Assembly (NCBI GenBank): GCA_024683775.1
Contig: GCA_024683775.1_4106.1
From: a phage
Reading direction: 5' to 3' (one strand)
Length of the DNA stretch: 64,000 nucleotides
Shown: positions 1 to 64,000 of the stretch, piece by piece
How the letters are laid out: every line of letters begins with the position of its first letter
Numbering within the stretch: the first letter of the stretch is position 1
Made by a program: the position numbers and the translations under genes
Notes under the pieces: model-generated
The model's database searches: none
What the model was told of the DNA's origin: nothing
What the model saw: the letters and a program-made list of their open reading frames with translations, nothing else

Positions 1-64
1 AATTAATCAGTGTAGATGATGAAAGTATCGATCTATTCACTTCATATAACTAATACGAGCTTCT

Positions 65-484
65 ATGAAAACAATCAAAACACATTTCAAAGACACGTGG
101 ACAGAAGTAAGTACTGGTAATATTCAAGATATTTTATACAGTACTGAAACTATTCATGTCTATGACGAAGAGACAGCAGCGGAGCAGTTAAAGGTATTGC
201 ATCGTAGTGTAGGTGAACACACCGAGTACGGTGTTAAACATACTCGTGAATTGGTAAGTACTGATCATATTGACACCTGTACTGTAAATCTATCAAAAGA
301 AGAAATGTTTGATTTTATTCTAAACAATACTTTAGCAATTCAACCAGATGGATCACTATACAGTAAAACAGATGGTACACAAGTTCATAAAAAGTACAAT
401 GTGACCATCAATGATACGGTGATGTCTGGATATGATTTAGTTGATGCAATCAACGAGTACGTTTCTATGCAGAGGTTGAAATGA
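65..484 (+). CDS. hypothetical protein
   Basis: 139-aa ORF at head of the + strand gene chain; stop overlaps next start. Confidence 0.5.
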   Translation: MKTIKTHFKDTWTEVSTGNIQDILYSTETIHVYDEETAAEQLKVLHRSVGEHTEYGVKHTRELVSTDHIDTCTVNLSKEEMFDFILNNTLAIQPDGSLYSKTDGTQVHKKYNVTINDTVMSGYDLVDAINEYVSMQRLK

Positions 485-846
485 TTAATCTGATATATTT
501 TACAATTATTTGTTGCATTACTATTGTACTTTGTCGTCTAATTCATGTATACTCATATCATAAAGCGTTGAGAATCGAACAAGAGATTTACAACGAAAAC
601 CGTGAGCCAGAGCCAGAGAAGCTACCCCGCTCACCATATGCATTGAAGCGTGAGATGCATTCGGTGAGTAAGAAGTGGGGTTATGCAATAACCAAGCATG
701 GTTATATCGACACTGCTGCAAATGGCTATTTTCAAATTCACTATGATCTTTCAGTTGCGATTGGAATTTTATGGGAAATGGAGGATATAGGTGGTTATGA
801 GCGTACTAAATTTCCAAACTTACAAAATGATCCAGGAACTTCATGA
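481..846 (+). CDS. hypothetical protein with N-terminal hydrophobic segment
   Basis: 121-aa ORF, ATGA overlap with upstream gene. Confidence 0.45.
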   Translation: MINLIYFTIICCITIVLCRLIHVYSYHKALRIEQEIYNENREPEPEKLPRSPYALKREMHSVSKKWGYAITKHGYIDTAANGYFQIHYDLSVAIGILWEMEDIGGYERTKFPNLQNDPGTS

Positions 847-1000
847 AGAACATGATATAATTATAGATGTAGAAAAGAAGGAAGTTGTTATGAAGAAGCA
901 AGCATATCGCATCTTAGACAACTTCTATCTTAAGGCATTTATAATGAAGTTCTGTGCAGACGAGCACTTAACAGGACGTGTTATACGCAAGGAGTCGTAG
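791..1000 (+). CDS. hypothetical small protein (start uncertain, possibly internal Met at 827)
   Basis: 69-aa ORF overlapping the previous gene in another frame. Confidence 0.3.
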   Translation: MVMSVLNFQTYKMIQELHEEHDIIIDVEKKEVVMKKQAYRILDNFYLKAFIMKFCADEHLTGRVIRKES

Positions 1001-1342
1001 ATGGACATGAGTTCAACAATTCAGTACTTGAGCGAGAATTTTGTCAAAATCATTTCACGTGGTGGTATGATTGTGCATCCTGAAACTGAAGATATGTATA
1101 TCATTCGTTTTGATGCAAATTCTTATGATCAAGTACTTGTTGTTTCGAAATTAGTAGGTTATAATGAAGTCGTTCAGTTCTGCTGTACTGAGTTCGGTAT
1201 CTATATTAAAGATGCAGAAACCAATGAGATTTCACATTATTTTTATCACACACTGATGGGTACTAAAGATTTTGGATTGAAATTCAATGATTTAGTACAA
1301 TGTCACTATATGTTTAAAACATACCCAGCATCTGGGAAATAA
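1001..1342 (+). CDS. hypothetical protein
   Basis: 113-aa ORF in + chain. Confidence 0.5.
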   Translation: MDMSSTIQYLSENFVKIISRGGMIVHPETEDMYIIRFDANSYDQVLVVSKLVGYNEVVQFCCTEFGIYIKDAETNEISHYFYHTLMGTKDFGLKFNDLVQCHYMFKTYPASGK

Positions 1343-1353
1343 GGAGTAACAAT

Positions 1354-2169
1354 ATGAGCAACATTTTCTTCAAAACCATTTCCTTCAAAAAAGAATCTTA
1401 CTCTTACGCTTATGTAGATGGTAAAGTACTCAATATCGTTCTAGATGGTGTTGATGTACCTGTTCAATTTACCAGTCATCAAGAAGCGATTGAGGGTGCT
1501 CAAGAGCTTAACAGCTTACTAAATGGTATTGAGAAGAAACCTGAAGTTAAATCTGACCTTGATTTATTGGTTGACAAAATTAAAAGTGGTGAACTATTAT
1601 CAATTCTAGACCAGTGTAATGAAAAATTACGTGGTGTTGTTGGTGATGTACGTACTACAGTTCAAGATCGTCTACTTGAGCAAGCATTCAAAGAAGTTAC
1701 TAAGAAAACTGAAGAACGTGTTGAAGGTATGATTAAAAACATTGATGACGTTCTCACTCATATGTTCACCAAGCCATACGAATCAAGTACTGATTCTGAA
1801 GAGAAACAAGAAGAACCAGTAGAACGCACCAAGCCATCTATTGTTACTAAAGTTAAACATAGTTTTGGTTCACTGGATGATGTATTTGGATTTACAAATG
1901 TACGTGTTAGTACTGATGAAAAGCCAGAAGTTGATGAAATGCTAATTGGTGACATGACAACTGGACAACTCAAAAAAGAGATTGATACCTTTGTTAATGA
2001 ACTAATTAGTTCTGAACGTGCTGAAAATATGTTTAGCAGTATTTCAGCAAACTTCGGCAAAGAAGCAACTGAGCAAGCAGTACAGGCATTCAAAGATTTG
2101 ATTTACACTGTTGCAATTGCTAATCCAGAACAAACACTGGAAGAAGTTCTACGTAAAAACTTCAAATAA
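1354..2169 (+). CDS. hypothetical acidic protein
   Basis: 271-aa ORF preceded by AAGGAG-like RBS; followed by hairpin terminator. Confidence 0.6.
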   Translation: MSNIFFKTISFKKESYSYAYVDGKVLNIVLDGVDVPVQFTSHQEAIEGAQELNSLLNGIEKKPEVKSDLDLLVDKIKSGELLSILDQCNEKLRGVVGDVRTTVQDRLLEQAFKEVTKKTEERVEGMIKNIDDVLTHMFTKPYESSTDSEEKQEEPVERTKPSIVTKVKHSFGSLDDVFGFTNVRVSTDEKPEVDEMLIGDMTTGQLKKEIDTFVNELISSERAENMFSSISANFGKEATEQAVQAFKDLIYTVAIANPEQTLEEVLRKNFK

Positions 2170-2182
2170 GATATAGATAAAA

Positions 2183-2212
2183 GAAAAGCCACTACAATGT
2201 AGTGGCTTTTTT
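2183..2212. terminator. bidirectional intrinsic terminator between convergent genes
   Basis: GCCACTAC-AAT-GTAGTGGC hairpin flanked by an A-run upstream and TTTTTT downstream. Confidence 0.65.
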
Positions 2213-2213
2213 G

Positions 2214-3371
2214 TTATGCGTTATAACCAACAATGACTACAGTACAGCCAAATGGTTCAACAACTTTTAATACAACATTATCATCTGCATCGAGTTCAAC
2301 TTCACTTAGAACAACATGATTGTCTTCAGCATAGACTTGAACTTGTGGGAGGATTTTACCATGTTCACTGGCAGGAATGGACAGTGTGTACATAGAATCA
2401 CCATCATCTACCCAATCACTATCGGTATACGTGTTGTGATATGGAGTGGTGTGTAAGGTTTTACCAATAATACTCAATGAGATTGGAGCATCATCAGTTT
2501 GGTACACAGTAATATTACCGCTAGGATCTACAATGAGGTCTACTCCAATTTGGAATAAATCACCACTGTATGCTTGTAGAGCAAGATACTCACCACGCTC
2601 ATGCACAGTAGCTGGTACAGTTGCCATGTACATACCATCGGACGTGTACTCAAACTGAGATAGAAGTACTGAAGTAACGAAGTCAATATCTTCGCCGCTT
2701 TCTAGTATATCAAATTCAATAGTTTTGGTATTATATATGTCAGAAGTGAGTATGATGGTTCCTTTACCGGATTGAGTAATTGGATCAACTGGAATACTAA
2801 AAACATCATCAATTATTTCAGTTGTGAAGTACTCGGTTCCGTCAGGAAGTATAACGGTAATACGCATTCCAGTTGTATCAATGGCTGAACCTGCGTTGAA
2901 TAGGCGACCACCTACCAAATCATCACCTACGAACGTTGGGAACATAAGGATGTTGTCTATATCTCTATCTATAATCCCGCATTCAGGGGTGTACATATTA
3001 TATAGTGTTTGTGAACTACCTAGAATTGTTTTGTGCAAAAGAAACTTATAAACAAACCCAGTAGGATCTGATTCAAGTTTAGCATCTGAGTATCCTCTTA
3101 CGAAAAAAGAGTTCTTTCTTATTTCACTTAGGATTTGGTCATTAGTTTTGTTGTAGTTTAATTGATATCCTTGTATATCCTTTGTTGTAATTTGTACTTT
3201 ACGATAAATTACATTACTTACAGGATCAAGTAAATCATATAATCTATGGCTTCTCTGACGATAGATTCGAACATTTTTGAGTTTAGTCCCATCGTTGAGA
3301 ATTGCACCATCGACTACATATCCACATTCACCGAACTTATATTGTCCAGCAGCAGCAATCGATCTTGACAT
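2214..3371 (-). CDS. hypothetical protein (385 aa)
   Basis: long ORF with GGAGGG RBS; opposite orientation to the surrounding + strand block. Confidence 0.6.
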   Translation of the reverse strand: MSRSIAAAGQYKFGECGYVVDGAILNDGTKLKNVRIYRQRSHRLYDLLDPVSNVIYRKVQITTKDIQGYQLNYNKTNDQILSEIRKNSFFVRGYSDAKLESDPTGFVYKFLLHKTILGSSQTLYNMYTPECGIIDRDIDNILMFPTFVGDDLVGGRLFNAGSAIDTTGMRITVILPDGTEYFTTEIIDDVFSIPVDPITQSGKGTIILTSDIYNTKTIEFDILESGEDIDFVTSVLLSQFEYTSDGMYMATVPATVHERGEYLALQAYSGDLFQIGVDLIVDPSGNITVYQTDDAPISLSIIGKTLHTTPYHNTYTDSDWVDDGDSMYTLSIPASEHGKILPQVQVYAEDNHVVLSEVELDADDNVVLKVVEPFGCTVVIVGYNA

Positions 3372-3433
3372 TCATCCCTCCATTGGTATAATTATTATAA
3401 CGTATTTATTCTAGATAGGTAAAAAAGCACCTT

Positions 3434-3462
3434 GACTGAGTTGTGTTTTTGACGTATACTTA
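3434..3462 (+). promoter_or_regulatory. sigma70-like promoter (TTGACT-N17-TATACT)
   Basis: hexamers read directly upstream of the 3488 gene. Confidence 0.45.
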
Positions 3463-3487
3463 AATGGAATATCAATAAGGGGATTTT

Positions 3488-4072
3488 ATGAGTGTTGTAG
3501 AAAAACGTTTAGTACTGAAAAATGGTAAAATGACTGTTAAGCTATACAAAGATGAAGCTGATTCTTTTATGGCTAAAGCAATTGAGAAATCCGAACGATA
3601 TAAAATTCTTGCACCTGCAAGTAAATCGCCGTATGGGTTTAATCACGCTCACAGTCATTTTGTTGGTATGGTATGTGAACATGCTTCATTTGTACTTTTT
3701 AATGAAATTGAAAACTATTCAGGTATTGCACTTAACATCGATCCAGCGTTCCAAAGTGATGGACGTGATGGGGAATGTGATATCAAAGTAAACAACTTAA
3801 GAATTGAAGTGAAAGGTATCAAGTACAAATCGTGGACCGACTTTGGACCATGTGTTAGTACTCGACAGTTAAAAAATATACAGAAAAAAGCTGACGTTAT
3901 TCTGTGGGTATTGTATAATGAGAAAAAGCAAGAATTCACATTTGAGGGATTCAACTATGTAAAAGACATTAGTTCGATTCCAGTTGTGCTAACAGGTGTA
4001 CCAGGGCGACCAATGATTGAAAATCACCCAGTACTGAGTATTATTAAACCACTTCAGGAGTTACCATTATGA
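3488..4072 (+). CDS. hypothetical protein, weak PD-(D/E)xK nuclease-like motif
   Basis: 194-aa ORF; motif D-x-E-C-D-I-K ... I-E-V-K only weakly suggestive. Confidence 0.5.
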   Translation: MSVVEKRLVLKNGKMTVKLYKDEADSFMAKAIEKSERYKILAPASKSPYGFNHAHSHFVGMVCEHASFVLFNEIENYSGIALNIDPAFQSDGRDGECDIKVNNLRIEVKGIKYKSWTDFGPCVSTRQLKNIQKKADVILWVLYNEKKQEFTFEGFNYVKDISSIPVVLTGVPGRPMIENHPVLSIIKPLQELPL

Positions 4073-4296
4073 TTACTGCCACTGTATATCAAGATATTAA
4101 TGAAGAATTTAATTCTAAAATTGCATTTTTATCCTTTCCCGTATTGCCAGCTATTGGTGCTACGTTGAATCTTACAATCTGTGGCTTTGAAAAATACTAT
4201 GAAGTACTAGATATTGAGTACTGTGCCGATGTTTATTCATGCAACAGTGAGATTGCTATTCCTGTGCAAATCGACATTATTGTAAAAGAGGTTTGA
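4069..4296 (+). CDS. hypothetical small protein
   Basis: 75-aa ORF, ATGA overlap. Confidence 0.45.
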   Translation: MITATVYQDINEEFNSKIAFLSFPVLPAIGATLNLTICGFEKYYEVLDIEYCADVYSCNSEIAIPVQIDIIVKEV

Positions 4297-4757
4297 TTAT
4301 GTTTAAACACTTTCTAGTAATCACTGCTGTTGTATTCAGTACTTCCTGCTTCGTTGCACCAGTACATGCGGAAGACCAGCGTCAAACAATCAAGACGATT
4401 GGAACAGGGAAAGCCCAACCAAAACGTACTGCTGAAGAATACATGCCTGAGATGCGTGAACGTTACCGCCAGCAATACCGTGAAAAACATGCTAATGATA
4501 AGCCTATCAAAAAGCATAAATGGAATGTAGTCAAATCGCCATCGTTTTGTGCTGGGTATGCTAAGGTTAAGGATGAACAGCACAACAAGCAGTACTATAA
4601 AGATATGTACACATTCTATGATTCGAGGATCTCGGATGATGACATGATGGCTGCTAAGGTTGATAAAGAAGAATTTCTTCAGGGTTATGACATGACCGAT
4701 GATGACAAGATCATGGAATGTGTTGAAGTATATGAAAAATACAGAGGTTTTGAATGA
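4293..4757 (+). CDS. hypothetical secreted protein
   Basis: N-terminal signal-peptide-like segment MIMFKHFLVITAVVFSTSCFVAPVHA. Confidence 0.5.
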   Translation: MIMFKHFLVITAVVFSTSCFVAPVHAEDQRQTIKTIGTGKAQPKRTAEEYMPEMRERYRQQYREKHANDKPIKKHKWNVVKSPSFCAGYAKVKDEQHNKQYYKDMYTFYDSRISDDDMMAAKVDKEEFLQGYDMTDDDKIMECVEVYEKYRGFE

Positions 4758-5197
4758 CACTTTTGCTGATTCTAGGTTTATTAGTGTCATATTTCATTTT
4801 TCTTAACATCTTCTCTGATGCATCACATTTTGCATATGCTTCAGCTATTGCAAAACACGAAGGGATAAAGAAGTATATTCCTGCATTGTTATTCTCATAT
4901 ATGTACCATCCAAGGTACTTTACACTAGGTGTGTTTGACAAGTATGTATACGACGAAAAAGCACTCAATGAAATTGAATACTTTGTAAGAACTCATGCTA
5001 ATAACAATCCAAAATCATTAATTAACTTTACTGATAATCGTAAACGTGTTAGTATTAGAAGTGACTTGTATCCTACCAGTCACTTTCATCTAGGCGATTG
5101 TAGTGTGTACAGAGTTAGATACGAAAACTTACTGTTACCACCATCACATATAAGATACATAGAAAAATACTTGTTGAAATGTGTTGACTCCAAATAG
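4754..5197 (+). CDS. hypothetical protein with N-terminal TM segment
   Basis: 147-aa ORF, ATGA overlap. Confidence 0.45.
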   Translation: MTLLLILGLLVSYFIFLNIFSDASHFAYASAIAKHEGIKKYIPALLFSYMYHPRYFTLGVFDKYVYDEKALNEIEYFVRTHANNNPKSLINFTDNRKRVSIRSDLYPTSHFHLGDCSVYRVRYENLLLPPSHIRYIEKYLLKCVDSK

Positions 5198-5250
5198 TAA
5201 ATGGCAGTATAATAGCTTCGTACCGCAATAACTGACAAGAGGATTTAACG

Positions 5251-5709
5251 ATGGACGTATTAGCTACTCAATTCAAACGCAACGCAGAAGAACGTGAAGG
5301 TTACCTAAGTATCAGTGAAGTGGTTGAAGATGGATTCAAGCAGTACATTTTCAACAGTGCAATTAAACTGAAGCCAACAAAAGATTCACCGGATCGCAGC
5401 TTCACAAAGTGGATTGCATTCTGGGAAGAGTCACCAATTGCAATCGAAATGACTGTCATTACTACAGTACTGGAAACTGGTTACATCAAAGCAATTGTAG
5501 TTGATAAGAAAGTTCGCACTCTTGATGAAATCGGGACATACCCAGCACGTAACTCTAAAGTATTTGGGTGTTTAGTTGATGGTAAGTTTATGATTGAAAA
5601 AGATGCTAAGAACTATGTAATTGATAAACTACAAACCAGTGCTACTAAACAGGAAGTCGTAGACCAGAACGCAGTGGATGCTATTAAAAAGGCATGGGGA
5701 CTGAAATAA
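5251..5709 (+). CDS. hypothetical protein
   Basis: 152-aa ORF. Confidence 0.5.
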   Translation: MDVLATQFKRNAEEREGYLSISEVVEDGFKQYIFNSAIKLKPTKDSPDRSFTKWIAFWEESPIAIEMTVITTVLETGYIKAIVVDKKVRTLDEIGTYPARNSKVFGCLVDGKFMIEKDAKNYVIDKLQTSATKQEVVDQNAVDAIKKAWGLK

Positions 5710-6131
5710 TGTTCACACTTAGCAATGCAAAGTATCTATTTCTTATTGCTATTATTGGTTGGGTTATGGCTCCAGTGCTTAATGCACTGGGGTTTCCAGA
5801 CGGACATAAACTTGTAAATGTTTCAGGTGTAATCCAGGGCATTTCATGGTATTCATTGATTATATTTTCTATATGTATTCATACATTTGCACGTGATTAC
5901 CGCCGTCTGCTTTTTGTTAAAGTATTCGGTACTAAGAGATATAGTTTTGTGTTTACATTTATTTTAATACCATGTATTATCTATGCTTTTGTATTTGATT
6001 ACTATACTTATCTGTGGGTGTGTGGTTCTATGTTTGTTATGTTGGAATATACAAGAACTGTTCAAAACTCATATGCTGATGAGTATTATGATCTTGAAGT
6101 TAAACGAAAATTAACGGAGCTAAACAAATGA
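5709..6131 (+). CDS. hypothetical membrane protein
   Basis: multiple hydrophobic segments; start taken at ATG overlapping upstream stop (TAATG). Confidence 0.45.
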   Translation: MFTLSNAKYLFLIAIIGWVMAPVLNALGFPDGHKLVNVSGVIQGISWYSLIIFSICIHTFARDYRRLLFVKVFGTKRYSFVFTFILIPCIIYAFVFDYYTYLWVCGSMFVMLEYTRTVQNSYADEYYDLEVKRKLTELNK

Positions 6132-6553
6132 GGGGATACAATAAGATTTGTATTTTTGTATTTTTAGTTTGTGCAATCAATACATTTGGATATTACTGTA
6201 CTGAAAACAACATTTCATATGGTTTAAATCCTTTGTGGTTTACAATTGCCAATGTAGCACAAATTGGTATTGCTGTTATGTCTGCACTTATGTTCTGTCC
6301 AATTGTCACTATGGATACTGAACATGAAAGGCTTGGATTTATCCGTGATACTGGAGACGAACCTTACAGTAGATTGATTGTGTTGTATCCATTTATTGTT
6401 ATTTTAGGTACTAACATCCAACTTGGGTCTTTATCTAATAGTGTTACTTCAGCAGCCATTACAGTCTTTGCATTCACATTTTTTATGGTACACAAATCAG
6501 TACTCAAATGGCACATCACCAAAATGGCAGAGAAAGGTACAGAAAACAGTTGA
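6128..6553 (+). CDS. hypothetical membrane protein
   Basis: 141-aa ORF with hydrophobic segments. Confidence 0.45.
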   Translation: MRGYNKICIFVFLVCAINTFGYYCTENNISYGLNPLWFTIANVAQIGIAVMSALMFCPIVTMDTEHERLGFIRDTGDEPYSRLIVLYPFIVILGTNIQLGSLSNSVTSAAITVFAFTFFMVHKSVLKWHITKMAEKGTENS

Positions 6554-6612
6554 CGTGAGTTATTGAGTCATATATAATTATTACATCAAAACGGGGAAAT
6601 GGTAAGGAACTT

Positions 6613-6864
6613 ATGAACATCGATAAGGTCAAAGAACTTAGTGAAGCACTAATTAAGAACGAAGAAGCTTGTGAAGAACTTCGCAGTACTATCAAAGTTG
6701 AGTACGCACGTCTTCAAGCTATGCTTCAGGAATCCGAATGGGTTGTAACTAAATCAATCGAAGCTATCTATAAGGATATCGAATCCCTTTTCAATAAGAA
6801 AAGCAAGTTTGAATCTGATTCATATAACAAGCGTAAAGAATTGAATTCAGTACTCGGTATCTAA
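6613..6864 (+). CDS. hypothetical small protein
   Basis: 83-aa ORF. Confidence 0.45.
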   Translation: MNIDKVKELSEALIKNEEACEELRSTIKVEYARLQAMLQESEWVVTKSIEAIYKDIESLFNKKSKFESDSYNKRKELNSVLGI

Positions 6865-6938
6865 AAGTATTTGACTTAACCAATAACATGGAGTACAATG
6901 TGCTCCTACTTTAATCAAAATCCTAAAAGGAAAACATT

Positions 6939-7199
6939 ATGAAATCTATCCTCGTTGCTGTAAACCTGGTTGCTTCCCCATCTTTCAACTTCAAACAAGT
7001 TGTTGCTGATAATCTGAAGAACATTTGCCCTAACGCTGAATTGACTTTCTGTGTGTTTGATTCAGAAAAAGTAACAACTGTTGATCTAAACTATCTTTTG
7101 AACGAAGTACAAAGTATTTCTGGTGAAAGTAATTTGGAAGTACTGAACTCCGTTGCTGATGACTATGATGATACACTTGTAATTTCGGAGAAATTCTAA
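6939..7199 (+). CDS. hypothetical small protein
   Basis: 86-aa ORF. Confidence 0.45.
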   Translation: MKSILVAVNLVASPSFNFKQVVADNLKNICPNAELTFCVFDSEKVTTVDLNYLLNEVQSISGESNLEVLNSVADDYDDTLVISEKF

Positions 7200-7204
7200 A
7201 TCCA

Positions 7205-7624
7205 ATGCTTAGATTTATACATTACTTAATCAGTAAGGTTTTTGGGTATCAAACTGTGGAGGACAAGGCTAATCTAGCACACAAAATCTTCACAGCTTTG
7301 TGTTCTGGTGATTATCCTGTATTGAATAAGTACTGTAAATCTAAAGCATGTATTGACATAATGGCACTTCGTATATATGAGTGCCAGTTCAATAGATACA
7401 ATTTTTACCAGTACAGATATGATAAAGATGATTTTGATAGCATTGTAATGCTAAAGAATTTATGTAATAATAAAAAGAATATTCATATATCTGAATTTGT
7501 TGCATTGTATTTTTATTTAAAAAGTTCATTGTATATGAATTCAATGCAACGATTTGATACTAGAATTAATGTATTCAACGATAAAGAATTTTATATCTAT
7601 GATAAATTTTTAGATAAGGTTTAA
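7205..7624 (+). CDS. hypothetical protein
   Basis: 139-aa ORF. Confidence 0.45.
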   Translation: MLRFIHYLISKVFGYQTVEDKANLAHKIFTALCSGDYPVLNKYCKSKACIDIMALRIYECQFNRYNFYQYRYDKDDFDSIVMLKNLCNNKKNIHISEFVALYFYLKSSLYMNSMQRFDTRINVFNDKEFYIYDKFLDKV

Positions 7625-7625
7625 T

Positions 7626-8123
7626 ATGACGACTGTTTATATTGATAAACGCTTGGGAGTATTACTTACTGATTCAAAAGTGACATCAACTGAGCAACGT
7701 TCATTTTTGAACCTATTCCCGTTGAAGCCAAAACTTAGTTATGGTGTAGTTTCACAAAAAACATTGTATGTACACGACCGACTGTTTAGTGCTTGCGGTG
7801 AAGTTAGTGAAATTAACAAAGTACTGAGATACTTGATTTCACAAGAGACTGTGATACCAGACCGCAAGGCGAGTTGTCACTGTGTTCTTGTGTCAAAAGA
7901 TTACATCATTCACTTAATCGTTAATAAGGGTAAGTTTACCAAGAAGATTGATTATCTCCATAATGATTATACATTCTTTATGGGTAGTGGTGGTGAATAC
8001 ATGCTTGATGCAGCAGTACATGAAGAGTATAATACTCTTCTTGATAAGGTATTTGATACCTTCATGGATGTTCATAACCATGATATCTATACCGATGATA
8101 ATATTAATGTATACCGTTTTTGA
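7626..8123 (+). CDS. hypothetical protein
   Basis: 165-aa ORF. Confidence 0.5.
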   Translation: MTTVYIDKRLGVLLTDSKVTSTEQRSFLNLFPLKPKLSYGVVSQKTLYVHDRLFSACGEVSEINKVLRYLISQETVIPDRKASCHCVLVSKDYIIHLIVNKGKFTKKIDYLHNDYTFFMGSGGEYMLDAAVHEEYNTLLDKVFDTFMDVHNHDIYTDDNINVYRF

Positions 8124-8145
8124 TTTCATTCATTAGGAGAAGTAA

Positions 8146-9111
8146 GTGAAAAAGCTTGATTTAAATGCAATTTCTGAAGAAGTACTGGATGAGTGTTTTG
8201 CTAGTGAAGAAGTCAACGTATTAGAGGCTCTTGATTCCGTCGAAGAAGAAGAACATGACGGTCACAAGTTTGAGAAACCAAAAACAGGTATCAGCTTAAC
8301 TCGCCCTAAAGGGATAACGAATGAAATGCTCATCCAAGCAGTGCGTGATGGTATTGACGTTGAAAAGAACATTGACCTTTTGGTTCGCTACAACTATCCA
8401 ATGGTAGTAAGTGTTGCACGTAAGTGTACATGTTTTATCCCATTTGAAGATAAGATTTCTTATGGTGTTGAAGGTTTAATGCGAGCAATTCATACGTTCG
8501 ACACTACCAAAAATGTTAAGTTCATTACATATGCAACAACAACTGTGTACATGACAATCTATAACGAAAGTGCAGATGCTAATTATCTAGTGCATTTCCC
8601 ACGTTATATGAGTGTTAATAACATTTATGTGAAACGTTGTGTAGAAGAGTATCAAAGGAAACATGGTAAATACCCAACTCCTGAGATGGTGTCAAAAGAG
8701 ACTGGTATTGAGATTCAACACGTTAAGAATTGTCTAACTTACAGTAACACTTATGTAGCATTGAATATGAAAATGAGTAATGATTCAGAAAGTACATTAT
8801 CTGACATTGTTACTTCAGTTGAACCTGATTACAACTTAGGCGTAGAAACTGTCAGTACCCCACTGGTACAAAGTATTGCAGAAATGATGAGTAACCTATC
8901 TGCCAAAGACCGTGAATTGATTGAACGTGTACATGGTATTGGTTCTTATTCTGAACCCGAAACGCTACGAGAAATCATTGAGAGTGGTTTTGAAGATGAG
9001 AAGGGTAAGGTCATGACTGCTCGTTCTTCATTGCACCGTAAGTACTCTGAAGCAATGGAACGACTGCGTAAGATGGTTAAGACAAAAGGTTATGAGTTCG
9101 AAGATTTTTAA
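8146..9111 (+). CDS. sigma-70-family RNA polymerase sigma factor-like protein
   Basis: region 2-like block GLMRAIHTFD...KFITYAT and C-terminal region 4-like HTH (MTARSSLHRKYSEAMERLRK); GTG start with GGAG RBS. Confidence 0.6.
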   Translation: MKKLDLNAISEEVLDECFASEEVNVLEALDSVEEEEHDGHKFEKPKTGISLTRPKGITNEMLIQAVRDGIDVEKNIDLLVRYNYPMVVSVARKCTCFIPFEDKISYGVEGLMRAIHTFDTTKNVKFITYATTTVYMTIYNESADANYLVHFPRYMSVNNIYVKRCVEEYQRKHGKYPTPEMVSKETGIEIQHVKNCLTYSNTYVALNMKMSNDSESTLSDIVTSVEPDYNLGVETVSTPLVQSIAEMMSNLSAKDRELIERVHGIGSYSEPETLREIIESGFEDEKGKVMTARSSLHRKYSEAMERLRKMVKTKGYEFEDF

Positions 9112-9118
9112 GATTAAA

Positions 9119-9144
9119 GGGTTGACTTCGGTCAGCCTTTTTTT
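9119..9144 (+). terminator. intrinsic terminator (GGTTGAC-TTCG-GTCAGCC plus T7)
   Basis: stem-loop with UUCG tetraloop followed by T-run directly after the sigma-like gene. Confidence 0.7.
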
Positions 9145-9771
9145 ATGGGACAAATTTATTAATGGTGATACAATGATCTATGTACAATCACAATGACAGT
9201 ACTGGTACTGACAATCTTCCCCTACTTCACTTGAAAATGTAAAGGATAGATGAGCTTTTCATTGTAGCGAACAGCAAAAGAAACCCGTTAGATGTGGGCA
9301 TAGTTTGAACCCCTCACGGCAATGCGGCTGTATAAAGAACCACGTTAGGATAGCTGGTGGTTCCTCGATAGACATATAAGGATAACACCTTACGAATTAT
9401 CTAAGGGAGAGTTATCGAATTTTGTACAGGAAAGTTGCGTCCAAAATTTGAGTACTCACATTAAGTATTTGATTGCATAGATACTTAATGAAGATACACT
9501 ATGTTTAAAAGTGTAGACCGTCATATGAAACTGAAGTAGAGAGAAACAGGATGACCCGCTTTCGCACTCGTTATGAGTAATCTTCAATGCAATAGCTCTG
9601 ATACCATCAGCGTCAAATTTCCCTCCGTGCGGGGGGAAGAAAAATCCCTTCCTCAAATCCCGTCAATATTAAAAGTCCTTGACAGTTATGATTCATTCGC
9701 GTAGAATACGTAGTATTAGAAGCGAACAGACATCTCGAAGAGATGGATGATTAACCATTGAGGAATATCTA

Positions 9772-9981
9772 ATGAATTCAGTAATCTTTTTAATTATTGC
9801 TCTTTCACCACAATCTGGTGTACAAATCACCCCAATGAATTCAATGAATCAATGCATTGCAGTACGTGACAGTACGTATGAACAAGTAAACAGCGTTTCA
9901 CTTAGAACAGTTGGTGAAGAATTAATGTGGTGTTACAATAGTAATACTAAAGAAAAACTAATTGTTGGACAAACAGAATGA
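9772..9981 (+). CDS. hypothetical small protein
   Basis: 69-aa ORF. Confidence 0.4.
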   Translation: MNSVIFLIIALSPQSGVQITPMNSMNQCIAVRDSTYEQVNSVSLRTVGEELMWCYNSNTKEKLIVGQTE

Positions 9982-10208
9982 GTTATGGTGTTCGTTTTGA
10001 GATTCGTTCTATTGTTATCAATGACGAGAAACAAGCATCGTTGGATGGCGATATACGAGAACTATATCTATCATGTATCCGTGCGAAATCTGAAGCAGAT
10101 GCCTTAGTACAAATGTATAGTTTTAACTTTTCAAATGGATTCTATTTGGTACGAGTTATTGAAGTGAAAAAAGTACTTATTGGTTGTAGCATAGAAGGAT
10201 TAATGTAA
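9978..10208 (+). CDS. hypothetical small protein
   Basis: 76-aa ORF, ATGA overlap. Confidence 0.4.
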   Translation: MSYGVRFEIRSIVINDEKQASLDGDIRELYLSCIRAKSEADALVQMYSFNFSNGFYLVRVIEVKKVLIGCSIEGLM

Positions 10209-10209
10209 A

Positions 10210-11004
10210 ATGAGCACTATAGATGAATTGATTCGCCGGAATTCAAAATACTACGACCCATCAGAAATTGTCGGCAACATTACTAAATCTGAGTTCGGCC
10301 CAAATACTCGAAAACTCATTCATGTAATGTCACGTGATGGCTTTAAATGTGATTGTTGTGGTGAATCCAATGTGGTATTCACTTTACATAAGCACAGTAC
10401 TAAAGACCGTTATAAATTCAGACCTTATGTACTTAAAGGGAAACGCCTTGTACGCATGACGTTAGACCATAATGTACTGGACTGTCTTCAGGGCGGTAAT
10501 GATAAAGAGAACATGACCGCATTGTGTGAGGATTGTAACGCATTACGCCAGCATAAGTTTGCTGAGTACAGTGAGTTTAAGCACTGGTATCATAACGCTG
10601 ATCGTTCTATCGAGCCTGACGTTAACTACTGCTTCATTGAGTATATTAAGAATGCTAAAGATACGTACATTCTTAAATCAATGTCACCTATTACAGTGTT
10701 CCCTGAGAATCTATTCAGTACTATGCAGCGTGATTTTAAACGTGGTATCATTAATGCATTCAAACATTTAGACAAAGGTATCAAGCACTTTGAGGTGCAA
10801 TGCTTAAATGAAGGAATGAATCGTTTAGTACAAATTTACATGAAATCATTTATAGGTGTTGACACCGCACGTCTACCAGTATATAATTACTTTATTGAAA
10901 GCGAAGAAGGTGAATCACTTCGTGATTATGGTGAAAGATTTAATAATAAAGTTTTCACTGCAATCGCAAACGAGATTCATTACTATAAACCATATGTAAT
11001 TTAA
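10210..11004 (+). CDS. HNH endonuclease-like protein (putative homing endonuclease)
   Basis: Cys-pair plus His/Asn motif (CDCCG ... LDHNVLDC ... CEDCN) typical of HNH-type nucleases. Confidence 0.45.
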   Translation: MSTIDELIRRNSKYYDPSEIVGNITKSEFGPNTRKLIHVMSRDGFKCDCCGESNVVFTLHKHSTKDRYKFRPYVLKGKRLVRMTLDHNVLDCLQGGNDKENMTALCEDCNALRQHKFAEYSEFKHWYHNADRSIEPDVNYCFIEYIKNAKDTYILKSMSPITVFPENLFSTMQRDFKRGIINAFKHLDKGIKHFEVQCLNEGMNRLVQIYMKSFIGVDTARLPVYNYFIESEEGESLRDYGERFNNKVFTAIANEIHYYKPYVI

Positions 11005-11018
11005 TTAGAGGATATATC

Positions 11019-11201
11019 ATGCAAATCATCATTCTTATCGTAGGTATCATTCTTGGTGTATATGGTCACTCCTGGATGAACGAGAAGTTCCCTAATACCC
11101 GTCCTGAGTATTGCAGTACTAATGTATTCCAGAATGGTGAGAAACCAAAGGATAGTATTGGTAAGAAACTGGACAAAGTACTTGACGTAATCAACGAATA
11201 A
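11019..11201 (+). CDS. hypothetical small protein with N-terminal TM segment
   Basis: 60-aa ORF. Confidence 0.4.
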   Translation: MQIIILIVGIILGVYGHSWMNEKFPNTRPEYCSTNVFQNGEKPKDSIGKKLDKVLDVINE

Positions 11202-11210
11202 GGGTAAAGT

Positions 11211-11411
11211 ATGTTTAAATCAAATACAAATGTTGGTAAGAAGGTTCAATTACTTGAGGATGTATCCACCTTGAGTGGAATTTTCCCAAGAGGTCACATC
11301 ATGACTATTATTGCCGAAACATCCCGTGGGTGGGATTTGGAAGATGCTGATGGTAATCGCATCCTTGAGGCTGGATTCTATGGTCATCGTGAATATAAAA
11401 TCATTGATTAA
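11211..11411 (+). CDS. hypothetical small protein
   Basis: 66-aa ORF. Confidence 0.4.
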   Translation: MFKSNTNVGKKVQLLEDVSTLSGIFPRGHIMTIIAETSRGWDLEDADGNRILEAGFYGHREYKIID

Positions 11412-11420
11412 GGATGCAAC

Positions 11421-11504
11421 ATGACTTTAGAGATTGTCTTTGGTATTGTTAGCTTAGTCGTCTGTGTGGGTTGGTTTGGGTATCTGATGATTTTTGGTGA
11501 TTAA
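11421..11504 (+). CDS. 27-aa hydrophobic micro-peptide (below ORF-track cutoff)
   Basis: ATG with AAGGA RBS; translated by hand as MTLEIVFGIVSLVVCVGWFGYLMIFGD. Confidence 0.3.
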   Translation: MTLEIVFGIVSLVVCVGWFGYLMIFGD

Positions 11505-11507
11505 TAC

Positions 11508-11535
11508 TTGACATAAGATATCAGTACTGTATAAT
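11508..11535 (+). promoter_or_regulatory. sigma70-like promoter TTGACA-N16-TATAAT with CAGTACTG spacer
   Basis: consensus hexamers read directly; followed by ~90-nt leader before the 11629 gene. Confidence 0.6.
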
Positions 11536-11628
11536 GTTTATATCAAAGGGAATGCAGTGAAAGGAAAGACAGCATAATCGTACTCGTCACTGCGTTTCCA
11601 CCCTTTTAAATTAAATGAGGAATTAACT

Positions 11629-11937
11629 ATGTTTCAAACTAACACTCAAGGTTTTGTAATCATCGATTTGAACCAAAACAGCGGTTATTGGATGAAACCT
11701 ACTGACGCATGTATGCAGTTTGATTTTTTAGGTTACAGGATTAGTGTAAGTACTGGTGCTTCTGTACTGCGTGGTGGTTGTATCGTTGAACATCTGGTAA
11801 CAGATCCTGAAGGCCGTGAGTATGAAATCGCAGGTTCAGTACAAGATGCCATTATGTTTGTATGTCAGCGTGAAATGAATAGTTCGAATTCAAATGCACT
11901 GACTCATGCTCTTTCTCAAGAAGTGGAGGTTCGTTAA
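11629..11937 (+). CDS. hypothetical protein
   Basis: 102-aa ORF. Confidence 0.5.
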   Translation: MFQTNTQGFVIIDLNQNSGYWMKPTDACMQFDFLGYRISVSTGASVLRGGCIVEHLVTDPEGREYEIAGSVQDAIMFVCQREMNSSNSNALTHALSQEVEVR

Positions 11938-12188
11938 TGAAATATATCGTAGCAGTACTCGTTGCATTTTTACTCACTGCATGTGACGCTTCAACCAAAG
12001 AACGCACAAGTGATTTTATTCTCCCTATTGAATTACAAGAAGCAGGATGTAAGATTTATCGTATGCAAAAGGACGGTGCTGGCGTAACCTTGTATACAGT
12101 TTATTGCCCTAATGCAAATACCAGTACTGGATACAGCAGCGGTAAAACACGAATCAATACTTCAGTGATTAATGGAGTACAACAATGA
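11937..12188 (+). CDS. putative lipoprotein
   Basis: signal peptide with lipobox-like LTAC. Confidence 0.5.
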   Translation: MKYIVAVLVAFLLTACDASTKERTSDFILPIELQEAGCKIYRMQKDGAGVTLYTVYCPNANTSTGYSSGKTRINTSVINGVQQ

Positions 12189-12553
12189 GCCTTGATACAA
12201 CCCGTGCAACAGATTTATTAACTCGTCTGAATGATGAAGAATATCTTGCTGAAATAAAGTACAAGCTTGAAAAACTGGCACGAAGTGCTGAAGTAATTGA
12301 AGTTAAAGGTCATTTACCAATGGATCAATTCCATACGTTCAAAGAAGATATGGTTTATTATCCAAATGAAATTTGGATTGAGTGGGAACATTGGACTAAC
12401 AAAACTCTACGCATTGAAGGTTATTGTGTAAATTATGAATCTGAACCTGGTGATGTTACAAAAACTCTCTCCATTTGGTGTACAAAAACACATGAACTAG
12501 TTGAGGTGAATTTGAATTATATGAAAGGTTTCCGTTGGGGTGATGTTAAATGA
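12185..12553 (+). CDS. hypothetical protein
   Basis: 122-aa ORF, ATGA overlap. Confidence 0.45.
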   Translation: MSLDTTRATDLLTRLNDEEYLAEIKYKLEKLARSAEVIEVKGHLPMDQFHTFKEDMVYYPNEIWIEWEHWTNKTLRIEGYCVNYESEPGDVTKTLSIWCTKTHELVEVNLNYMKGFRWGDVK

Positions 12554-12825
12554 TTAAAAAACTATTGACAGTTGTCTTTGTATTCTGTACAATGTTTCTT
12601 ACAGCATGTAATGATGACGGCAGGTTTAGTGCAAAAGACTTAGTTCGTCAGGATTGTACATTCACAGGTAAGTCTTTTATTAACGAGTATGAGGTATGTA
12701 CACAATCAGGCCGTATCTGTGGTGGTTGGGAAAAACGTCAGGAGAGATTGTATGTATATGAATGCCCTGGACATCTCAACAAAGTACTAAGCACACACAA
12801 ACTTGTTTATGATAAGGTTGAATAA
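12550..12825 (+). CDS. putative lipoprotein
   Basis: signal peptide with lipobox-like LTAC. Confidence 0.5.
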   Translation: MIKKLLTVVFVFCTMFLTACNDDGRFSAKDLVRQDCTFTGKSFINEYEVCTQSGRICGGWEKRQERLYVYECPGHLNKVLSTHKLVYDKVE

Positions 12826-13040
12826 TGACTACCAATGAAATGATGCAGGTTATTTGGGATAAAGGTTGTGATATTAAAATCACTAGTACTGATGTTCGTG
12901 TATTCAAAACTGAATATATGGAGTACTTGGACCTTGATACTTATAATAATATTGTATCAATTGAACACAAAGGTGCAGTACTGGAAACAATTGACGTAGT
13001 ACTGAAGAAAGCTACCGACCTATTAGGAGCGGCAGTGTGA
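12825..13040 (+). CDS. hypothetical small protein
   Basis: 71-aa ORF. Confidence 0.45.
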   Translation: MTTNEMMQVIWDKGCDIKITSTDVRVFKTEYMEYLDLDTYNNIVSIEHKGAVLETIDVVLKKATDLLGAAV

Positions 13041-13183
13041 ATAACAAAGAGTGGGAAGAGTACCGTAAGAAGTGCAGGGAGTTTGATAAAGAACTAACTG
13101 GTACAGTGAATGCAGTAATGTGGGTATCTGTAATTATTGCAGTTCTTGCGTTGGGTGCTATTATTATTAATAAATTATTCTAA
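13037..13183 (+). CDS. 48-aa small membrane peptide (GTG start, below ORF-track cutoff)
   Basis: hand translation gives a C-terminal hydrophobic helix VMWVSVIIAVLALGAIII. Confidence 0.25.
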   Translation: MNNKEWEEYRKKCREFDKELTGTVNAVMWVSVIIAVLALGAIIINKLF

Positions 13184-13193
13184 GGCGAATATC

Positions 13194-13394
13194 ATGTTTA
13201 CTTTATATCTCGCAGTAGTTCTCACCAATGGTGAAATCACTCGTACTATTGGTGAAGGTGTATATAAAACACCAGACCAGTGCTACTCTGCTACTCATTG
13301 GCCTCGCGATAGTGGGGATGAAACTCGCACTGAATTCAAATGCATGAAAGTAAAAGGTGATTTTGTTAACCTTAAGGTTATCGAGGCGAAATAA
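13194..13394 (+). CDS. hypothetical small protein with N-terminal hydrophobic segment
   Basis: ATG at 13194 preferred over upstream TTG start of the track ORF. Confidence 0.45.
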   Translation: MFTLYLAVVLTNGEITRTIGEGVYKTPDQCYSATHWPRDSGDETRTEFKCMKVKGDFVNLKVIEAK

Positions 13395-13909
13395 TGGATA
13401 TTAATGAGTTGTTGATCTTATTGTTTAATCGTGGAAATGATGTAAGACGTTCTGAATATCAAGACAAAATTCACATTGAAACTGATAAATGTTATGGTAA
13501 AACAACTCATGAGATTTTGAAGCCAAATGGCAAACGATATGCCGATGTATGTTTTCATGAACGAAGTGATGGTAGTGAAATAATCAGTACTGAAATTGTG
13601 TTTTATGATAGATCCTCGGCAGGTTCGTATGAAATAGAACTTATATATTGCCCTGGTTCAGAAACACACAATAAACGTCAGATATTATATGATGTTTATT
13701 CACCTCCAGGTGTAGCTGAATATTTTGTTATTGATTACAGTACTGAAGAAAGTGTGTTTCAACAGAGCTTGATTCATAACTTCCAGTTGAATGATCCAAA
13801 TGTACCAAAGTTGTTCAAACTACTCGATACTATCGATGTTGATTTTGAATTTGTTATGTGCATTAGAACTTCCTTGATCGATGAATTTATGGAACTACTT
13901 AATATATGA
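13394..13909 (+). CDS. hypothetical protein
   Basis: 171-aa ORF. Confidence 0.5.
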   Translation: MDINELLILLFNRGNDVRRSEYQDKIHIETDKCYGKTTHEILKPNGKRYADVCFHERSDGSEIISTEIVFYDRSSAGSYEIELIYCPGSETHNKRQILYDVYSPPGVAEYFVIDYSTEESVFQQSLIHNFQLNDPNVPKLFKLLDTIDVDFEFVMCIRTSLIDEFMELLNI

Positions 13910-14127
13910 ATCGTTACTACATTGTGTATGAGCATGTATCTGAGTTTAATAATGTACGTGGTTATAAGAAAGAAGTACAGAAGATTGATGTATTTGTTCG
14001 TGCATTAAGTCCAACACATGCACTATTTAAATTGTTTGATGAAGTAACTAAGTACAACACATCAAAAACACAACGCTATATTGAAACAGTACATAGTGTA
14101 ATACTCACTGAATATGATGGAGAATGA
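13906..14127 (+). CDS. hypothetical small protein
   Basis: 73-aa ORF. Confidence 0.45.
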   Translation: MNRYYIVYEHVSEFNNVRGYKKEVQKIDVFVRALSPTHALFKLFDEVTKYNTSKTQRYIETVHSVILTEYDGE

Positions 14128-14130
14128 CAA

Positions 14131-14349
14131 ATGAATTTATATCTAGTTGAAGGGTCAGTACAAGTATCCAAGCAAGACGGAGAAGGGTATCGTTTTTCAC
14201 ATGTAGAATATTTTAAGTACGTAGTAAAGGCCGATGGTCAGTACGACGCAGAAATTCAGGTTGAAGAATCATTCCGTAAGAAGAATGATATTGGTAAATT
14301 TGAATACCAAGACTTACAATTCACTGTATGGCCTAGTATTAATGACTAA
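14131..14349 (+). CDS. hypothetical small protein
   Basis: 72-aa ORF. Confidence 0.45.
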   Translation: MNLYLVEGSVQVSKQDGEGYRFSHVEYFKYVVKADGQYDAEIQVEESFRKKNDIGKFEYQDLQFTVWPSIND

Positions 14350-14557
14350 GATGTGGTGGTGTCATGGTGTCTACAATGTCTATGAATATGGTAGATTCAA
14401 AATGAGCAGTACCTATGCCAGACGTGTTAATGCGAAAACCCAAGTTGATGCTGCTTGTGAGATTGTAGAGTGGTATGCAGAGTTCAATGCAATTGAATAT
14501 ATGTACGAAATAGTTACAATAAATGTTGTACAAATTGACACGTCTTTGATACAATAA
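14342..14557 (+). CDS. hypothetical small protein
   Basis: internal ATG of track ORF 14234..14557 chosen to minimise overlap. Confidence 0.35.
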   Translation: MTKMWWCHGVYNVYEYGRFKMSSTYARRVNAKTQVDAACEIVEWYAEFNAIEYMYEIVTINVVQIDTSLIQ

Positions 14558-14590
14558 CTACATCAAAAAACAACTGCAACTGAGGATACT

Positions 14591-15253
14591 ATGTTAGTTA
14601 ATCTTAATTTCATCACTTCTCCTGATTGGGCATTGCGTGGTGTTTCTTTGAACTTTAAAGAAACTAATTTCGACTACATTGGTGATTGTACTTTAGTTAA
14701 TGCTAAATTTGATCCTCATCATCCTTTTTGGGCTGAAATTCATGATCCTAATGTAAACAATAGTACATCTGTTATGACTATTGTACAGACGAAACATACA
14801 GGTATCCTCGCAGGTTACAGACCAGGACATGCGATTGAACACTTCACTGATTATGATGTAGTAGATGAGTATCCAATGATCCATGAAGATGGAAGTTTAT
14901 ACACGTCAGAAGACTTCCGTGCTATCTTTAATAGTACTGATGACATTCTACCAAGTGGTCGTCCACGTCCTGAGTCTTATCTTATGCACTCGTCTTATGG
15001 TGTAGCAGATACGCTTGAACAGATTTTGACGAAGTACAAGAACCTTATTGAAGGTCCAGAAGAAATTGTCATGTGCTATCATCCAGTACTGAAGTCTGAC
15101 CAACCAGAGAGTGGTGGGTGGCGTTGGCATAAGAATGGTGAGTACATCGGTACTAAGCGTAGTAAAGAACGCTTTGAGTACTTGTATGATGAGCCAGATG
15201 TTGAGGTTGTTTTATGTTATAATTTTCTTAAGGTGAAAAAGAAATGTATCTAG
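14591..15253 (+). CDS. hypothetical protein
   Basis: 220-aa ORF. Confidence 0.55.
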   Translation: MLVNLNFITSPDWALRGVSLNFKETNFDYIGDCTLVNAKFDPHHPFWAEIHDPNVNNSTSVMTIVQTKHTGILAGYRPGHAIEHFTDYDVVDEYPMIHEDGSLYTSEDFRAIFNSTDDILPSGRPRPESYLMHSSYGVADTLEQILTKYKNLIEGPEEIVMCYHPVLKSDQPESGGWRWHKNGEYIGTKRSKERFEYLYDEPDVEVVLCYNFLKVKKKCI

Positions 15254-15486
15254 TATTGAGTTTTGTAGTTGCATTATTGTTTATGTTCTACCCTACACTA
15301 GTAGCAGTAGCCACTAAACGAAAGCTGGTGGATATCACTACTGTATTCTTGCTAAACGTGGCACTCGTTCTAGTGTCTATTATCATTCCCGTGAGCTTTA
15401 CGGTTATTGATATGGCATCTGTATTACTATTCGTCTTCAGTTATCTTATGCTTATTGAAGAAAAACCTGTTGACAAACGTTTGTAG
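15244..15486 (+). CDS. hypothetical small membrane protein
   Basis: two hydrophobic segments. Confidence 0.45.
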   Translation: MYLVLSFVVALLFMFYPTLVAVATKRKLVDITTVFLLNVALVLVSIIIPVSFTVIDMASVLLFVFSYLMLIEEKPVDKRL

Positions 15487-15497
15487 TACTGTATAAT
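15470..15497 (+). promoter_or_regulatory. sigma70-like promoter TTGACA-N16-TATAAT with CAGTACTG spacer
   Basis: hexamers read directly; lies inside the 3' end of the upstream ORF. Confidence 0.55.
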
Positions 15498-15544
15498 GGT
15501 TCTTGTAGTCTGAAACTTAACACTTAAACTTGAGGATATAAAAC

Positions 15545-15871
15545 ATGTTATCAGTTCTAATTTCAATTCCTGCTCTAATTCTGTTATGGGTTATGGTTTT
15601 CGAATTCTTCATTAAAGACGAAACCGAGCGTGATGAGTTTCGTGAGTTGTTTATGCTAGACTCACCTATTGCACGAATCTTCTTTGTTGTAGTACTTATT
15701 TCAGTACTGTCATGGTTAGTAAGTTTTGTATTACCAATTGGACCATTTGTTTCAATTATGAATTTAGTTGAGAACATTGTCGGTATTGTGTGGTTTATTA
15801 ATGCATTGTTTGCTGGTAAAGTTTCCATTTGGTTTGATATCTTGAAAGATAAACTAACTAGTAAGAAGTAA
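15545..15871 (+). CDS. hypothetical small membrane protein
   Basis: 108-aa ORF with hydrophobic segments. Confidence 0.5.
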   Translation: MLSVLISIPALILLWVMVFEFFIKDETERDEFRELFMLDSPIARIFFVVVLISVLSWLVSFVLPIGPFVSIMNLVENIVGIVWFINALFAGKVSIWFDILKDKLTSKK

Positions 15872-15949
15872 CGTTCAAAAAGTCTCTAATAGTATTAAAT
15901 ACTTCTGTACAAATAATATGTGCAGAAGTATTGCTCGTTAGAGGTTATA

Positions 15950-16315
15950 ATGAAAAAATATATAAGAATGATAATGGTGTTTGTAGTATTCATGCTTTAT
16001 TCAAGGTTCAGTACAGCCGTACCTGCTTACCTTGATTGTATGGGAAACGATGGAACATGGCATGTACTTTCTAATGACCCACAAAATGGAAACAATATTG
16101 TCGTAGATAATGAGGTTTACCGTTTCAGGGCCGAGAGTTTGATTGGGAATAAAAAGGTATCGACATATAAATCAGATGCTGGTATAATAGCAAATGTAAT
16201 ATTGATAGTGGACCCCAAGACAAAGGATGGGGATATTTACATAGTCATTTATCAAGATTCGTCGAACAAACGCGATCAGGATATTGATAAATTGAATATT
16301 CATTGTGAACTTTAA
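15950..16315 (+). CDS. hypothetical secreted protein
   Basis: ATG at 15950 with GAGG RBS; signal-peptide-like N-terminus. Confidence 0.5.
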   Translation: MKKYIRMIMVFVVFMLYSRFSTAVPAYLDCMGNDGTWHVLSNDPQNGNNIVVDNEVYRFRAESLIGNKKVSTYKSDAGIIANVILIVDPKTKDGDIYIVIYQDSSNKRDQDIDKLNIHCEL

Positions 16316-16325
16316 GGTATAACAA

Positions 16326-16709
16326 ATGATCAACGATGTAATGCTTTATGTATTAATTACTCCGATTCTTATTAACTCAGTAATAACTATTTCAATGGCA
16401 TTATTTGGTATAGTAGCAATTGTTTATGCGGTTAGTACTGGAAAGTATACTTTAATTAGTAAGGTTGATTCATGGTTCGCATCTGATAGTGTACCATATT
16501 CAGCTAGTATGATTACGATTGGTATTCTAATCGTTGCATTTACACTGCACTGTATTGGTTTTATTAATACAAGTATTTTTTCAGTTTTTATTGGTCTATC
16601 ATTATATCCATCACTTTGGTACTTGATTTATGTAATCGATGTTTGGTATAATAACTACAAGCAGTACAAAGTGAAGAAATCCATTTTATCCAAAGGAAAC
16701 AAATCATGA
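16326..16709 (+). CDS. hypothetical membrane protein
   Basis: 127-aa ORF with several hydrophobic segments. Confidence 0.5.
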   Translation: MINDVMLYVLITPILINSVITISMALFGIVAIVYAVSTGKYTLISKVDSWFASDSVPYSASMITIGILIVAFTLHCIGFINTSIFSVFIGLSLYPSLWYLIYVIDVWYNNYKQYKVKKSILSKGNKS

Positions 16710-17056
16710 AAGTAATTTTGTTTTTTGTTTGTATGATTATATGTGGTATGTCTTATGCAGAACCATTACCTGGACTAGTCTGTACTGAAGGTGATATTAA
16801 ACACATTTACCAAGGTGATAGCGATGACCATACTATCGTTTATATCGATGGTGAAGTGTATAATTTTGTTAAAGAACATACTGTAGGTGACATTAGTTTT
16901 ACGCAGTACTCGAATGATACTGATCCCAATATGCTTGCATTTCTTCAAGTTGATGTATATGAAGAAAGTAATGGCGAACAGTATGTTAAACTTGTGATGA
17001 TGCGTAAGGCAGCAAAACAGGCAACATTCGGTGGCTTGTGTAAATATGAGGACTAA
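16706..17056 (+). CDS. hypothetical secreted protein
   Basis: signal-peptide-like N-terminus MKVILFFVCMIICGMSYA. Confidence 0.5.
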   Translation: MKVILFFVCMIICGMSYAEPLPGLVCTEGDIKHIYQGDSDDHTIVYIDGEVYNFVKEHTVGDISFTQYSNDTDPNMLAFLQVDVYEESNGEQYVKLVMMRKAAKQATFGGLCKYED

Positions 17057-17060
17057 ACAT

Positions 17061-17252
17061 ATGTTGATTTATCAATGTGATAACATTCGTGTTATGCAGC
17101 ATCCCTACTTACAAATCTTTGATGTGCAGCAGTATATGGAAGGTGATGATCCAAGAACCTATGGTCGTAAGTATGATTACTTCACTGTAAAGCAGTGTCG
17201 TGACATCAAAGAAGTACGACAATTAGTTCAAGAACTTCAAAATAAAGGTTGA
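17061..17252 (+). CDS. hypothetical small protein
   Basis: ATG at 17061 with GAGGA RBS. Confidence 0.4.
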   Translation: MLIYQCDNIRVMQHPYLQIFDVQQYMEGDDPRTYGRKYDYFTVKQCRDIKEVRQLVQELQNKG

Positions 17253-17278
17253 CTTCGGTCAACCTTTTTTGTTATAAT
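17247..17278 (+). terminator. dual terminator-promoter element (hairpin GGTTGAC-TTCG-GTCAACC, T6, TATAAT)
   Basis: -35-like TTGACT lies inside the terminator stem; TATAAT 18 nt downstream. Confidence 0.7.
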
Positions 17279-17307
17279 TATTTCATCAACTACTGGGGAT
17301 TTTAATT

Positions 17308-17748
17308 ATGTACGTATATCGTTTTGAACTTAAATTCAGTTATATTGAACCTAACTTAGATCCAGCAAAAACAGTAGGGCCGTTCGCACGGTACTCTTCA
17401 CGATACAGTACTAAAAATGGATTTGACCGTTTGTGCATGACCACGCCTTCGCAATTCCAACCAGAACCAACTGAAGATGGAATCTATTCAATCAAACGTG
17501 GCTGGGCATTTGGCTGTCAGAGTTTGAATGATTTGTTTAAGTTCTTTACTATGGACTTGGGTAAATTACATCGTGCAGGGTTTGCTGTATCAGTATATGA
17601 AGTTCCTGATAATCATGTTGACATTGGTCGTAGTCAGGTTCAGTACTATTGTGGTAGTGCCAATCTGGTTCGTATCATGTCAGTGAGAGAAGCAAAGGAT
17701 GAGTACCGCCAAAGTAAAAGAGTAATACATGAGGCTGTATATGGATAA
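17308..17748 (+). CDS. hypothetical protein
   Basis: 146-aa ORF. Confidence 0.5.
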   Translation: MYVYRFELKFSYIEPNLDPAKTVGPFARYSSRYSTKNGFDRLCMTTPSQFQPEPTEDGIYSIKRGWAFGCQSLNDLFKFFTMDLGKLHRAGFAVSVYEVPDNHVDIGRSQVQYYCGSANLVRIMSVREAKDEYRQSKRVIHEAVYG

Positions 17749-18085
17749 GACTCAAATAGAATTAAAAAAATTTGTATCGTTTTATCTACCCAATGACCCA
17801 CGTTGTACACAATATGATGTTGCATATTACAATGCATTGACTACGCAGTTAATGAAGAAATTCAAACAATGTTTGACTGTATTCAATGATGATGGTAGAC
17901 GTAGATATAGAATCATTCCAATGAATGATGAAAACGATAACTACTTTGACTTTGATGTTGTTTTTAGAGCATACAGTGATGATAGAATAAAATTAAATTA
18001 TGAGCAAATAATGCTTGACCTGAGTGTTATCTGTGTTATAATTACTCACATAGCCGAACTTGATGGTTTAAAAGAATGGTATTAA
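17729..18085 (+). CDS. hypothetical protein
   Basis: 118-aa ORF; alternative start 17741. Confidence 0.45.
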   Translation: MRLYMDKTQIELKKFVSFYLPNDPRCTQYDVAYYNALTTQLMKKFKQCLTVFNDDGRRRYRIIPMNDENDNYFDFDVVFRAYSDDRIKLNYEQIMLDLSVICVIITHIAELDGLKEWY

Positions 18086-18099
18086 CTTAGAGGATAATC

Positions 18100-18366
18100 A
18101 TGAAGCTTAAATTACAATACAATGGTTTTACTTTGCGTAACGACACTGAGTTTGTCAATCGTTCACCAGGTGCCGAGTTGTTTTTGCGAGAGATGAACAT
18201 TCCTTTCGTCATCACTACTGTTGGTGACCGTGAAGTGCTACAATACGCAGAGCATCCAGTTATTGATGTTCCGTGGTATTCTGAGCATATGTATATGGAT
18301 ATGGCCCGTCGCTACGACTGTAAGTTCGTAGTTGAAGGTGATAAAATTACAGTCCAATTCAAATAA
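18100..18366 (+). CDS. hypothetical small protein
   Basis: 88-aa ORF. Confidence 0.45.
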   Translation: MKLKLQYNGFTLRNDTEFVNRSPGAELFLREMNIPFVITTVGDREVLQYAEHPVIDVPWYSEHMYMDMARRYDCKFVVEGDKITVQFK

Positions 18367-18377
18367 GGTAACTTAAA

Positions 18378-18671
18378 ATGATCAGTACTTCAGTAAATGC
18401 AAGCATCGTGGCAGACGTAGAAATGGTTAAAGAATGTACAGACGAAACCCTTCGCAACATGTACATCAATGATTTGATTTCAGAGTACGGAAGTCGTGGT
18501 GTTCATGAGTTTGTTCGCCTAAGCGGTGAATTGATGAAGAATCGCATTCGTATGAAGCTTAATGTGCATCCAAAAGCATGGGCGTTTACAATGAAGTACG
18601 CTGAAGATATTGTTGAATTGCGTCGCAATGATGTGTATAATCGTTTACACAATGGTACATTAAAGGACTAA
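18378..18671 (+). CDS. hypothetical small protein
   Basis: 97-aa ORF. Confidence 0.45.
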   Translation: MISTSVNASIVADVEMVKECTDETLRNMYINDLISEYGSRGVHEFVRLSGELMKNRIRMKLNVHPKAWAFTMKYAEDIVELRRNDVYNRLHNGTLKD

Positions 18672-18721
18672 ATTATAGGAATCCGTAAAAGGATTCCTGT
18701 TCTTGTTTATAAGGTAATAAA

Positions 18722-18946
18722 ATGAAATATCTAGTACTAGTACTGCTATTCTTGAGTACTGTTGTATGTGCTAAACCAAAGTATCATGTAGTGTGTATCA
18801 ACGAGATGGAAGGGTATACTGAAACATATAAGAACCATATTGTTGAAGTTGCAGCCCAAGGTTCCTATGGGACCATCATCTTCCTTAAGAACAATGTGAT
18901 TGTTCAGTACAAAAAAGATTCAAATTGTAAAGTGACTAAAAATTGA
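18722..18946 (+). CDS. hypothetical small secreted protein
   Basis: signal-peptide-like N-terminus MKYLVLVLLFLSTVVCA. Confidence 0.45.
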   Translation: MKYLVLVLLFLSTVVCAKPKYHVVCINEMEGYTETYKNHIVEVAAQGSYGTIIFLKNNVIVQYKKDSNCKVTKN

Positions 18947-19016
18947 TCTAGATCAATTTTTCAGATATTCTCTGTAAATAATAGCAGTACAGAACATTAT
19001 TTTACGGAGGTGTAAT

Positions 19017-19253
19017 ATGGAAACTATAATCATCATATGTGCGTTGTTTGCATTTTTGGTAATGTGGTCACCAACATTCATTGCATATAAAATGAAAAAT
19101 AAAAATGCAGAAGCAATTATGTACGTAAACTTATGTTGCATACTAACTTATGGAATACTTTTATTCTTTACTGAATTTACATTAATCCCAGTAGTAGTTT
19201 GTTCATCAATGTTTATTTGGTTGTTTCTGCTTTATGAATCTATTAAAAAATAA
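19017..19253 (+). CDS. hypothetical small membrane protein
   Basis: 78-aa ORF with two hydrophobic segments. Confidence 0.45.
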   Translation: METIIIICALFAFLVMWSPTFIAYKMKNKNAEAIMYVNLCCILTYGILLFFTEFTLIPVVVCSSMFIWLFLLYESIKK

Positions 19254-19307
19254 AAGATATAGGGTTGGTAATATGCCATCCCTTTTACTTTATGTGGGGT
19301 TTAATTA

Positions 19308-19880
19308 ATGAATAGAAAAGGTAAGTTTAAAGTATCAAAGAAGAACAAAAGTTCTAGATTTAGACCTATAACTTTAACTTTTAAGGCTAAAGAAGAATTA
19401 ACTGCACTTAGTAAAAAGATAATTTCATCTAAGATTAAAGTATCATACGTAAATTCGGTAAAATTTCAGAAGGTTAAACCACAAGACAAACTCATTTCAC
19501 TTATATTTAAACGTAATGATTTTGAGATATTAGTAGATGATTATAGAGCCTATAATGCTGGATTCATTCATGTCACTTGTAATACCGAACTAACTGAGTT
19601 GGAACATTTGACATGTATCATAAGTGTAGATAACGGTGTGGTGAAGTACAATTTTTTACATTTTACCAATATCAATAATGGAATGGGTGTACAATCCAGA
19701 CCTATAGTACCTACATGTGATGTAACTAATTTAGCAAAGCTCAATGAAGAAGAATATTTTCAAGAAAGCATTGTAACTGAGCATTTAGATGCTATAATAG
19801 CAACTTACAAAGAATGCATATGGGTTTTGAATGCGATAAAGCCCAAATTGTGTTTAATGAATGTCGTTCGTGATTTATAA
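19308..19880 (+). CDS. hypothetical protein
   Basis: 190-aa ORF. Confidence 0.5.
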   Translation: MNRKGKFKVSKKNKSSRFRPITLTFKAKEELTALSKKIISSKIKVSYVNSVKFQKVKPQDKLISLIFKRNDFEILVDDYRAYNAGFIHVTCNTELTELEHLTCIISVDNGVVKYNFLHFTNINNGMGVQSRPIVPTCDVTNLAKLNEEEYFQESIVTEHLDAIIATYKECIWVLNAIKPKLCLMNVVRDL

Positions 19881-19893
19881 CTGGAGATGAAGT

Positions 19894-20337
19894 ATGGGTT
19901 GGATTAACGTTAATAGCATTGAGCTAAATGAGCAAGACATATTTGCCTTTGTTAATTTGGTAGAGAACATTGCTATTAAAGGTCGTCTGTTTAGTTCATC
20001 GGACGGTAAAAAATGGATCTCTCTTATGAACGACAATGGCGAGATTTATGACGTTATGCAACTACCTCATTGGGCTTATAAGAATACATCTGATGATGTG
20101 ATGGCTGCTGTTATGCGTGAGTTTGAGAAGCTGCCAGGTGGTGATATTAAGAACATCGTATTCAATGCAGAACGCATGAACTACACACCAGAGCAGCTTC
20201 AACAGTTGGCAATTGCTGCCTATCAAGCTGCCATTAAGAAACCTGAATGTGTGATATTAAAGTACACACCGAACTTGAAGTTAACACTAGAAGATATGGA
20301 TTCCTTTATCTTCAGTTCAGAACTTAAACAGTACTGA
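19894..20337 (+). CDS. hypothetical protein
   Basis: 147-aa ORF. Confidence 0.5.
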   Translation: MGWINVNSIELNEQDIFAFVNLVENIAIKGRLFSSSDGKKWISLMNDNGEIYDVMQLPHWAYKNTSDDVMAAVMREFEKLPGGDIKNIVFNAERMNYTPEQLQQLAIAAYQAAIKKPECVILKYTPNLKLTLEDMDSFIFSSELKQY

Positions 20338-20448
20338 TTTGACTTTGGAACAACCATTTCATATGTGATATAATCTTAAGTGTCTGTTGAAATAAACAGC
20401 ACATGAAGTATAAATATTAAAGTAATTTATCTCTTTAAGGAGTATGAA

Positions 20449-20832
20449 ATGGTTGATAAATGGAATAAGAAAGATCCATCGCATGATGTGGATATTTCTG
20501 GAATTGATAATGCACATAAGCATAAGTATCTTGATTCACTAGGTCTACTAAAGCCTGACCAAAGTCTTGCACATGATCGTCCTTCACGTGAAAAAGCTTT
20601 CAGTCTAGAATCACTAGGCCATGAATTGAATCGTGTATTTGAAGATCATCCAATTTATGTACGTGATATCATTGAGAAACTTAAAGTGACTCCTAAAGAG
20701 CACTTCAAGGCAACAGTACACGCAGCATTCCGTGCACTACATGAAGCACTAAAGAAAACTCATAACCTTCGCAAGATTCATGATGACATCGTGAACTCTA
20801 TTGAAGGCGAAAAACATAAGTTTAAAAAATAA
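20449..20832 (+). CDS. hypothetical protein
   Basis: 127-aa ORF; extended -10-like TGATATAAT upstream near 20365. Confidence 0.5.
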   Translation: MVDKWNKKDPSHDVDISGIDNAHKHKYLDSLGLLKPDQSLAHDRPSREKAFSLESLGHELNRVFEDHPIYVRDIIEKLKVTPKEHFKATVHAAFRALHEALKKTHNLRKIHDDIVNSIEGEKHKFKK

Positions 20833-20838
20833 TTAAAA

Positions 20839-20872
20839 GGGGTTGACTTCAGTCAGCCCTTTGTCGTATAAT
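20839..20872 (+). terminator. dual terminator-promoter element
   Basis: GGGTTGAC-TTCA-GTCAGCCC hairpin, then TATAAT 18 nt after the embedded TTGACT. Confidence 0.6.
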
Positions 20873-20919
20873 ATTTTCATCAAGTGATACAAAATACAAA
20901 CAACGTGAGGTATTAAATT

Positions 20920-21033
20920 ATGCAAGGTACTAAATTCATCATCGCTGCCCTAATCGCTGCTGTTGTAGTGGGTACAGTATGTTATTCAATTGACACCTAT
21001 ATCAATACACCTAGTGTTGAACAAACCAAATAA
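20920..21033 (+). CDS. 37-aa hydrophobic micro-peptide (below ORF-track cutoff)
   Basis: ATG with GAGG RBS; hand translation MQGTKFIIAALIAAVVVGTVCYSIDTYINTPSVEQTK. Confidence 0.35.
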   Translation: MQGTKFIIAALIAAVVVGTVCYSIDTYINTPSVEQTK

Positions 21034-21041
21034 GGGATATC

Positions 21042-21299
21042 ATGGCTGAAACATTATCACTATATGCGTTAGTACTGTTATTTGTCGGATTTCTTCCCGC
21101 ACTCATTACAGCCATTCGTGTTGTTAAACATGAAGCTGCATTGATTGTATGTAGTATTGGGTCGAACATTCTATTGTATTTCTTTTTGACAAATACTATT
21201 GTACTGTTTGCTTTCTTTATCATGATTCTGTGGGTACTTGTAATTCTCGGATTCTTCATTTGGTCATTGGTTGATCCTAAGAAAAAACAGGAGAAGTGA
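21042..21299 (+). CDS. hypothetical small membrane protein
   Basis: 85-aa ORF with hydrophobic segments. Confidence 0.45.
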   Translation: MAETLSLYALVLLFVGFLPALITAIRVVKHEAALIVCSIGSNILLYFFLTNTIVLFAFFIMILWVLVILGFFIWSLVDPKKKQEK

Positions 21300-21300
21300 A

Positions 21301-21597
21301 ATGAAATTAATTATTGTAATGATGATGTGTTTGGCTTTCCCAGTACTGGCTACTCCTAATCTGGACTGCACACTGTTGCGTTCAGATGGTGACACACTTG
21401 AAATCAACACATATGAACTCTTTGGTCCAAGTGTAGTGGAGAATGAAACCACCTACAATTTCAAAGCTATTGACTTTGAAGGTAATGTTCCAGTACTAAC
21501 TACAATGACTATTGACAAAACTACTTTACTCGGACGAATCACCACACAACGCGGAGAAAGTAAAACATTCACAGCGAAAGCTGACTGTAACTACTAA
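21301..21597 (+). CDS. hypothetical small secreted protein
   Basis: ATG at 21301 with GGAG RBS; signal-peptide-like N-terminus. Confidence 0.45.
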   Translation: MKLIIVMMMCLAFPVLATPNLDCTLLRSDGDTLEINTYELFGPSVVENETTYNFKAIDFEGNVPVLTTMTIDKTTLLGRITTQRGESKTFTAKADCNY

Positions 21598-21618
21598 TGG
21601 TATAGTACAGTGAAAATA

Positions 21619-21649
21619 GGGTTGACTTCGGTCAACCTTTATATATAAT
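21619..21649 (+). terminator. dual terminator-promoter element
   Basis: GGGTTGAC-TTCG-GTCAACC hairpin, then TATAAT 16 nt after the embedded TTGACT. Confidence 0.65.
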
Positions 21650-22190
21650 GGAAGAAATAAACATGGAACGTTGGAAATTAATTCCTGATTATGACTATTC
21701 AATTTCTGATCATGGAAGAGTAAGAAACGAACAAACTGGATATATAAGTTGTGGATTTAAAAATAAAGATGGGTATGTGAAGGTCGATTTGTATCGCAAT
21801 TCTGTGAAAAATAGAAAGGCGATTCATCGACTAGTAGCTGAAGCATTTTTACCACCACCCACACAGAAACAGTTACAGTGGGCAAGTAGAACAAAGAAAA
21901 AAGTTGTTCACATAAACCATAAAGATTGTAATAGAAGTAACAATCACTATTTGAATTTGGAATGGAACACAGCATCTGAAAACGTACTATATTCTTATTC
22001 ACATGGTAACGCAACAACTAATCGTGGTGCTGCTGTGTTGACATGGGAAATTGTAAGAGAAATAAGAAAAGATTATAATGATAATTATAATGATGTGATA
22101 GAATATGCACGAGAAAATTGTAATAAATACCGTGTATGTAAAAAAACAATACGTCGTATTTTATACAATCAAACATGGATAGAGGATTAA
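21648..22190 (+). CDS. HNH homing endonuclease-like protein
   Basis: N-terminal WKLIPDY...GRVRN motif and HINHKDCNRSNNHYLNLEW...EN HNH-type motif. Confidence 0.65.
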   Translation: MEEINMERWKLIPDYDYSISDHGRVRNEQTGYISCGFKNKDGYVKVDLYRNSVKNRKAIHRLVAEAFLPPPTQKQLQWASRTKKKVVHINHKDCNRSNNHYLNLEWNTASENVLYSYSHGNATTNRGAAVLTWEIVREIRKDYNDNYNDVIEYARENCNKYRVCKKTIRRILYNQTWIED

Positions 22191-22194
22191 AAAT

Positions 22195-23688
22195 ATGCCA
22201 CAAGATAATGGGGATATGAAACATCGTAATGGTGGACTAGTACAACACTCGGATAAATGGGCCGACCGAAATCGTCGCAAAAATAGTTATCAAGCAGGAC
22301 AAGGTTCACGTGGTTCACGTAATCAAGGGACAGGTTTAGCTGGTAAGGCAAACGCAGAAGCAGGTGAAGTTAAGAGTACTGAGAACATGACTGAGCTAGA
22401 AAAGCTACGTTATGTTAACTCATTAGGTCTTCTTAACGCAACACAGAAACAACGCCTTGCTGATATGGAACGTGCTGAGAAAGAACAAGCAGTTCCTAAA
22501 GAAGAACCAAAACCAGAAGCTCCTAAAGCAGCTAACCCTGTTAAAGAGTTATCTGATAACTTAGGTAAGATCTTTGCTAACAAACCACAGTTGATTCAGG
22601 GTATTGTCAAAGCACTACAGGCAGTTCCTAAAGAAGAACTCAAAGGTAAAGCACAAGCTGTACTTGATGCAATGAAAGGTAATAAGAGCACTGAACCCAC
22701 TGAAGTATTCAGTACTATCATGCGTGCACTTGAAGGTACACACAAAGAAGATTCGAAAGAACCTGAACAGGGTGAAGCAAGTCTTGATGGTATTCTTAAA
22801 ACTTTTGATAGTATTGGTAAAGCAGACCGTGCTAATGCCCAGCAAGTCAAGAATGTACTGGCTAAACTTGAAAACCGTTTAGAAGGTAAAGACGATAAGG
22901 TTAAGCTCGTATCAGATGCAGTTAACAGTGCACTTAAATCTTATGTACAAGGTGAGAAAAGTCGCTTCGTAACAGCTATGGATGCTGCATTCAACACTAT
23001 GAAAAAGTATGAAGCAGAACATGGTGAGAAAGTGACACCTGATGGATATCTACTACGTAAAGATGAAGAAGGTGCAGTTGAACAGAAAGATGTTGAGCCT
23101 GAGCAAGAAGATCTACCTGATACCGTTGATATGGATGGATACATTCATCGTCCTGAGATGGAAGAGTTTGGGTCAGATAAAGAAGGTTTTGAACATGCAA
23201 TGGCAGTATATAAAGCATTAGTTAAAAATCCAGATTATGCTAACCGTTTTGTTGACGAGTTTGATAGTGCATGGAATAACTACAAAGACAAAGGTTATGA
23301 CTTCCCTGCTGAAGCTGCATTCTTTGAACTTGGTAAACTATTAGCTAAACATGGAATTGACGTTGGTTCATCTGATTCTGACGGTATGGAAGAAGAACAT
23401 CTTGAAATGACTGATAAATCAATTCATGAACTTCAAAAGTTAATGATGTGGATATCCGAGATTGGTAAAAAAGCAGGTGCTGATAGTAAAAGTATCAACA
23501 AAAATATTAGTTGGATTAAAGATAATGTTGGTAACAATGCTCGTAAACTTCAAAAGGCTTGGGCTGATTTAGTAAATGGTGCAGATGATGTTGACATTGA
23601 ATCACCAGAAGCATATGAGTATGCACTAACTACACTTGATAACTCATTCAAAGAGTACGACCGTGGTGTTGGAAAGGATAAAAAATAA
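22195..23688 (+). CDS. hypothetical highly charged protein (497 aa)
   Basis: long ORF with basic Arg/Gly/Ser-rich N-terminus and Lys/Glu/Asp-rich body. Confidence 0.6.
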   Translation: MPQDNGDMKHRNGGLVQHSDKWADRNRRKNSYQAGQGSRGSRNQGTGLAGKANAEAGEVKSTENMTELEKLRYVNSLGLLNATQKQRLADMERAEKEQAVPKEEPKPEAPKAANPVKELSDNLGKIFANKPQLIQGIVKALQAVPKEELKGKAQAVLDAMKGNKSTEPTEVFSTIMRALEGTHKEDSKEPEQGEASLDGILKTFDSIGKADRANAQQVKNVLAKLENRLEGKDDKVKLVSDAVNSALKSYVQGEKSRFVTAMDAAFNTMKKYEAEHGEKVTPDGYLLRKDEEGAVEQKDVEPEQEDLPDTVDMDGYIHRPEMEEFGSDKEGFEHAMAVYKALVKNPDYANRFVDEFDSAWNNYKDKGYDFPAEAAFFELGKLLAKHGIDVGSSDSDGMEEEHLEMTDKSIHELQKLMMWISEIGKKAGADSKSINKNISWIKDNVGNNARKLQKAWADLVNGADDVDIESPEAYEYALTTLDNSFKEYDRGVGKDKK

Positions 23689-23698
23689 ACATTTAAAA

Positions 23699-23723
23699 GG
23701 TTGACTTCGGTCAACCTTTTTTT
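23699..23723 (+). terminator. intrinsic terminator (GGTTGAC-TTCG-GTCAACC plus T7)
   Basis: hairpin and T-run immediately after the 497-aa gene. Confidence 0.7.
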
Positions 23724-23759
23724 GTAAATATTGTAGAGGGTTTTATAAGAGGTAATGCA

Positions 23760-24011
23760 ATGTTTAAATATGTTTTATTTTCACTTGTATTGTTTACTGA
23801 TATAGTTTATAGTACTGAATACCAGTGCTCTATTGCTAGACAGGAGTTTAGAAACGGTGAGTTCTATACCAAGTCTTACACTAGAGGATTGGTACATGAC
23901 AATAATAAAACTATAGGGTTCAATGCATTTGATAACAAAGATCGATATACGTCTGGAATACTATCTGAACGTAAGTCGGATGTAATAGGTATCGAGCATG
24001 AATTCCGGTGA
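23760..24011 (+). CDS. hypothetical small secreted protein
   Basis: signal-peptide-like N-terminus. Confidence 0.45.
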   Translation: MFKYVLFSLVLFTDIVYSTEYQCSIARQEFRNGEFYTKSYTRGLVHDNNKTIGFNAFDNKDRYTSGILSERKSDVIGIEHEFR

Positions 24012-24372
24012 CACAGTTGCAATGTGTAATGATATTGAGAGTACTAAGAAAGTATATACTAATGGTGAAAATACCTTTAGATTCCACAATCTTACTACCA
24101 ATGAAAGTTTATACTTCTACAACTGTAAAGAGTTCATTAAACCTGTGGATAACTCATGTGATATGCCGGAGCCAAAAGCTGCTGTATGTGAGGAACCACA
24201 ATCCAAAGCTGACAAAGATTCAAAAGATAAGAAAGACAAAGCTGACAAATTGGATAAAAAAGAAAACAAAAAGAAAGCTAAAGATGATAAAGATAAAAAG
24301 TCCCCTAAGCCAAATCCATTTGAAAAGCCAAAGAATGAAAAGCCAAAACCAGACATGACATGTAAAATATAA
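23998..24372 (+). CDS. hypothetical protein with Lys/Asp-rich low-complexity C-terminus
   Basis: 124-aa ORF with KDKKDKADKLDKKENKKKAKDDKDKK tail. Confidence 0.45.
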   Translation: MNSGDTVAMCNDIESTKKVYTNGENTFRFHNLTTNESLYFYNCKEFIKPVDNSCDMPEPKAAVCEEPQSKADKDSKDKKDKADKLDKKENKKKAKDDKDKKSPKPNPFEKPKNEKPKPDMTCKI

Positions 24373-24379
24373 AAGAAAA

Positions 24380-24412
24380 GGGTTGACTTCGGTCGGCCCT
24401 TTTTGCTATAAT
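24380..24412 (+). terminator. dual terminator-promoter element
   Basis: GGGTTGAC-TTCG-GTCGGCCC hairpin, T-run, then TATAAT. Confidence 0.65.
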
Positions 24413-24438
24413 CATTTCATCAACTACTGGAGGCAAAC

Positions 24439-24852
24439 ATGTTAAAAGTTATTTTCCGTTCTATCAGTTCATTACTTCTTATGATTAGTTCAGTTTCTTA
24501 TGCAAATGAAGTATCTGACTTGTTTGAGAAGAATTACCCAACTGCACAAGAGATGGGTGTTTTAAAATGCAAGCTAACTTCGTACAACATCATCGGCAGT
24601 AAACTTGTACTGGAACATGAACGTAGTACACCAATCCCTCTAGTAGAAGAAGGCAGTACCTTTAGCTTCAAGTACGGGGTGAACGTAACATCTGGTGTAA
24701 TGAACAATGTTGATGCAGAGACTGGTTCAACATGGAGTACTAGCGGTAAAGATGTGTTTCATCGTATGCGTGAAAATGGTAAACTGAAGTACGTATATGA
24801 AAGTTCATTCATGAAACGTGTATTCATTATAAAAAATTGTGTACCAGCATAA
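24439..24852 (+). CDS. hypothetical secreted protein
   Basis: signal-peptide-like N-terminus. Confidence 0.5.
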   Translation: MLKVIFRSISSLLLMISSVSYANEVSDLFEKNYPTAQEMGVLKCKLTSYNIIGSKLVLEHERSTPIPLVEEGSTFSFKYGVNVTSGVMNNVDAETGSTWSTSGKDVFHRMRENGKLKYVYESSFMKRVFIIKNCVPA

Positions 24853-24863
24853 GGAACAACATC

Positions 24864-25139
24864 ATGCGTTCATTTGAAAACTTAATCGGTAAACTTCGCT
24901 TACAAGAAATTGAAGATGATGTGAAGGAATTATCTGAAACTAAGAGTTACATTCATTTAGATGAACTGTTTATTAAGTACGGTGAGATTGGTTTTAAGTC
25001 ATTATTTGTTTTTGTCATGAAGGTGCATAGTTTAAAGTACTTTGATTTGAGTTCAAAAGACGGACAACCAAATCTGTATTACATGTATTATCTTAAGAAC
25101 ATAGACGAAGCTAATACATTATTCTTAGAATATATGTAG
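24864..25139 (+). CDS. hypothetical small protein
   Basis: ATG at 24864 with AGGA RBS. Confidence 0.45.
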   Translation: MRSFENLIGKLRLQEIEDDVKELSETKSYIHLDELFIKYGEIGFKSLFVFVMKVHSLKYFDLSSKDGQPNLYYMYYLKNIDEANTLFLEYM

Positions 25140-25148
25140 GGGGTAAAA

Positions 25149-25487
25149 ATGGAACATCATTTTGAATTAATTAATAAGGTATCATTTTATGTAGTATCGT
25201 TAATTTGGGTGTATTACATGTTTTGTTACATTATTGCATTCTTCCGATACACAACCTTGTATCAACGCATATACTACGATGCACCCATTTCATTTATGAT
25301 GTTCTGTGCATGTACGTGGGGGATAATTGAAGCACTGGTATGTGGATATAGTACTGACGAATTAAATCTCGTATCGGGGTTGACATTACTAACAATTGCC
25401 ATTATGATAGCTACTGTTCCGATATTTTTGCTCTTTAAACTGCTTCATCGTATTGATGAGTGGCGTAATAAAATCCCTGAAAAGTAA
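25149..25487 (+). CDS. small membrane protein, paralog family B member 1
   Basis: 3-4 hydrophobic segments; C-terminal EWRNKIPEK tail shared with paralogs. Confidence 0.55.
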   Translation: MEHHFELINKVSFYVVSLIWVYYMFCYIIAFFRYTTLYQRIYYDAPISFMMFCACTWGIIEALVCGYSTDELNLVSGLTLLTIAIMIATVPIFLLFKLLHRIDEWRNKIPEK

Positions 25488-25496
25488 GGATTGATA

Positions 25497-25838
25497 ATGA
25501 TTTTTTACACTAATGCGTTTGCTTATGCCGTTGCATCAATCTACATTGTGTACTTCTTATTTGGTGGAGTACTGTACTTCTTTAAGTACAAAACATTGTT
25601 TAACCGAATGTATCCAAATCATCCAATTGTAGTAGTACTTTTGATTATTTCTGTTGCTCACATCATTGTAGAAACAATAATGGGTATCAGTGCAGTACAT
25701 TACAGTCTAGGTACTATTGTAATTATTACTATGATCATCGCATACATTTTAGTAATGGGTTTTGGTTTATTTGGAAATGTAGCAATGAAATTGTATAATC
25801 GAATCAAAACATTACGTGATAATCTACCGGAGCGTTGA
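25497..25838 (+). CDS. small membrane protein, family B member 2
   Basis: C-terminal LRDNLPER tail; ATG at 25497. Confidence 0.55.
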   Translation: MIFYTNAFAYAVASIYIVYFLFGGVLYFFKYKTLFNRMYPNHPIVVVLLIISVAHIIVETIMGISAVHYSLGTIVIITMIIAYILVMGFGLFGNVAMKLYNRIKTLRDNLPER

Positions 25839-25839
25839 G

Positions 25840-26184
25840 ATGTATAATTTAAATTTAATATCATATATCATAACAACACTGTTTACTTTCTATGCCTTTG
25901 TTGGTATACTCCTACTGTACTTTAAATTTTATAAACTTTTTGATCGTTTTTATCCGTCATTAGAACATGAATTCTTATTAGTGATGTACATATGTCTAAC
26001 GTTTATGTCTACATTTTTCACTGCATCTGATGGTATCATTGGTATTAAAGCTGAAGAACCAAATGGGAGTACGCTTGTTGCCTTTATTCTGGTAGGATTT
26101 TTCAGTACTTATATTACCTTTATTTCAGGATGTACCGTGATTGATTATCTTGTGAAATTACGAGATAAAATGCCAAATCGATAG
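25840..26184 (+). CDS. small membrane protein, family B member 3
   Basis: C-terminal LRDKMPNR tail; ATG at 25840 with GGAG RBS. Confidence 0.55.
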   Translation: MYNLNLISYIITTLFTFYAFVGILLLYFKFYKLFDRFYPSLEHEFLLVMYICLTFMSTFFTASDGIIGIKAEEPNGSTLVAFILVGFFSTYITFISGCTVIDYLVKLRDKMPNR

Positions 26185-26193
26185 GGGATTGCT

Positions 26194-26451
26194 ATGTTTG
26201 CATTGCGTAATAAAAATACAAAAGAGATTCTGTGTATCTCAACAGTATGGGATTGTGCAGGAAGTGAAATGATTCTCGAAGAAGGTTCAGGTGATTGTGT
26301 TTATGTTGTTCAGGATCGTCGCGAACTGGAATCATTACTTGACGAATTTAATGCTGGTGGAAATCCTAAAAGTACTCAATTCCCTGAGATCAGGAATCCA
26401 GCACCACCAGGCTCTTATGAAATTCTACAACTGTGGGAGATGGATAAGTAA
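26194..26451 (+). CDS. hypothetical small protein
   Basis: 85-aa ORF. Confidence 0.45.
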   Translation: MFALRNKNTKEILCISTVWDCAGSEMILEEGSGDCVYVVQDRRELESLLDEFNAGGNPKSTQFPEIRNPAPPGSYEILQLWEMDK

Positions 26452-26831
26452 TGCGTCAAATGCACAAAGTAACCGAGCTAAACAAGCGTCTGATTAAACA
26501 ATCAATGTTTGAGGATAAAGAGTCTTACTATAACTTCAAACGTGCTGTAGAGGCTGCTATCCACATTCAGAAGCTTAAAGATAGTGGATGTATTATTCTC
26601 GAAAATGGTTCTGACGTTGTTACTGATGACTTCAGTGTAGCGTTTGATGTTTCACCTGATGGTTCGCTATCAATGCCACGCTTAGGGACTGGTGACATGA
26701 CTGTGTGGGTAGGTTTCACTATGGGGAATGTACCAGGCACGGTGTATGTAGATGATGCTGAGTTGAAAGAAAGCTTCAAAAACTTATCGCATCTTGAACC
26801 ACAATACGCACATGAAATGAATTTATTTTGA
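26451..26831 (+). CDS. hypothetical protein
   Basis: 126-aa ORF. Confidence 0.5.
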   Translation: MRQMHKVTELNKRLIKQSMFEDKESYYNFKRAVEAAIHIQKLKDSGCIILENGSDVVTDDFSVAFDVSPDGSLSMPRLGTGDMTVWVGFTMGNVPGTVYVDDAELKESFKNLSHLEPQYAHEMNLF

Positions 26832-26832
26832 G

Positions 26833-26860
26833 TTGACAAACTCATTCAGTACTGTATAAT
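26833..26860 (+). promoter_or_regulatory. sigma70-like promoter TTGACA-N16-TATAAT with CAGTACTG spacer
   Basis: hexamers read directly; followed by leader hairpin GGGGATGA-ACTTC-TCATCCCC at 26870..26890. Confidence 0.6.
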
Positions 26861-26907
26861 GTTTATCAAGGGGATGAACTTCTCATCCCCACAATCGAGG
26901 AATTGTC

Positions 26908-27462
26908 ATGATTACTTTTAAGAAAACTGCTAACCACATCCATGAGATCTACATTAACGGTCACAAAGCTGGCCTTCTTCGTTTACTCGCCCATCATCCG
27001 AATATTACCGTATCTGATAATGAACCTAAAGATTGGCGTGTATTTTTCTTTGGAAAGTACAGTGATTTTCAAGTATCAAACCTGAAGAACATTCGTTCAG
27101 TATGCACGTTAACTGAAATTAAAGAAAAGTTAACCAAAGCATTGAAAACTAATCCAGATAGTGTTCTTCCACCTGATAACTTTGTAGAGAAAGGATATGC
27201 CTTAGCTCATTTCAAAGATGGTACTATTCAATCTATCAGTACTGAATATGAATATCAATGGACTGAGTACTTCACTTATGGATCGCGTAATACATTGATG
27301 GCTTCACGTAGTAAATTGGAAGAAGTACTGACTCGTATGAATGAACGCGAGCGTCAATTTTATGACAAACCAGAAATGTGGAGTTCAACTTACATTGACC
27401 GTATTGACTATGTTATTATGACTCCAATCTTTGACACTGCTTACTATGATTCTTTGAAATAA
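26908..27462 (+). CDS. hypothetical protein
   Basis: 184-aa ORF downstream of promoter and leader hairpin. Confidence 0.55.
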   Translation: MITFKKTANHIHEIYINGHKAGLLRLLAHHPNITVSDNEPKDWRVFFFGKYSDFQVSNLKNIRSVCTLTEIKEKLTKALKTNPDSVLPPDNFVEKGYALAHFKDGTIQSISTEYEYQWTEYFTYGSRNTLMASRSKLEEVLTRMNERERQFYDKPEMWSSTYIDRIDYVIMTPIFDTAYYDSLK

Positions 27463-27473
27463 GGATAACTTAT

Positions 27474-27650
27474 ATGAAACTACGTACTCGTAATCGACTG
27501 ATGGATGCACTGTACCATGAACAGCTTTCACTGAATGAAGTGAAGCGTCAGTTAATGTACACATATCTGTTACCCGCTCGCATTGCAAAACAACGTGCTA
27601 AAGAATTGCTGAAAGAAGCAATCGAGTACTGGGAATCTGATTCGTACTAA
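27474..27650 (+). CDS. 58-aa hypothetical protein (below ORF-track cutoff)
   Basis: ATG at 27474 filling an otherwise empty gap; hand translation MKLRTRNRLMDALYHEQL... Confidence 0.35.
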   Translation: MKLRTRNRLMDALYHEQLSLNEVKRQLMYTYLLPARIAKQRAKELLKEAIEYWESDSY

Positions 27651-27678
27651 TTGTCACGTTAATTAAGTGAGGCGATAA

Positions 27679-27930
27679 ATGAAAATTTTATTAGTTCTAA
27701 TACTACTAATTGTTTTACCATTTACGTTAGTATCCCCTGAACTTGCATGGAATGTGTTTGTGTACTTACTATGTACTATTGTAGTAAATGGTATCTTGTT
27801 CTTAGTTCTATTCATAAATGGAATAGGACACGGTGGAGGATGGACCAGTACTGCTGATATTGTACATAAAACCACTATGTCTTTATTTGTAGTGTGGAAT
27901 TTATTCTGGACTTGGTTTGTGTTCTTCTAA
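27679..27930 (+). CDS. hypothetical small membrane protein
   Basis: 83-aa ORF with hydrophobic segments. Confidence 0.45.
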   Translation: MKILLVLILLIVLPFTLVSPELAWNVFVYLLCTIVVNGILFLVLFINGIGHGGGWTSTADIVHKTTMSLFVVWNLFWTWFVFF

Positions 27931-27939
27931 TTAAAAAAT

Positions 27940-28311
27940 ATGAATATAGATTTGAAAGGTGCAACCCGAACTGTCATACTCATTGGGGAATATGCTATCA
28001 AGATTCCAACCTTTAAAAGTTGGAAGCTATTCTTAACAGGGATGATAGCTAACCTCAATGAACGTTCTTGGATGCAGTACTCCAAGCGTAGTGATAGTGG
28101 TATCTGCCCTACGTTGTGGTCATCATGTACTGGACTAGTAACTGTACAGAAACGTTGTAAGCCAGTACAACATAGGGGTTTATTTTGGGTGGAGTTGTGT
28201 GCTTTAGCATTGGATTCAGAGTTGAGTACTGACTTCTTCTATTCAGATGCGAAGCCAGAAAACTTTGGGTATCTGGGTGGTAAGTTAGTTAAACTTGATT
28301 ATGGAGATTAA
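27940..28311 (+). CDS. hypothetical protein
   Basis: 123-aa ORF. Confidence 0.5.
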   Translation: MNIDLKGATRTVILIGEYAIKIPTFKSWKLFLTGMIANLNERSWMQYSKRSDSGICPTLWSSCTGLVTVQKRCKPVQHRGLFWVELCALALDSELSTDFFYSDAKPENFGYLGGKLVKLDYGD

Positions 28312-28312
28312 T

Positions 28313-28600
28313 ATGTACGCACTGTATAATAAAGAAAAGAAACAATTTGCTAAGGTTGAAAAATCGATTGATACATTTGGCATGTTTAAGTACTGTATTG
28401 TGACGGACCCATATGCTAACTTGTATTACGTTCTTGATGACGTATCAGTACTGCAACGATTGCTTGAACGTTCCAAAAGCCAATGCCAAGGTATCCATGA
28501 TGGTTCAACTTATGAAACACCTGAGTGTTCCTATGGCTATCTGGATGGGTATGAGATTGTGAAGTTGGGTGCATTGTTGAATAAATGGATTAAACAATGA
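28313..28600 (+). CDS. hypothetical protein
   Basis: ATG at 28313 with GGAG RBS. Confidence 0.45.
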   Translation: MYALYNKEKKQFAKVEKSIDTFGMFKYCIVTDPYANLYYVLDDVSVLQRLLERSKSQCQGIHDGSTYETPECSYGYLDGYEIVKLGALLNKWIKQ

Positions 28601-29010
28601 AGAAGTGTATCACGTGTAATATTGAAAAAGACATTAGTGAATTTGGTATAAGAAGTGATACTGGGAAACATAGAAATACATGCAAAGGTTGTAGTAATAT
28701 TACCAGTAAGAGAACCAGAAATAAAAAAACTGATGTAAAAACACTTGAAGAAATCAAAAGAAAAAATAAAGATTTCATGACCAGAGTTAAATCATTTTAT
28801 GGTTGTAGTGTTTGTATGATGAAGTATCCAGAATGTTTAGACTTTCACCATCTTGACCCTAATACCAAAGAACATACACCAAGTTCTATGTTCAGTAAAA
28901 GTCGAGAATCTATCAAAGATGAAATTCGAAAGTGTATGATTCTTTGTTCTAATCACCATCGCATGGTACATTCTGGTAGACTATGTTTGATTGAAAGAAA
29001 AAAGGGTTGA
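28597..29010 (+). CDS. HNH endonuclease
   Basis: CxxC zinc-knuckle pairs plus DFHHLDP ... CSNHHRMVH motif; stop codon lies inside the downstream terminator stem. Confidence 0.65.
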   Translation: MKKCITCNIEKDISEFGIRSDTGKHRNTCKGCSNITSKRTRNKKTDVKTLEEIKRKNKDFMTRVKSFYGCSVCMMKYPECLDFHHLDPNTKEHTPSSMFSKSRESIKDEIRKCMILCSNHHRMVHSGRLCLIERKKG

Positions 29011-29036
29011 CTTCGGTCAGCCCTTTTTGCTATAAT
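29004..29036 (+). terminator. dual terminator-promoter element
   Basis: GGGTTGAC-TTCG-GTCAGCCC hairpin, T5, then TATAAT 18 nt after the embedded TTGACT. Confidence 0.7.
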
Positions 29037-29064
29037 CATTTCATCGAAACGAGAGGATGAATAC

Positions 29065-29580
29065 ATGACACGCATTAACTTAGTACACGTTAAAGAACTT
29101 GCTGACCAACATCTGATGGCTGAATATCGTGAACTCCCACGTGTGTTTGGTGCTGTACAAAAACATGTTCAAGCACGTAAGCGAGTCCGTGATTTCAAAA
29201 TTAACAGTACTTACCTGTTAGGTTCAGGTCATGTAACATTCTTCTACAACAAGTTATTGTACTTACAGAAGCGTCATATTGATATTGTTAACGAATGTTT
29301 GCGTCGTGGGATGAAGATTCAAAACACTGAAGTAAACGACATTAGCGGATTCCCTACTGAGTTTTGTAATGACTACGTACCATCGGAGTCAGAGATTAAA
29401 ATGTCTCGTGAGCGTTTGATTGAGAAGCTACAGATGAAGCCTACGTGGTATAAGTTTACTGATGTTGAACGCCCACAGTACGTTAAAGATATGCAGGACG
29501 TAAGTAGTAATATAGAATCTAGTACTGATATGTTCGACGAAATTGAAGAACAAATCAAAGATGAAATGAATAATTATTAA
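29065..29580 (+). CDS. denV: pyrimidine dimer DNA glycosylase (T4 endonuclease V homolog)
   Basis: N-terminus [35 protein letters not shown]...GHVTFFY matches the T4 endoV sequence as I recall it; carries an extra acidic C-terminal extension. Confidence 0.88.
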
Positions 29581-29587
29581 AGGTAAG

Positions 29588-29619
29588 GGTTGACTTCGGT
29601 CAGCCCTTTTTGCTATAAT
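29588..29619 (+). terminator. dual terminator-promoter element
   Basis: GGGTTGAC-TTCG-GTCAGCCC hairpin, T5, then TATAAT. Confidence 0.7.
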
Positions 29620-29647
29620 TATTTCATCAACTGATGAGGATAACGAA

Positions 29648-30418
29648 ATGACCAGAGAAGCCCGTAGCATTCAAATCCAGAAAAACTTCAACTCCATGAT
29701 GGTTGCTCTTGAGTGTTTGCTCGATGATAGCAGTACTGTAAAAAGTATGGTTGTCAGCGGTGCACCTGGTGTTGGTAAGACTTACACCCTGTCACAACGC
29801 CTCCAGAAAGCTCATGACGCAGCAGAATGGAACGTAGCTACTATCAGTGGTAAGATGACTACTCTTGCTCTGTATGAAGTTCTGTACAAGAATCGTCACA
29901 GCACCAACGTATTAGTACTGGATGATATGGACAGCATCTTTGATTCAGAAGACGGTATGAACCTGCTCAAAGCAGTACTGGACAGCGGTAAACGTACTGT
30001 GTCTTACATGACTAGCTCTAAGTACTTAACTACCAACGGTATCCCTAACAGCTTTGATTTTAACGGTCGTATCGTATTCATTACTAACAAAGATTTGGCA
30101 CTGAATGCTAAAGCTAAAACCAAAATGTCTGCTCACTATGCTGCTCTTATGTCTCGCTCTGTGTATGTTGACTTACAGATCCAGACTAAAAGCGATATCA
30201 TGATTCACATTGAAAACGTAATGAACAAGACCAACATCCTGTCAACTAAAGGTGTTAATAGTAATGGTAGCAAAGCAATCCTGAATTGGATGCTGAAACA
30301 TGAAGATGCACTTCGTGCTCCTTCACTGCGTATGCCTCTGTTGATTTCAGCAGTATACAACAACAACCCGTATGATTGGGAAGAGCAGTGCGAAAACTTG
30401 TTCCTTGAGAAAATTTAA
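29648..30418 (+). CDS. P-loop NTPase (AAA-type ATPase-like)
   Basis: Walker A GAPGVGKT and Walker B-like VLVLDDMD. Confidence 0.6.
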   Translation: MTREARSIQIQKNFNSMMVALECLLDDSSTVKSMVVSGAPGVGKTYTLSQRLQKAHDAAEWNVATISGKMTTLALYEVLYKNRHSTNVLVLDDMDSIFDSEDGMNLLKAVLDSGKRTVSYMTSSKYLTTNGIPNSFDFNGRIVFITNKDLALNAKAKTKMSAHYAALMSRSVYVDLQIQTKSDIMIHIENVMNKTNILSTKGVNSNGSKAILNWMLKHEDALRAPSLRMPLLISAVYNNNPYDWEEQCENLFLEKI

Positions 30419-30427
30419 TTACATGTA

Positions 30428-30456
30428 TTGACAGTACTACCATAGTGTAGTACTAT
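30428..30456 (+). promoter_or_regulatory. sigma70-like promoter TTGACA-N17-TACTAT
   Basis: hexamers read directly upstream of the family B cluster. Confidence 0.5.
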
Positions 30457-30485
30457 AACTTAATATTCACCACCGGAGATACGAT

Positions 30486-30824
30486 ATGCTTGAGTTTTTT
30501 AATTCAGATACAATGCTTAGTATTACTTTGATTTATCTGTTTGGTTTTTTCTTTTATCATGCACTAGTTGTAGTACTATGGTATTTTAAAAAGAAAATCG
30601 TTTTCAAACTGTATCCTGATGGAAACATTTCACTACTTCTTTTCACTATTATCCAAGGTATGTTTGCAATTGTTGGTCTTATCGCACACTTAATTTATTG
30701 TGCTAATCCACAGTTGAACTCAATATCACAATATATTGTATTCCTTGGATTACTAATTTGGGTGCTGATATACTTGTTTAATCTCATCATTAATGGTAGA
30801 GCAAAAATTCGTGGGGACTTCTAA
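30486..30824 (+). CDS. small membrane protein, family B member 4
   Basis: hydrophobic segments; basic C-terminus. Confidence 0.5.
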   Translation: MLEFFNSDTMLSITLIYLFGFFFYHALVVVLWYFKKKIVFKLYPDGNISLLLFTIIQGMFAIVGLIAHLIYCANPQLNSISQYIVFLGLLIWVLIYLFNLIINGRAKIRGDF

Positions 30825-31171
30825 TGTTTGAATCTTATCTTGAGTTTTTAAAGAGTAGTTCTGTTGCACATTCAATTGCAGGGATTATTCTAACAGGTTA
30901 TGTAACATTTTGGGTAGTTATGTTTCTAGGATGGTATTTTAAACGACAATTCTATAAGCGTAATGGTGAAGATTTTATGAATTCTTTCATTAATCAATCG
31001 TTGTTTGCATCAACATTGATAGCATGTATTGTAGCAACACTCACAGGAAAGGTACTGCCAGCATTCTCCGCAGTTTACGGTACATTGGGTATGATATGTG
31101 TAGTTTTTTACTTGACCATTAAACTTTGTTGTGTTATGATTGAACTTCGAAACAAGATACCGGAGGAATGA
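30824..31171 (+). CDS. small membrane protein, family B member 5
   Basis: C-terminal ELRNKIPEE tail. Confidence 0.55.
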   Translation: MFESYLEFLKSSSVAHSIAGIILTGYVTFWVVMFLGWYFKRQFYKRNGEDFMNSFINQSLFASTLIACIVATLTGKVLPAFSAVYGTLGMICVVFYLTIKLCCVMIELRNKIPEE

Positions 31172-31506
31172 TGGAATATTTTTTACACTTACTGCCGTGG
31201 TATATGAAAGTTAGTACTATGTACTATATTCTTAGTGCTGGATTCTACTTTCTGATGTGGTTCTTCAAACGACCAATTTCAGTATTCATCTCTGATAACA
31301 TGCTGCAATTAAAATTACACGCATGGTTTGGTATGGCGATGTTCATGCCTATTATTCACTACTCAATGATTAGTAGAGGGTTCCGTTCCAATGGTGAACC
31401 AATTATATTAGTATTCTATTGGGGTTCAACTATTGCATATGTAAGTTTGTTGTTGTTCCCAGTCGTTCATAAATTACGTGCTAAAGTTCCTGATGCGAGG
31501 TACTAA
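31168..31506 (+). CDS. small membrane protein, family B member 6
   Basis: C-terminal KLRAKVPD tail. Confidence 0.55.
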   Translation: MMEYFLHLLPWYMKVSTMYYILSAGFYFLMWFFKRPISVFISDNMLQLKLHAWFGMAMFMPIIHYSMISRGFRSNGEPIILVFYWGSTIAYVSLLLFPVVHKLRAKVPDARY

Positions 31507-31820
31507 TGGATATCGTAACATTGATTTACACGCTTTATTCATTCTATTTTATTATGTGTTGGGTTGGATTTTTATTTGTATTGAAGATGTTTGATTATGT
31601 TGAAAAACAGATAAAAGAATTTTGTATTCCTTTTATTGGGTCAACCATAATTAGTATTACTTGTTTGTATTATTTGGTATGTGATCCACCTGTTAATACA
31701 GCAATGATTGACTTCATGTTATTACCAACAACTGTTATTTTTTTATGTAGTCTGATGCCACCGATTAGTCGTGGGCTAACCGAATTTAGACGCAATCAAA
31801 AGCGTAAACGAGGGATGTGA
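31506..31820 (+). CDS. small membrane protein, family B member 7
   Basis: hydrophobic segments; basic C-terminus. Confidence 0.5.
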   Translation: MDIVTLIYTLYSFYFIMCWVGFLFVLKMFDYVEKQIKEFCIPFIGSTIISITCLYYLVCDPPVNTAMIDFMLLPTTVIFLCSLMPPISRGLTEFRRNQKRKRGM

Positions 31821-32188
31821 TGGAAATTGCACTTATTATATTAACTGCTATGTTGTTTATTAGTACAATTGTTATTATTGGCAAGTTCTTCTGTGTATCC
31901 TTCTTGGAAACCGTATACGATGAAATTGCTGATGACTATGAATTACATGCAGGATTTTTTACTACGTATTGGATTAGTTTATTACTACTTATCACTGTAT
32001 GGATTTTACATATATTCAAATGGGGTATGGTAGATGGTGATCCAGTACTGGCAATTATCTGTGTAGTGTTTGGTCTACTCGGTGGTGCTGTCCATAATCT
32101 GATGGTAATTTGGCAAACCGTACAATATGTATTAGTTCCACATTTTCAGAGAATGCACCAAAGCATCAAATACCGCAAACGAGGATAA
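31817..32188 (+). CDS. small membrane protein, family B member 8
   Basis: hydrophobic segments; basic C-terminus. Confidence 0.5.
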   Translation: MMEIALIILTAMLFISTIVIIGKFFCVSFLETVYDEIADDYELHAGFFTTYWISLLLLITVWILHIFKWGMVDGDPVLAIICVVFGLLGGAVHNLMVIWQTVQYVLVPHFQRMHQSIKYRKRG

Positions 32189-32189
32189 C

Positions 32190-32552
32190 ATGAATAATAT
32201 TGAATTATCTTTTATTGGTCAATTAATGGTAATGGCGTATACATTTATCTTCTCACTGAATGCATTCGTGTGCATTGGGAAATACTTCCATAAGCGACCA
32301 TTATCAAATATATATGATGTAATACAAAGGAGATATAGTCCAGCATATACTGTGTTGAGTACAGCATTCAATTTTGGTTTTATTCTAATGCTGGTTGCAT
32401 TATTAACATCGAGTTCGAATTTTATAACATTTGGTATTATGGTATGTTCACTAACACTGTGTGTGGTTATTCTCTGTGCATCCGTTGAGTTGCTGGCATG
32501 GATGTATAATAAGATTTCCGAAATCCATGAGCGTTTAGGTAAGAGGAACTAA
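32190..32552 (+). CDS. small membrane protein, family B member 9
   Basis: hydrophobic segments; basic C-terminus. Confidence 0.5.
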   Translation: MNNIELSFIGQLMVMAYTFIFSLNAFVCIGKYFHKRPLSNIYDVIQRRYSPAYTVLSTAFNFGFILMLVALLTSSSNFITFGIMVCSLTLCVVILCASVELLAWMYNKISEIHERLGKRN

Positions 32553-32553
32553 A

Positions 32554-32925
32554 ATGAGTTATCGTGAAATATTTTCGATCATTACTATTATTGTGTTTAG
32601 TTTAGGTTCTTTGATTTGGTTATTGTATTACTTCTGTGTAACCCCAGTATATAATATGCTAAATTCAGTTCGCTCTGATGTTGGTATTGTTTCTTTTATT
32701 ATCTTCATGGCATATTATATGCTAAGTATCACAGGTTTGGTTTCGGTTGTTATCTTTGACCTTGGACCGAATCAAGATGGCATGGAGATGTGGGAATTGA
32801 TAACGATGTTTGCATGTATGATACCTGCATTTGGTGTATGTGCTGGTGTATTTTATGGGTTGTGTAAAGGTGTGAACTACTTAAAAAATATCCACAATAC
32901 TATTCGTAAAAAACGTATGTTATAA
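32554..32925 (+). CDS. small membrane protein, family B member 10
   Basis: hydrophobic segments; basic C-terminus. Confidence 0.5.
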   Translation: MSYREIFSIITIIVFSLGSLIWLLYYFCVTPVYNMLNSVRSDVGIVSFIIFMAYYMLSITGLVSVVIFDLGPNQDGMEMWELITMFACMIPAFGVCAGVFYGLCKGVNYLKNIHNTIRKKRML

Positions 32926-32961
32926 TAAAAAATCCAGTACTATAATAGTACTGGATTAATT

Positions 32962-34086
32962 TTAATTATCTAAGCCACCAATTACACTGAACTGTGTGGT
33001 AACGTCTGAACTATTATCTATGTAAGTTCTTCTACCAACATAATATAGTTGTCCTTTTGCTTGAATAAAAGTTACGGTCCCTGTATTAAATGTTATAATA
33101 TCATTGTATGTAATGTCAGGTGGTAGTGCTGCTGATAACGCAGTAACTTTACTTAATGCAGCACTAGTACTACCATTTATACCAGCAGCAATACTACCAG
33201 TACCATAGAACTTATTATCTTTACCAATGAATACGTTGGCTGATGCTTGTGTAGCTGATGTTATTGCCTTACCAATTTGGAATGCGGTTCCTATGGTGTA
33301 TGGTGTGCTCCTGGCAGCGTCTATGCTTTGTGTATATCCATCCCCTAGCTGACCATTAACTTTGTCACCACATGAGTATAGAGTACCATTGAGGCTGTAT
33401 ATGATCCCACGGTTAGAGAAGCTAACAGCTTCTGCATTAGTCCATACTGGTGCGGTGTATGAGTTTACACGACTCGCGGTAGTTCCTAGACCTAGTATAC
33501 CATATGTGTTATCACCACATCCAAACCATTGCCCAGAACTGTTTTGATAGAACACTGAACGTTCTGTTGATTCCATGCGTACAGCATCCACAGCACCACT
33601 TTTAACGAACGAAGTGGATGAGGATGTAGTACCAGTACCCAATGCACCATAAGTGTTTGTACCAATCGCATAGATTGATCCTAGTGGTGTCATAACACGT
33701 ATGCAGTTATATCCCAATTGAACTTTACATTCAAATAGGTTGTCCCATATTTCAGGAACAGCAGAAAATAAATTTGTAATTTCGAACCATGATGTTGTCG
33801 AACCAGTTAATCCTATACTGCTTTTGTTTCCTAAAATGAAAACAGTTTTGTCCTTCTTAATTATCCATGATGATAGGAAACCTATCTCACAGCTATGAAC
33901 ATTTGATTCTATTTGGGTAATATAATACTTAACTGTGTTATCACCCATGAATGCCGCAGCACCGGATGCAAAAAGGTTTCCAGTTTGTTTATTTAAAATG
34001 TAGTTATTGTTTCCATATACACTAACATCATAAGAACTTTCTTGTTTTTCGTTCCCATAATCAAATAACAATACGAAAGGTAACAT
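32962..34086 (-). CDS. MLPF-leader RCC1-like beta-propeller paralog A1 (FDYGN subtype)
   Basis: N-terminus MLPFVLLFDYGN; GDNTYGILGLG and GDKVNGQLGDG repeat motifs; AAGGAG RBS. Confidence 0.65.
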   Translation of the reverse strand: MLPFVLLFDYGNEKQESSYDVSVYGNNNYILNKQTGNLFASGAAAFMGDNTVKYYITQIESNVHSCEIGFLSSWIIKKDKTVFILGNKSSIGLTGSTTSWFEITNLFSAVPEIWDNLFECKVQLGYNCIRVMTPLGSIYAIGTNTYGALGTGTTSSSTSFVKSGAVDAVRMESTERSVFYQNSSGQWFGCGDNTYGILGLGTTASRVNSYTAPVWTNAEAVSFSNRGIIYSLNGTLYSCGDKVNGQLGDGYTQSIDAARSTPYTIGTAFQIGKAITSATQASANVFIGKDNKFYGTGSIAAGINGSTSAALSKVTALSAALPPDITYNDIITFNTGTVTFIQAKGQLYYVGRRTYIDNSSDVTTQFSVIGGLDN

Positions 34087-34163
34087 GATAAAATCTCCTT
34101 GTGTTATACTTTATTTAATCATTTTATAATGTACAATTTTACAGCGATTTAATTGAGGTACTC

Positions 34164-34814
34164 ATGAATAAAAGAAGTAAGTTCTATCAAGAATATTTCA
34201 CTAAACATAAACGATTCACAAAAAAATACTTTACATCATCCCACCGACCAGTTGCAAGTTACAAACGTCCTAATACTAACTATCTTGCTGGTGGCAAGTT
34301 TAGTGCAAAGTTCGAATTACTTATGCGTGAAAAGAATATCAAGATGCATTACGCAGAGACGAGAAAAAACTCATCAATTATTTGCTCTGATTTTCTTGAG
34401 TACGGTTGCTTAACTTATAAATTCAATGATGTATATTTGTATATTGATGTTGATTGTAACAGTACTCTTATGTTTGAGATTTCAATTCACCCAAATCACA
34501 ACCGTTATATAAACATTAACTTGATTGATAAAGTACTGATTGGTATATCTAGTACTGATGGTGGTGGATTTGAATTTATTGCTTCAAAATATGATGAAGA
34601 TTTCGTACTTTACCCAGTACTTGATGATGTGAAAGATATTCTCAATTCATTAAAAGGAAGTCAATACAAATTACCTGAAGAACAGCTATTTCAGTACTCA
34701 CTTATTCATGATGATATCGAGATATACTTAGAGTGTGCGAGAATCTTGGAGTATCTTTATAATGAACTAACAACAACTGGTAAAGTGACTGCATTCACAT
34801 TATATAATATGTAA
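34164..34814 (+). CDS. hypothetical protein embedded in the - strand array
   Basis: 216-aa ORF diverging from A1, with TATAAT-like box and GAGG RBS upstream. Confidence 0.5.
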   Translation: MNKRSKFYQEYFTKHKRFTKKYFTSSHRPVASYKRPNTNYLAGGKFSAKFELLMREKNIKMHYAETRKNSSIICSDFLEYGCLTYKFNDVYLYIDVDCNSTLMFEISIHPNHNRYININLIDKVLIGISSTDGGGFEFIASKYDEDFVLYPVLDDVKDILNSLKGSQYKLPEEQLFQYSLIHDDIEIYLECARILEYLYNELTTTGKVTAFTLYNM

Positions 34815-34821
34815 AAGAAAT

Positions 34822-34841
34822 GCCAGTACTCAAGTACTGGC
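34822..34841. terminator. array hairpin GCCAGTACT-CA-AGTACTGGC (bidirectional)
   Basis: perfect 9-bp stem built from two AGTACT sites, between convergent genes. Confidence 0.55.
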
Positions 34842-34847
34842 ATTATA

Positions 34848-35981
34848 TTAAACTGGTGGAGAATTATATGGCTCAAATTTATAAGTTGTCGTAGTAGTAC
34901 CAGCAAGGACGTTGTTAGCTAGTATGTACATAGTCCTGTAGTCGATTACCACCACAGTAATACTACCACCAAAAGCATAGTCTGTTATGTTATTAGTGTT
35001 GAATGGTAAATTAGATGAACTGGTCCATGTATTAGCTGTTGTGCTATTTGTACCATTGGAATAGCCGACACTAGATGTACCAGTTGTCCATAAGTTTCCA
35101 TCATTGAACAACGATACATGGTTAGCTGTATATGATTTATTAGGTATAGAACTATCAATTGGTGTATTCCAAACTTTAGTAACCCATGTTGTAACTTCTG
35201 TATTATTAGTAACGCCATTACCTAATGAACCATTTATTGGTATACCTCTTATATAAGAAGTGTTAGTACTAGGGTCAACATATCCAAATGTATATGTATC
35301 AAATGCAAATTGAAAACAATCAGAACTCGGTAATGTGTACAGTAATGTATATGAAGACGTGATTATTGATGAATTTGTACCGTTCACGCCTTGGTATAAA
35401 ATACCACTAGCCAATATTTGATTATTATTTTTTGTTATAGTGTTCATTAACGGATATGTTTTCACATCACGCACATCATTAGTCACATATGTTTGTGTTG
35501 ATAATGCAACTTTACTACCATTACCTATAACCCCTGTATTTGCACCACTCCCATAAAGTGAACCATCATTCAAAAGAACCATTGTAACATTACCATTTCC
35601 CGTAATTGTTTTAATATTACTAACATCCACCGCAGCAAATACAGTTGATGTTAAATCAGTGAAACGTGTATAATGTGATGTTGTGCCATTGATTGGTGTC
35701 GCAAAACCAGAATACAAAATTCTATTTTCTTTGGTAATAAGGAATGTTCCAGTAACACCGTTTGAATGGATATCAATAATATTATCGCCCATTAATACCC
35801 AATCACTTACGAATGTTGTACCAGCACCCAACCCATATGTCGTATTGTATCCACGTCCATACACTCTACCATCACTGAGTAATGTTACCACACATTGACC
35901 ACCACCACCAAGTATAACTTTTTGGATAGTACTCTTTACTTTTACATTCCCGTACTTAACCATTCTTGCAAAAGGTAACAT
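34848..35981 (-). CDS. MLPF-leader RCC1-like paralog A2 (VKYGN subtype)
   Basis: N-terminus MLPFARMVKYGN; Gly/Ser/Thr/Asn-rich repeats; only 12 nt downstream of A3. Confidence 0.65.
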   Translation of the reverse strand: MLPFARMVKYGNVKVKSTIQKVILGGGGQCVVTLLSDGRVYGRGYNTTYGLGAGTTFVSDWVLMGDNIIDIHSNGVTGTFLITKENRILYSGFATPINGTTSHYTRFTDLTSTVFAAVDVSNIKTITGNGNVTMVLLNDGSLYGSGANTGVIGNGSKVALSTQTYVTNDVRDVKTYPLMNTITKNNNQILASGILYQGVNGTNSSIITSSYTLLYTLPSSDCFQFAFDTYTFGYVDPSTNTSYIRGIPINGSLGNGVTNNTEVTTWVTKVWNTPIDSSIPNKSYTANHVSLFNDGNLWTTGTSSVGYSNGTNSTTANTWTSSSNLPFNTNNITDYAFGGSITVVVIDYRTMYILANNVLAGTTTTTYKFEPYNSPPV

Positions 35982-35993
35982 AATTATTCTCTC

Positions 35994-37112
35994 CTATATT
36001 ACTATTTTTTCTTCAGTATATATTAATGCTTTATCTGATGTAGTGTAGCTAGGTATTGGGAACAATCTACCTGCAACATAACATATGTCATTTTCTATAT
36101 AATATGATGAATATGTACTGTCAAAGAATATAGGCTCTATTGAAGTTGGTGCATTGATCATCTTAGTAAATGCTGGAACCGGTCCAGGTGTAAAACTTGC
36201 ATTTGTACTGGTAAACCCATAATTATCGGAAACTGCTGACACATAATAATCGGTTCCATTCTGGATTATTATTTTTGCTGCAACCGAACTACTATTATAA
36301 ACGATTTTAGGAAATGCAAATGTGGCTGCATTATATGTGAATGGTAACGAACAAGAAACTAAAGTTGCAGTTGCACCAGACACTGATGTTCCATATTTAT
36401 TGTTGACGTTTCCTCTGGCAAATACACCACTAGCGGTATTAAGCACTACAACAGCAACTGTTGCTGAATAACCCAAAACCCCTGTTGCAATTTGGGTAAA
36501 CCCAGTGGAACTAGGTATTTGACTAGCGTTTGGGTTTCCAGAACCATAAAGAACACCAGAATTAGTTAATGCCCATACGTTTGCATACATTAATTTGAAT
36601 GACTTGACATCACTGACTATCGTATTTTTAACAAAAGATGTACTACTACTTGGTGTGCTCATTCCAAATATATATTGCGTATTCGTACCAATGAACCACA
36701 ATTCTCCTAAGTTTGTCAGTACCCCTATACAGTTACGTAACGCATTAACTTGAACATCAATTATTGTACCAGTTACTGCATTAAAAATCGAACTACAATT
36801 AACAAATATATTACTTGTTGGATAACCAAATGCAGTAGTTTCACCGCTGCACATATACTGACCGTCTTTGAGTTTTAAAAATGTCCACGTAGGTGAATAG
36901 TAAAAGTCATCAACATTTTCATATATCAAAGTCCACTTATCAGCCGATGTAGTAACATCACCAAACTTACCATTTGTATTTGGTCCCGCAGCATATAATT
37001 TACCACTTGTTGTTAAGAATAAAATACCACTAGTTCCGTCCGTGACCATTTTACGTATTTTCGTAACTTCTCTTACATTTCCGTACTTAACCATTCTTGC
37101 AAAAGGTAACAT
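35994..37112 (-). CDS. MLPF-leader RCC1-like paralog A3 (VKYGN subtype)
   Basis: N-terminus MLPFARMVKYGN; preceded by conserved hairpin/A+T-box/AAGGAGG cassette. Confidence 0.65.
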   Translation of the reverse strand: MLPFARMVKYGNVREVTKIRKMVTDGTSGILFLTTSGKLYAAGPNTNGKFGDVTTSADKWTLIYENVDDFYYSPTWTFLKLKDGQYMCSGETTAFGYPTSNIFVNCSSIFNAVTGTIIDVQVNALRNCIGVLTNLGELWFIGTNTQYIFGMSTPSSSTSFVKNTIVSDVKSFKLMYANVWALTNSGVLYGSGNPNASQIPSSTGFTQIATGVLGYSATVAVVVLNTASGVFARGNVNNKYGTSVSGATATLVSCSLPFTYNAATFAFPKIVYNSSSVAAKIIIQNGTDYYVSAVSDNYGFTSTNASFTPGPVPAFTKMINAPTSIEPIFFDSTYSSYYIENDICYVAGRLFPIPSYTTSDKALIYTEEKIVI

Positions 37113-37157
37113 AATTCCCTCCTTTATTCTTTATACTATATTTAATCAAAAAGAAAA

Positions 37158-37176
37158 GCCAGTACTCTGTACTGGC
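37158..37176 (-). terminator. array cassette hairpin GCCAGTAC..GTACTGGC plus T-run
   Basis: inverted repeat read directly; T-rich tract follows on the - strand. Confidence 0.5.
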
Positions 37177-37182
37177 ACTATA

Positions 37183-38532
37183 TTACAACAAATGTATTTC
37201 TGTGAGTGTTTGATATGTTACACCGTTGTACACACCTCTCCAATATACCTTACCTTCAGTACTAACCACTAATAATCCATATGTTGTAAACCCAAGAGTA
37301 CCACCAACATACATAGCATCTTTGATTTTAATACCAATGTCTTCATATGTAAATGAAGCGACTGCTCCCGCTTGCCATGAAGGACTAGCATAGTAATCAC
37401 TATAAACACCATGTGCTTTATATATTGATGTTGTTCCGGGTTCAAAAATTACAGTTCCACAGTAGTTCATTCGTATTTTGGTACTGGATGAAGTTGGTAC
37501 ATTTATACCTACATCATCTTTAATCCCTGTAGTTAGGACGTTAAAACCACCCGCTACACGGTTGACGTCATTCGCACCGATTAGAAACATACCAACGTTG
37601 TAGCCCATATAATACACACTACTTGTACCATTCCAGAAAGAAAAACCACCACCATTACCACAGCGATATAGTTGTGAATTTGAGCAGTACATCATGCCTT
37701 CGTTTGTTGCATCAAAATCATCTGCTGTTCCGATTACAGCCACTGTAGTCCACGTTTTAATCACTTGGTTTGTACTAGCTGGTTTTTGTATACCATATCG
37801 TATATTATATCCCTTACCTACGATTGTACCATCTTCTAATTTGGCATAAAGTACAGGTCTATTACCAACAAAATACACATTATTATGTGACATGTCTATT
37901 GTGCATCTTAATGAAACTGCTTTTTGTGTCAATTGATTATCTTTAGTAAAAGAAGTAAAGTAGTAATCTGATGTGGAGTTGTTTATTAAACCTTGAATCG
38001 ACAAACCCATATACCAGATTTCACCATTAGTGTTCAATGCTGCCAAAATACAACTATATTTTGAAGTGTATGCTGGGGTTAATGATGTTGCTGGACCTTT
38101 ATCATATCCACCACAGAATACCATTTCCACAACTTCACCTACGTTAGAAAAATAAGAAGATACATTTATAAAACCATTTGTTATAAAAGGTGCTGTAGTT
38201 ATACTTGAATGTGTGAATATTCCATTTGCATATACACCACAAAAATGATATGAACCATCATTATCTTTAACTATTATTCCATTTGATAGTAGCCAAAAAT
38301 TGTTTACATTTTTTCGTACTAATTCAATTCCTGTACCATTGGTTGGTGTTATACCAAAAGAAACATATTTTGTTTGACCAATACCATATAAATTTCCATT
38401 TGATGCTAATATTGCACCAAACCAATTACCACCACCATTCCTATCATGACCCATACCAATGGAGTCGAATTTCTTTACAGTTGGAACATCTACTGTATTC
38501 CCATAATCAAATAATCTAACAAAAGGTAACAT
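37183..38532 (-). CDS. MLPF-leader paralog A4 (FDYGN subtype, 449 aa)
   Basis: N-terminus MLPFVRLFDYGN; longer, more divergent body. Confidence 0.6.
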   Translation of the reverse strand: MLPFVRLFDYGNTVDVPTVKKFDSIGMGHDRNGGGNWFGAILASNGNLYGIGQTKYVSFGITPTNGTGIELVRKNVNNFWLLSNGIIVKDNDGSYHFCGVYANGIFTHSSITTAPFITNGFINVSSYFSNVGEVVEMVFCGGYDKGPATSLTPAYTSKYSCILAALNTNGEIWYMGLSIQGLINNSTSDYYFTSFTKDNQLTQKAVSLRCTIDMSHNNVYFVGNRPVLYAKLEDGTIVGKGYNIRYGIQKPASTNQVIKTWTTVAVIGTADDFDATNEGMMYCSNSQLYRCGNGGGFSFWNGTSSVYYMGYNVGMFLIGANDVNRVAGGFNVLTTGIKDDVGINVPTSSSTKIRMNYCGTVIFEPGTTSIYKAHGVYSDYYASPSWQAGAVASFTYEDIGIKIKDAMYVGGTLGFTTYGLLVVSTEGKVYWRGVYNGVTYQTLTEIHLL

Positions 38533-38542
38533 ATATTCCTCC

Positions 38543-49478: not shown

Positions 49479-50651
49479 TTATGGTAAAATAATAGCTTGT
49501 AACGAACTCATACCCAATGTTGGAACACTCGCCTGTGGTGCTGGTGCATTCACTTTTGGTGATGAAACCGCATATGTCATTCCTGAACCCAAATCTGGAT
49601 CAAAAACTACAGCACAATAATTCCCACTATATATAAGTCCATTCTTGTATCCTTGTGCACTTTGAATGCATTTCGTGAACGTCCCAATATCTGTAGTGGC
49701 ATTTATTAAGTTCCTCCCACGATAACCGCAGGTGTATATGAAATTATCATCGCCTATGTACATACTAGAATCCCCAGCAGAACTACATAGATACGACATA
49801 TAAGCACGCATGTTTTTAGGAGCAACTGACAATGTACCAGCATAGAATTTATTATTCGAACCCGAAATATCACCATCACCCAAAGCACCAAAACTCCCCC
49901 AACCAGTACCATAATATCTCTTATCACTCAAGAATATAATACAGTTGTTATTACACATCTTGACTTGATATATCAATGAAGGATCAACCCCAGGGAATGA
50001 TTCAGTGTATGTTAGAACAGCCAGATCAGTACTAGCATTACATTGATGATATGTATTAGTACCAGAGGACAATATTGTACCATCAACTAATAGAATCCTC
50101 GAAGTGCCAGTACCAGCAATACAAGCAACAGCATTACCTGTATATATTTGTCTGAAAGTAAAGAAACCAACAGTCTTACTCCCCTGTCCACTCCAACCAG
50201 TATTATCAACACCACATGCCCATACTGAACCATCTTGCATGATCATCATTACACCATAACGTTCTATTGAAATATAGACAATCTTCGTAGTATCAACTGC
50301 ACTAAATCTAGAAGTTATATCAGTCCAAACCTTTACACTCACCGCCGTCGCACCGAAAGTAGGATCTTCCCCTGCTATCATTATCCTACCATTGTTAGTC
50401 AGATACATTGTCTGACTATAACCAGTACTACAAAACTTAACACTATCAGTCTCTGGAACTTTTAACCACTCGTTGTAACGTGTTACGTTAGTGTTATTAC
50501 CTAACTGATAATAGTTATTCATCCCAGATACATATAACACACCATCCTTTATTAAACTATAAGTCGCACTATAGTCACTACAGGTATAACGTGTACCCAC
50601 AGGTGGCTCAACGACGTTCCCATAATCAAACATTCTAACAAAAGGTAACAT
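49479..50651 (-). CDS. MLPF-leader paralog A14 (FDYGN subtype)
   Basis: N-terminus MLPFVRMFDYGN. Confidence 0.65.
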   Translation of the reverse strand: MLPFVRMFDYGNVVEPPVGTRYTCSDYSATYSLIKDGVLYVSGMNNYYQLGNNTNVTRYNEWLKVPETDSVKFCSTGYSQTMYLTNNGRIMIAGEDPTFGATAVSVKVWTDITSRFSAVDTTKIVYISIERYGVMMIMQDGSVWACGVDNTGWSGQGSKTVGFFTFRQIYTGNAVACIAGTGTSRILLVDGTILSSGTNTYHQCNASTDLAVLTYTESFPGVDPSLIYQVKMCNNNCIIFLSDKRYYGTGWGSFGALGDGDISGSNNKFYAGTLSVAPKNMRAYMSYLCSSAGDSSMYIGDDNFIYTCGYRGRNLINATTDIGTFTKCIQSAQGYKNGLIYSGNYCAVVFDPDLGSGMTYAVSSPKVNAPAPQASVPTLGMSSLQAIILP

Positions 50652-50724
50652 AATAAAATCTCCGTAATTAAATTATATAGTATTTACAAAAAATACCAGT
50701 ACATATTTCAGTACTGACCTATTA

Positions 50725-51846
50725 TTAAAAGGGCAACGGTAACTCAGTAAAAGTACTTACGTCCGGTAAACCATACATTGAATTAGCATCACCACAGTAA
50801 TACCACTTCGTAGAATCATGTACCACCGATAAACGCTGTGCACATAACACTTCCTGTATGTCATTAAACACCATCGGGACTAACTCATATGTATCCGCAT
50901 ATGAAGATTCACCACCACTCGCATGAAAAGTATTCGTCCCAGCATAAAATAACTGATTAGTGTTCTTACCCACAGCAAATGTCATCAATATCCCATCATT
51001 CGCCCATAAAGAAGAAAACTTATCAACACTACCAGAAAGCTCTGTGTAAGTACTCGTAATGGCACTCGCAGCCGCCGCATTACCCATCTGTTTATTCAAG
51101 TTCTGTCCAGCAATAAAATATCTCGTGCGTGCACTAGAATCAGTATATAATAACCCAGTGTTCGTAGTCATCATTCCAATGTCCTTAATCGTCATACCAG
51201 TCTGTGAATAACTTAGATACGAAGTTAAACTACCATTATTACCCAACGAACCGTTATCACTCATGCCACAACGATGTAATATACCACTTGTATCAACGTA
51301 GATAGTACTAACTAAACTCGTATACAACTCTTGTACATTATTCGCAATAAACACAGCAGTCGCCTTATTAGTAACCCCACCAAATGATAGGTTATTATCA
51401 AATCCCTTAGCGTATAATTGATTATTAGTAGTAACTAACCCAATCGCGTAATAAGATATTTTCATATCCCTTACAGTACTCAAATCTACTACCCCAAATT
51501 GATGCGTAACATCTGTCCATGTGAAAATCTGTGCACTACCAACACCACCCGTTTCAAACCATTTGTCACCACAGTACAATATGCGATTATCCTTAGTAAA
51601 GATAACTGTTACCAATCCACTACCACACGCAAACTTTACATCACTTCTAACCTTCGTCCAATCAAGTACATAGGTAGTGGTGTTATTACCTATACCTAAC
51701 TTGCCATAACGGTTATAACCACGCACCCACAAATCACCACTCTTAGTAATTAATAGTAATGCGTCTCCTGTACTTATTATTCGAAATCCCGAACTAGGAT
51801 CAGGTACTTCATTTCCATAATCAAACATTCTAACAAAAGGTAACAT
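50725..51846 (-). CDS. MLPF-leader paralog A15 (FDYGN subtype)
   Basis: N-terminus MLPFVRMFDYGN; body closely related to A18. Confidence 0.65.
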   Translation of the reverse strand: MLPFVRMFDYGNEVPDPSSGFRIISTGDALLLITKSGDLWVRGYNRYGKLGIGNNTTTYVLDWTKVRSDVKFACGSGLVTVIFTKDNRILYCGDKWFETGGVGSAQIFTWTDVTHQFGVVDLSTVRDMKISYYAIGLVTTNNQLYAKGFDNNLSFGGVTNKATAVFIANNVQELYTSLVSTIYVDTSGILHRCGMSDNGSLGNNGSLTSYLSYSQTGMTIKDIGMMTTNTGLLYTDSSARTRYFIAGQNLNKQMGNAAAASAITSTYTELSGSVDKFSSLWANDGILMTFAVGKNTNQLFYAGTNTFHASGGESSYADTYELVPMVFNDIQEVLCAQRLSVVHDSTKWYYCGDANSMYGLPDVSTFTELPLPF

Positions 51847-51891
51847 AATTCCCTCCTTTATTCATTATACTATATTTAATCAAAAATAAAA

Positions 51892-51910
51892 GCCAGTACA
51901 GAGTACTGGC
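51892..51910 (-). terminator. array cassette hairpin
   Basis: GCCAGTACAGAGTACTGGC inverted repeat. Confidence 0.45.
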
Positions 51911-51917
51911 ATAGTAT

Positions 51918-53045
51918 TCAAAAAGGTAAATCAATTTGCTTAGTAATAATAGTATCTAACGGTATTGAACACAATGAGAAATTCTTTCCACCCGTATTTT
52001 CAGGATTATATCCATTCATCCATACATTATTACCTTCGTAAAATGTATTCCAGTATAAAGACCCACTATATCGTGTATTCGAATTGAACGATGTAAAATT
52101 GAATTCTTGAAATGCTGTAAAATATGGAAGGGAACTTGAACTACTTCCCGTAAATGGGGTATGCCCAGTTGCTATTAGTTTGTTTGTATCTGCATTAATT
52201 AAAAATACAACACTAGTCGAATAGTCCAACGAATCAGGATGATATATATTACTCATATCACCTATAGTAAAACCAACATCAAAAACTTTACTATGTGCAC
52301 CACTACCAGCAAAAGTAGTTCCAGTTGCATATATTTTATTATCAGATGTTATCATTACAAAACCAACACCAGAAACAAAACTGCATTTTATATCATAAGA
52401 TATATCATCAAACAACGGAACAAATGTGGTTGCATCACCCGATGTTGCTTTAACTTGAAAGCTGTTATTTGAACCTGAACCATATACAGTTCCATCGTTT
52501 TTAATCTTAAACAATGTATCGCCAAGGTAACCGCCAAATATATTATCCACATTAGTGTCAAGTACAGTCCACGCTGAAACATAATTTTTATGTCCTAAAC
52601 CTAATGTACCACTTCGATTCCATCCTCTTCCATAAAGTGTTCCGTCTTTCATTAATATAAATGCTGTATAACCACATAACATTTTTTTAATTTGGGTAAC
52701 ATCTATACCAGTGAAATACACAGCCCAGTCAGTATATCCTTGTTGGAAAGTATTAGAATTCGTGAATGCATATGTTGAACCTGAACCATATATTTTATCA
52801 CCTTTAATAACAACGGAAAACGATCCTAACCATAAGTCATCAACTTCAGTTGTGATTTGTTGAACTGCTCCTAACGATACAAACTGTGTACTTAAACCCG
52901 CATTATAGTTTGAATCTTCACCGTGTGCATATACAGTGCCATCTTGCATTAGAAACATTTCAAGAGTGTAACTAACAACACTTTTCTTTATATTATTAAC
53001 TTCGATTATATTCCCATAATCAAACATTCTAACAAAAGGTAACAT
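51918..53045 (-). CDS. MLPF-leader paralog A16 (FDYGN subtype)
   Basis: N-terminus MLPFVRMFDYGN. Confidence 0.65.
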   Translation of the reverse strand: MLPFVRMFDYGNIIEVNNIKKSVVSYTLEMFLMQDGTVYAHGEDSNYNAGLSTQFVSLGAVQQITTEVDDLWLGSFSVVIKGDKIYGSGSTYAFTNSNTFQQGYTDWAVYFTGIDVTQIKKMLCGYTAFILMKDGTLYGRGWNRSGTLGLGHKNYVSAWTVLDTNVDNIFGGYLGDTLFKIKNDGTVYGSGSNNSFQVKATSGDATTFVPLFDDISYDIKCSFVSGVGFVMITSDNKIYATGTTFAGSGAHSKVFDVGFTIGDMSNIYHPDSLDYSTSVVFLINADTNKLIATGHTPFTGSSSSSLPYFTAFQEFNFTSFNSNTRYSGSLYWNTFYEGNNVWMNGYNPENTGGKNFSLCSIPLDTIITKQIDLPF

Positions 53046-53087
53046 AATTCCCTCCTTTATTCATTATACTATATTTAATCAAAAAAA

Positions 53088-53106
53088 GCCAGTATCAAGT
53101 ACTGGC
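53088..53106 (-). terminator. array cassette hairpin
   Basis: GCCAGTATCAAGTACTGGC inverted repeat. Confidence 0.45.
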
Positions 53107-53114
53107 ATATTAAT

Positions 53115-54263
53115 TTACTGCACAAATGACATATCGACTTCGGTATAATTAAGAACGTTCTGTCCAGCACTACCACCCATTACTACAAATGAAGCACCCG
53201 AATAATATAACTTCGAAGTGTCAGTAAGTATAAGTGAACCAGATGGAGTGCGTACCAAATTACACGAAGTATTAAACGAAGTATATGAAGGAGTATAGGA
53301 GTACTGATTATTATTATTACCAACACCTAATTGCCCAAACCTATTCGATCCAGAAGCATATAGAACTTCATCTGCTTTGACAATATGTGATGCCATGTTA
53401 CCAACACAAGTATATAGAGTATAAACTCCTGAACTCAATAATGTCGGAGTTTTATATTGTATATCAGTAGAAGAGGAAGTACCACCTGTACCAAATTCGT
53501 TCCCATATTGTGCACCGAACTGTTTACCACAAGCGTACAAATTATTATCCGATTTGATAAAAAATGTACTCTGATAACTTACATTAAAATCTATAACATC
53601 CGAAGAAATCATCGTCACCCCAGTAATAGAAGTTTGATTGCCCGTGCCCAACTGGTAGTAATAGTTAAAACCACAACCCCATAAAGTATTATCTTCTCGC
53701 AAATAAATGTTACCAACAGCCTTTTTAACCGAAGTTATAGTATCTACTCTTTTGAATGTGTTAAAAGAATTAATGTTTGTGCCATCACCAAATGATGATA
53801 TGTTCGATATATTGTTAGCTCCACAACAATACAATGTACCATCGTTTGTTATCAAATTCACCTTCATATCATAAAAACTACTCATGTATTTTATATCAGA
53901 AACATTAATACCACTTGATGTTATCCACGTAGTACAGTCCGTCCACAAAGTTTTTCTATCAGTTACACCAGTGAATGCCTTCGTGTTACCAGTGATAAAA
54001 ACTTTTCCAGTACCTTTCTCTTCATACAATTGACAATCACTACTGTTATCTTCCAATAGAACTCGTTTAACATTCTCCGCACAAAGAATAAATTTACTCG
54101 ATGCTACACCTGTACCAGTACCCCAATTCGTCGCAGAAGATGCATACAACTTGTCAGTATAAGTATCATGAAGATACATAGAATCACTGGAATATATTTT
54201 ATAACGACCAGAGTTGGTAGGAGCTTCATTTCCATAATCAAACATTCTTACAAAAGGTAACAT
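53115..54263 (-). CDS. MLPF-leader RCC1-like paralog A17 (FDYGN subtype)
   Basis: start set at MLPFVRMFDYGN at 54263; GSNRFGQLGVG motif. Confidence 0.65.
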   Translation of the reverse strand: MLPFVRMFDYGNEAPTNSGRYKIYSSDSMYLHDTYTDKLYASSATNWGTGTGVASSKFILCAENVKRVLLEDNSSDCQLYEEKGTGKVFITGNTKAFTGVTDRKTLWTDCTTWITSSGINVSDIKYMSSFYDMKVNLITNDGTLYCCGANNISNISSFGDGTNINSFNTFKRVDTITSVKKAVGNIYLREDNTLWGCGFNYYYQLGTGNQTSITGVTMISSDVIDFNVSYQSTFFIKSDNNLYACGKQFGAQYGNEFGTGGTSSSTDIQYKTPTLLSSGVYTLYTCVGNMASHIVKADEVLYASGSNRFGQLGVGNNNNQYSYTPSYTSFNTSCNLVRTPSGSLILTDTSKLYYSGASFVVMGGSAGQNVLNYTEVDMSFVQ

Positions 54264-54307
54264 ATTCCCTCCCTTATTCATTATACTATATTTAATCAAA
54301 AAGAAAA

Positions 54308-54327
54308 GCCAGTACTCAAGTACTGGC
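54308..54327 (-). terminator. array cassette hairpin
   Basis: GCCAGTACTCAAGTACTGGC perfect inverted repeat. Confidence 0.5.
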
Positions 54328-54333
54328 CTGTAT

Positions 54334-55470
54334 TTAAATTATTGTTGGTAATGGTAATGGTATAAATTCATCACTCGATGGCAAACCATATAACGTAGTT
54401 GCATTTCCAGAATAATACCATCCAGTTGAATCTTGCACTATAGATAGATAGGCTAACGATACCACCTTTGTTATATCATTAAACCCGTGTGGTACTTCTT
54501 TGAATGCAGATGAATATTCAACACCAGGATCACCAGAAGATAGTGTATTGTTAGTACCAGCATAATATAAAGTATTGCCATCTGTGCTTATAGCAAAAGA
54601 AAGAACAGAGTTATTCATATCACTCCACAAATCCCTAAACCTGCCTCTATATCCGGTTAATTCTGTATACGAATATACGTTTGTGGTATTTGAAGAAGAA
54701 TTACCTAGTTGATAATTTCTATTTTGACCTGCTATAACATATCTAGTGATACCATTAGTATCATAATATAATATACCAGAGTTTAATGTTGACATACCAA
54801 CTGCACATTCGGATGCAAATTCGGGAGCAGAGTACAAATTATAAGAAGTTAAATTTGTGCTAGTACCCAATGCTCCAGTATTGCTTATACCACAGCGGTA
54901 GTAACCACCAGTAGTACTAGAATATATAGTACCAGATAGAGAAGTGTAGAATTTTGAAACATTTGACGCAACTAATACAGCATTAACTTTGCTTGTTGAA
55001 CCACCAAATGATTGGTTATTATCATATCCTTTAGCATATAATCTATTATCATTTGTAAGTAATCCTACACAATAATAAGTTATTTTCATTTCACGAACTG
55101 TGCTTAGATTCACTGCACTAAATTGTGTCGTAACATCTTTCCATGTAACAACTTTAGAACTTGTCGAACCACCAGATTCAAACCATTGATCACCACAGTA
55201 GAAAATTTTATTATCTACAGTTAATACAACGCATACTAAATTACTAGCACAAGCAAACTTAACATCATCTCTAACTTTAGTCCACTCGGTTACATTCACT
55301 ATAGTATCAGTTCCTATACCTAATTTGCCATACGCATTATTACCACGCACCCATAATTCATTATCCTCGGTTATTAGTAATAATGAATTAGCACCTGCAA
55401 CAATATCACGTATTTTTAGTTTATCTGGTGCTACGTTCCCGTACTTAACCATTCTTGCAAAAGGTAACAT
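54334..55470 (-). CDS. MLPF-leader paralog A18 (VKYGN subtype), first gene of the array
   Basis: N-terminus MLPFARMVKYGN; extended -10-like TGATATAAT and AAGGAG RBS upstream. Confidence 0.65.
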   Translation of the reverse strand: MLPFARMVKYGNVAPDKLKIRDIVAGANSLLLITEDNELWVRGNNAYGKLGIGTDTIVNVTEWTKVRDDVKFACASNLVCVVLTVDNKIFYCGDQWFESGGSTSSKVVTWKDVTTQFSAVNLSTVREMKITYYCVGLLTNDNRLYAKGYDNNQSFGGSTSKVNAVLVASNVSKFYTSLSGTIYSSTTGGYYRCGISNTGALGTSTNLTSYNLYSAPEFASECAVGMSTLNSGILYYDTNGITRYVIAGQNRNYQLGNSSSNTTNVYSYTELTGYRGRFRDLWSDMNNSVLSFAISTDGNTLYYAGTNNTLSSGDPGVEYSSAFKEVPHGFNDITKVVSLAYLSIVQDSTGWYYSGNATTLYGLPSSDEFIPLPLPTII

Positions 55471-55520
55471 ATTTCTTCTCCTTTATTCATTATATCATAT
55501 TTACCTCAAAAAGAAAACCC

Positions 55521-55549
55521 TTGACACCCTTTCAGTACTGATGTACTAT
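55521..55549 (+). promoter_or_regulatory. sigma70-like promoter TTGACA-N17-TACTAT in the divergent hub
   Basis: hexamers read directly, 25 nt upstream of the first mini-protein gene. Confidence 0.5.
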
Positions 55550-55574
55550 AGAAGGAATATAAGGAGAACTGCAC

Positions 55575-55802
55575 ATGACAAATACTTTTAAGTACTACCT
55601 CAATACTCTAAATGAACTAGAGTACGCGAAGTTTCTCGCGGATAGTTCGTGGCTAATTGAGCTAAAAACACATAACAGTACTGGATGTAACCTTATGCTG
55701 AACAATGCACTTGATACCCTTGTAGTGAGTATTTTACACAGCACCATCTGCGGGGATAGCAATAAACAATTATCAAAAATCTTAGTACTGGTAGCTCTAT
55801 GA
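55575..55802 (+). CDS. mini-protein paralog C1
   Basis: 75 aa; N-terminal MTNTFKYYLNTL; AAGGAG RBS. Confidence 0.5.
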   Translation: MTNTFKYYLNTLNELEYAKFLADSSWLIELKTHNSTGCNLMLNNALDTLVVSILHSTICGDSNKQLSKILVLVAL

Positions 55803-56011
55803 ACACTATGAACATTGAACAGTACTACATTGATGCACTACCAACAAAAGGTCTACGAGAAAGCCTACTGTATACACAAAATAATTATATAAACTTCAAA
55901 CATTGTCCTAAACTCTTGAACTCGTACAGGAATAATAAAATAAGAAATGCTGTACAAGGGGTAGAAAGTATGCAATACTATTACATCCTAACCCTTTTAA
56001 TCGAGCACTAA
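55799..56011 (+). CDS. mini-protein paralog C2
   Basis: 70 aa; N-terminal ...EQYYIDALP; ATGA overlap. Confidence 0.5.
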   Translation: MNTMNIEQYYIDALPTKGLRESLLYTQNNYINFKHCPKLLNSYRNNKIRNAVQGVESMQYYYILTLLIEH

Positions 56012-56012
56012 T

Positions 56013-56198
56013 ATGTATAAAGAATTCTACTGTAGTAAGCTGCACAAACAATACAGAGATTCATTTCCCAATGAACCTATGGATATGAATAGTCCCTTTT
56101 ATAAATTTGACTTCAGACTGGAGACACGTTATGCAATAGAACATCAATTTCCTGAAACTAAGTACTTATCTATCATGAACCTCATCTTTAAGTTCTAA
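56013..56198 (+). CDS. mini-protein paralog C3
   Basis: 61 aa; N-terminal MYKEFY. Confidence 0.45.
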   Translation: MYKEFYCSKLHKQYRDSFPNEPMDMNSPFYKFDFRLETRYAIEHQFPETKYLSIMNLIFKF

Positions 56199-56209
56199 AA
56201 GAGTACTAT

Positions 56210-56422
56210 ATGAAAACTATGAACATACACCAGTACTACTTAGATATTCTCCCTAAAGATGTACAGTTCATCCTTAAACAAGAATACAGTACTTTAAAAA
56301 ACCTTAAAAGAACCGCACCGAATGTATTAATCCTGCACCAAGAAAATGTAGTTGATAATATTCTACAAGGTGTACCAGGGACCGAGTACTTTAACATAAT
56401 AAGGCTAATTACATTACCATGA
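56210..56422 (+). CDS. mini-protein paralog C4
   Basis: 70 aa; close relative of C2. Confidence 0.5.
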   Translation: MKTMNIHQYYLDILPKDVQFILKQEYSTLKNLKRTAPNVLILHQENVVDNILQGVPGTEYFNIIRLITLP

Positions 56423-56604
56423 ATCATATATTATACTATTACCAAAATCTATCCGACAGGGACAAGTACACCCACAACTCCAATGTATGGTACTACAAAC
56501 GCGGTAGTATAAGAGACAAACAACATTACTTCTGTATTGCTATAAAAGAAGCACTAACAACTAAGTACACGTACAGAGCAGTACTGAAACTTATTGATAT
56601 GTAA
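56419..56604 (+). CDS. mini-protein paralog C5
   Basis: 61 aa; C-terminal YTYRAVLKLIDM. Confidence 0.45.
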   Translation: MNHILYYYQNLSDRDKYTHNSNVWYYKRGSIRDKQHYFCIAIKEALTTKYTYRAVLKLIDM

Positions 56605-56614
56605 AGAGAATACT

Positions 56615-56797
56615 ATGAGCATTGAATTGTACTTAAGTAAATTACAGCCTGGCGATAGATTCATCTACAATAAGTTCGAATTCAACTACAAGAACGGGAG
56701 CAACAAATATCGTCGAGGATACCTATATACAAGCACAAGAGATGCACAAAACGAAAAGTACACATACAGAGAAGTACTTAAACTAATCTCTATTTGA
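56615..56797 (+). CDS. mini-protein paralog C6
   Basis: 60 aa from ATG 56615; C-terminal YTYREVLKLISI. Confidence 0.45.
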   Translation: MSIELYLSKLQPGDRFIYNKFEFNYKNGSNKYRRGYLYTSTRDAQNEKYTYREVLKLISI

Positions 56798-56805
56798 GGT
56801 AATAT

Positions 56806-56991
56806 ATGAATACATTTGAGTACTATACAAATAAACTATCTATGCCTGAAAGATCTCATCTCTATGTGTGGAGAAATGCGTATAAAAGCGGCAATAAACT
56901 TATACAAAGAAATTCCCTTACAGTGTGTACAAATTTAATTAAAGCAGAGTACCGCACATATATTGAAGTACTCAAACTGATAGCAATATAA
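56806..56991 (+). CDS. mini-protein paralog C7
   Basis: 61 aa; MNTFEYY...EVLKLIAI. Confidence 0.5.
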   Translation: MNTFEYYTNKLSMPERSHLYVWRNAYKSGNKLIQRNSLTVCTNLIKAEYRTYIEVLKLIAI

Positions 56992-56999
56992 GGTACTCT

Positions 57000-57179
57000 A
57001 TGCAAGAATTCTATATCTATAACCTCCAGCACAAAGATAGATACAACTATAATAAATTCCAAAGGTACTACACAGTCGGGAACAAAAGAGATAAAAAACG
57101 TTATCTACTCTCGTGTACAGTAGAAGCACAAAACGAAAAGTACACGTACAGAGAAGTACTTAAACTAATCTTAATCTAA
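57000..57179 (+). CDS. mini-protein paralog C8 (59 aa, below ORF-track cutoff)
   Basis: hand translation MQEFYIYNLQHK...YTYREVLKLILI. Confidence 0.45.
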   Translation: MQEFYIYNLQHKDRYNYNKFQRYYTVGNKRDKKRYLLSCTVEAQNEKYTYREVLKLILI

Positions 57180-57186
57180 GGTAGAC

Positions 57187-57375
57187 ATGAACACTTTTGA
57201 GTACTACTTCAATAAACTAAACCACATAGAACAAAGTATGCACAACTCATTTATTCAGCACCATCAATCATCTGCACATGGAATTAAAAATATATCGATT
57301 GAGATTATCACTACCCGTGTACTGTCATCTGAACGTTATATGTATATTGATGTACTGAAACTCATCTCTATGTAA
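57187..57375 (+). CDS. mini-protein paralog C9
   Basis: 62 aa; MNTFEYY...DVLKLISM. Confidence 0.5.
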   Translation: MNTFEYYFNKLNHIEQSMHNSFIQHHQSSAHGIKNISIEIITTRVLSSERYMYIDVLKLISM

Positions 57376-57383
57376 GGAATAAT

Positions 57384-57563
57384 ATGCAAGAATACTATAT
57401 AGAACACATAAGCATTAAAGACCGTTTCATGTACGACACCTTCGTGAAGTACTACAACCTGGCAACTAATAGTACTAAAAATATTAATCTCAATAGCTGC
57501 ATTCATCACGCACTAACAAAAGATAATCCCTTCAGGGAAATCCTCGCTCTCGCATCTGTATAA
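57384..57563 (+). CDS. mini-protein paralog C10 (59 aa, below ORF-track cutoff)
   Basis: hand translation MQEYYIEHISIKDRF... Confidence 0.4.
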   Translation: MQEYYIEHISIKDRFMYDTFVKYYNLATNSTKNINLNSCIHHALTKDNPFREILALASV

Positions 57564-57574
57564 AGGAAAACCAA

Positions 57575-58234
57575 ATGAAACTTAATGCACACAGCAAACA
57601 ATACCTTAAGCACTTTAAATACCTCAACAGTATTCAAGCAGAATCTTTTACACCAGCATATACGTATCACCCAAATGTACTAAAGAAACGAAATAAAAAG
57701 AAAAAATCCAGAAATGTTCTCGTATCTAAGAACCTCAAATCGTACTTGAAGAAAAATAGTATAGCTCTTGCTTTTATTAATATCTATAATACTGATTTAA
57801 AAGTATTGAGTACTAATACCAGCACAAAAGCACTAAAGAATGCATCTATCTATATACACATTGATAATATCCCGTGCACTATAATTCTATCTTTCGGGAA
57901 TGTATACTTCTTCGGGAATTGTAATAGCACCCATGATATCAGTACTGCACAATTCCAAATCGGCGATATGTACTGCATGGGTTCAGAAAAAATACACGAT
58001 AACATGCACTTCTTCCAAAAGCAACGTACTAACGAAACTGATACAGTACTGCAATTCCTCAAAGAACTAGAACACAAAGAATTATCCGAGGAAGAAGAAT
58101 TCATGTACAGTACTGTAATCGATAATCCAGGACTCTATAAAAACGCGTACAAACTAACAAAACATGTACAGGAACTTATCAGTACTGATAAGAAATTTCA
58201 TCACCTCATTACGTATATTTCAAACTATGTATAA
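57575..58234 (+). CDS. hypothetical 219-aa protein inserted in the mini-protein array
   Basis: ORF with basic KKRNKKKKSR patch; unrelated to flanking paralogs. Confidence 0.5.
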   Translation: MKLNAHSKQYLKHFKYLNSIQAESFTPAYTYHPNVLKKRNKKKKSRNVLVSKNLKSYLKKNSIALAFINIYNTDLKVLSTNTSTKALKNASIYIHIDNIPCTIILSFGNVYFFGNCNSTHDISTAQFQIGDMYCMGSEKIHDNMHFFQKQRTNETDTVLQFLKELEHKELSEEEEFMYSTVIDNPGLYKNAYKLTKHVQELISTDKKFHHLITYISNYV

Positions 58235-58409
58235 AGAATACTACAAAGATAAAATCCCAATGCATCTACAACACCATATACCAAACGTTGCATTGGGTAT
58301 CAAAGATCACGCAAAGATAATGTTCCAACAATGTACTAAGTACACGCTCATATACGATGATAATCCATATATGCTGTACTACGTAGTAATGCTAACATTC
58401 AGGTACTAA
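58227..58409 (+). CDS. mini-protein paralog C11
   Basis: 60 aa from ATG 58227; MYKEYYKDKIP... Confidence 0.45.
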   Translation: MYKEYYKDKIPMHLQHHIPNVALGIKDHAKIMFQQCTKYTLIYDDNPYMLYYVVMLTFRY

Positions 58410-58410
58410 T

Positions 58411-58590
58411 ATGAATACTTATAAAGAATTCTACCTCTCGTACCTTAATTCCGATATAGTAACATCCAATACATTCAGTACTAAAATTATCTATAATGAA
58501 GTAATGAAAGAATGTATTAAAGGTGCTATTAACCCTAAAGATACGTATGACTTGTACTATGCAGTACTAACCCTTGTTTTCACGAAATAA
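58411..58590 (+). CDS. mini-protein paralog C12 (59 aa, below ORF-track cutoff)
   Basis: hand translation MNTYKEFYLSYL... Confidence 0.4.
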   Translation: MNTYKEFYLSYLNSDIVTSNTFSTKIIYNEVMKECIKGAINPKDTYDLYYAVLTLVFTK

Positions 58591-58598
58591 CACATAAT

Positions 58599-64000: not shown

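Follow-up and report, generated by a model that had tools for sequence, protein, structure and literature searches.

An RpoD-like sigma factor gene of an Asteriusvirus-type jumbo coliphage and a candidate class of middle promoters

Introduction

The locus considered here, an open reading frame (ORF) at positions 8146-9111 of a 64,000-nucleotide stretch of phage DNA (the window), raises the question of whether it encodes a sigma factor and, if so, to which promoters such a factor would direct the RNA polymerase of the host. Group 2 jumbo phages possess no RNA polymerase of their own and all encode two kinds of sigma factor (Iyer et al. 2021, PMC7824862), i.e., a minimal one and one that is 'close to the cellular RpoD' (PMC7824862), the RpoD-like sigma being a hallmark of these phages (Sharanji paper, PMC11895373). 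The redirecting of the host RNA polymerase by a phage sigma represents the published view for this group (PMC7824862, PMC13282480, PMC11895373), and an experimental study of an RpoD-like phage sigma was not found in the literature.

Results

Relatives of the phage and of its sigma gene

With Asteriusvirus-type jumbo coliphages, for example fEgEco12 and WPEC3, the window shares 99.5% identity, and its segment 7600-9700 displays 99.2-99.7% identity to WPEC3, WPEC5, Ecwhy_1, fEgEco12, Turkey3 and BF17, whose genomes measure 354-384 kb. At the protein level, the sigma factors of fEgEco12 (g519 / XBS49601.1), WPEC3, WPEC5, Turkey3, BF17 and vB_Ec-M-J are 98-99% identical to that of the window, and in the fEgEco12-type coliphages what is essentially the same gene occupies the same position among the same neighbours under the label 'RNA polymerase sigma factor' (PMC13070987). 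The sigma gene is already known, being annotated in near-identical phages and a recognized hallmark of the phage group; by itself it adds nothing new, and it is a testable promoter model that could matter.

Searches with tblastn identified one sigma ortholog per Asteriusvirus genome, these orthologs forming two subclades, one with 87-99% identity to the window protein and the other, of the PBECO4/121Q/Sharanji type, with 59%. Outside this genus, tblastn returned orthologs in RaK2-type phages (39%), GAP32 (38%), CBB (CBB_513, 37%) and jumbo phages of Erwinia, Yersinia and Xanthomonas (33-35%). The gene is present as a single copy in all sampled genera, with identities of 33-99% at 98-100% coverage, and a large gap in E-value, from 1e-56 to 1e-12, separates this phage clade from the bacterial sigma factors. 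The RpoD-like sigmas of other RaK2-like (group 2.2) phages, including Sharanji gp182, have the same length and the same sigma2-sigma3-sigma4 architecture as the window protein, and share with it an N-terminal LDLNxIxEEVLDECF motif and an insertion in the helix-turn-helix (HTH) of sigma4, while their sigma4 recognition helix and region 2.4 residues vary by genus.

The genes flanking the sigma gene are common to fEgEco12 and Sharanji, and no Pfam family matched the flanking ORFs, including those annotated in fEgEco12 as HslV and as an HNH endonuclease. Within Asteriusvirus the sigma gene is among the most diverged locally (69% nucleotide identity, compared to 64-98% for its neighbours). An allelic cassette swap of this gene between the two subclades was considered and rejected, as several neighbours (64-74%) are equally diverged as the sigma gene itself (59% at the amino acid and 69% at the nucleotide level).

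Identity of the encoded protein

The ORF (8146..9111, + strand) encodes 321 amino acids from a GTG start, which is also the start annotated for fEgEco12 g519, and a Shine-Dalgarno sequence, AGGAG, can be read 7 nt 5' of this GTG (8134..8138, + strand). In the translation, residues 79-141 match Pfam Sigma70_r2 (PF04542; 37.2 bits, cut-off 24) and residues 162-224 match Sigma70_r3 (PF04539; 45.4 bits, cut-off 25.3), and PHROG 351, 'RNA polymerase sigma factor', aligns across residues 1-318 (4.6e-48). The NCBIfam models for RpoD_Cterm, SigB, RpoS, FliA and others returned hits of 1e-27 to 1e-12, all far below the family cut-offs; for example, RpoD_Cterm matched at 3.7e-27 with 95.5 bits against an equivalog cut-off of 354, and rpoS at 2.3e-22 across residues 79-319, likewise far under its equivalog cut-off. 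The closest solved relatives in the PDB are SigB of Mycobacterium tuberculosis (1e-17, residues 63-308), SigA and sigmaS. An AlphaFold2 model for which 20 homologs were used contains confidently predicted sigma2 (residues 59-145), sigma3 (153-198) and sigma4 (233-313) domains, with a disordered N-terminus and 3.2 linker, and a Foldseek search with this model returned sigmaS chain 6omf_F as the top PDB match (2.4e-10, 291 columns), with SigA holoenzyme chains also among the best.

The ORF is real and encodes a sigma-70-family factor in which the sigma2, sigma3 and sigma4 domains are each recognizable. The original prediction of a phage-encoded sigma-70-family factor is thereby borne out by Pfam regions 2 and 3, PHROG 351, NCBIfam, the PDB matches, AlphaFold2/Foldseek and the hhalign comparison given below, and the peptides that it had quoted, LLVRYNYPMVVSVARK, GLMRAIHTFD and KFITYAT, are all present in the translation. 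Its wording of a 'full sigma70-type' factor was too strong: upstream of region 2.1 of E. coli sigma70, i.e., for region 1.1 and the non-conserved insertion, no counterpart aligns in the phage protein, which instead begins with an acidic segment of ~58 residues. Nor is the protein a primary (group 1) sigma factor, the W433/W434 dyad being replaced by TT and the equivalog cut-off being missed, and it is equally distinct from the minimal late sigma of the T4 gp55 type, as its match with T4 gp55 is no better than E 0.05 and is confined to sigma2. It belongs to PHROG 351 and to the RpoD-like sigmas of RaK2-like group 2 jumbo phages. As judged from these alignments, 'RpoD-like' denotes a resemblance and not membership of RpoD, the protein being a three-domain sigma with what appears to be a recognition surface of its own.

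Best matched in both sequence and fold are bacterial group 2/3 sigma factors (E. coli sigmaS and M. tuberculosis SigB), which have the same domain order and a similar size. The phage protein differs from them in that identity reaches only 22-27%, the W433/W434 dyad is absent, the residues that contact the -12, TG and -35 positions are changed, the HTH carries an eight-residue insertion and Pfam region 4 is not matched.

Domain organization and DNA-contacting residues

The acidic N-terminal segment (residues 1-58; 8146..8319, + strand), delimited by alignment and of low pLDDT, is specific to the family: no Pfam family matches it, and its LDLNxIxEEVLDECF motif is kept across genera. It is followed by sigma2 (residues 59-145; 8320..8580, + strand), comprising a 1.2-like region and regions 2.1-2.4 as defined by Pfam region 2, alignment to E. 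coli RpoD and a pLDDT of 75-89, and by sigma3 (8602..8817, + strand), for which the model places helices at residues 153-198 and Pfam region 3 covers residues 162-224, in agreement with the alignment.

The sigma4 domain (residues 233-313; 8842..9084, + strand; pLDDT 76-89) contains an atypical HTH. The region 4-like HTH that had been proposed is present, since hhalign of the phage family profile against residues 530-613 of E. coli sigma70 gave a probability of 97.1% (E 7e-11) and the model places helices across residues 233-313, although the proposed check against region 2 and region 4 profiles succeeded for region 2 only: none of the Pfam region 4 models matches the whole protein or its isolated C-terminus even at E<=10, and precomputed region 4 matches are absent from all 17 phage orthologs, whereas the first bacterial matches do have one. 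Between the two HTH helices, hhalign and the alignment place an eight-residue insertion, DEKGKVMT (residues 284-291; 8995..9018, + strand), where the model exhibits short strands; its motif, G(F/L/Y)xDxKGK, is common to the phage orthologs of all genera. The recognition helix, ARSSLHRKYSEAMERLRK (9019..9072, + strand), follows directly and was defined by the same two approaches.

In sigma70, certain residues form the pocket for A(-11), read the extended -10 element or make the base contacts of region 4.2. Using E. coli RpoD (sigma70) as alignment reference, the A(-11)-pocket residues F419, K426, T429 and Y430 were found to be kept in the phage protein (F118 and Y129 corresponding to F419 and Y430, respectively), as is A431. 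Elsewhere in region 2, T132/T133 stand at the positions of W433/W434, M136 at that of Q437 and Y139 at that of T440, and several core-binding residues of region 2.2 (Q406, E407 and N409) are changed. The readers of the extended -10 (TG) element in region 3.0 are also altered (H455 to Y154, E458 to V157). In region 4.2, R584 is kept (R293) and the other four of the five base-contacting residues are changed, E585 and R586 to S, R588 to H and Q589 to R.

Operon context

The sigma gene is the last of a tightly packed run of genes, of which ORF 6939 is the first (6939-9111; the packed genes are also given as 6613/6939-9111). Two host-type promoter-like patterns precede it on the + strand, namely TTGACG-17-TATAAT at 6550..6578, 5' of the operon whose last gene encodes the sigma factor, and TTGACT-17-TACAAT at 6871..6899, directly 5' of ORF 6939, and no terminator-like site is reported between the 6550-6578 site and position 9116. 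The operon is closed by an intrinsic terminator (9116..9147, + strand; 11-bp stem, UUCG loop and U-run; fold -13.9 kcal/mol, z -3.5), and a terminator is annotated at the matching place in UE-S1. Host-consensus promoter-like sites, TTGAC(A/T)-N16-18-TATAAT, are numerous on the + strand of the window from position 1 to ~33 kb, and several + strand sites are fused to terminator hairpins, with the -35 element located within the 5' arm of the hairpin. In phage TH47, a close relative with a complete genome of 352 kb (an UNVERIFIED, unannotated record for which ORFs were called by a simple rule of our own), host-type promoters cluster at 80-190 kb, an interval that includes the part corresponding to the window. 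Early transcription of the sigma gene by host sigma70 would fit this promoter pattern, and the placement of the gene in an early block, as first suggested, agrees with the host-consensus promoters upstream of it and the terminator after it. Its ortholog CBB_513 is located in the early region of phage CBB (PMC5259590).

A structured noncoding RNA downstream of the sigma gene

Just 3' of the sigma gene lies a conserved, structured noncoding RNA, which carries no annotation and is present in about four copies per genome; a second copy was not found within the window. Over the 460 nt that separate the sigma terminator from the following promoter, the Asteriusvirus subclades display 99-100% identity, compared to 64-93% for the flanking genes, and the RNA is ~70% identical in other genera, whose proteins are only ~37% identical. 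An alignment of eight sequences displays compensatory changes in 42 of 93 predicted base pairs. No Rfam family matched the window copy or six homologs at either gathering or lax thresholds, no tRNA or tmRNA was found, and the RNA shows no similarity to ncRNA002 of phage PA5oct, which was defined by RNA-seq. This RNA is probably the more original lead at the locus.

Promoter classes in TH47 and in the window

The window maps to TH47 102.7-156.4 kb, with 82-98% identity in aligned blocks, and promoter classes were identified by an unbiased census of all hexamers located 16-18 nt upstream of TAYAAT in the TH47 genome. All classes described here are sequence patterns, to which timing was assigned from gene functions and by analogy with CBB and T4. 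The census returned TTGACA (33 found, 1.5 expected), TTGACT (15 found, 0.8 expected) and (A)CTTGCA (16 found, 0.8 expected), as well as GGGACA (10 found, 0.4 expected) and (T)GAGACA (9 found, 0.4 expected). The latter two constitute a single class, T-G(G/A)GACAaa, N16, TATAAT, in which TGA immediately precedes the -10 element; for Asteriusvirus this so-called 'middle' class is written GrGACA-N16-TGATATAAT. With the box taken as G(A/G)(G/A)ACA, the class has 24 sites in TH47, all except one in gene sense, and where the box is strictly G(A/G)GACA the spacer measures 16 nt at every site (19/19). An A at -13 is also conserved.

Sites of this class precede the genes for the large subunit of topoisomerase II, an exonuclease, primase, SSB, HNH and other endonucleases and a nudix hydrolase, and they are also located 5' of all four copies of the noncoding RNA and of a gene for a gp55-like late sigma. 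This last gene (TH47 267309-268250, outside the window) was identified via PHROGs (phrog_12791, 5.9e-152; phrog_234, 1.5e-16), a direct search with T4 gp55 having given only marginal matches. Two sites of the class occur as patterns on the + strand of the window, i.e., a candidate promoter GGGACA-16-(TGA)TACAAT at 9147..9174, which directly follows the sigma terminator and would drive the noncoding RNA downstream of the sigma gene, and GGAACA-16-(TGA)TATAAT at 20347..20374.

In phage CBB (Mimasvirus), TGAAACG together with a TATA element precedes DNA-synthesis genes and the gp55-like gene (PMC5259590). As a promoter of the window this motif was rejected, since it matches 7 times against 6.9 expected and forms no promoter-like class in TH47; in Asteriusvirus its place is taken by GrGACA.

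The box and the sigma4 helix across genera

For comparison with another genus, the RaK2-type genome OU509535.1 was subjected to the same census, in which TTGACA was found 35 times (2.1 expected) and TTGAAC/TGAACA 21-23 times (3.3-3.6 expected). The pattern ttttTGAAC(A/G)aaa-N16-17-(tgA)TATAAT occurs at 34 sites of this genome, 29 of which are in sense, and its TGAAC(A/G) box lies directly 5' of orthologs of topoisomerase II, exonuclease, primase, SSB, a 243-aa protein and nudix. Upstream of homologs of the noncoding RNA, CBB, GAP32 and Yersinia phage Yen9-04 carry ATGAAAC(C/A)-N15-GGTATAAT, the phages SE_PL and ph0011 and the window carry GGGACA or GAGACA, and Sharanji carries GGGATG.

The recognition helix of sigma4, which is basic and conserved within each genus, reads (A/S)RSS(L/I/V)HRKY in Asteriusvirus, VRGTLHYKF in the RaK2 type and SHSTIHRRY in Mimasvirus/Eneladusvirus, and in SE_PL the helix SRTSLHRCY is paired with a GGGACA promoter. 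The box of the orthologous middle genes thus differs by genus, in parallel with the sigma4 helix of the phage sigma, in a comparison that draws on three or four lineages and thus on few independent events. The hosts of these phages are all Enterobacterales, among which region 4 of sigma70 is essentially the same. Since some 20-35 promoters change together per genus while the host sigma70 is nearly uniform, the reader of the box is expected to be encoded by the phage, with the phage sigma as the most evident candidate. The GrGACA class would be a likely target of the phage sigma because both the box and the sigma4 helix change by genus; as the specific target of this factor it is a marginally favoured candidate. 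It may be speculated that an R at the position of Q589 would suit a factor that prefers G where TTGACA has its two T's.

The main rival as reader of the genus-specific box is a MotA-like activator. In such an appropriation of sigma70, as known from T4, a phage-encoded analogue of MotA would bind the box while host sigma70 reads TGnTATAAT, leaving the phage sigma to serve other promoters or a condition-specific role. Two observations speak for this and at the same time against a reading by the phage sigma: the middle class retains a perfect sigma70 -10 element and TG motif, which host sigma70 could read alone, and the phage sigma lacks the TG readers H455/E458 and the W433/W434 dyad. The middle promoters of T4, which is distantly related and has replication and late-transcription genes in common with these phages, are also built in this manner. 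The absence of Q437/T440 and the changes at Q406, E407 and N409 likewise count against the phage sigma as reader. Against it, MotA of T4 has no match in TH47 and AsiA a single weak one (E 0.006, a 188-aa ORF), and neither was found in the window or in the genome of the RaK2 type, although both proteins are small and fast-evolving, such that a negative homolog search is weak evidence. The appropriation would also leave a conserved three-domain sigma without a promoter class, as the other three classes are host consensus or T4-late-like, and the strict 16-nt spacing and the conserved A at -13 suggest that one protein reads both elements. On balance, we consider this alternative unlikely, and a reading of the box by the phage sigma itself is preferred.

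Late-type promoters and the RCC1-like array

The original prediction had also raised the possibility that the sigma factor drives arrays of paralogs, and a related proposal would have it transcribe late genes. Early expression of the factor would accommodate this, and a sigma with a conserved sigma4 is at the same time expected to use a -35-like element. The RCC1-like array of the window (32962-55470, - strand) contains none: the cassette that precedes its copies consists of a terminator hairpin, TTAAATATAGTATAAT and a Shine-Dalgarno sequence. The same TAAATA class, again without a -35 element, is found in TH47 30-45 nt 5' of large genes whose size suggests structural proteins (e.g., 898, 1652 and 3322 aa), and is similar to TATAAATA, the late promoter of T4. 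A separate, dedicated gp55-like late sigma is encoded in these genomes. In the one run of small ORFs that was checked, on the + strand at 62.4-63.6 kb, the promoters are of the host-type ACTTGCA form. The paralog arrays are thus not supported as targets, and a role of the RpoD-like factor in late or array transcription is highly improbable.

Still less probable is that the protein acts as a decoy which recognizes no promoters itself and binds core polymerase, or some factor of the host, chiefly so that sigma70 is displaced and transcription of the host ceases: the replacement of many DNA-contacting residues and the acidic N-terminus without a Pfam match would suit such a competitor, but the equivalents of F419, K426, T429 and Y430 in the A(-11) pocket are kept, the basic sigma4 helix is conserved per genus, and three DNA-reading domains have been retained through the whole history of the group.

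Discussion

The phage sigma is very probably a functional factor that redirects the host core polymerase, and the RpoD-like factor of these RaK2/PBECO4-type (group 2) jumbo phages probably constitutes the middle-stage switch of a transcriptional cascade. The initial suggestion that the polymerase is redirected to middle or late promoters is plausible and corresponds to the published view, and of the two stages the middle one is somewhat favoured.

According to the proposed model, the sigma gene would be transcribed early by the sigma70 holoenzyme of the host, after which its product would take over the host core RNA polymerase from sigma70. The resulting holoenzyme would start at the middle class, i.e., T-G(G/A)GACAaa, a spacer of exactly 16 nt and TATAAT preceded by TGA, where the remodelled sigma4, with its HTH insertion and its xRSSxHRKY helix, would read the variant -35 box, and sigma2, through its conserved A(-11)-pocket residues, would recognize TATAAT. 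Through this class it would switch on the replication genes, endonucleases, nudix hydrolase, four noncoding RNA copies and the gp55-like sigma, such that the cascade would run from host sigma70 via the RpoD-like phage sigma to the gp55-like sigma, which would serve the TAAATA late promoters. In its most specific form, namely that a rebuilt sigma4 and a -35 box peculiar to it (GrGACA, TGAACA or TGAAAC) co-evolve from genus to genus and that this middle switch of a three-sigma cascade also turns on the four-copy, ~450-nt structured RNAs, the model is an evenly balanced proposition.

If true, it would order the transcription of a 350-kb phage into a simple cascade in time and yield orthogonal sigma/promoter pairs usable in E. 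coli, and a candidate promoter class that changes together with the sigma4 helix would represent a natural specificity-swap experiment.

The proposed cascade has counterparts in other phages. In Bacillus phage SPO1, gp28 directs middle and gp33/gp34 direct late transcription, the host sigma being replaced on the host core polymerase. An early-made phage sigma would likewise replace the host sigma on core in the present phages, as it does in the SPO1 cascade and as gp55 does late in T4, and a gp55-like gene is also carried by these genomes, as in T4. The window sigma, known here from its sequence, differs from the minimal gp55 type in being a full three-domain RpoD-like factor. With the MotA/AsiA system of T4 the present phages share middle promoters that are composed of a host-like -10 element and a replacement box and that are located before replication genes; unlike that system, they would employ an RpoD-like sigma, and their box is positioned at -35, with a fixed 16-nt spacer, and not at -30.

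A conserved noncoding RNA candidate downstream of the sigma factor gene

The gene encoding the RpoD-like sigma-70-family factor (8146-9111) shares 69% nucleotide and 59% amino acid identity with that of Sharanji (L005), a phage of the other Asteriusvirus subclade. In a comparison of these two subclades it ranks with the most divergent genes of the region, and it adjoins an almost invariant element, i.e., a candidate structured noncoding RNA of approximately 450 nt (9181-9680, + strand, with a core at ~9220-9680), which is indicated by conservation and predicted base pairs and which adjoins the sigma terminator on its downstream side. This putative RNA exhibits 99-100% identity with its equivalents in PBECO4-type phages, compared to 64-93% for the flanking genes, and is ~70% identical in the jumbo phages CBB and GAP32 and in those of Erwinia, Serratia, Yersinia and Salmonella. 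Compensatory changes were found by RNAalifold in 42 of its 93 predicted pairs. It is present, unannotated, in two to five copies per genome, and Rfam, tRNA and tmRNA searches returned no match. Furthermore, a predicted middle-class promoter with a genus-specific -35 box, this being the pattern-based class proposed as a candidate target of the phage sigma factor, is located upstream of every copy.

In several genera, a gene of ~265 aa lies immediately 3' of the noncoding RNA, and the 264-aa ORF at 10210-11004 (+ strand) may be its counterpart in the window. This ORF is annotated as 'HNH endonuclease' in the near-identical phage fEgEco12, in which the ORF at 7626-8123 (+ strand) is annotated as 'ATP-dependent protease subunit HslV'; Pfam returned no match for either ORF at E<=0.01. 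An HNH-like CxxC...DH...N...CxxC pattern is visible by eye in ORF 10210-11004.

Terminator and promoter arrangements

A repeated terminator-promoter cassette, AAGGGTTGACTTCGGTCAGCCCTTTTTGCTATAAT, was identified at 9117, 17244, 20838, 24378, 29002 and 29585 (+ strand), in which the terminator hairpin has as its 5' arm the -35 box (TTGACT) of the next host-type promoter; the -10 box has been lost from the copy 3' of the sigma gene. In the - strand array at 32962-55470, which comprises ~17 RCC1-like paralogs ('chromosome condensation regulator', each 370-450 aa in length), many copies possess a cassette of their own, consisting of a terminator hairpin (GCCAGTAC...GTACTGGC) followed by a T-run, TTAAATATAGTATAAT, AAGGAGG and ATGTTACCT, which by its sequence pattern is a late-type promoter without a -35 box.

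A second class of promoters resembling those of the host, AAAAAGTACTTGCA-N17-GTATAATGTTTTACATCGAGAG, is represented at 62372-62440, 62832-62900 and 63509-63577 (+ strand); an A-rich element lies upstream, and a conserved hairpin (GCGGGAACnnTTCCCGC) is located directly after the likely start site. In the complete genome of the close relative TH47, this class is clustered at 80-110 kb, and its members are probably the strongest immediate-early promoters.

ORF-free stretches and a palindromic octamer

Long stretches without an ORF of at least 45 aa occur at 44791-45362, 60750-61684 and 61985-62407, and were scanned for RNA genes with Rfam at the gathering threshold. Those at 60.6-62.4 kb exhibit a high density of the palindromic octamer CAGTACTG, which is found in coding and noncoding DNA alike (for example at 9197, 11522, 26847, 61054 and 62211-62324). 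At a few early promoters the octamer occupies the spacer directly beside the -10 box (TTGACA-N8-CAGTACTG-TATAAT), and it could act as an operator, mark sites of modification or have an architectural role. The window contains 48 copies against 1.1 expected; 203 are present in TH47 and 246 in the RaK2-type genome OU509535.1.

Follow-up and report, generated by a model that had tools for sequence, protein, structure and literature searches.

A Candidate Gene for a Large Structured Non-Coding RNA Repeated in Jumbo Phages and Present in Enterobacterial Prophage Islands

The interval 9146–9668 of the analyzed jumbo phage DNA (a 64-kb stretch, referred to here as the window) is, in our assessment, rather probably a self-contained gene. 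Its product would be a highly structured non-coding RNA of about 440–460 nt that acts in trans as a folded molecule. The interval lies within a gap (9112–9771) devoid of credible open reading frames (ORFs), and the presence of a structured non-coding RNA in this gap is strongly supported by sequence comparison. Related copies were found in jumbo phages of several enterobacterial hosts and in prophage islands of bacterial chromosomes.

Organization of the Locus

The window matches Escherichia jumbo phages of the genus Asteriusvirus. The genomes of EC.P1 and Ecwhy_1 are 99.8–100% identical to the window, and 121Q and PBECO4 represent the same group. The gene upstream of the gap (8146–9111) is complete: it codes for a sigma-70-like factor in which regions 2 and 3 are present, and it ends in a stop codon at 9109–9111. 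The next credible ORF starts at 9772. Between them, the + strand has only two short frames, of 34 and 43 aa, and the − strand two more, of 38 and 66 aa; Pfam gave no match for any of the four, and the gap reported in the initial annotation was thereby confirmed. In the UE-S1 ortholog, a 1-nt indel breaks both the 66-aa antisense and the 43-aa sense frames. With a cut-off of 67 aa, the gap ranks third among the longest ORF-free stretches of the window, so it is unusual, not unique. The coordinates of all features are collected in Table 1.

Table 1. Predicted features of the gap and helices of the RNA model (window coordinates).
Feature	Position	Strand	Details and basis
Intrinsic terminator of the sigma-factor gene	9117–9145	+	Stem 9117–9126/9131–9140, loop TTCG, T run; read from the sequence
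Promoter P1	9146–9174	+	TGGGAC 9146–9151 (−35-like), TG 9166–9167, TACAAT 9169–9174 (−10); promoter scan
Structured RNA core	about 9181–9640	+	Alignment A1 (62 copies), helix scans, per-pair statistics, pair count with controls
P1 helix	9190–9197/9259–9265	+	
P2	9198–9201/9206–9209	+	One helix scan and reading of the window sequence; outside the tested model
P3	9222–9232/9242–9249	+	
Px	9254–9256/9266–9268	+	Pseudoknot with the P1 helix
P5	9271–9275/9327–9331	+	
P6	9285–9287/9317–9319	+	
P7	9337–9343/9357–9363	+	GAACCAC/GTGGTTC repeat
P8	9378–9380/9389–9391	+	
P9	9409–9412/9454–9457	+	
P10	9459–9471/9478–9490	+	13 bp, hexaloop
PK2	9472–9477/9588–9593	+	P10 hexaloop paired with a distal strand
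P11	9494–9497/9513–9516	+	
PK3	9520–9524/9551–9555	+	Crosses P12 and P13
P12	9532–9536/9582–9586	+	
P13	9539–9543/9559–9563	+	
P14	9566–9568/9576–9578	+	
P15	9621–9626/9631–9636	+	
GC-rich hairpin CCCTCCGTGCGGGGGG	9621–9636	+	Identical with P15; without a T run
Conserved tail (...CAAATCCCGTCAATA)	9641–9668	+	CAAAYCNCGTCA kept in phage and prophage copies
Near-consensus sigma-70 promoter TTGACA-17-TAGAAT	9679–9707	+	Promoter scan, 11 of 12 matches
Leader hairpin	9731–9745	+	Read from the sequence, after the second promoter
Ribosome-binding site GAGGAA	9760–9765	+	Read from the sequence

The opening bases of the gap (9113–9145) form the terminator of the upstream gene, and the record of UE-S1 has a terminator annotated at the equivalent site after the sigma gene. 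Promoter P1 follows directly. Its layout (TGGGAC, 14 nt, TGaTACAAT) is that of a sigma-70-type promoter with an extended −10 element, from which transcription is expected to start at about 9180–9182. The TGnTAnAnT motif is invariant or nearly so in 62 diverged copies. Within the window, this promoter class occurs three times in total, the other two occurrences being at 835 and 20346. A divergent RpoD-like promoter class, in which TGAAACG replaces the usual −35 box, was described in phage CBB and is enriched there upstream of DNA-synthesis genes (PMC5259590). P1 matches this class.

At the other end of the gap, the promoter at 9679–9707 is predicted to serve the genes from 9772 onwards. The sequence equivalent to the conserved tail reads TTGCCT-16-TATAAT in most other copies and looks like a promoter as well.

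The terminator hairpin recurs in the window: the form AAAGGGTTGAC-TTCG-GTCAGCC followed by a T run is near-identical at at least eight sites, with further copies near 17244, 20832, 21618, 23693, 24377, 29001, and 29585. An extended −10 promoter (TGnTAYAAT) was found within about 30 nt after several of them (17270, 24404, 29028, and 29611). The recurring unit looks like a stereotyped terminator-promoter cassette placed between gene blocks.

Conservation and Coding Potential

The nucleotide differences between related phages were counted separately for the element and for its neighbors. In the part 9228–9675, the element differs by 6.9% from UE-S1 and by 4.5% from 121Q, and its substitutions are distributed over the three codon positions without bias (9/14/8). 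The corresponding value for the sigma gene (8500–9111) is 37% against UE-S1, with a strong codon bias (71/42/113); the alignment of this gene with 121Q is mostly gapped and does not permit a comparison. The ORF at 9772–9981 differs by 17% from UE-S1 and by 21% from 121Q, and a codon bias is present. Across genera, the nucleotide identity of the element is about 70% in a sensitive BLAST search, and a neighboring protein family retains 28–40% amino-acid identity among some of the same phages.

These data bear on the proposals of the initial annotation that the gap holds a decayed gene or an intron remnant. Short hypothetical ORFs are indeed annotated at the element in the WPEC5 record and as GAP32_503A, which could speak for a decayed protein gene or for small genes missed by annotation. 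However, these frames are not conserved, are broken by indels, have no Pfam match, and show no codon pattern. An origin from a self-splicing intron is opposed by the complete upstream gene, which has its own stop codon and terminator, and the group I and group II models found no match even at E ≤ 10. Because the segment is the best-conserved sequence of its neighborhood, more so than the coding genes around it, we rejected this whole group of explanations, which appears most improbable. In current annotations, such 650-bp gaps are left empty or filled with spurious short ORFs.

Secondary Structure and Covariation

The family set consisted of 112 full-length copies, 62 of which are below 94% identity and make up alignment A1. 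The helices were chosen from covariation scans and then examined pair by pair. The tested model comprises 16 helices and 84 pairs, including three pseudoknots. As controls, we used 500 column shuffles and alignments in which the partners were slid by 1–3 columns. Standard pairs occupied 95.6% of the cells, compared with 73.2 ± 0.4% after shuffling and 36–45% after sliding. Cells changed on both sides numbered 1095 (306 ± 16 shuffled, 120–157 slid), and the covariation score was 0.593 (0.194 shuffled, about 0.08–0.10 slid). No observed value was attained in any of the 500 shuffles. The test is biased in favor of the model, since the helices were picked on the same sequences, but the margins are very large. 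Changes on both sides were recorded at 67 of the 84 pairs. In P10, double changes occurred in 12 of the 13 pairs, with up to six pair types.

The inverted repeat GAACCAC/GTGGTTC, pointed out in the initial annotation, is a true helix (P7) with compensatory changes. The GC-rich patch described there is a hairpin as well; its position had been given as near 9612 and is corrected in Table 1. A single-sequence fold recovered P7, P8, P9, P10, P11, P14, and P15. Whereas the helices vary freely, long invariant blocks occupy the unpaired and junction positions; examples from the 62 copies are GATGAG, GAAACCCG, CGGCAATGCGGC, GATAGACAT, AAGGGA, GACCGT, and ACCCGC. A hairpin module of about 30 nt (TACAATATAGATCCGTCCAAAATT) is located within P9, within P14, or rarely in both, depending on the copy (columns 531–566 versus 711–741 of A1). 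Peripheral elements shift their position in a similar manner in RNAs with a defined three-dimensional fold.

G.U pairs are numerous on the + strand, and each of them would turn into an A.C mismatch if the opposite strand were read. Together with the invariant TGnTAnAnT motif, their frequency indicates that the + strand is the transcribed one, and the RNA is evidently read from its own predicted sigma-70-type promoter with an extended −10 element. The folding energy is uninformative for the choice of strand: the z values are modest and similar (−2.2 for the + strand and −3.1 for the − strand).

The same data were used to weigh whether the element functions as DNA, for example as a set of protein-binding sites for packaging, genome organization, or recombination, and has no role as RNA. 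The regular spacing and single orientation of the copies, described below, would suit a chromosome-organizing site. Nevertheless, the pairing is kept on one strand only, is long-range, and includes pseudoknots. Compensatory pairing of this kind on one strand implies that selection acted on a folded single-stranded molecule and not on binding sites in duplex DNA; an invariant promoter also precedes the element. We regard a purely DNA-level function as unlikely in the extreme, if somewhat less so than a decayed gene. With a promoter of its own, compensatory changes that preserve its structure, and no conserved ORF, the element has the properties expected for a stand-alone gene of a structured non-coding RNA. 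Of the three options named in the initial annotation, the structured RNA is the one that the invariant promoter, the very high conservation, and the compensatory changes bear out.

3′ Boundary and Downstream Module

The distance from the −10 box to the conserved CGTCA is 386–546 nt in the 62 copies (median 461) and 440 nt in the window. In 30 of the 62 copies, a hairpin with a T run stands right after the core, which suggests that a discrete RNA is produced. The window copy has no terminator there, and its core runs directly into the GC-rich hairpin. An invariant GGGGGG tract (G6) follows the core in the 62 copies.

A second module downstream of the core is common to the phage and prophage copies. 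It consists of four parts: the GC hairpin, a TTGCCT-16-TATAAT-like stretch, either one or two hairpins whose loop is ACGAAGTGA, and a hairpin that covaries and has GNRA-like loops. The module lies about 60–200 nt past the core in L008, L067, L023, L085, L186, and other copies; its equivalent in the window extends from 9641 onwards. It may be a separate small RNA. In some paralogs, a bidirectional terminator comes immediately after the second module, with convergent genes beyond it, from which we conclude that the unit is independent of a downstream gene.

This arrangement is relevant to the question of whether the element is a long cis-acting leader, which would make the polymerase resistant to terminators or whose fold would control the downstream genes on the same strand. 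In the jumbo phages, the element is oriented in the same direction as the flanking genes, the terminator just past the core of many copies could be read through by a modified polymerase, and in at least one paralog (L085) the ribosome-binding site of the next gene lies so near the last hairpin that both must share a transcript. However, the next gene in the window has a separate strong promoter, placed after the element. Downstream of several paralogs and of the prophage copies, no gene runs in the same direction, and these copies end at terminators that face convergent genes or a repressor gene on the opposite strand. Moreover, the downstream genes are unrelated between copies. A leader function is therefore improbable in our view, though not to the degree of the DNA-level explanation.

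At the 5′ end, 12 of the 62 copies (L026, L017, L013, L005, L065, and others) carry a GC-rich hairpin with a T6 run just after the −10 box, which is missing from the window copy. Its role could be to protect the 5′ end or to act in attenuation.

Distribution in Jumbo Phages

BLAST searches with the region of about 9221–9676 gave matches in the jumbo phages CBB (Pectobacterium), GAP32 (Cronobacter), and BF (Serratia), and further matches in jumbo phages of Erwinia, Yersinia, Salmonella, Klebsiella, and Xanthomonas. Each jumbo phage record contained 2–5 matching places. At every locus retrieved, the element was situated in an ORF-free gap of about 600–700 bp. Two independent motif scans of IMG/VR followed by a profile filter showed 4–5 copies per complete Rak2-like genome; the total of 112 copies also includes those from scans of metagenome and bacterial-genome collections. 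Clustering revealed that the paralog clades are older than the genera. Neither the rest of the window nor the following 50 kb of EC.P1 contained another copy.

In all six genomes with five detected copies (CBB, GAP32, BF, Yen9-04, and two IMG/VR contigs), the five copies lie on one strand, 44–86 kb apart. Randomly placed points would show such a minimal gap with a probability of 0.001–0.02 per genome, although the genomes are syntenic and do not count as independent. This five-fold regular spacing on one strand is a feature of genome architecture.

No conserved protein partner was identified; the genes downstream of the copies are unrelated to each other. A CBB_524-like protein, encoded 3′ of one paralog, is absent from the window. 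The 264-aa ORF at 10210–11004 was found only in two close Asteriusvirus relatives among 11 related loci. It is annotated as an HNH endonuclease in WPEC5 and has no Pfam match; possibly, it is a mobile homing-endonuclease insertion. In phage TH47 (MT446416.1, 145719–147492), the ortholog of the locus aligns in three pieces and is about 670 bp longer than the query, which suggests an insertion at or adjoining the RNA gene.

Copies in Bacterial Islands

Full-length copies were also found in a Serratia fonticola chromosome and in Serratia sp., Silvania, Enterobacter chinensis, Buttiauxella, and unnamed Enterobacteriaceae. These are single copies in enterobacterial prophage islands, adjoining a tyrosine integrase or a large serine recombinase gene. 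They face a gene for a CI-like repressor or, in one case, two ParB/RepB-like genes. Two Serratia islands have in common only the element and about 160 nt on each side, with 86% identity, and their flanks are unrelated, which argues that the element moves as a module. The recombinase and ParB genes of Serratia are confined to a single island and do not represent a conserved partner. Among 5,426 complete E. coli genomes, only two have the element, which lies there within an island adjoining ffs, in a gap without annotation. None of 72,556 plasmids has one. No copy was found in an isolated temperate phage: the listed matches of the prophage-type copy in the phage collection are all jumbo phages, and a tally of all 71 records of that collection contained only genera of the jumbo phage group. 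The family links virulent jumbo phages with temperate islands.

Beside the RNA island of Serratia fonticola (L153), there are tandem rof genes, coding for a modulator of Rho termination, at 4775–5038 and 5227–5490. One of them may be a duplicate made by or carried with the island.

Comparison with Known RNAs

The initial annotation had proposed a covariance-model scan with Rfam and intron models and a tRNA search; no known family was matched. At the gathering score, Rfam 15 gave no match in the whole window or in seven paralog and prophage loci. At E ≤ 10, the region 8900–10000 yielded only snoRNA and sRNA hits at chance level (E ≥ 0.79). The scan detected the SRP RNA beside the E. coli island copy, which served as a positive control. 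ARAGORN found no tRNA or tmRNA gene in the whole window.

Individual candidates were rejected for the following reasons. Group I and group II introns have no core match in Rfam; moreover, upstream of the gap stands a complete gene, and the ORF downstream is equipped with a promoter and a ribosome-binding site of its own. The models of RNase P RNA, 6S RNA, and SRP RNA were not matched, and neither were those of GOLLD, ROOL, OLE, HEARO, and raiA in the window, paralog, or prophage copies. The motif CAGAUGAG-helix-CGAA resembles the hammerhead, but positions invariant in hammerheads vary here. Similarly, ACAG..AACCCGCUU is like conserved region V of RNase P, but no P4-like pairing fits. A ColE1-type RNA II was rejected on the basis of the 72,556 plasmids without a copy and of the Rfam RNAI model, unmatched on both strands. 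No mention of the element was found in the papers on RaK2, CBB, and fEgEco12. The family is absent from Rfam 15 and from the searchable literature; it may be present without a name among the more than 10,000 candidate viral RNAs catalogued in PMC10690425.

GOLLD and ROOL resemble the family in being non-coding RNAs of hundreds of nucleotides with many helices, pseudoknots, and conserved unpaired bases, encoded by stand-alone genes in phage or prophage DNA, and in having had no assigned function when discovered (PMC5737381). They are often found in phages and prophages of Firmicutes, whereas the present family occurs in Enterobacterales and their jumbo phages, with 4–5 old, evenly spaced paralogs per genome and no association with tRNA genes seen. 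A second parallel is provided by PA5oct, a Rak2-related Pseudomonas jumbo phage, in which RNA-seq revealed four non-coding RNAs (ncRNA001–004) of 236–619 nt in ORF-free regions; ncRNA002, of 451 nt, accounted for about 5% of the phage reads (PMC7318152). The number per genome and the location in ORF-free regions are as in the family, and the PA5oct RNAs are transcribed (PMC7318152); they have no described structure or family. An unfiltered profile search with ncRNA002, the only one of the four that was compared, showed no sequence similarity to the family.

Group I introns and RNase P RNA are similar in size (400–450 nt), in having long-range helices and pseudoknots around invariant junction nucleotides, and in their variable peripheral hairpins able to change position. 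The family differs from them in the lack of a covariance match and of flanking exons, and no P4-like or G-binding core was found.

Possible Function

Large RNAs rich in conserved helices and pseudoknots are rare, and earlier large ornate RNAs proved to be ribozymes, guide RNAs, or self-assembling RNA cages. In the reading that we favor, the RNA would be made from the promoter class that precedes DNA-synthesis genes in CBB and would be released from its template as a folded molecule, in keeping with the intrinsic terminator right after the core in about half of the family copies. Its target in trans may be a conserved component of the host or the phage, and its role either that of a ribozyme-like catalyst or that of a scaffold for an RNA-protein or RNA-only assembly. 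The 4–5 old paralogs of a jumbo phage genome could supply dosage, specialized variants, or both. The common strand and near-even spacing of the copies are left unexplained by an RNA that acts purely in trans.

This spacing is the chief reason to consider a role tied to position, such as that of RNA-primed replication origins. In such origins, the structured transcript would form a persistent RNA-DNA hybrid near G6 and prime the leading strand, like ColE1 RNA II or the R-loops of T4, and the five copies would be origins of the 350-kb genome. The small chance of the observed minimal gap at random supports this explanation, as do the invariant G6 after the core, the additional conserved hairpins downstream, and the bacterial copy adjoining two ParB/RepB-like genes. 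There are also precedents: T4 has several R-loop origins in its large genome, of which oriF and oriG use promoter-derived R-loops, and ColE1 RNA II requires a specific fold. Like the family, these are structured non-coding transcripts of several hundred nucleotides, driven by a promoter and with a G-rich tract near the 3′ part. Each copy of the element, moreover, has its own promoter, of the class concentrated before the DNA-synthesis genes of CBB (PMC5259590).

On the other hand, in 30 of the 62 copies an intrinsic terminator lies between the core and the G6 hairpin, so the RNA would be released before a hybrid could form there. Copies are absent from the plasmids, no GC-skew inflection was seen at the element, and the Rfam model of RNAI, the antisense of RNA II, was unmatched. 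Known primer transcripts require less than these 16 conserved helices with three pseudoknots and numerous invariant unpaired bases; in both complexity and conservation, the fold goes far beyond that of the ColE1 and T4 origin transcripts. Origin priming therefore seems a possible but rather doubtful role, clearly better placed than a leader. As our best guess, we rank the stand-alone trans-acting RNA first and the origin-priming transcript second. If the copies do mark origins, they would offer a first handle on the copying of the 350-kb Rak2-like genomes.

In a wider and more tentative interpretation, to which we give somewhat greater credence than to origin priming, the family could be a new class of large functional RNA with the complexity of a group I intron or RNase P. 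Such an RNA, used by enterobacterial phages during infection and lysogeny, might work as a ribozyme or at the center of a machine built of RNA and protein or of RNA only, with a position-dependent role in addition, for example in replication initiation or genome entry. Since the family occurs in phages of the tractable E. coli and its relatives, among them the isolates 121Q, PBECO4, phAPEC6, GAP32, CBB, and RaK2, its function can be tested directly.

Other ORF-Free Regions of the Window

Two other long ORF-free stretches were recorded. One, of 777 nt, is located at 56798–57574 (67-aa cut-off). The longest in the window, of 1312 nt, lies at 60373–61684, and the GC skew changes its sign there. 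In the XbC2, BF, and SNUABM_49 records, this region corresponds to the initial ~800 bases, and in fEgEco12 to about 353.4–354.8 kb, with two matching places found in the latter genome. The genome of fEgEco12 has 374,733 bp with a published terminal repeat of 20,993 bp, and the computed start of the repeat is near the match at 353.4–354.8 kb. The region 60373–61684 is probably a physical genome end or a repeat boundary.

Follow-up and report, generated by a model that had tools for sequence, protein, structure and literature searches.

Small inner-membrane regulators of bacteria (MgrB, AcrZ, MgtS, PmrR, KdpF and CydX) and type I toxins (TisB, Hok, DinQ, Ibs and ShoB) are 19-50 aa long, consist of a single transmembrane (TM) helix, an architecture shared with the smallest holins, and are often overlooked by annotation. 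Phages likewise encode small, early envelope proteins in accessory regions, such as T4 Imm, Sp and the Cor-type exclusion proteins. The closest described relatives of the peptides studied here are hypothetical proteins of Asteriusvirus, namely 121Q gp179/PBECO4 gp344 (PHROG 38271) and 121Q gp200/PBECO4 gp324 (PHROG 35037). With regard to genomic context, the PeSL elements of T4-like phages, in which a stem-loop terminator is combined with an early promoter, bound slots whose small-ORF cargo varies among close relatives (PMC2839356, PMC4122927).

The DNA analyzed here (the window, 64 kb in length) belongs to an Asteriusvirus, a 121Q/PBECO4-like jumbo coliphage with 99.8% identity to phage EC.P1. 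The original prediction had proposed three unannotated hydrophobic peptides of 27, 48 and 37 aa (here p27, p48 and p37), each with a plausible ribosome-binding site and a single TM helix, and each filling an otherwise unexplained intergenic gap. The coordinates and translations proved exact (Table 1). A 5-base Shine-Dalgarno (SD) sequence is located 6-8 nt 5' of each start, each ORF encodes one hydrophobic stretch (Kyte-Doolittle 19-residue maxima of 2.28 for p27, 2.84 for p48 and 2.52 for p37), and removal of the ORFs would leave gaps of 217, 153 and 209 nt, respectively, which are the three largest within 10-22 kb. Hydrophobicity alone is common, a KD17 of at least 2.0 being reached by 11% of the ORFs of 25-50 aa in the window. 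Nevertheless, when both strands of the whole window (128 kb of sequence) were scanned for ORFs of 27-50 aa with an ATG or GTG start, a 5-mer SD and a KD15 of at least 2.6, only p27, p48 and p37 were returned, and in first-order Markov simulations of gaps of equal length such an ORF occurred in at most 5e-5 of the trials. The three ORFs exceed the chance expectation, although the thresholds were picked after the three had been seen, so that this argument is somewhat overstated. Their codon-usage scores resemble the in-frame scores of real genes. None of them matched a family of known function in Pfam, PHROG or NCBIfam, and nothing on them was found in the literature on this phage group. We consider it quite likely that all three are small protein-coding genes, each of which is little more than one TM helix.

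Table 1. Positions of the three small ORFs and of associated features in the window.
Feature	Position	Strand	Description
SD of p27	11410-11414	+	AAGGA, 6 nt before ATG
p27	11421-11504	+	27-aa ORF, ATG start, MTLEIVFGIVSLVVCVGWFGYLMIFGD
Sigma-70-type promoter directly 3' of p27	11508-11535	+	12/12: TTGACA, 16-nt spacer, TATAAT
SD of p48	13025-13029	+	AGGAG, 7 nt before GTG
p48	13037-13183	+	48 aa, GTG start, (M/V)NNKEWEEYRKKCREFDKELTGTVNAVMWVSVIIAVLALGAIIINKLF
Hairpin-embedded early promoter 5' of p37	20841-20872	+	stem-loop GGTTGACTTCAGTCAGCC, TATAAT 20867-20872
SD of p37	20907-20911	+	GAGGT, 8 nt before ATG
p37	20920-21033	+	37 aa, ATG start, MQGTKFIIAALIAAVVVGTVCYSIDTYINTPSVEQTK
85-aa multi-TM protein	21042-21299	+	co-transcribed with p37 (p37 cassette)
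98-aa protein	21301-21597	+	N-terminal signal peptide; last gene of p37 cassette
Second hairpin-promoter motif	21620-21649	+	GGTTGACTTCGGTCAACC ... TATAAT, closes p37 cassette

The conservation in related phages that the original prediction had proposed as a check was present for all three peptides. For p48, the direct orthologs are 121Q gp179, PBECO4 gp344 and EC.P1 XOD30231 (same length and synteny, 90-98% aa identity for the 121Q and PBECO4 proteins). The peptide matches PHROG 38271 over its full length (E = 1.9e-37) and is found in 34 phage records, the family being restricted to Asteriusvirus. Its dN/dS ranges from 0.047 to 0.20. The GTG start is shared by the window, A4, ph0011, 121Q and PBECO4, and 8 of the N-terminal 25 codons differ between the window and A4, all of them synonymously (0 nonsynonymous), which supports translation from this GTG. 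The start codon shares bases with the TGA that ends the 71-aa gene 5' of it (GTGA), an arrangement that suggests translational coupling to that gene. The N-terminal 25 residues are charged (6 K/R) and include one conserved Cys; together with a predicted C-terminal TM helix, this makes p48 a predicted tail-anchored membrane protein.

The orthologs of p37 are EC.P1 XOD30209, EcMJ_539 of phage vB_Ec-M-J (labelled 'membrane protein'), 121Q gp200 and PBECO4 gp324, again of the same length and synteny (59-100% aa identity for the 121Q and PBECO4 proteins). The most diverged comparison, with 121Q gp200, retains 59% identity and 22 invariant positions over 37 aa in both proteins, at a DNA divergence too great for detection with blastn. 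The peptide matches PHROG 35037 over its full length (E = 3.4e-14), is present in 9 + 20 phage records, and shows a dN/dS of 0.19 at a pS of 0.70. Its layout, a short N-terminus (MQGTK) followed by a TM helix of 19-20 residues and a polar C-terminal tail of 13 residues, is that of a predicted single-pass membrane protein. Their substitution patterns show that p48 and p37 are genuine genes, conserved and subject to purifying selection. Both are annotated as CDSs in most relatives, among them EC.P1, vB_Ec-M-J, 121Q, G17, PBECO4 and ELP-22, and their exact sequences are present in nr/UniRef, in about 120-130 contigs each. The description of the peptides as unannotated was therefore wrong for two of the three, and p48 and p37 show no difference of substance from the catalogued hypothetical proteins. 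The feature as a whole is of an ordinary kind, and what is new, at a modest level, is p27 alone.

Indeed, p27 is intact in 29 phage records, in none of which a CDS is annotated in its frame (0/29), and it was not found in a collection of 15 billion proteins, though the same phages are represented there. Gene callers of the Prodigal type apply a minimum length of 90 nt, which is above the 84 nt of p27 including its stop codon. The peptide contains no K or R and consists almost entirely of one hydrophobic helix. Its SD sequence, which overlaps the TAA stop (11409-11411) of an upstream 66-aa gene, is kept in every relative, where only the spacer shows changes. It is the final ORF of its own transcription unit and ends 3 nt ahead of the -35 box of the promoter of the next unit (gene 11629-11937), a promoter that is duplicated in many relatives around an inserted gp173-like cassette.

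The main alternative for p27 is that it is non-functional: the ORF would have arisen by chance or be decaying, in the stretch that separates the 66-aa gene from the next promoter, its DNA would be kept only because these phages are closely related, and the hydrophobic appearance would stem from T-rich sequence. Several observations fit this view. Two lineages with otherwise similar DNA have lost the frame independently of each other, once by a +1 insertion (121Q, G17, phAPEC6 and a contig of an E. coli assembly, with Sharanji presumably sharing it) and once by a 4-nt deletion (two metagenome contigs), so that p27 is at least dispensable. In RaK2 the upstream gene is present and p27 is absent. 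The excess of synonymous changes is not significant (7/18 changes, p = 0.064), no family match was obtained in Pfam, PHROG or NCBIfam, and small ORFs in this AT-rich window frequently appear hydrophobic, as noted above. The codon-usage score of p27 is 0.30, compared to an in-frame mean of 0.44 and values of -0.75/-1.26 in the other frames of real genes, and 9% of spurious nested ORFs surpass it. Against these points stands, first of all, a paralogue: JNE01 and Turkey5 carry 28-aa peptides, M[YG]LY[IL]AISSIVFVVIVTGWFGYLMLSTK, at a different, unrelated locus about 9 kb away, each with its own start and SD, and the DNA of the shared GWFGYLM motif differs from that of p27 at third codon positions only. 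The reciprocal match of the paralogue in the window has an E-value of 1e-4, the next best being 0.57. Moreover, all nine amino-acid changes among intact p27 haplotypes are conservative (9/9), and the C-terminal motif CVGWFGYLM is invariant in all intact lineages, with synonymous changes only; in frameshifted lineages, the old frame accumulated G17A/C, W18C and L22M. Finally, p27 has a good SD at a 6-nt spacing and an ATG start, and is one of only three ORFs with such a combination in the 128 kb scanned. We regard the non-functional reading as somewhat unlikely, and p27 as, on balance, a probable micro-gene. Together with its paralogues it makes up a small peptide family (27-28 residues) that has the GWFGYLM motif in common and is found in Asteriusvirus only. 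It is evolutionarily labile, with the frame lost in at least two lineages. The proposal that small single-TM peptides are really encoded here was thus borne out for p48 and p37 (dN/dS 0.05-0.2) and gained moderate support for p27, where the paralogue and invariant motif have to be weighed against the frame breaks and the non-significant synonymous excess.

As for function, all three ORFs are encoded on the + strand. Their region contains nine sigma-70 promoters close to consensus, and the products of roughly half of the neighbouring genes are membrane proteins or carry a lipobox or a signal peptide (TM and lipobox census). Host RNA polymerase would transcribe the peptides early, and the products would insert into the E. 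coli inner membrane, p48 as a tail-anchored protein with its charged N-terminal residues in the cytoplasm, p37 in an N-in/C-out orientation with a periplasmic tail, and p27 essentially buried. From this genomic context we infer that they may serve as accessory factors in host takeover or superinfection exclusion, by binding to envelope proteins of the host or disturbing them, as do T4 Imm or small bacterial regulators of the membrane like MgrB and AcrZ. An 83-aa lipoprotein near the peptides gave a weak match to a Cor PHROG (E = 9e-4); the three peptides themselves showed no similarity to the Imm, Sp or Cor-type families in Pfam, PHROG or NCBIfam, and T4 Imm, with two TM helices in 83 aa, differs from them in having one helix more. 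The label 'immunity to superinfection' on neighbouring genes, which stems from one record, was not reproduced against PHROGs. The bacterial regulators and type I toxins are chromosomal, whereas p27, p48 and p37 are phage-encoded and matched none of the Pfam or NCBIfam models of those proteins.

It would also be conceivable that at least one peptide is a membrane-damaging effector rather than a regulator, that is, a holin-, pinholin- or antiholin-like protein or an analogue of a type I toxin (TisB, Hok, DinQ), whose depolarisation of the inner membrane would set the moment of lysis or shut off the host. Size and one-helix architecture resemble those of type I toxins and the smallest holins, and p27 in particular, being nearly all membrane helix without a basic residue, would suit such a role. 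Yet no holin or toxin family in Pfam, NCBIfam or PHROG was matched even at E ≤ 10, and the antisense-RNA arrangement of type I toxins was not found, there being no antisense promoter overlapping p27, p48 or p37. Furthermore, the ORFs are located behind early sigma-70 promoters among lipoproteins, with no annotated lysis gene adjoining, and a phage that made a depolarising peptide early and constitutively would defeat its own purpose. This possibility therefore appears improbable.

Even less credible is that p37 is a secreted pre-peptide, with a signal sequence and a released 13-residue tail (DTYINTPSVEQTK) acting as an extracellular or periplasmic signal, comparable to arbitrium (AimP) or the Phr peptides in Gram-positive systems. 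The order of an N-terminal hydrophobic segment and a short polar tail would be compatible with this, the tail residues D25, N29, P31, E34, Q35 and K37 are invariant in the two diverged orthologs, and the 121Q ortholog gave a match to the Phr N-terminal model TIGR04429, but this match is weak and below threshold (E = 0.019; 15.4 bits, cutoff 25). A hydrophobic run of about 19-20 residues is typically seen in membrane anchors and is rather long for a signal peptide that is cleaved. Neither an A-x-A cleavage motif nor a lipobox is present (the Cys being missing in the 121Q ortholog), and the cassette contains no evident receptor gene. The least probable reading, in which the three stretches are non-coding RNA or DNA elements (terminators, UTR structures or small RNAs), can point to the real regulatory hairpins flanking p37 and to a strong 5'UTR hairpin just 3' of p27, but p27 itself folds no better than shuffled sequences (z = 0.03), the whole window has 0 Rfam matches, and for p48 and p37 this reading appears largely refuted by codon-structured substitutions with dN/dS well below 1 and by the length and amino-acid pattern that p37 keeps despite its DNA divergence.

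In its surroundings, p37 opens an early cassette of three genes. The 85-aa protein encoded next is labelled 'immunity to superinfection' in vB_Ec-M-J (no PHROG match at E ≤ 0.001), and a homologue of the 98-aa protein accompanies the p27 paralogue in JNE01. The hairpin 5' of p37 holds the -35 box (TTGACT) inside its 5' arm and probably doubles as the terminator of the preceding gene. Hairpin-promoter motifs of this kind, GGTTGACTTCGGTCARCC followed by TATAAT, occur at 8 sites in the window (0.05 expected). They resemble the PeSL elements, a likeness that concerns the context of the peptides and not the peptides themselves; PeSLs belong to Tevenvirinae, whereas the present motifs are found in an Asteriusvirus and carry the -35 box inside the stem. 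Comparison between phages suggests that recombination may take place at these motifs, which bound the p37 slot on both sides, and the cargo of this slot varies between phages.

Three short ORFs of 27, 48 and 37 codons (here p27, p48 and p37) had been proposed as unannotated hydrophobic micro-genes, each with a plausible ribosome-binding site and a single predicted transmembrane helix, and each filling an otherwise unexplained intergenic gap. All three were present, each preceded by a Shine-Dalgarno (SD) sequence and encoding one strongly hydrophobic stretch, and without them their gaps would be the three largest in the 10-22 kb stretch. By sequence hydrophobicity, the products classify as generic small single-pass membrane proteins (at most about 50 aa, one hydrophobic segment of at least 17-19 residues, Kyte-Doolittle (KD) mean above 1.6). 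Hydrophobic small ORFs are common in the AT-rich DNA of the window, where 11% of the ORFs of 25-50 aa have a KD average over 17 residues of at least 2.0. The combination of features is uncommon: when both strands of the whole window were scanned for ORFs of 27-50 aa with an ATG or GTG start, a 5-mer SD and a KD average over 15 residues of at least 2.6, thresholds that were fixed after the fact, exactly p27, p48 and p37 were returned. Such an ORF arose in at most 5e-5 of the trials in Markov simulations of gaps of equal length. The codon-usage scores of the three ORFs (0.30, 0.40 and 0.48) were in the range of real genes read in frame (0.44 ± 0.2; other frames −0.75 and −1.26), and 4% to 9% of spurious nested ORFs scored as high. 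The three ORFs thus represent a real, non-random observation. The label "unannotated" held for p27 only, since p48 and p37 are annotated CDSs in related phages that belong to PHROG families and are present as exact sequences in nr/UniRef; two of the three peptides are therefore already known as hypothetical proteins. The expected conservation in related phages was borne out for p48 and p37, and the picture for p27 was mixed.

Positions of the ORFs, promoters and other features in the window and in related phages
Feature	Position	Strand	Start	Characteristics
p27	11421-11504	+	ATG	SD AAGGA 6 nt upstream; maximum KD average over 19 residues 2.28
p48	13037-13183	+	GTG	SD AGGAG 7 nt upstream; maximum KD average over 19 residues 2.84
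p37	20920-21033	+	ATG	SD GAGGT 8 nt upstream; maximum KD average over 19 residues 2.52
Lipoproteins	11937-12188, 12550-12825	+		lipobox LTAC in both
Small multi-TM proteins	15244-15486, 15545-15871, 16326-16709, 19017-19253, 21042-21299	+		
Hairpin-promoter sites	9120, 17247, 20841, 21620, 23699, 24381, 29005, 29588			about 18 nt each, plus downstream TATAAT
p37 cassette	20841-20872 (hairpin-embedded promoter) to 21620 (hairpin-promoter)			promoter, p37, 85-aa multi-TM protein, 98-aa secreted protein, next hairpin-promoter
5' UTR hairpin	11548-11599 (stem), in 5' UTR 11536-11628			13 bp, −24 kcal/mol, z = −3.0, followed by a T-run
Site of the ~350-nt cassette of relatives	between 11535 and 11548			absent from the window
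180-aa ORF	21648-22190			directly after the hairpin-promoter at 21620
36-aa ORF	890-1000			non-hydrophobic; SD AAGGA 7 nt upstream; within a 154-nt gap
Stretches poor in ORFs	58235-62407			several, 320-640 nt
ORF array	32962-55470	−		about 20 consecutive ORFs, 372-449 aa
25-aa hydrophobic ORF, phage Turkey5	9749-9826 (locus L008)			MQATTIINVVAVTFIVVLVALNLFL; unannotated, SD
28-aa p27 paralogue, phage Turkey5	9836-9922 (locus L008)			unannotated, SD
28-aa p27 paralogue, phage JNE01	10383-10469 (locus L009)			unannotated, SD
26-aa hydrophobic ORF, phage A4	425-505 (locus L006)			MMKLNIFLVVFTVVVIGIGALAYIQP; unannotated, SD

The 10.5 kb around the three ORFs are 99.8% identical to Escherichia phage EC.P1 and 99% identical to fEgEco12, vB_Ec-M-J, BF17 and others; identity to the 121Q/PBECO4 clade is about 86%. 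All these phages are jumbo coliphages of about 350 kb in the genus Asteriusvirus. The G+C content is 35%, and the genes between 10 and 22 kb are on the plus strand throughout. The near-perfect sigma-70 promoters, nine in number with 11-12 of 12 matches, also lie without exception on the plus strand, and the region therefore looks like an early region transcribed by the RNA polymerase of the host. Of the 31 genes in the interval 10000-22500, about half encode a transmembrane segment, a signal peptide or a lipobox, giving this interval the appearance of an envelope-directed accessory island. The "immunity to superinfection" labels that some neighbours carry in vB_Ec-M-J were discarded as evidence because PHROGs did not reproduce them at E ≤ 0.001. 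Rfam and tRNA scans of the whole window gave no match, and our search of the literature on Asteriusvirus, phAPEC6 and fEgEco12 retrieved no transcript, promoter or small-protein data.

The gene p48 is an annotated CDS in EC.P1, vB_Ec-M-J, 121Q (gp179), G17, PBECO4, A4 and ELP-22, among others, and it matches PHROG 38271 (121Q gp179-like; no function assigned) over residues 1-48 on profile positions 1-48 (E = 1.9e-37, 128 bits). Its GTG start overlaps the stop codon of the preceding gene (GTGA), which suggests translational coupling within a long operon. The dN/dS values relative to A4, 121Q, PBECO4 and ph0011 range from 0.05 to 0.20. The charged N-terminal part includes a conserved Cys; over its 25 codons, all 8 codon differences from A4 are synonymous and the GTG is conserved, which supports translation of p48 from this codon. 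Since only the transmembrane half drifts, yet stays hydrophobic throughout, constraint falls on the predicted cytoplasmic head. Asteriusvirus is the only genus in which the family occurs: a large protein search returned five clusters, all of them from this genus, and neither more distant relatives nor a Pfam domain. A motif scan of IMG/VR matched the 121Q genome itself only. The gene is missing from the related phages Turkey5 and JNE01, and it is frameshifted at a GGG run in CMSTMSU and UE-S1; the frameshifts are probably assembly errors, as genes are fragmented throughout both records.

For p37, each of the nine records in the window's clade has an annotation (in one as "membrane protein"), and of 20 further records with its diverged orthologue, 121Q gp200, nearly all annotate that gene. 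The match to PHROG 35037 (121Q gp200-like; no function assigned) covers residues 1-37 on profile positions 1-37 with E = 3.4e-14, the 121Q orthologue reaching E = 2.2e-29. The window-type and 121Q-type genes cannot be aligned by blastn, but both encode 37 aa, of which 22 are invariant; synonymous sites are close to saturation, and dN/dS is 0.19. The p37 motif, too, matched only the 121Q genome itself in IMG/VR.

In contrast to these two genes, p27 had escaped annotation altogether. The ORF is intact in 29 phage records (tblastn), 28 of which have no feature annotated over it, the remaining one having an overlapping CDS in a different frame. Neither p27 nor its variants and paralogues occur among 15 billion predicted proteins, though the same phage contigs are included there, and comparisons of p27 and its paralogues with Pfam, NCBIfam and PHROGs gave only sub-threshold noise (DUF4500, CCC_membrane). 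Gene callers of the Prodigal type apply a minimum of 90 nt, and the length of p27, 84 nt including the stop codon, would explain why it is consistently uncalled. Matches to GWFGYLM in IMG/VR were rejected as relatives: there were 17, about the number expected by chance, and they belonged to unrelated short frames or to a 142-aa protein.

The intact p27 haplotypes differ by nine amino-acid changes that are conservative in every case (T2M, I5A, V6I, F7V, V10I/L, V14I, I24V, G26S), and the C-terminal CVGWFGYLM has undergone synonymous changes only. Overall, 7 of 18 changes are synonymous compared to an expected 21%, an excess that is not significant (p = 0.064) and counts against p27. JNE01 and Turkey5 lack p27 at its home locus; about 9 kb downstream they have a 28-aa ORF, M[YG]LY[IL]AISSIVFVVIVTGWFGYLMLSTK, with an SD of its own, in which the DNA of the shared motif differs from that of p27 at two third positions only. 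The reciprocal match of this paralogue in the window has E = 1e-4, the next best being 0.57. However, the frame of p27 has been broken twice, independently: by a +1 insertion common to 121Q, G17, phAPEC6 and a contig from an E. coli assembly, presumably also shared by Sharanji, which is missing from the list of phages with an intact p27, and by a deletion of 4 nt, present in two metagenome contigs, which shortens the ORF to 20 aa. Once the frame had shifted, G17A/C, W18C and L22M appeared in the previously invariant motif, a pattern that fits relaxed constraint and, within the limits of small numbers, argues for constraint where the frame is intact. RaK2, from the nearest other genus, has a homologue of the upstream 66-aa gene and no p27, so that no deeper conservation is available. 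On balance, we consider it reasonably probable that p27 is a translated, functional but dispensable micro-gene; it is a candidate for a new, genus-restricted and labile micro-gene of a well-known kind.

No further ORF separates p27 from the 12/12 promoter at position 11508. Between this promoter and the next gene (11629-11937), the 5' UTR contains a hairpin with no Rfam match, which might serve in attenuation or RNA stability. Just upstream of the hairpin, many relatives (vB_Ec-M-J, BF17, 121Q, PBECO4 and others) have an extra cassette of about 350 nt. It encodes a protein of 92-97 aa (121Q gp173; labelled as a sigma-70 family factor in A4) and lies between directly duplicated copies of the promoter, as seen when the window is compared with two relatives' loci (L002 1049-1378 and L003 2061-2381).

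Both p37 and the p27 paralogue lie in a genomic setting defined by a repeated hairpin-embedded sigma-70 promoter. The window has 8 sites with its motif, GGTTGACTTCGGTCARCC, compared to 0.05 expected, in the form GGTTGACTTCGGTCA[AG]CC. The −35 box lies within the 5' arm of a terminator-like stem-loop that is followed by a T-run, and the TTGACT in the stem is suitably spaced from a downstream TATAAT. These predicted composites of stem-loop terminator and early promoter bound indels and replacements of small ORFs between close relatives. Thus, the slot occupied by p37 is empty (111 nt) in ph0011 and UE-S1, holds the p37 orthologue as sole cargo between two hairpin-promoter copies in 121Q, PBECO4 and ELP-22, p37 with the 85-aa and 98-aa genes in the window, vB_Ec-M-J and CMSTMSU, 25-aa and 28-aa hydrophobic ORFs in Turkey5, and a 97-aa gene with a 28-aa ORF in JNE01. 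To judge from the sequences, the sole-cargo state would be hard to explain unless the p37 peptide itself were the point of the cassette. A close parallel is provided by the promoter-early stem-loop (PeSL) terminator/promoter cassettes described for T4-like phages (PMC2839356, PMC4122927). We found no description of such a motif in Asteriusvirus in the literature searched. Two differences between relatives were observed at this locus. EC.P1 has one 185-aa CDS (10543-11100 of locus L001) where the window (21042-21597), vB_Ec-M-J and CMSTMSU have the 85-aa and 98-aa genes, which is either a frameshift difference or an annotation artefact. The slot that follows measures 1366 nt in the window and 875 nt in vB_Ec-M-J, from which the 180-aa ORF is missing; this ORF looks like a candidate insertion of an HNH-type homing endonuclease.

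Taken together, p48 and p37 are coding and under selection, and all three ORFs encode a single hydrophobic helix and lie among early-type promoters. The indications of translation are indirect, coming from the SD sequences and start codons, dN/dS and codon usage. The peptides would be synthesised early in infection and then enter the inner membrane; the positive-inside rule predicts an N-in/C-out topology for p37 and, for p48, a tail anchor that leaves the basic head in the cytoplasm. In the membrane they may modulate proteins of the host envelope and so contribute to takeover or superinfection exclusion. No similarity to the T4 Imm or Cor exclusion proteins was detected for p27, p48 or p37; the neighbouring 83-aa lipoprotein matches the Cor PHROG weakly (E = 9e-4). 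Neither p27 nor p48 has an N-terminal signal sequence with a lipobox, and p37 reads G-T-V-C, with Val at −1, where the lipobox pattern is [LVI][ASTVI][GAS]C; its 121Q orthologue has no Cys.

Peptides of this kind might instead damage the membrane as holins or toxins do. This explanation is weaker in view of the predicted early expression and the lack of family matches and antisense RNA: type I toxins (Hok, TisB, Ldr, Ibs, ShoB, DinQ, ZorO) gave no Pfam or NCBIfam match even at E ≤ 10, the three ORFs matched no holin family in Pfam or PHROG, no neighbour is annotated as a lysis gene (the neighbours being hypothetical, lipoprotein or structural), and the intervals 11400-11650 and 13000-13200 are free of promoter-like sites on the minus strand, while those near 20976-21088 have only 9 of 12 matches, which is background frequency. 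A sub-threshold Phr match is the sole point in favour of p37 as a secreted signalling pre-peptide, also a weaker reading, as its hydrophobic run is too long and it has no cleavage motif. That the three loci are RNA elements rather than coding sequences is disfavoured by the dN/dS values of p48 and p37, by the absence of Rfam matches and, for p27, by a predicted fold no better than that of shuffled sequences (z = 0.03).

Small membrane proteins of phage accessory regions are a well-recognised, functionally dark class. Since catalogues already list p48 and p37 as hypothetical proteins, these two bring nothing new to it. By contrast, p27 exposes a systematic blind spot, a 27-codon gene being uncalled in 29 GenBank phage records and in the 15-billion-protein collection. 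As it stands, this is a useful annotation correction and not a discovery. Related phages have at least three further hydrophobic ORFs of fewer than 30 aa in this hyperplastic region. If a host envelope protein proved to be the target of any of these micro-ORFs, the peptide would offer a compact tool as well as a starting point for work on exclusion or anti-defence. It is conceivable, though we regard it as rather improbable, that the peptides of 25-28 residues (p27, its GWFGYLM paralogue, the 25-aa ORF of Turkey5 and the 26-aa ORF of A4) represent an unseen class of mobile micro-genes, carried as cargo of jumbo-phage hairpin-promoter cassettes, that act as one-helix inhibitors of specific host inner-membrane proteins (a receptor, a transporter or a membrane-bound defence sensor) and are invisible to annotation below the 30-codon caller threshold.

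Elsewhere in the window, the 36-aa ORF in the 154-nt gap is possibly another uncalled small gene. Several unusually long stretches near the far end contain no ORF of at least 55 aa, no tRNA and no Rfam match. The similar sizes of the consecutive minus-strand ORFs suggest a large paralogous gene family.

Follow-up and report, generated by a model that had tools for sequence, protein, structure and literature searches.

The DNA analysed here, a stretch of 64,000 nucleotides (the window), belongs to a jumbo coliphage of the genus Asteriusvirus (121Q/PBECO4-like). A block of small ORFs at 9-30 kb of the window holds all eight copies of a repeat, GGGTTGAC-TTCG-GTCA[AG]CCC, which span 9.1-29.6 kb and are all intergenic, on the + strand, and in the same orientation as the genes. 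The copies start at positions 9119, 17246, 20840, 21619, 23698, 24380, 29004, and 29587, within 1 nt of the coordinates in the original prediction. A search of the window with GGGTTGACTTCGGTCARCCC, allowing up to two mismatches, returned exactly eight sites, on the + strand only, and no match in any of 100 dinucleotide shuffles; the core TTGACTTCGGTCA with at most one mismatch gave eight sites against 0.04 expected. The loop is generally TTCG as predicted, except at 20840, where it is TTCA, and the outermost stem pair is A/T or G/T in three copies (AGG...CCT, GGG...CCT). The unit also reaches further than originally described, covering ~60 nt with a conserved [TC]ATTTCATCAAC leader up to the Shine-Dalgarno (SD) site. 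The whole 348.5-kb genome of 121Q has seven UUCG-loop copies, all of them in one 14-kb stretch.

The definition used for an intrinsic terminator combined a GC-rich stem of 5 bp or more, a loop of 3-8 nt, and a U-rich tract no more than about 8 nt away, downstream of an ORF on the strand that is transcribed. All eight copies, with an 8-bp core stem and a 4-nt loop, conform to this definition, and their fold energies ranged from -12.1 to -19.0 kcal/mol (z -3.9 to -5.7). The sense hairpin was at least as stable as the antisense one in every copy, with a difference of up to 6.8 kcal/mol. Six of the eight hairpins are followed by T5-7; the tracts of the copies at 20840 (TTTGTCG) and 21619 (TTATATAT) are poor, and these two may consequently terminate weakly. 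The G17 record lists these same hairpins as ARNold terminators, and in Munch, too, the hairpin bears a terminator annotation.

Two copies consist of a hairpin with a T6-7 run and lack a -10 box, as had been predicted. The first (9119-9144), GGGTTGAC-TTCG-GTCAGCCT at 9119-9138 followed by T6, has no -10 box at 16-19 nt and folds at -13.9 kcal/mol (z -5.7). It stands 8 nt after the stop codon of a phage sigma-factor gene (8146-9111, with Sigma70_r2/r3 domains), and its ortholog in the G17 record is one of the annotated ARNold terminators. The second (23698-23724), AGGTTGAC-TTCG-GTCAACCT at 23698-23717 followed by T7 (-14.2 kcal/mol), lies 10 nt after the stop codon of a virion structural protein gene (22195-23688, PHROG 20398) and is identical to its 121Q counterpart at 33/33 positions.

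Five copies (17246, 20840, 24380, 29004, and 29587) are complete modules, in which an A-tract, an RNA hairpin of 8-13 bp, a T-run, and TATAAT are followed by a 20-41 nt leader with an SD site. The upstream stop codon is located 8-21 nt before the stem or inside it, and the SD site and ATG lie 20-41 nt past the predicted transcription start. As originally claimed, TTGACT is part of the stem and TATAAT follows 16-18 nt downstream: the distance is 18 nt in these five copies, one nt over the optimum, and 16 nt at 21619. TTGACT-N18-TATAAT matches the consensus at 11/12 positions in the five, four of which also have the TG of an extended -10 box.

The module at 17246-17278 has its hairpin, again AGGTTGAC-TTCG-GTCAACCT, at 17246-17265 (-13.3 kcal/mol), the -35 box at 17249-17254, T5 at 17266-17270, TG at 17270-17271, and TATAAT at 17273-17278. 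The upstream ORF ends within the stem (TGA at 17250-17252), and the next ATG is at 17308. It shares 32/33 positions with its 121Q ortholog and differs only in the 3' arm, where A is changed to G and pairing persists as G·U. The module at 20840-20872 (hairpin 20840-20859, -16.0 kcal/mol; -35 box 20843-20848; TATAAT 20867-20872) precedes a 37-aa ORF starting at 20920; its counterpart in 121Q and G17 has the loop TAAG and the -10 box TATCAT. In the module at 24380-24412, the hairpin (24380-24399, -18.0 kcal/mol) has the 3' arm GTCGGCCC with two G·U pairs, and the isolated 20-mer folds at -11.9 kcal/mol in sense but only at -5.1 in antisense. The -35 box (24383-24388), T5, TG, and TATAAT (24407-24412) are followed by the SD site GGAGG and an ATG at 24439. 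This module belongs to a block (24132-24849) in place of which 121Q has a different one that includes a protein kinase gene and an element of its own.

The module at 29004-29036 (hairpin 29004-29023, -19.0 kcal/mol; -35 box 29007-29012; T5; TG; TATAAT 29031-29036) precedes an endonuclease V (Pyr_excise) gene with its ATG at 29065. The upstream ORF (28597-29010), which PHROG 2255 (E 2.5e-32) identifies as an HNH endonuclease and for which Pfam has no match, ends in the TGA of TTGAC (29008-29010), which confirms the proposed placement of its stop codon inside the stem. The module is identical to that of 121Q (33/33) despite a different upstream gene, the breakpoint being 5-14 nt upstream of the stem; the distant phage CBB also carries an identical stem-loop, T-run, and TATAAT upstream of its endonuclease V ortholog (L021). 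The last module, at 29587-29619 (hairpin 29587-29606, -16.0 kcal/mol; -35 box 29590-29595; T5; TG; TATAAT 29614-29619), precedes an AAA-like ATPase ORF with its ATG at 29648. It aligns to both copies that flank inserts of 1.4-2.9 kb in BF17, 121Q, and G17, with HSP ends overlapping at 29585-29644.

A sixth module with TATAAT had been predicted at 21619; this copy spans 21619-21649 (hairpin 21619-21638; TATAAT 21644-21649). Downstream of it lies an inserted gene for an HNH_3/NUMOD4 endonuclease, which runs from a likely start at 21663 to 22190. The homology to fEgEco12, BF17, and 121Q ends at 21640, 2 nt past the stem. Relatives lack TATAAT, having instead TATACT at 17 nt and the late-type TATAAATA motif before the virion structural gene; TATAAT arrived with the inserted HNH gene. 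A start about 7 nt past TATAAT would leave a 7-nt leader and fall past the SD site, which makes this promoter unconvincing. The TATAAT at 21619 is probably adventitious, and five of the six proposed promoters stand as convincing. HNH genes adjoin the elements at 21619 and 29004.

Comparison with fEgEco12, BF17, 121Q, and G17 located breakpoints at or within about 45 nt of the elements at 20840 (121Q homology breaks at 20883), 21619, 29004, and 29587. Breaks occurred at 4/8 element junctions versus 6/67 other junctions (Fisher p = 0.009; four relatives, junctions counted by hand). In 121Q, a half element, GGGTTGACTTCGG, is joined to unrelated sequence. The repeats could persist mainly as recombination modules for cassette shuffling, or as homing-endonuclease targets or hitch-hiking sites, with transcription signals being secondary. 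Besides the clustered breakpoints and the half element, this is favored by the correspondence of one window copy to a pair that encloses variable cargo in BF17, 121Q, and G17, by the HNH genes abutting two elements, and by the mini-circles reported for the promoter-early stem-loops (PeSLs) of T4-type phages (PMC2839356). However, homology alone would suffice for recombination, and such a role leaves unexplained the RNA covariation and tetraloop bias described below, the fixed -35/-10 spacing, and the strict co-orientation with genes. We consider this explanation improbable; a role in recombination would rather follow from the repetition of a regulatory cassette than compete with it as an explanation.

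A sigma-70 promoter was defined by TTGACA-like and TATAAT-like hexamers that stand 16-18 nt apart and precede a gene of the same strand, TG at -15/-14 being optional, and the modules conform to this (extended -10) definition at the sequence level. Between 8 and 31 kb, 15 promoters scoring at least 11/12 were found on the + strand and none on the - strand, whereas Markov controls gave 0.77 expected. It is very unlikely that the hairpins are ordinary intrinsic terminators only, with TTGAC and TATAAT incidental or non-functional and the downstream genes served by read-through or other promoters. The copies at 9119 and 23698 have no -10 box, the TATAAT at 21619 is probably adventitious, and GenBank annotators label such sites as terminators only, all of which would agree with that explanation. 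Yet the 20-fold, strand-specific excess of consensus promoters argues against it, as does the leader, which carries an SD site at the correct distance. Furthermore, the 121Q orthologs keep TATAAT although the leader diverges, and among 178 matches from many phage groups to a pattern that fixes the stem, 102 had a -10 box scoring at least 5/6 at exactly 17-18 nt, preceded by TG in 69. PeSL promoters, moreover, are active (PMC2839356).

The dual reading as terminator and promoter also draws on selection at the level of RNA. The element core is kept across relatives while the flanks diverge (93% versus 71-74% identity to 121Q), and the high identity among the copies could result from gene conversion instead of selection on each copy. 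The loops of the 102 promoter-bearing copies, from diverse phages, comprise 36 UNCG and 14 GNRA tetraloops, where chance would give about 5%; a G at stem position 17, which forms a G·U pair, occurs in 88 of these copies. Covariation of the outer stem (GGG/CCC, GTCC/GGAC, GAGC/GCTC, GTAC/GTAC) was seen in 24 elements whose selection did not depend on stem sequence; it amounts to 26 double-change cells, a number reached by 0/500 shuffles, and the partners of TTGAC vary solely from U-A to U-G or from G-C to G-U. Most of the cross-phage statistics derive from loci fetched with the stem-fixing pattern, the bystander subset alone being unbiased, although it was itself picked for having a hairpin. 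Among 494 bystander promoters, the -35 box was embedded in a hairpin of at least 9 bp in 32, versus 2.5 expected. It is hardly plausible that the 20-bp palindrome serves chiefly as an operator in the DNA, at which a dimeric phage or host protein over the -35 box shuts off or activates early promoters with the RNA hairpin as a by-product. A near-perfect inverted repeat over the -35 box of several early promoters does have typical repressor geometry, and operator function is compatible with termination, but the four central nucleotides are free to vary and yet favor stable RNA tetraloops, the outer stem covaries with pairing kept, the dominant variant GTCAGCCC (88/102) breaks DNA symmetry while RNA pairing persists via G·U, antisense folds are weaker, the T-run is always on the sense side, and no candidate binding protein was identified.

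Taken together, the comparative evidence supports well the reading of these elements as putative dual terminator-promoters, and all the sequence features to be expected of an intrinsic terminator merged with a sigma-70 promoter were found, including the placement from stop codon to SD site and ATG, the conservation, and the covariation. Sequence anatomy, placement, conservation, covariation, and association with breakpoints are direct observations; from them, we infer termination, initiation, the efficiencies of both, and the mechanism of recombination. The sense RNA AAAA-GGGUUGAC-UUCG-GUCAGCCC-UUUUU would form a GC-clamped hairpin with a stable tetraloop and a U-run and act as an intrinsic terminator, at which transcription of the upstream gene would be ended or attenuated. 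Where the upstream stop codon lies inside the 5' arm (two copies), the terminating ribosome could hinder folding of the hairpin. The DNA of the same segment would serve as a host sigma-70 promoter, with TTGACT of the 5' arm as the -35 box, the 3' arm and T-run as the 18-bp spacer, and the final T of the T-run together with the next G as the TG of the extended -10 box ahead of TATAAT. Transcription is predicted to start about 7 nt past TATAAT, in the conserved CATTTCATC. As the hairpin lies upstream of this start, the terminator would be absent from the new mRNA, which would have a leader of 20-41 nt with an SD site. The combination of terminator and promoter in one cassette would insulate each small early gene or gene group and allow its independent expression. 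Being repeated in direct orientation, the ~60-nt cassette would also offer a site for homologous recombination, at which gene cassettes, including homing-endonuclease genes, may be gained, lost, and swapped between related phages. Literature searches for transcript-end or transcript-start data on the window phage or close relatives (Asteriusvirus) returned none.

The element is real, but it is not a new kind, because T4-like phages are already known to have this design, the PeSL, described in the coliphages RB49 and phi1 (Arbiol et al. 2010, PMC2839356); the original prediction overlooked both this and the role of the elements as markers of recombination breakpoints. We regard it as likely that the elements represent composite regulatory cassettes of the PeSL type, situated among the small early ORFs of a 121Q-like phage. 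Like the RB49/phi1 PeSLs, which are up to about 100 bp long in that study, they are repeated, conserved intergenic cassettes with a sigma-70-like early promoter (-35, a spacer of about 17 nt in PeSLs, -10) and, in or adjoining it, a stable stem-loop predicted from folds and U-run to be a terminator or attenuator. Shared as well are the layout, with a stop codon and an AT-rich stretch on the 5' side and an SD site and start codon on the 3' side, the clustering in a plastic region rich in small ORFs, most of them unknown (ORFans), and the association with insertions, deletions, and replacements between close relatives. In lacZ fusions, the RB49/phi1 PeSLs were strong promoters and also terminators; they form five positional subclasses, one with the stem-loop overlapping the -35 box, and crossovers were mapped inside the loop in one case (PMC2839356). 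Their stems are polyG/polyC and vary in position, mostly between -35 and -10 or over -10, whereas the window stems keep one fixed register, in which the 5' arm always carries TTGAC at its loop-proximal end. The window phage is an Asteriusvirus jumbo phage and does not belong to the Straboviridae. Promoter, terminator, and mini-circle activities were measured for the RB49/phi1 PeSLs, and the window elements were analysed at the level of sequence.

The PeSLs of the vibriophages KVP40 and nt-1 (Comeau et al. 2014, PMC4122927), which differ in virus family and host, have nearly the same sequence as the window element: aaaaGGGTTGAC-NNNN-GTCAGCCCttt..TATTAT..CATCAAC in KVP40-type genomes is 82% identical to it over 49 nt. 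The stem-loop consensus of that paper, A3-4 G3-loop-C3 T3-4, fits the outer stem of the window element, its 'half' PeSLs without a -10 box resemble the copies at 9119 and 23698, and its text contains no statement of a -35 box within the stem for this group. The KVP40-type -10 box is TATTAT-like and the loops are varied, whereas the window has TATAAT and almost always UUCG. As self-contained expression units for accessory genes, the window elements also resemble lambdoid 'morons', in which a gene is flanked by its own promoter and terminator. Each half of the window element fits the standard definition of E. coli intrinsic terminators or of consensus/extended -10 sigma-70 and T4-type early promoters; such signals ordinarily stand side by side, whereas in the window element both share the same 33 nt.

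A search for GGGTTGACTTCGGTCARCCC with at most 2 mismatches returned eight sites in the window, all on the + strand (9119, 17246, 20840, 21619, 23698, 24380, 29004, and 29587), whereas no match occurred in 100 dinucleotide shuffles, indicating that the repeated element of the original prediction is real. The same eight sites were recovered with a 13-nt core, against 0.04 expected. TATAAT followed six copies, at 18 nt from TTGACT in five of them and at 16 nt in 21619, and copies 9119 and 23698 carried only a T6-7 run without TATAAT. The stem, T-run, and TATAAT were found as anticipated, but the repeat proved longer than claimed, with a [TC]ATTTCATCAAC leader that is common to the complete copies and extends to the Shine-Dalgarno (SD) site.

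All eight copies were placed on the gene strand with a stop codon 5' and the next start codon 3'. The TGA within TTGAC was itself the stop codon of two upstream ORFs (ends at 17252 and 29010). The latter ORF encodes an HNH endonuclease (PHROG 2255, E 2.5e-32; a Pfam search of this ORF gave no match), so that the HNH stop codon does lie inside the stem at 29004, as had been proposed. Identity of the window was 98-99% with EC.P1 and fEgEco12, two Escherichia phages, and about 89% with 121Q; all three belong to the Asteriusvirus jumbo phages, with genomes of about 350-385 kb. The elements are set in a block of ~70 small + strand ORFs of mostly unknown function, which starts directly 3' of a phage sigma-factor gene (8146-9111, Sigma70_r2/r3) and includes endonuclease V, HNH genes, and two virion-protein genes. 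An exhaustive IMG/VR scan detected seven UUCG-loop copies in the whole 348.5-kb 121Q genome, all of them in a 14-kb stretch of the syntenic region.

On folding as RNA, each copy formed a core stem of 8 bp with a 4-nt loop, and the flanking A-tract and U-run lengthened the stem to 10-13 bp (-12.1 to -19.0 kcal/mol; z-scores -3.9 to -5.7). Judged from its sequence, the hairpin with the U-run would be a textbook intrinsic terminator, and orthologous hairpins are annotated as terminators in the GenBank records of G17 and Munch. As for the promoter half, the -35 box is the TTGACT in the 5' arm (5/6 match), and the 3' arm and the T-run make up the 18-bp spacer. An extended -10 TG arises in four copies from the final T of the T-run plus the G after it, and TATAAT comes next. 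Sigma-70 matches of at least 11/12 in the block numbered 15 on the + strand and 0 on the - strand, compared with 0.77 in Markov controls, which fits an early region transcribed by host RNA polymerase; hairpin-embedded promoters accounted for 6 of the 15. The promoter enrichment was confined to this high-scoring class, and the total counts of a generic scan were uninformative (74 promoter-like sites vs 88 expected; 11 terminator-like sites vs 8.5 expected).

These features suggest that in the sense RNA the hairpin and U-run would end the upstream transcript, and that the same segment as DNA would act as a promoter with a start ~7 nt past TATAAT, 3' of the hairpin. Since this start site is downstream of the hairpin, the new transcript would escape its own terminator, with a 20-41 nt leader carrying the SD. 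The predicted dual mechanism is thus well supported at the sequence level for five copies, is doubtful for the promoter of 21619, and does not extend to 9119 and 23698, which appear to be terminator-only.

At the doubtful copy, homology with fEgEco12, BF17, and 121Q stopped 2 nt past the stem (21640). Relatives carry TATACT and a late-type motif (TATAAATA) 3' of the hairpin, upstream of the virion structural gene. The comparison suggests that an HNH_3/NUMOD4 gene (21663-22190) was inserted after the hairpin, bringing TATAAT along, and the start predicted for copy 21619 would give a 7-nt leader without an SD. Compared with fEgEco12, the late-type TATAAATA motif and the ~17 initial codons of the virion structural gene also gave way to the insertion (21641-22245), and homology returned only at 22246.

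Breakpoints were mapped by aligning window 8-34 kb with fEgEco12, BF17, 121Q, and G17. They lay at 20883 (43 nt into element 20840), at 21640 (2 nt past hairpin 21619), and at 28990-28999 (5-14 nt 5' of element 29004). The last of these marks the HNH gene, which is present in the window and fEgEco12 and is missing or replaced in the other relatives. Overlapping alignment ends at 29585-29644 corresponded to element 29587 itself, which aligned to both copies bordering variable inserts of 1.4-2.9 kb in BF17, 121Q, and G17. Element 24380 was within a replaced block, where 121Q has its own element and a protein kinase gene. Breaks fell at 4 of 8 element junctions and at 6 of the roughly 67 junctions elsewhere (Fisher p = 0.009). 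Moreover, 121Q (contig L004, 28750-28790) carries a half element, GGGTTGACTTCGG, fused to unrelated ttacacaaaggaacataacATG directly 3' of the endonuclease V gene; this arrangement appears to be a recombination scar with the crossover inside the loop. These breakpoints could be taken to mean that the element is purely a recombination module. Such a reading leaves the RNA-specific constraints unexplained, and recombination is more plausibly a by-product of the repeat. Separately, a perfect plain promoter without a hairpin (TTGACA-N16-TATAAT, 11508-11556) was located at an indel, where BF17, 121Q, and G17 have an extra ~330-bp ORF cassette with a junction homology overlap of 19-28 nt. Promoters without a hairpin may therefore also act as recombination sites.

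Conservation was then considered for both halves. Between the window and 121Q, identity was 93% in the 33-nt core vs 71-74% in the 150-nt flanks. In the distant phage CBB, the endonuclease V gene is preceded by an identical stem-loop, T-run, and TATAAT, and the leader differs. An IMG/VR scan with the stem-fixed pattern GGGTTGACNNNNGTCARCCC, which biases the resulting set, matched >120 stretches, including contigs presumed to be KVP40, RaK2, GAP32, CBB, Serratia phage BF, and 121Q. In this set, 102 of 178 oriented readings had a -10 (score of 5/6 or higher) spaced by 17-18 nt, and 69 of the 102 had TG 5' of the -10. If the hairpins were plain intrinsic terminators, as their annotation implies, neither the fixed -10 spacing and the TG recurring across phages, nor the retention of the -10 by orthologs, nor the strand-specific promoter excess would be expected; a terminator-only function is contradicted.

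A protein-binding palindrome in the DNA, i.e., an operator, would likewise account for a conserved inverted repeat. Among the Asteriusvirus copies, TTGAC was invariant, two positions of the 3' arm alternated between A and G, and the outer end of the stem was closed by G-C, A-U, or G-U, such that every stem change kept the sense-strand RNA pairing. The sense 20-mer was at least as stable as the antisense, by a margin of up to 6.8 kcal/mol. The loops of the 102 promoter-bearing readings from the stem-fixed scan were UNCG in 36 and GNRA in 14, vs about 5% expected, and stem position 17 was G, forming a G·U pair, in 88. Because the stem-fixed set is biased by its search pattern, we also examined a bystander set, namely TTGAC/-10 promoters of the same loci outside that pattern. 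Of 494 such promoters, 32 had the -35 box within a hairpin of 9 bp or more, vs 2.5 in shuffles. In 24 bystander elements, the outer stem covaried (GGG/CCC, GTCC/GGAC, GAGC/GCTC, GTAC/GTAC, and GGC/GCC), with two-sided changes at five pairs in 26 cells, a level reached by 0 of 500 shuffles; the partners of TTGAC changed only on the 3' side, from U-A to U-G or from G-C to G-U. A loop that is variable but biased to tetraloops, a covarying stem, and G·U wobbles that break DNA symmetry contradict the operator, and the stem evidence argues for a sense-strand RNA hairpin over a DNA palindrome. A MITE-like mobile repeat was rejected, as terminal repeats and target duplications were absent and every copy was co-oriented with the genes between a stop and a start codon.

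Several other features of the window were observed. No Rfam match was obtained at gathering thresholds over the whole window, E-value searches of 9100-9800 and 60300-64000 gave chance-level matches only, and no tRNAs were found in the window. A 630-nt ORF-free gap 3' of the sigma-factor gene (9140-9770), also present in relatives, contains a candidate extended -10 promoter (9147-9174; GGGACA-N16-TACAAT, TG); it matched no Rfam family and folded no better than shuffles (z -1.2). On the - strand, ~17 tandem RCC1-like paralogs of about 375-410 aa each (34800-55500) are separated by a second conserved composite: the hairpin GCCAGTACT..(G)TACTGGC, a T-run, TTAAATATAGTATAAT, an SD, and ATG. TTAAATATAGTATAAT is a -10-like or late-like motif without a -35 box at normal spacing, and equivalent hairpins are annotated terminators in the G17 record; the same design may recur here in a middle- or late-promoter version. 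On the + strand, ~25 tandem small paralogous ORFs (55575-60372; 59-77 aa, 'MNxxKEYY...' type, period ~190 nt) form a multigene family of unknown function, in a stretch of strong AT skew (0.18-0.20). An ORF-poor region (61453-61580) has iteron-like 8-nt periodic repeats (GGATGGCT / AGACGGCT / AAACGGCT), which may represent an origin or an array of protein-binding sites. Three tandem 53-nt repeats (62201-62359) and three copies of a 69-nt unit (62372, 62832, and 63509; AAAGTACTTGC-N17-GCGTATAATGTTTTACATCGAGAGCGGGAAC..TTCCCGC, promoter-like and then a hairpin) follow. A 13-bp hairpin of another sequence, TGCCGGTATTGAC-ttatttt-GTCAGTACTGGCA, at 63848-63935 (+ strand) likewise embeds TTGAC; CATAAT and, after it, CATTGGCAGATAAGCCGTAGCCCATAGGGTGCGG lie 3' of this hairpin, without an ORF before the window ends at 64000. 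CATTGGCAGATAAGCCGTAGCCCATAGGGTGCGG also lies 3' of GGGTTGAC elements in four other viral contigs of jumbo-phage size, ~355-358 kb (L054, L068, L092, and L098), and the site, which had no Rfam match, may encode a promoter-driven non-coding RNA.

Near-identical GGGTTGAC-loop-GTCAGCCC cassettes occurred in Asteriusvirus, in RaK2-, GAP32-, and CBB-type jumbo phages, in many uncultured viral contigs, and also in KVP40-type and Aeromonas T4-like phages. We tentatively propose, as a rather unlikely idea, that GGGTTGAC-loop-GTCAGCCC-T-run-(TG)-TATWAT is a cross-family early-gene 'adaptor', in which the near-universal G·U at position 17 makes the promoter one-directional and the shared ~45 nt allows cassette exchange. 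The G·U would be selected as it keeps the RNA hairpin and destroys the opposite-strand mirror-image TTGAC, and short-homology recombination in co-infection would swap ready-to-express cassettes among unrelated large myoviruses. Asteriusvirus and RaK2-like records mark these sites as terminators at most; reading them as terminator-plus-promoter cassettes would define early transcription units in poorly understood ~350-kb phages, a group now under consideration for therapy. PeSL-type (promoter-early stem-loop) cassette shuffling would reach beyond the T4 family and account for several gene-content differences among 121Q-like phages, and a 33-nt part insulating and restarting transcription in E. 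coli could serve synthetic biology. Current understanding is not overturned by the elements.

In the accessible literature, these cassettes were not described for Asteriusvirus or RaK2-like phages, for which our search gave no transcript maps and no promoter or terminator descriptions; a full-text search on the element sequence found the specific strings in no paper. The fEgEco12 and Sharanji genome papers do not mention promoters or terminators, the CBB paper gives RpoD-like promoters and terminators in separate lists, and RNA-seq data exist for PA5oct, a distant relative only. In 2010, Arbiol et al. reported repeated early-promoter and stem-loop cassettes in RB49 and phi1, including a PeSL subclass with the stem-loop overlapping the -35 box (PMC2839356). 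Their lacZ fusions showed RB49/phi1 cassettes to be active both as promoters and as terminators, and the authors mapped PeSL recombination, with one crossover within the loop and also mini-circles (PMC2839356). In 2014, Comeau et al. extended PeSLs to T4/PST and KVP40/nt-1, gave the nt-1 stem consensus as A3-4 G3-loop-C3 T3-4, and described 'half' PeSLs without a -10 (PMC4122927). By blastn, a 58-nt window element matched KVP40-type vibriophages with 82% identity over 49 nt (e.g., gaaaaGGGTTGACTGCGGTCAGCCCtttcgcgTATTATagcttCATCAAC) and also RaK2-like phages such as Munch (loop GAAA). Taken together, the elements appear to follow the PeSL design, all sequence-level features of which were found in them. 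They differ from the described PeSLs in host lineage, in their one fixed register with TTGAC always adjoining the loop, and in their near-uniform UUCG loop.

What the first reader, a model, noticed from the sequence alone, without database searches (positions are those of the whole stretch)
25149..32925. Ten-member small membrane-protein family split into two clusters by an HNH/denV/ATPase island
Three paralogs (25149-26184) and seven paralogs (30486-32925) encode ~105-125-aa proteins with 3-4 hydrophobic segments; five end in a conserved L-R-x-K-[IMV]-P-[EDN] tail and the rest in basic tails. The clusters are separated by ~4.3 kb containing unrelated genes including an HNH endonuclease, denV and a P-loop ATPase, as if a once-contiguous array was interrupted by insertion of a mobile block. 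Multi-copy small membrane proteins in phages are often superinfection-exclusion or immunity factors, or holin/antiholin-like.
Basis: partly seen in the sequence, partly recalled or inferred. Interest (0 to 1): 0.65.

Follow-up and report, generated by a model that had tools for sequence, protein, structure and literature searches.

The report
Jumbo-phage three-pass membrane protein family
Ten small genes in this giant E. coli phage encode one real, phage-only family of three-pass inner-membrane proteins of unknown function. They sit at two old loci, and no mobile element split them from a single array.

Summary
All ten ORFs exist, each is predicted to span the membrane three times (N-terminus out, C-terminus in), and all ten are homologous beyond shared hydrophobicity. 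They form three subgroups: A (m1-m6), C (m7) and B (m8-m10).

Profile-profile scores are 44-45, against about 16.5±3.5 for block-shuffled columns. No reversed decoy or off-array ORF is ever recruited.

The window is an Asteriusvirus (121Q/PBECO4-like) jumbo coliphage. The seven-gene cluster is an ancient operon with fixed A→C→B order. It has its own conserved sigma70-like promoter, overlapping start/stop codons and a terminal hairpin.

It lies directly downstream of a T4 NrdC.10-like AAA+ ATPase in every Escherichia, Klebsiella, Erwinia and metagenomic relative examined. The three-gene cluster is a lineage-specific tandem expansion of one upstream A-type gene (0, 1 or 3 copies elsewhere).

The "island" is conserved backbone. 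Only the HNH gene, about 404 bp, is a recent insertion, so the split-array idea is not supported.

Function is unknown. No Pfam, NCBIfam, PADLOC or structural match exists, and orthologs are absent from a virion proteome. Conserved residues lie on the cytoplasmic face and periplasmic parts vary. My best inference is early membrane-level host-takeover or exclusion factors, held with low confidence.

The parts
24383..24412 (+). Hairpin-plus-sigma70-like promoter cassette (PeSL-like) heading the transcription unit that contains cluster 1
   Evidence: TTGACT-18-TATAAT, 11/12 with TG. The cassette AAGGGTTGACTTCGGTCGGCCCTTTTTGCTATAAT is visible in the intergenic sequence. The core motif occurs 8 times in the window against 0 expected.
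25149..25487 (+). m1, subgroup A (cluster 1), 112 aa, 3 TM
   Evidence: phrog_19285 1.3e-47; ortholog of the single cluster-1-type gene of phage A4
25491..25838 (+). m2, subgroup A (cluster 1), 115 aa; likely true start ATG 25497 (113 aa)
   Evidence: start inferred from 121Q gp208 and P0023
25816..26184 (+). m3, subgroup A (cluster 1), 122 aa; likely true start ATG 25840 (114 aa)
   Evidence: start inferred from 121Q gp209 and P0026
28586..28989 (+). HNH homing-endonuclease insertion (ORF 28597-29010). It is the only recently mobile piece of the island and is not part of the family.
   Evidence: Absent at exactly this point in 121Q and JNE01; absent together with the adjacent 101-aa ORF in A4; present in ph0011. 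phrog_2255 2.5e-32.
29648..30418 (+). NrdC.10-like AAA+ ATPase, the conserved anchor immediately upstream of cluster 2 in all relatives
   Evidence: tblastn finds 1,310 phage records including T6 nrdC.10. The RaK2 ORF307 note reads nrdC.10. PF00004 scores 23.8, above its 21.2 cutoff. Homologs precede the array in all ten loci.
30428..30456 (+). Cluster 2's own sigma70-like promoter (TTGACA-17-TACTAT)
   Evidence: The -35 TTGAC is invariant and the -10 is conserved in 121Q, ph0011, JNE01 and phAPEC6, even where the flanking proteins are only 38-59% identical.
30486..30824 (+). m4, subgroup A, 112 aa
   Evidence: (phrog_19454)
30824..31171 (+). m5, subgroup A, 115 aa; AF2 model with pLDDT 82.5
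   Evidence: (phrog_19046)
31168..31506 (+). m6, subgroup A, 112 aa
   Evidence: phrog_27396; m5-m6 hhalign 91%
31506..31820 (+). m7, subgroup C, 104 aa; the most divergent member, linked to the family through subgroup B
   Evidence: phrog_33258; B-C 94.3%
31817..32188 (+). m8, subgroup B, 123 aa
   Evidence: (phrog_26405)
32190..32552 (+). m9, subgroup B, 120 aa
32554..32925 (+). m10, subgroup B, 123 aa
   Evidence: phrog_27618; A-only HMM 1.8e-6
32931..32957 (.). 12-bp-stem bidirectional hairpin terminator between cluster 2 and the convergent RCC1-like genes

Best explanation
Shown: the ten genes belong to one phage-restricted superfamily of proteins about 105-125 aa long with three membrane-spanning helices. 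The predicted topology is N-terminus in the periplasm and C-terminus in the cytoplasm. Two landmarks are shared by the whole family, and both lie on the cytoplasmic face. One is an invariant Phe at the cytoplasmic end of TM1 (LWFFK in subgroup A, GKFFC in B/C). The other is an Arg or His in a C-terminal helix (L-R-x-K-I-P-E in A, L-H-x-x-I-R-x-K-R in B/C). The seven-gene cluster is an ancient operon with fixed A→C→B order. It has its own conserved sigma70-like promoter, gene junctions of -4 to +1 nt and a terminal hairpin, and it always lies immediately downstream of the NrdC.10-like AAA+ ATPase. The three-gene cluster is a lineage-specific tandem expansion of a single upstream A-type gene. 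The two loci were not separated by a recent mobile insertion; only the HNH gene is one. All members evolve under purifying selection, yet they sit in mosaic, copy-number-variable modules. Inferred (about 0.35): the genes are transcribed early by host RNA polymerase and the proteins insert into the host inner membrane. There they act as host-takeover or conflict factors, for example blocking entry of competing phages or neutralising membrane-located host functions. On this view the variable periplasmic and TM surfaces give each paralog its own specificity, and the conserved cytoplasmic face contacts a common partner.
For: Homology: and the alignments. Topology and conservation: K+R averages 3.5 in loop 1 and 3.3 in the tail, against 0.2 and 0.5 in the N-terminus and loop 2. 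Relative entropy is highest at the TM1 end and the tail and is 0.13 bits in loop 2. The AF2 model shows three long helices. Restricted distribution: 51 cluster representatives in 1.84e9 proteins, 50 of them 89-123 aa plus one 56-aa fragment, none fused to another domain; 20 and 12 clusters in 5.8e9. Conserved array: A(3-6)-C(0-2)-B(2-4) starts 731-1272 nt after the ATPase start in ten loci from four phage groups. Orthogroups are position-specific. Early-type expression: the promoter is conserved; PeSL-like cassettes are present (PMC4122927); the TATAAATA late motif is absent nearby; RpoD-like promoters mark the suspected early host-takeover region in the related phage CBB (PMC5259590). Real genes: dN/dS is 0.10-0.40 and all have SD sequences. 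Non-virion: the phAPEC6 cluster-2 orthologs gp012c-017c are not among 62 MS-detected virion proteins. Turnover typical of conflict genes: upstream copies number 0, 1 or 3; m4, m5 or m7 are duplicated in some phages; m7 is split in 121Q. Members are 26-65% identical to JNE01/A4 while the five island genes present in both those phages are 93-100% identical.
Against: No experiment or annotated homolog bears on function. Each position in the array is an old orthogroup kept in fixed order with translational coupling. That fits a co-assembled complex at least as well as a set of independent specificity variants. dN/dS gives no sign of gene-wide positive selection, and part of the divergence reflects allele exchange (dS 0.09-1.5) rather than fast protein evolution. 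Topology comes from hydropathy, the positive-inside rule and AF2, not from a dedicated predictor or experiment. Promoter timing is inferred from sequence only.
Confidence: 0.45

Rival explanations
1. The paralogs are subunits of one hetero-oligomeric inner-membrane complex (a channel, scaffold or anchor) made in fixed proportions from a translationally coupled operon. The complex may work with the adjacent NrdC.10-like AAA+ ATPase.
For: A→C→B order and position-specific orthogroups are conserved across Escherichia, Klebsiella, Erwinia and metagenomic phages. Gene junctions are -4 to +1 nt. The cytoplasmic-face motifs are conserved and could mediate subunit or partner contacts. The ATPase is always adjacent.
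Against: Copy number varies (7-10 downstream by HMM, 0-3 upstream). The m7 ortholog is split in 121Q with no sign the phage is defective, and type C is absent in Hallingskeid and the metagenomic contigs. ATPase homologs occur in more than 1,300 phages without the array, e.g. T6 and Ettore. Alleles are exchanged independently: dS differs about ten-fold between adjacent members.
Confidence: 0.2
2. The proteins are class I holin-like or antiholin-like and control lysis timing.
For: Their size (~105-125 aa), three TM helices with predicted N-out/C-in topology and charged C-terminal tail match the general class I holin description (class I holin features are from my own knowledge). No holin is mentioned for these phages in the CBB paper.
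Against: No hit to any holin family in Pfam or NCBIfam even at E≤0.1-1. The promoters are early-type sigma70-like and no T4-type late motif lies nearby. The genes are not next to the endolysin, which is gp532 in 121Q while the family is gp207-232. Ten divergent copies kept in fixed order are not expected for a holin.
Confidence: 0.1
3. One reading: a once-contiguous ten-gene array was split by insertion of a mobile HNH/denV/ATPase block.
For: An HNH homing endonuclease does lie in the gap and is a true presence/absence insertion. The region is plastic, with indels bounded by repeated promoter-hairpin cassettes.
Against: The split is shared by all Asteriusviruses examined and by RaK2/KP13-7, where homologs of the island genes also lie between the lone upstream A-type gene and the array. 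The island genes are conserved backbone genes. The HNH insertion is 404 bp and does not touch the family. In an approximate NJ tree the cluster-1 genes fall in one clade that expanded locally from one copy.
Confidence: 0.05
4. The ten proteins are not all homologous; the m7-m10 resemblance is only a shared three-TM hydropathy pattern.
For: Pairwise BLASTP and shallow-alignment hhalign do not link A with B or C. The direct A-C comparison is marginal. Locally shuffled copies of members still match the profiles.
Against: A-B and B-C profile scores are about 8 SD above block-shuffled columns that keep the hydropathy pattern, and far above reversed profiles. 0 reversed decoys were recruited. The landmark Phe and Arg/His align. 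Array co-location and order are conserved in all relatives.
Confidence: 0.04

Closest known systems
PHROG families 19285, 19454, 19046, 27396, 33258, 26405, 27618 (all 'unknown function')
   Same: Nine of the ten proteins are full-length members of these families, with E-values of 1e-46 to 1e-61 for most.
   Different: PHROGs treats them as seven unrelated families and m9 has no family. Here they are joined into one superfamily with shared landmarks and a conserved gene order.
Class I holins (e.g. lambda S105)
   Same: Similar length, three TM helices, predicted N-out/C-in topology and a charged cytoplasmic C-terminus (the holin features are from my own knowledge).
   Different: No sequence match to holin models. 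Early-type promoters rather than late ones. Not next to the endolysin. Ten ordered paralogs instead of one gene.
T4 Imm / Sp and other small membrane superinfection-exclusion proteins
   Same: Small phage-encoded inner-membrane proteins in an early, plastic, non-essential-looking region of a T4-related genome (inference).
   Different: No sequence or profile similarity. Three TM helices. A multi-copy array rather than single genes. No phenotype known.
Hyperplastic regions with PeSL cassettes in T4-like phages (PMC2839356, PMC4122927)
   Same: The surrounding island carries repeated hairpin-plus-early-promoter cassettes at gene boundaries, and indels between relatives are bounded by them.
   Different: Cluster 2 is not flanked gene-by-gene by such cassettes. 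It is a single compact operon with a different promoter, and its order is conserved across genera.

Membership tests
Single homologous superfamily comprising all ten ORFs | Profile-level similarity exceeding controls that preserve hydropathy | tested here: met
   hhalign A-B 44.2 vs 16.5±3.4, B-C 45.1 vs 16.5±3.7; 0 reversed decoys; an A-only HMM finds B/C members and nothing off-array. Direct A-C is marginal.
Single homologous superfamily comprising all ten ORFs | Shared landmark residues and common topology | tested here: met
   Invariant Phe at the end of TM1 and Arg/His in the C-tail in both alignments. Nine of ten have 3 TM segments plus the positive-inside pattern.
Class I holin | Three TM helices, N-out/C-in, charged C-terminal tail, ~100 aa | tested here: met
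   Prediction only: hydropathy, K/R distribution and the AF2 model.
Class I holin | Sequence membership in a described holin family | tested here: not met
   No holin model hit in Pfam (E≤1) or NCBIfam (E≤0.1).
Class I holin | Late expression and linkage to endolysin/spanin genes | tested here: not met
   Conserved sigma70-like promoter and no TATAAATA nearby. The 121Q endolysin is gp532, far from gp207-232. Timing is inferred from sequence, not measured.
Class I holin | Triggered lethal hole formation in the inner membrane | not testable with these tools
   Needs expression experiments.
T4 Imm/Sp-type superinfection exclusion proteins | Sequence membership (Imm_superinfect or Spackle-type models, PHROG 'superinfection' families) | tested here: not met
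   No such hits for any member. The 83-aa TM ORF in the island (27679-27930) also has no Pfam or PHROG hit.
T4 Imm/Sp-type superinfection exclusion proteins | Exclusion of superinfecting phage when expressed | not testable with these tools
   Needs efficiency-of-plating assays.
Anti-phage defence effectors (PADLOC) | Match to a known defence-system membrane effector model | tested here: not met
   Only m9 vs a '2TM effector' model at E=0.084 and 10.8 bits, which is not significant.
Array split by a mobile element | Intervening block is variably present and the array is contiguous in relatives | tested here: not met
   The split is present in all relatives that have both loci. Only the 404-bp HNH segment is variable.
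Virion structural proteins | Detection in the purified virion proteome | tested here: not met
   phAPEC6 gp012c-gp017c are absent from the 62-protein list, while the neighbouring RCC1-like proteins are present. Small hydrophobic proteins are hard to detect by MS.

The most novel reading that the evidence does not exclude
The conserved A→C→B operon may encode the subunits of a previously unrecognised hetero-oligomeric inner-membrane machine specific to Rak2-like jumbo phages. It would be built early in infection, would share a cytoplasmic docking face (WFFK and the R/H tail), and might be served by the adjacent NrdC.10-like AAA+ ATPase. A phage-made channel or membrane platform is one example. 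The upstream copies would be exchangeable accessory subunits.
Probability: 0.15. Interest if true: 0.7.

Novelty: new variant of a known kind. Interest (0 to 1): 0.38.

Why it matters
Rak2/121Q-like jumbo phages are being developed for therapy, yet more than 80% of their genes have no assigned function. This work merges seven "unknown" PHROG families and one orphan into a single membrane-protein superfamily. The superfamily has defined landmark residues, a predicted topology, and a gene order conserved across phages of three host genera. That gives a concrete, compact target of about 2.4 kb with one promoter for deletion and expression experiments on how these phages remodel or guard the host inner membrane. 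It also corrects a tempting but wrong reading, that a mobile island split an array, and shows that the real recent mobile event is a single HNH gene.

Tried and rejected
1. The UniRef label "DUF3784 domain-containing" on the KP13-7 member was not reproduced by Pfam at E≤1.

2. The ph0011 notes "Phi92_gp231/gp233" did not hold up. The phi92 genes are unrelated 121-aa and 75-aa ORFs, and the family HMM finds nothing in phi92.

4. Pfam, NCBIfam and PADLOC gave no significant hits.

5. The search for related loci with the alignment failed because no stretch was conserved enough.

6. Local-shuffle (8-residue) decoys proved a poor control for jackhmmer, because they still match their own parents. 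They were replaced by reversed decoys and column-shuffled profile controls.

7. The island's 83-aa TM ORF (27679-27930) was tested as a possible T4 Imm-like protein, because Hallingskeid annotates a "superinfection immunity protein" there. It had no PHROG or Pfam hit.

8. An obligate ATPase-array partnership was considered and rejected. T6 and Pseudomonas phage Ettore have the ATPase without any array.

9. Literature searches found no description of this family.

Full report
**Identity of the window.** The region is 98-99% identical to Escherichia phages EC.P1 and fEgEco12. It is 86-97% identical over parts of the query to other 121Q/PBECO4-type jumbo coliphages of the genus Asteriusvirus, which have genomes of about 350-385 kb.

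**The observation.**
- All ten ORFs are present as described, 104-123 aa, all on the + strand.
- A Kyte-Doolittle scan finds three hydrophobic segments in nine of them. m6 is aromatic- and Met-rich and passes the threshold only once, but it aligns full-length with the others.
- Lys and Arg concentrate in the first loop and the C-terminal tail.
- The 4.3-kb gap holds an HNH endonuclease, denV and an AAA+ ATPase.
- m2 and m3 probably start at ATG 25497 and ATG 25840, judged from the 121Q annotation and database representatives.

**First tests of paralogy.** Pairwise BLASTP supports only m1-m2-m3 (E 3.5e-12 and 1e-7) and marginally m4-m5. PHROGs files the proteins in seven separate unknown-function families, and m9 is in none. 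A few weak full-length cross-hits link these families. I fetched the syntenic regions of 121Q, JNE01, ph0011, A4, KP13-7, RaK2 and Erwinia phage Hallingskeid. I then repeated the comparison with profiles.

**Profile evidence for homology.**
- Jackhmmer was run against all ORFs of these loci, 67 database representatives and reversed-sequence decoys. Seeds m1-m5 and m9 each recover all ten window proteins, no other window ORF and no decoy.
- An HMM built only from subgroup A finds m10 (1.8e-6), m9 (3e-4) and the orthologs of m8 and m7 (about 1e-3) in a single pass. It has no significant hit (E<0.01) outside the arrays.
- Profile-profile comparison with deep alignments gives A-B 94.8% probability. 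The score is 44.2, against 16.5±3.4 for target columns shuffled within 8-column blocks and 15.3 for the reversed profile.
- B-C gives 94.3% probability, with 45.1 against 16.5±3.7. Direct A-C is marginal, 22.6 against 14.3±3.6.
- Three subgroups result: A = m1-m6, C = m7, B = m8-m10.

**Anatomy of the proteins.**
- Subgroup A carries an N-terminal M-x-E-[FY], an L-W-F-F-K motif at the end of TM1 with an invariant Phe, and a C-terminal L-R-x-K-[IL]-P-[ED].
- Subgroups B and C carry G-K-F-F-C (G-[FY]-L-F-A in C) with the same invariant Phe. Their C-terminal motif is L-H-x-x-I-[RK]-x-K-R, with a near-invariant His at the position of A's Arg. Several A members also have His there.
- Across 55 subgroup-A sequences, mean K+R is 3.5 in loop 1 and 3.3 in the tail. 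It is 0.2 in the N-terminus and 0.5 in loop 2, which gives an N-out/C-in topology by the positive-inside rule.
- Conservation peaks at the TM1 cytoplasmic end and in the tail. It is lowest in the predicted periplasmic loop 2, at 0.13 bits.
- AlphaFold2 on m5 with this alignment has pLDDT 82.5. It gives helices at 2-11, 13-38, 43-53, 55-74 and 79-110.

**Distribution.** An exhaustive HMMER search of 1.84 billion cluster representatives with a subgroup-A profile finds 51 proteins at E≤1e-3. Fifty are 89-123 aa and one is a 56-aa fragment, and none is fused to another domain. Word-indexed searches of 5.8 billion proteins give 20 hits for A and 12 for B/C. All are unnamed hypothetical proteins, and those on long contigs come from phage-sized (250-385 kb) ones. 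tblastn limits the family to Escherichia and Salmonella Asteriusviruses, Klebsiella Alcyoneusviruses and one Erwinia jumbo phage.

**Genomic architecture.**
- In all ten loci examined, the family array starts 731-1272 nt after the start of a homolog of the 256-aa ATPase. The order is always A(3-6), then C(0-2), then B(2-4), sometimes with a trailing A. These loci include a metagenomic contig with six A, three B and three further three-TM ORFs.
- An approximate neighbour-joining tree recovers position-specific orthogroups (m4- to m10-type) shared by Escherichia and Klebsiella phages.
- The ATPase is the T4 NrdC.10-type protein. It occurs in 1,310 phage records, is annotated as such in RaK2 and T6, and passes the Pfam AAA threshold. 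PMC1524935 also describes it as AAA-like.
- T6 and Pseudomonas phage Ettore have this ATPase without any array.

**The upstream locus.** It holds three A-type genes in the window, 121Q, ph0011 and JNE01, and one in A4, RaK2 and KP13-7. None was detected at E≤1e-3 in Hallingskeid or the metagenomic contigs. In the tree, the cluster-1 genes form one clade in which A4's single gene groups with m1.

**The "interrupted array" idea.**
- The five island genes present in all four Asteriusvirus relatives compared are the 184-, 58-, 83- and 123-aa ORFs and denV. They are 89-100% identical across those relatives, and 93-100% identical to the divergent JNE01 and A4.
- The ATPase is mosaic: 96% identical in 121Q and A4, 59% in ph0011 and JNE01.
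- In RaK2, homologs of several island genes, including the 126- and 184-aa ORFs, denV and the ATPase, lie between the lone upstream gene and the array.
- The only clean presence/absence insertion is about 404 bp (28586-28989) carrying the HNH gene. It is absent from 121Q, JNE01 and A4, and it lies between a 101-aa ORF and denV.
- The two-locus arrangement is therefore ancestral, and cluster 1 is a local tandem expansion.

**Expression signals.**
- Cluster 2 is preceded by TTGACA-17-TACTAT at 30428-30456.
- The -35 TTGAC is invariant and the -10 is conserved in 121Q, ph0011, JNE01 and phAPEC6. This holds even though the flanking proteins are only 38-59% identical in JNE01.
- Gene junctions are -4 to +1 nt, and every gene has a Shine-Dalgarno sequence.
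- A 12-bp-stem hairpin at 32931-32957 closes the unit against convergent RCC1-like genes.
- Cluster 1 lies downstream of a hairpin-plus-promoter cassette at 24381.
- The T4-type late motif TATAAATA occurs once in the 64-kb window against 12.3±3.7 expected, and not near the clusters.
- In the related phage CBB, RpoD-like promoters mark a region of short ORFs suspected to be early host-takeover genes, and late genes carry ATAAATA (PMC5259590).
- Early expression is an inference from these points.

**Selection and turnover.**
- Between the window and 121Q, dN/dS is 0.10-0.40 for nine members; m7 was not measurable because its 121Q ortholog is split. The genes are therefore under purifying selection.
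- dS ranges from 0.15 to 1.49 among members and from 0.085 to 0.68 among neighbours, which indicates mosaic ancestry.
- Against JNE01 and A4 the members are only 26-65% identical.
- Copy number varies. m4 is duplicated in 121Q and ph0011, m5 in RaK2, m7 in JNE01, and m7 is split into two ORFs in 121Q.

**Searches for function.**
- Pfam, NCBIfam and PADLOC give no significant match.
- The phAPEC6 cluster-2 orthologs gp012c-017c are not among the 62 virion proteins found by mass spectrometry, whereas the neighbouring RCC1-like proteins are.
- No paper in the searchable library describes the family.

**Interpretation.**
- Firmly supported: one superfamily, a predicted three-pass topology with a conserved cytoplasmic face, an ancient ordered operon after the NrdC.10-like ATPase, a secondary tandem expansion upstream, and an HNH insertion unrelated to the split.
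- Inferred with low confidence: these are early, non-virion inner-membrane factors for host takeover or exclusion. On this view the variable outward-facing parts set specificity and the conserved inward-facing motifs bind a shared partner.
- The main rival is a hetero-oligomeric membrane complex. It is favoured by the fixed order and translational coupling, and disfavoured by copy-number variation and independent allele exchange.
- A holin-like role fits the topology but not the promoters, the location or the sequence.

Noticed in passing
window 9120, 17247, 20841, 21620, 23699, 24381, 29005, 29588 (+ strand): A repeated cassette, AAGGGTTGACTTCGGTCAGCCCTTTTTGCTATAAT, occurs 8 times against 0 expected. 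It is a GC hairpin carrying the -35 box, followed by a T-run and a -10 box. It resembles the PeSL terminator/early-promoter cassettes of T4-like phages (PMC4122927). Indels between this phage and 121Q, JNE01 and A4 are bounded by copies of it.
   Followed up: partly
window 28586-28989 (ORF 28597-29010): The HNH homing-endonuclease gene is a clean insertion of about 404 bp relative to 121Q and JNE01. It lands immediately upstream of denV's promoter cassette. It is present in ph0011 and the closest relatives.
   Followed up: yes
window 29648-30418: The NrdC.10-like AAA+ ATPase is mosaic among Asteriusviruses. It is 96% identical in 121Q and A4 but only 59% in ph0011 and JNE01, while the neighbouring denV stays 89-96% identical. 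This points to allele replacement by recombination.
   Followed up: partly
whole window: The T4-type late promoter motif TATAAATA occurs once (20409) against 12.3±3.7 expected in shuffles. This suggests the motif is avoided outside late transcription units.
   Followed up: no
window 32962-34086 and 34848-35981 (- strand) and onward: An array of RCC1-repeat paralogs lies convergent to cluster 2. The phAPEC6 counterparts (gp003, 005, 006, 007, 009, 010, 549, 551) are virion proteins by mass spectrometry, although they are annotated as 'DNA condensation proteins'.
   Followed up: partly
window 26194-26451 and 28295-28600: Two paralogous small ORFs, both phrog_8563, flank the highly conserved four-gene block 26908-28311 of the island.
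   Followed up: no
L001 (121Q) 21304-21619: The m7 ortholog of 121Q is split into two annotated ORFs (gp228, gp229). This is a likely frameshift or pseudogene, or a sequencing error.
   Followed up: no
L002 (JNE01) 6473-6826: A Lys-rich, non-membrane 117-aa ORF sits inside JNE01's upstream family cluster, between two A-type genes.
   Followed up: no
L016 (phAPEC6) 4865-5231: The phAPEC6 record leaves the position of the m9 ortholog unannotated, between gp013c and gp012c.
   Followed up: no
L005 (Hallingskeid) 5331-5675 and 6439-6789; L003 (KP13-7) 1537-1893; L009 11589-12320: Further three-TM ORFs of 102-118 aa lie near the arrays and fall below the family HMM thresholds (best E=0.036). They may be still more divergent members.
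   Followed up: partly
window 23760-24011 and 24439-24852: Two small ORFs upstream of cluster 1 begin with signal-peptide-like hydrophobic N-termini. The early unit therefore also seems to encode exported proteins.
   Followed up: no
L004 (ph0011) annotation; P0017 source name: Two misleading public labels were found. The 'Phi92_gpNNN' notes on ph0011 genes do not correspond to homologs in phi92. The UniRef name 'DUF3784 domain-containing' for the KP13-7/RaK2 member is not reproduced by Pfam.
   Followed up: yes
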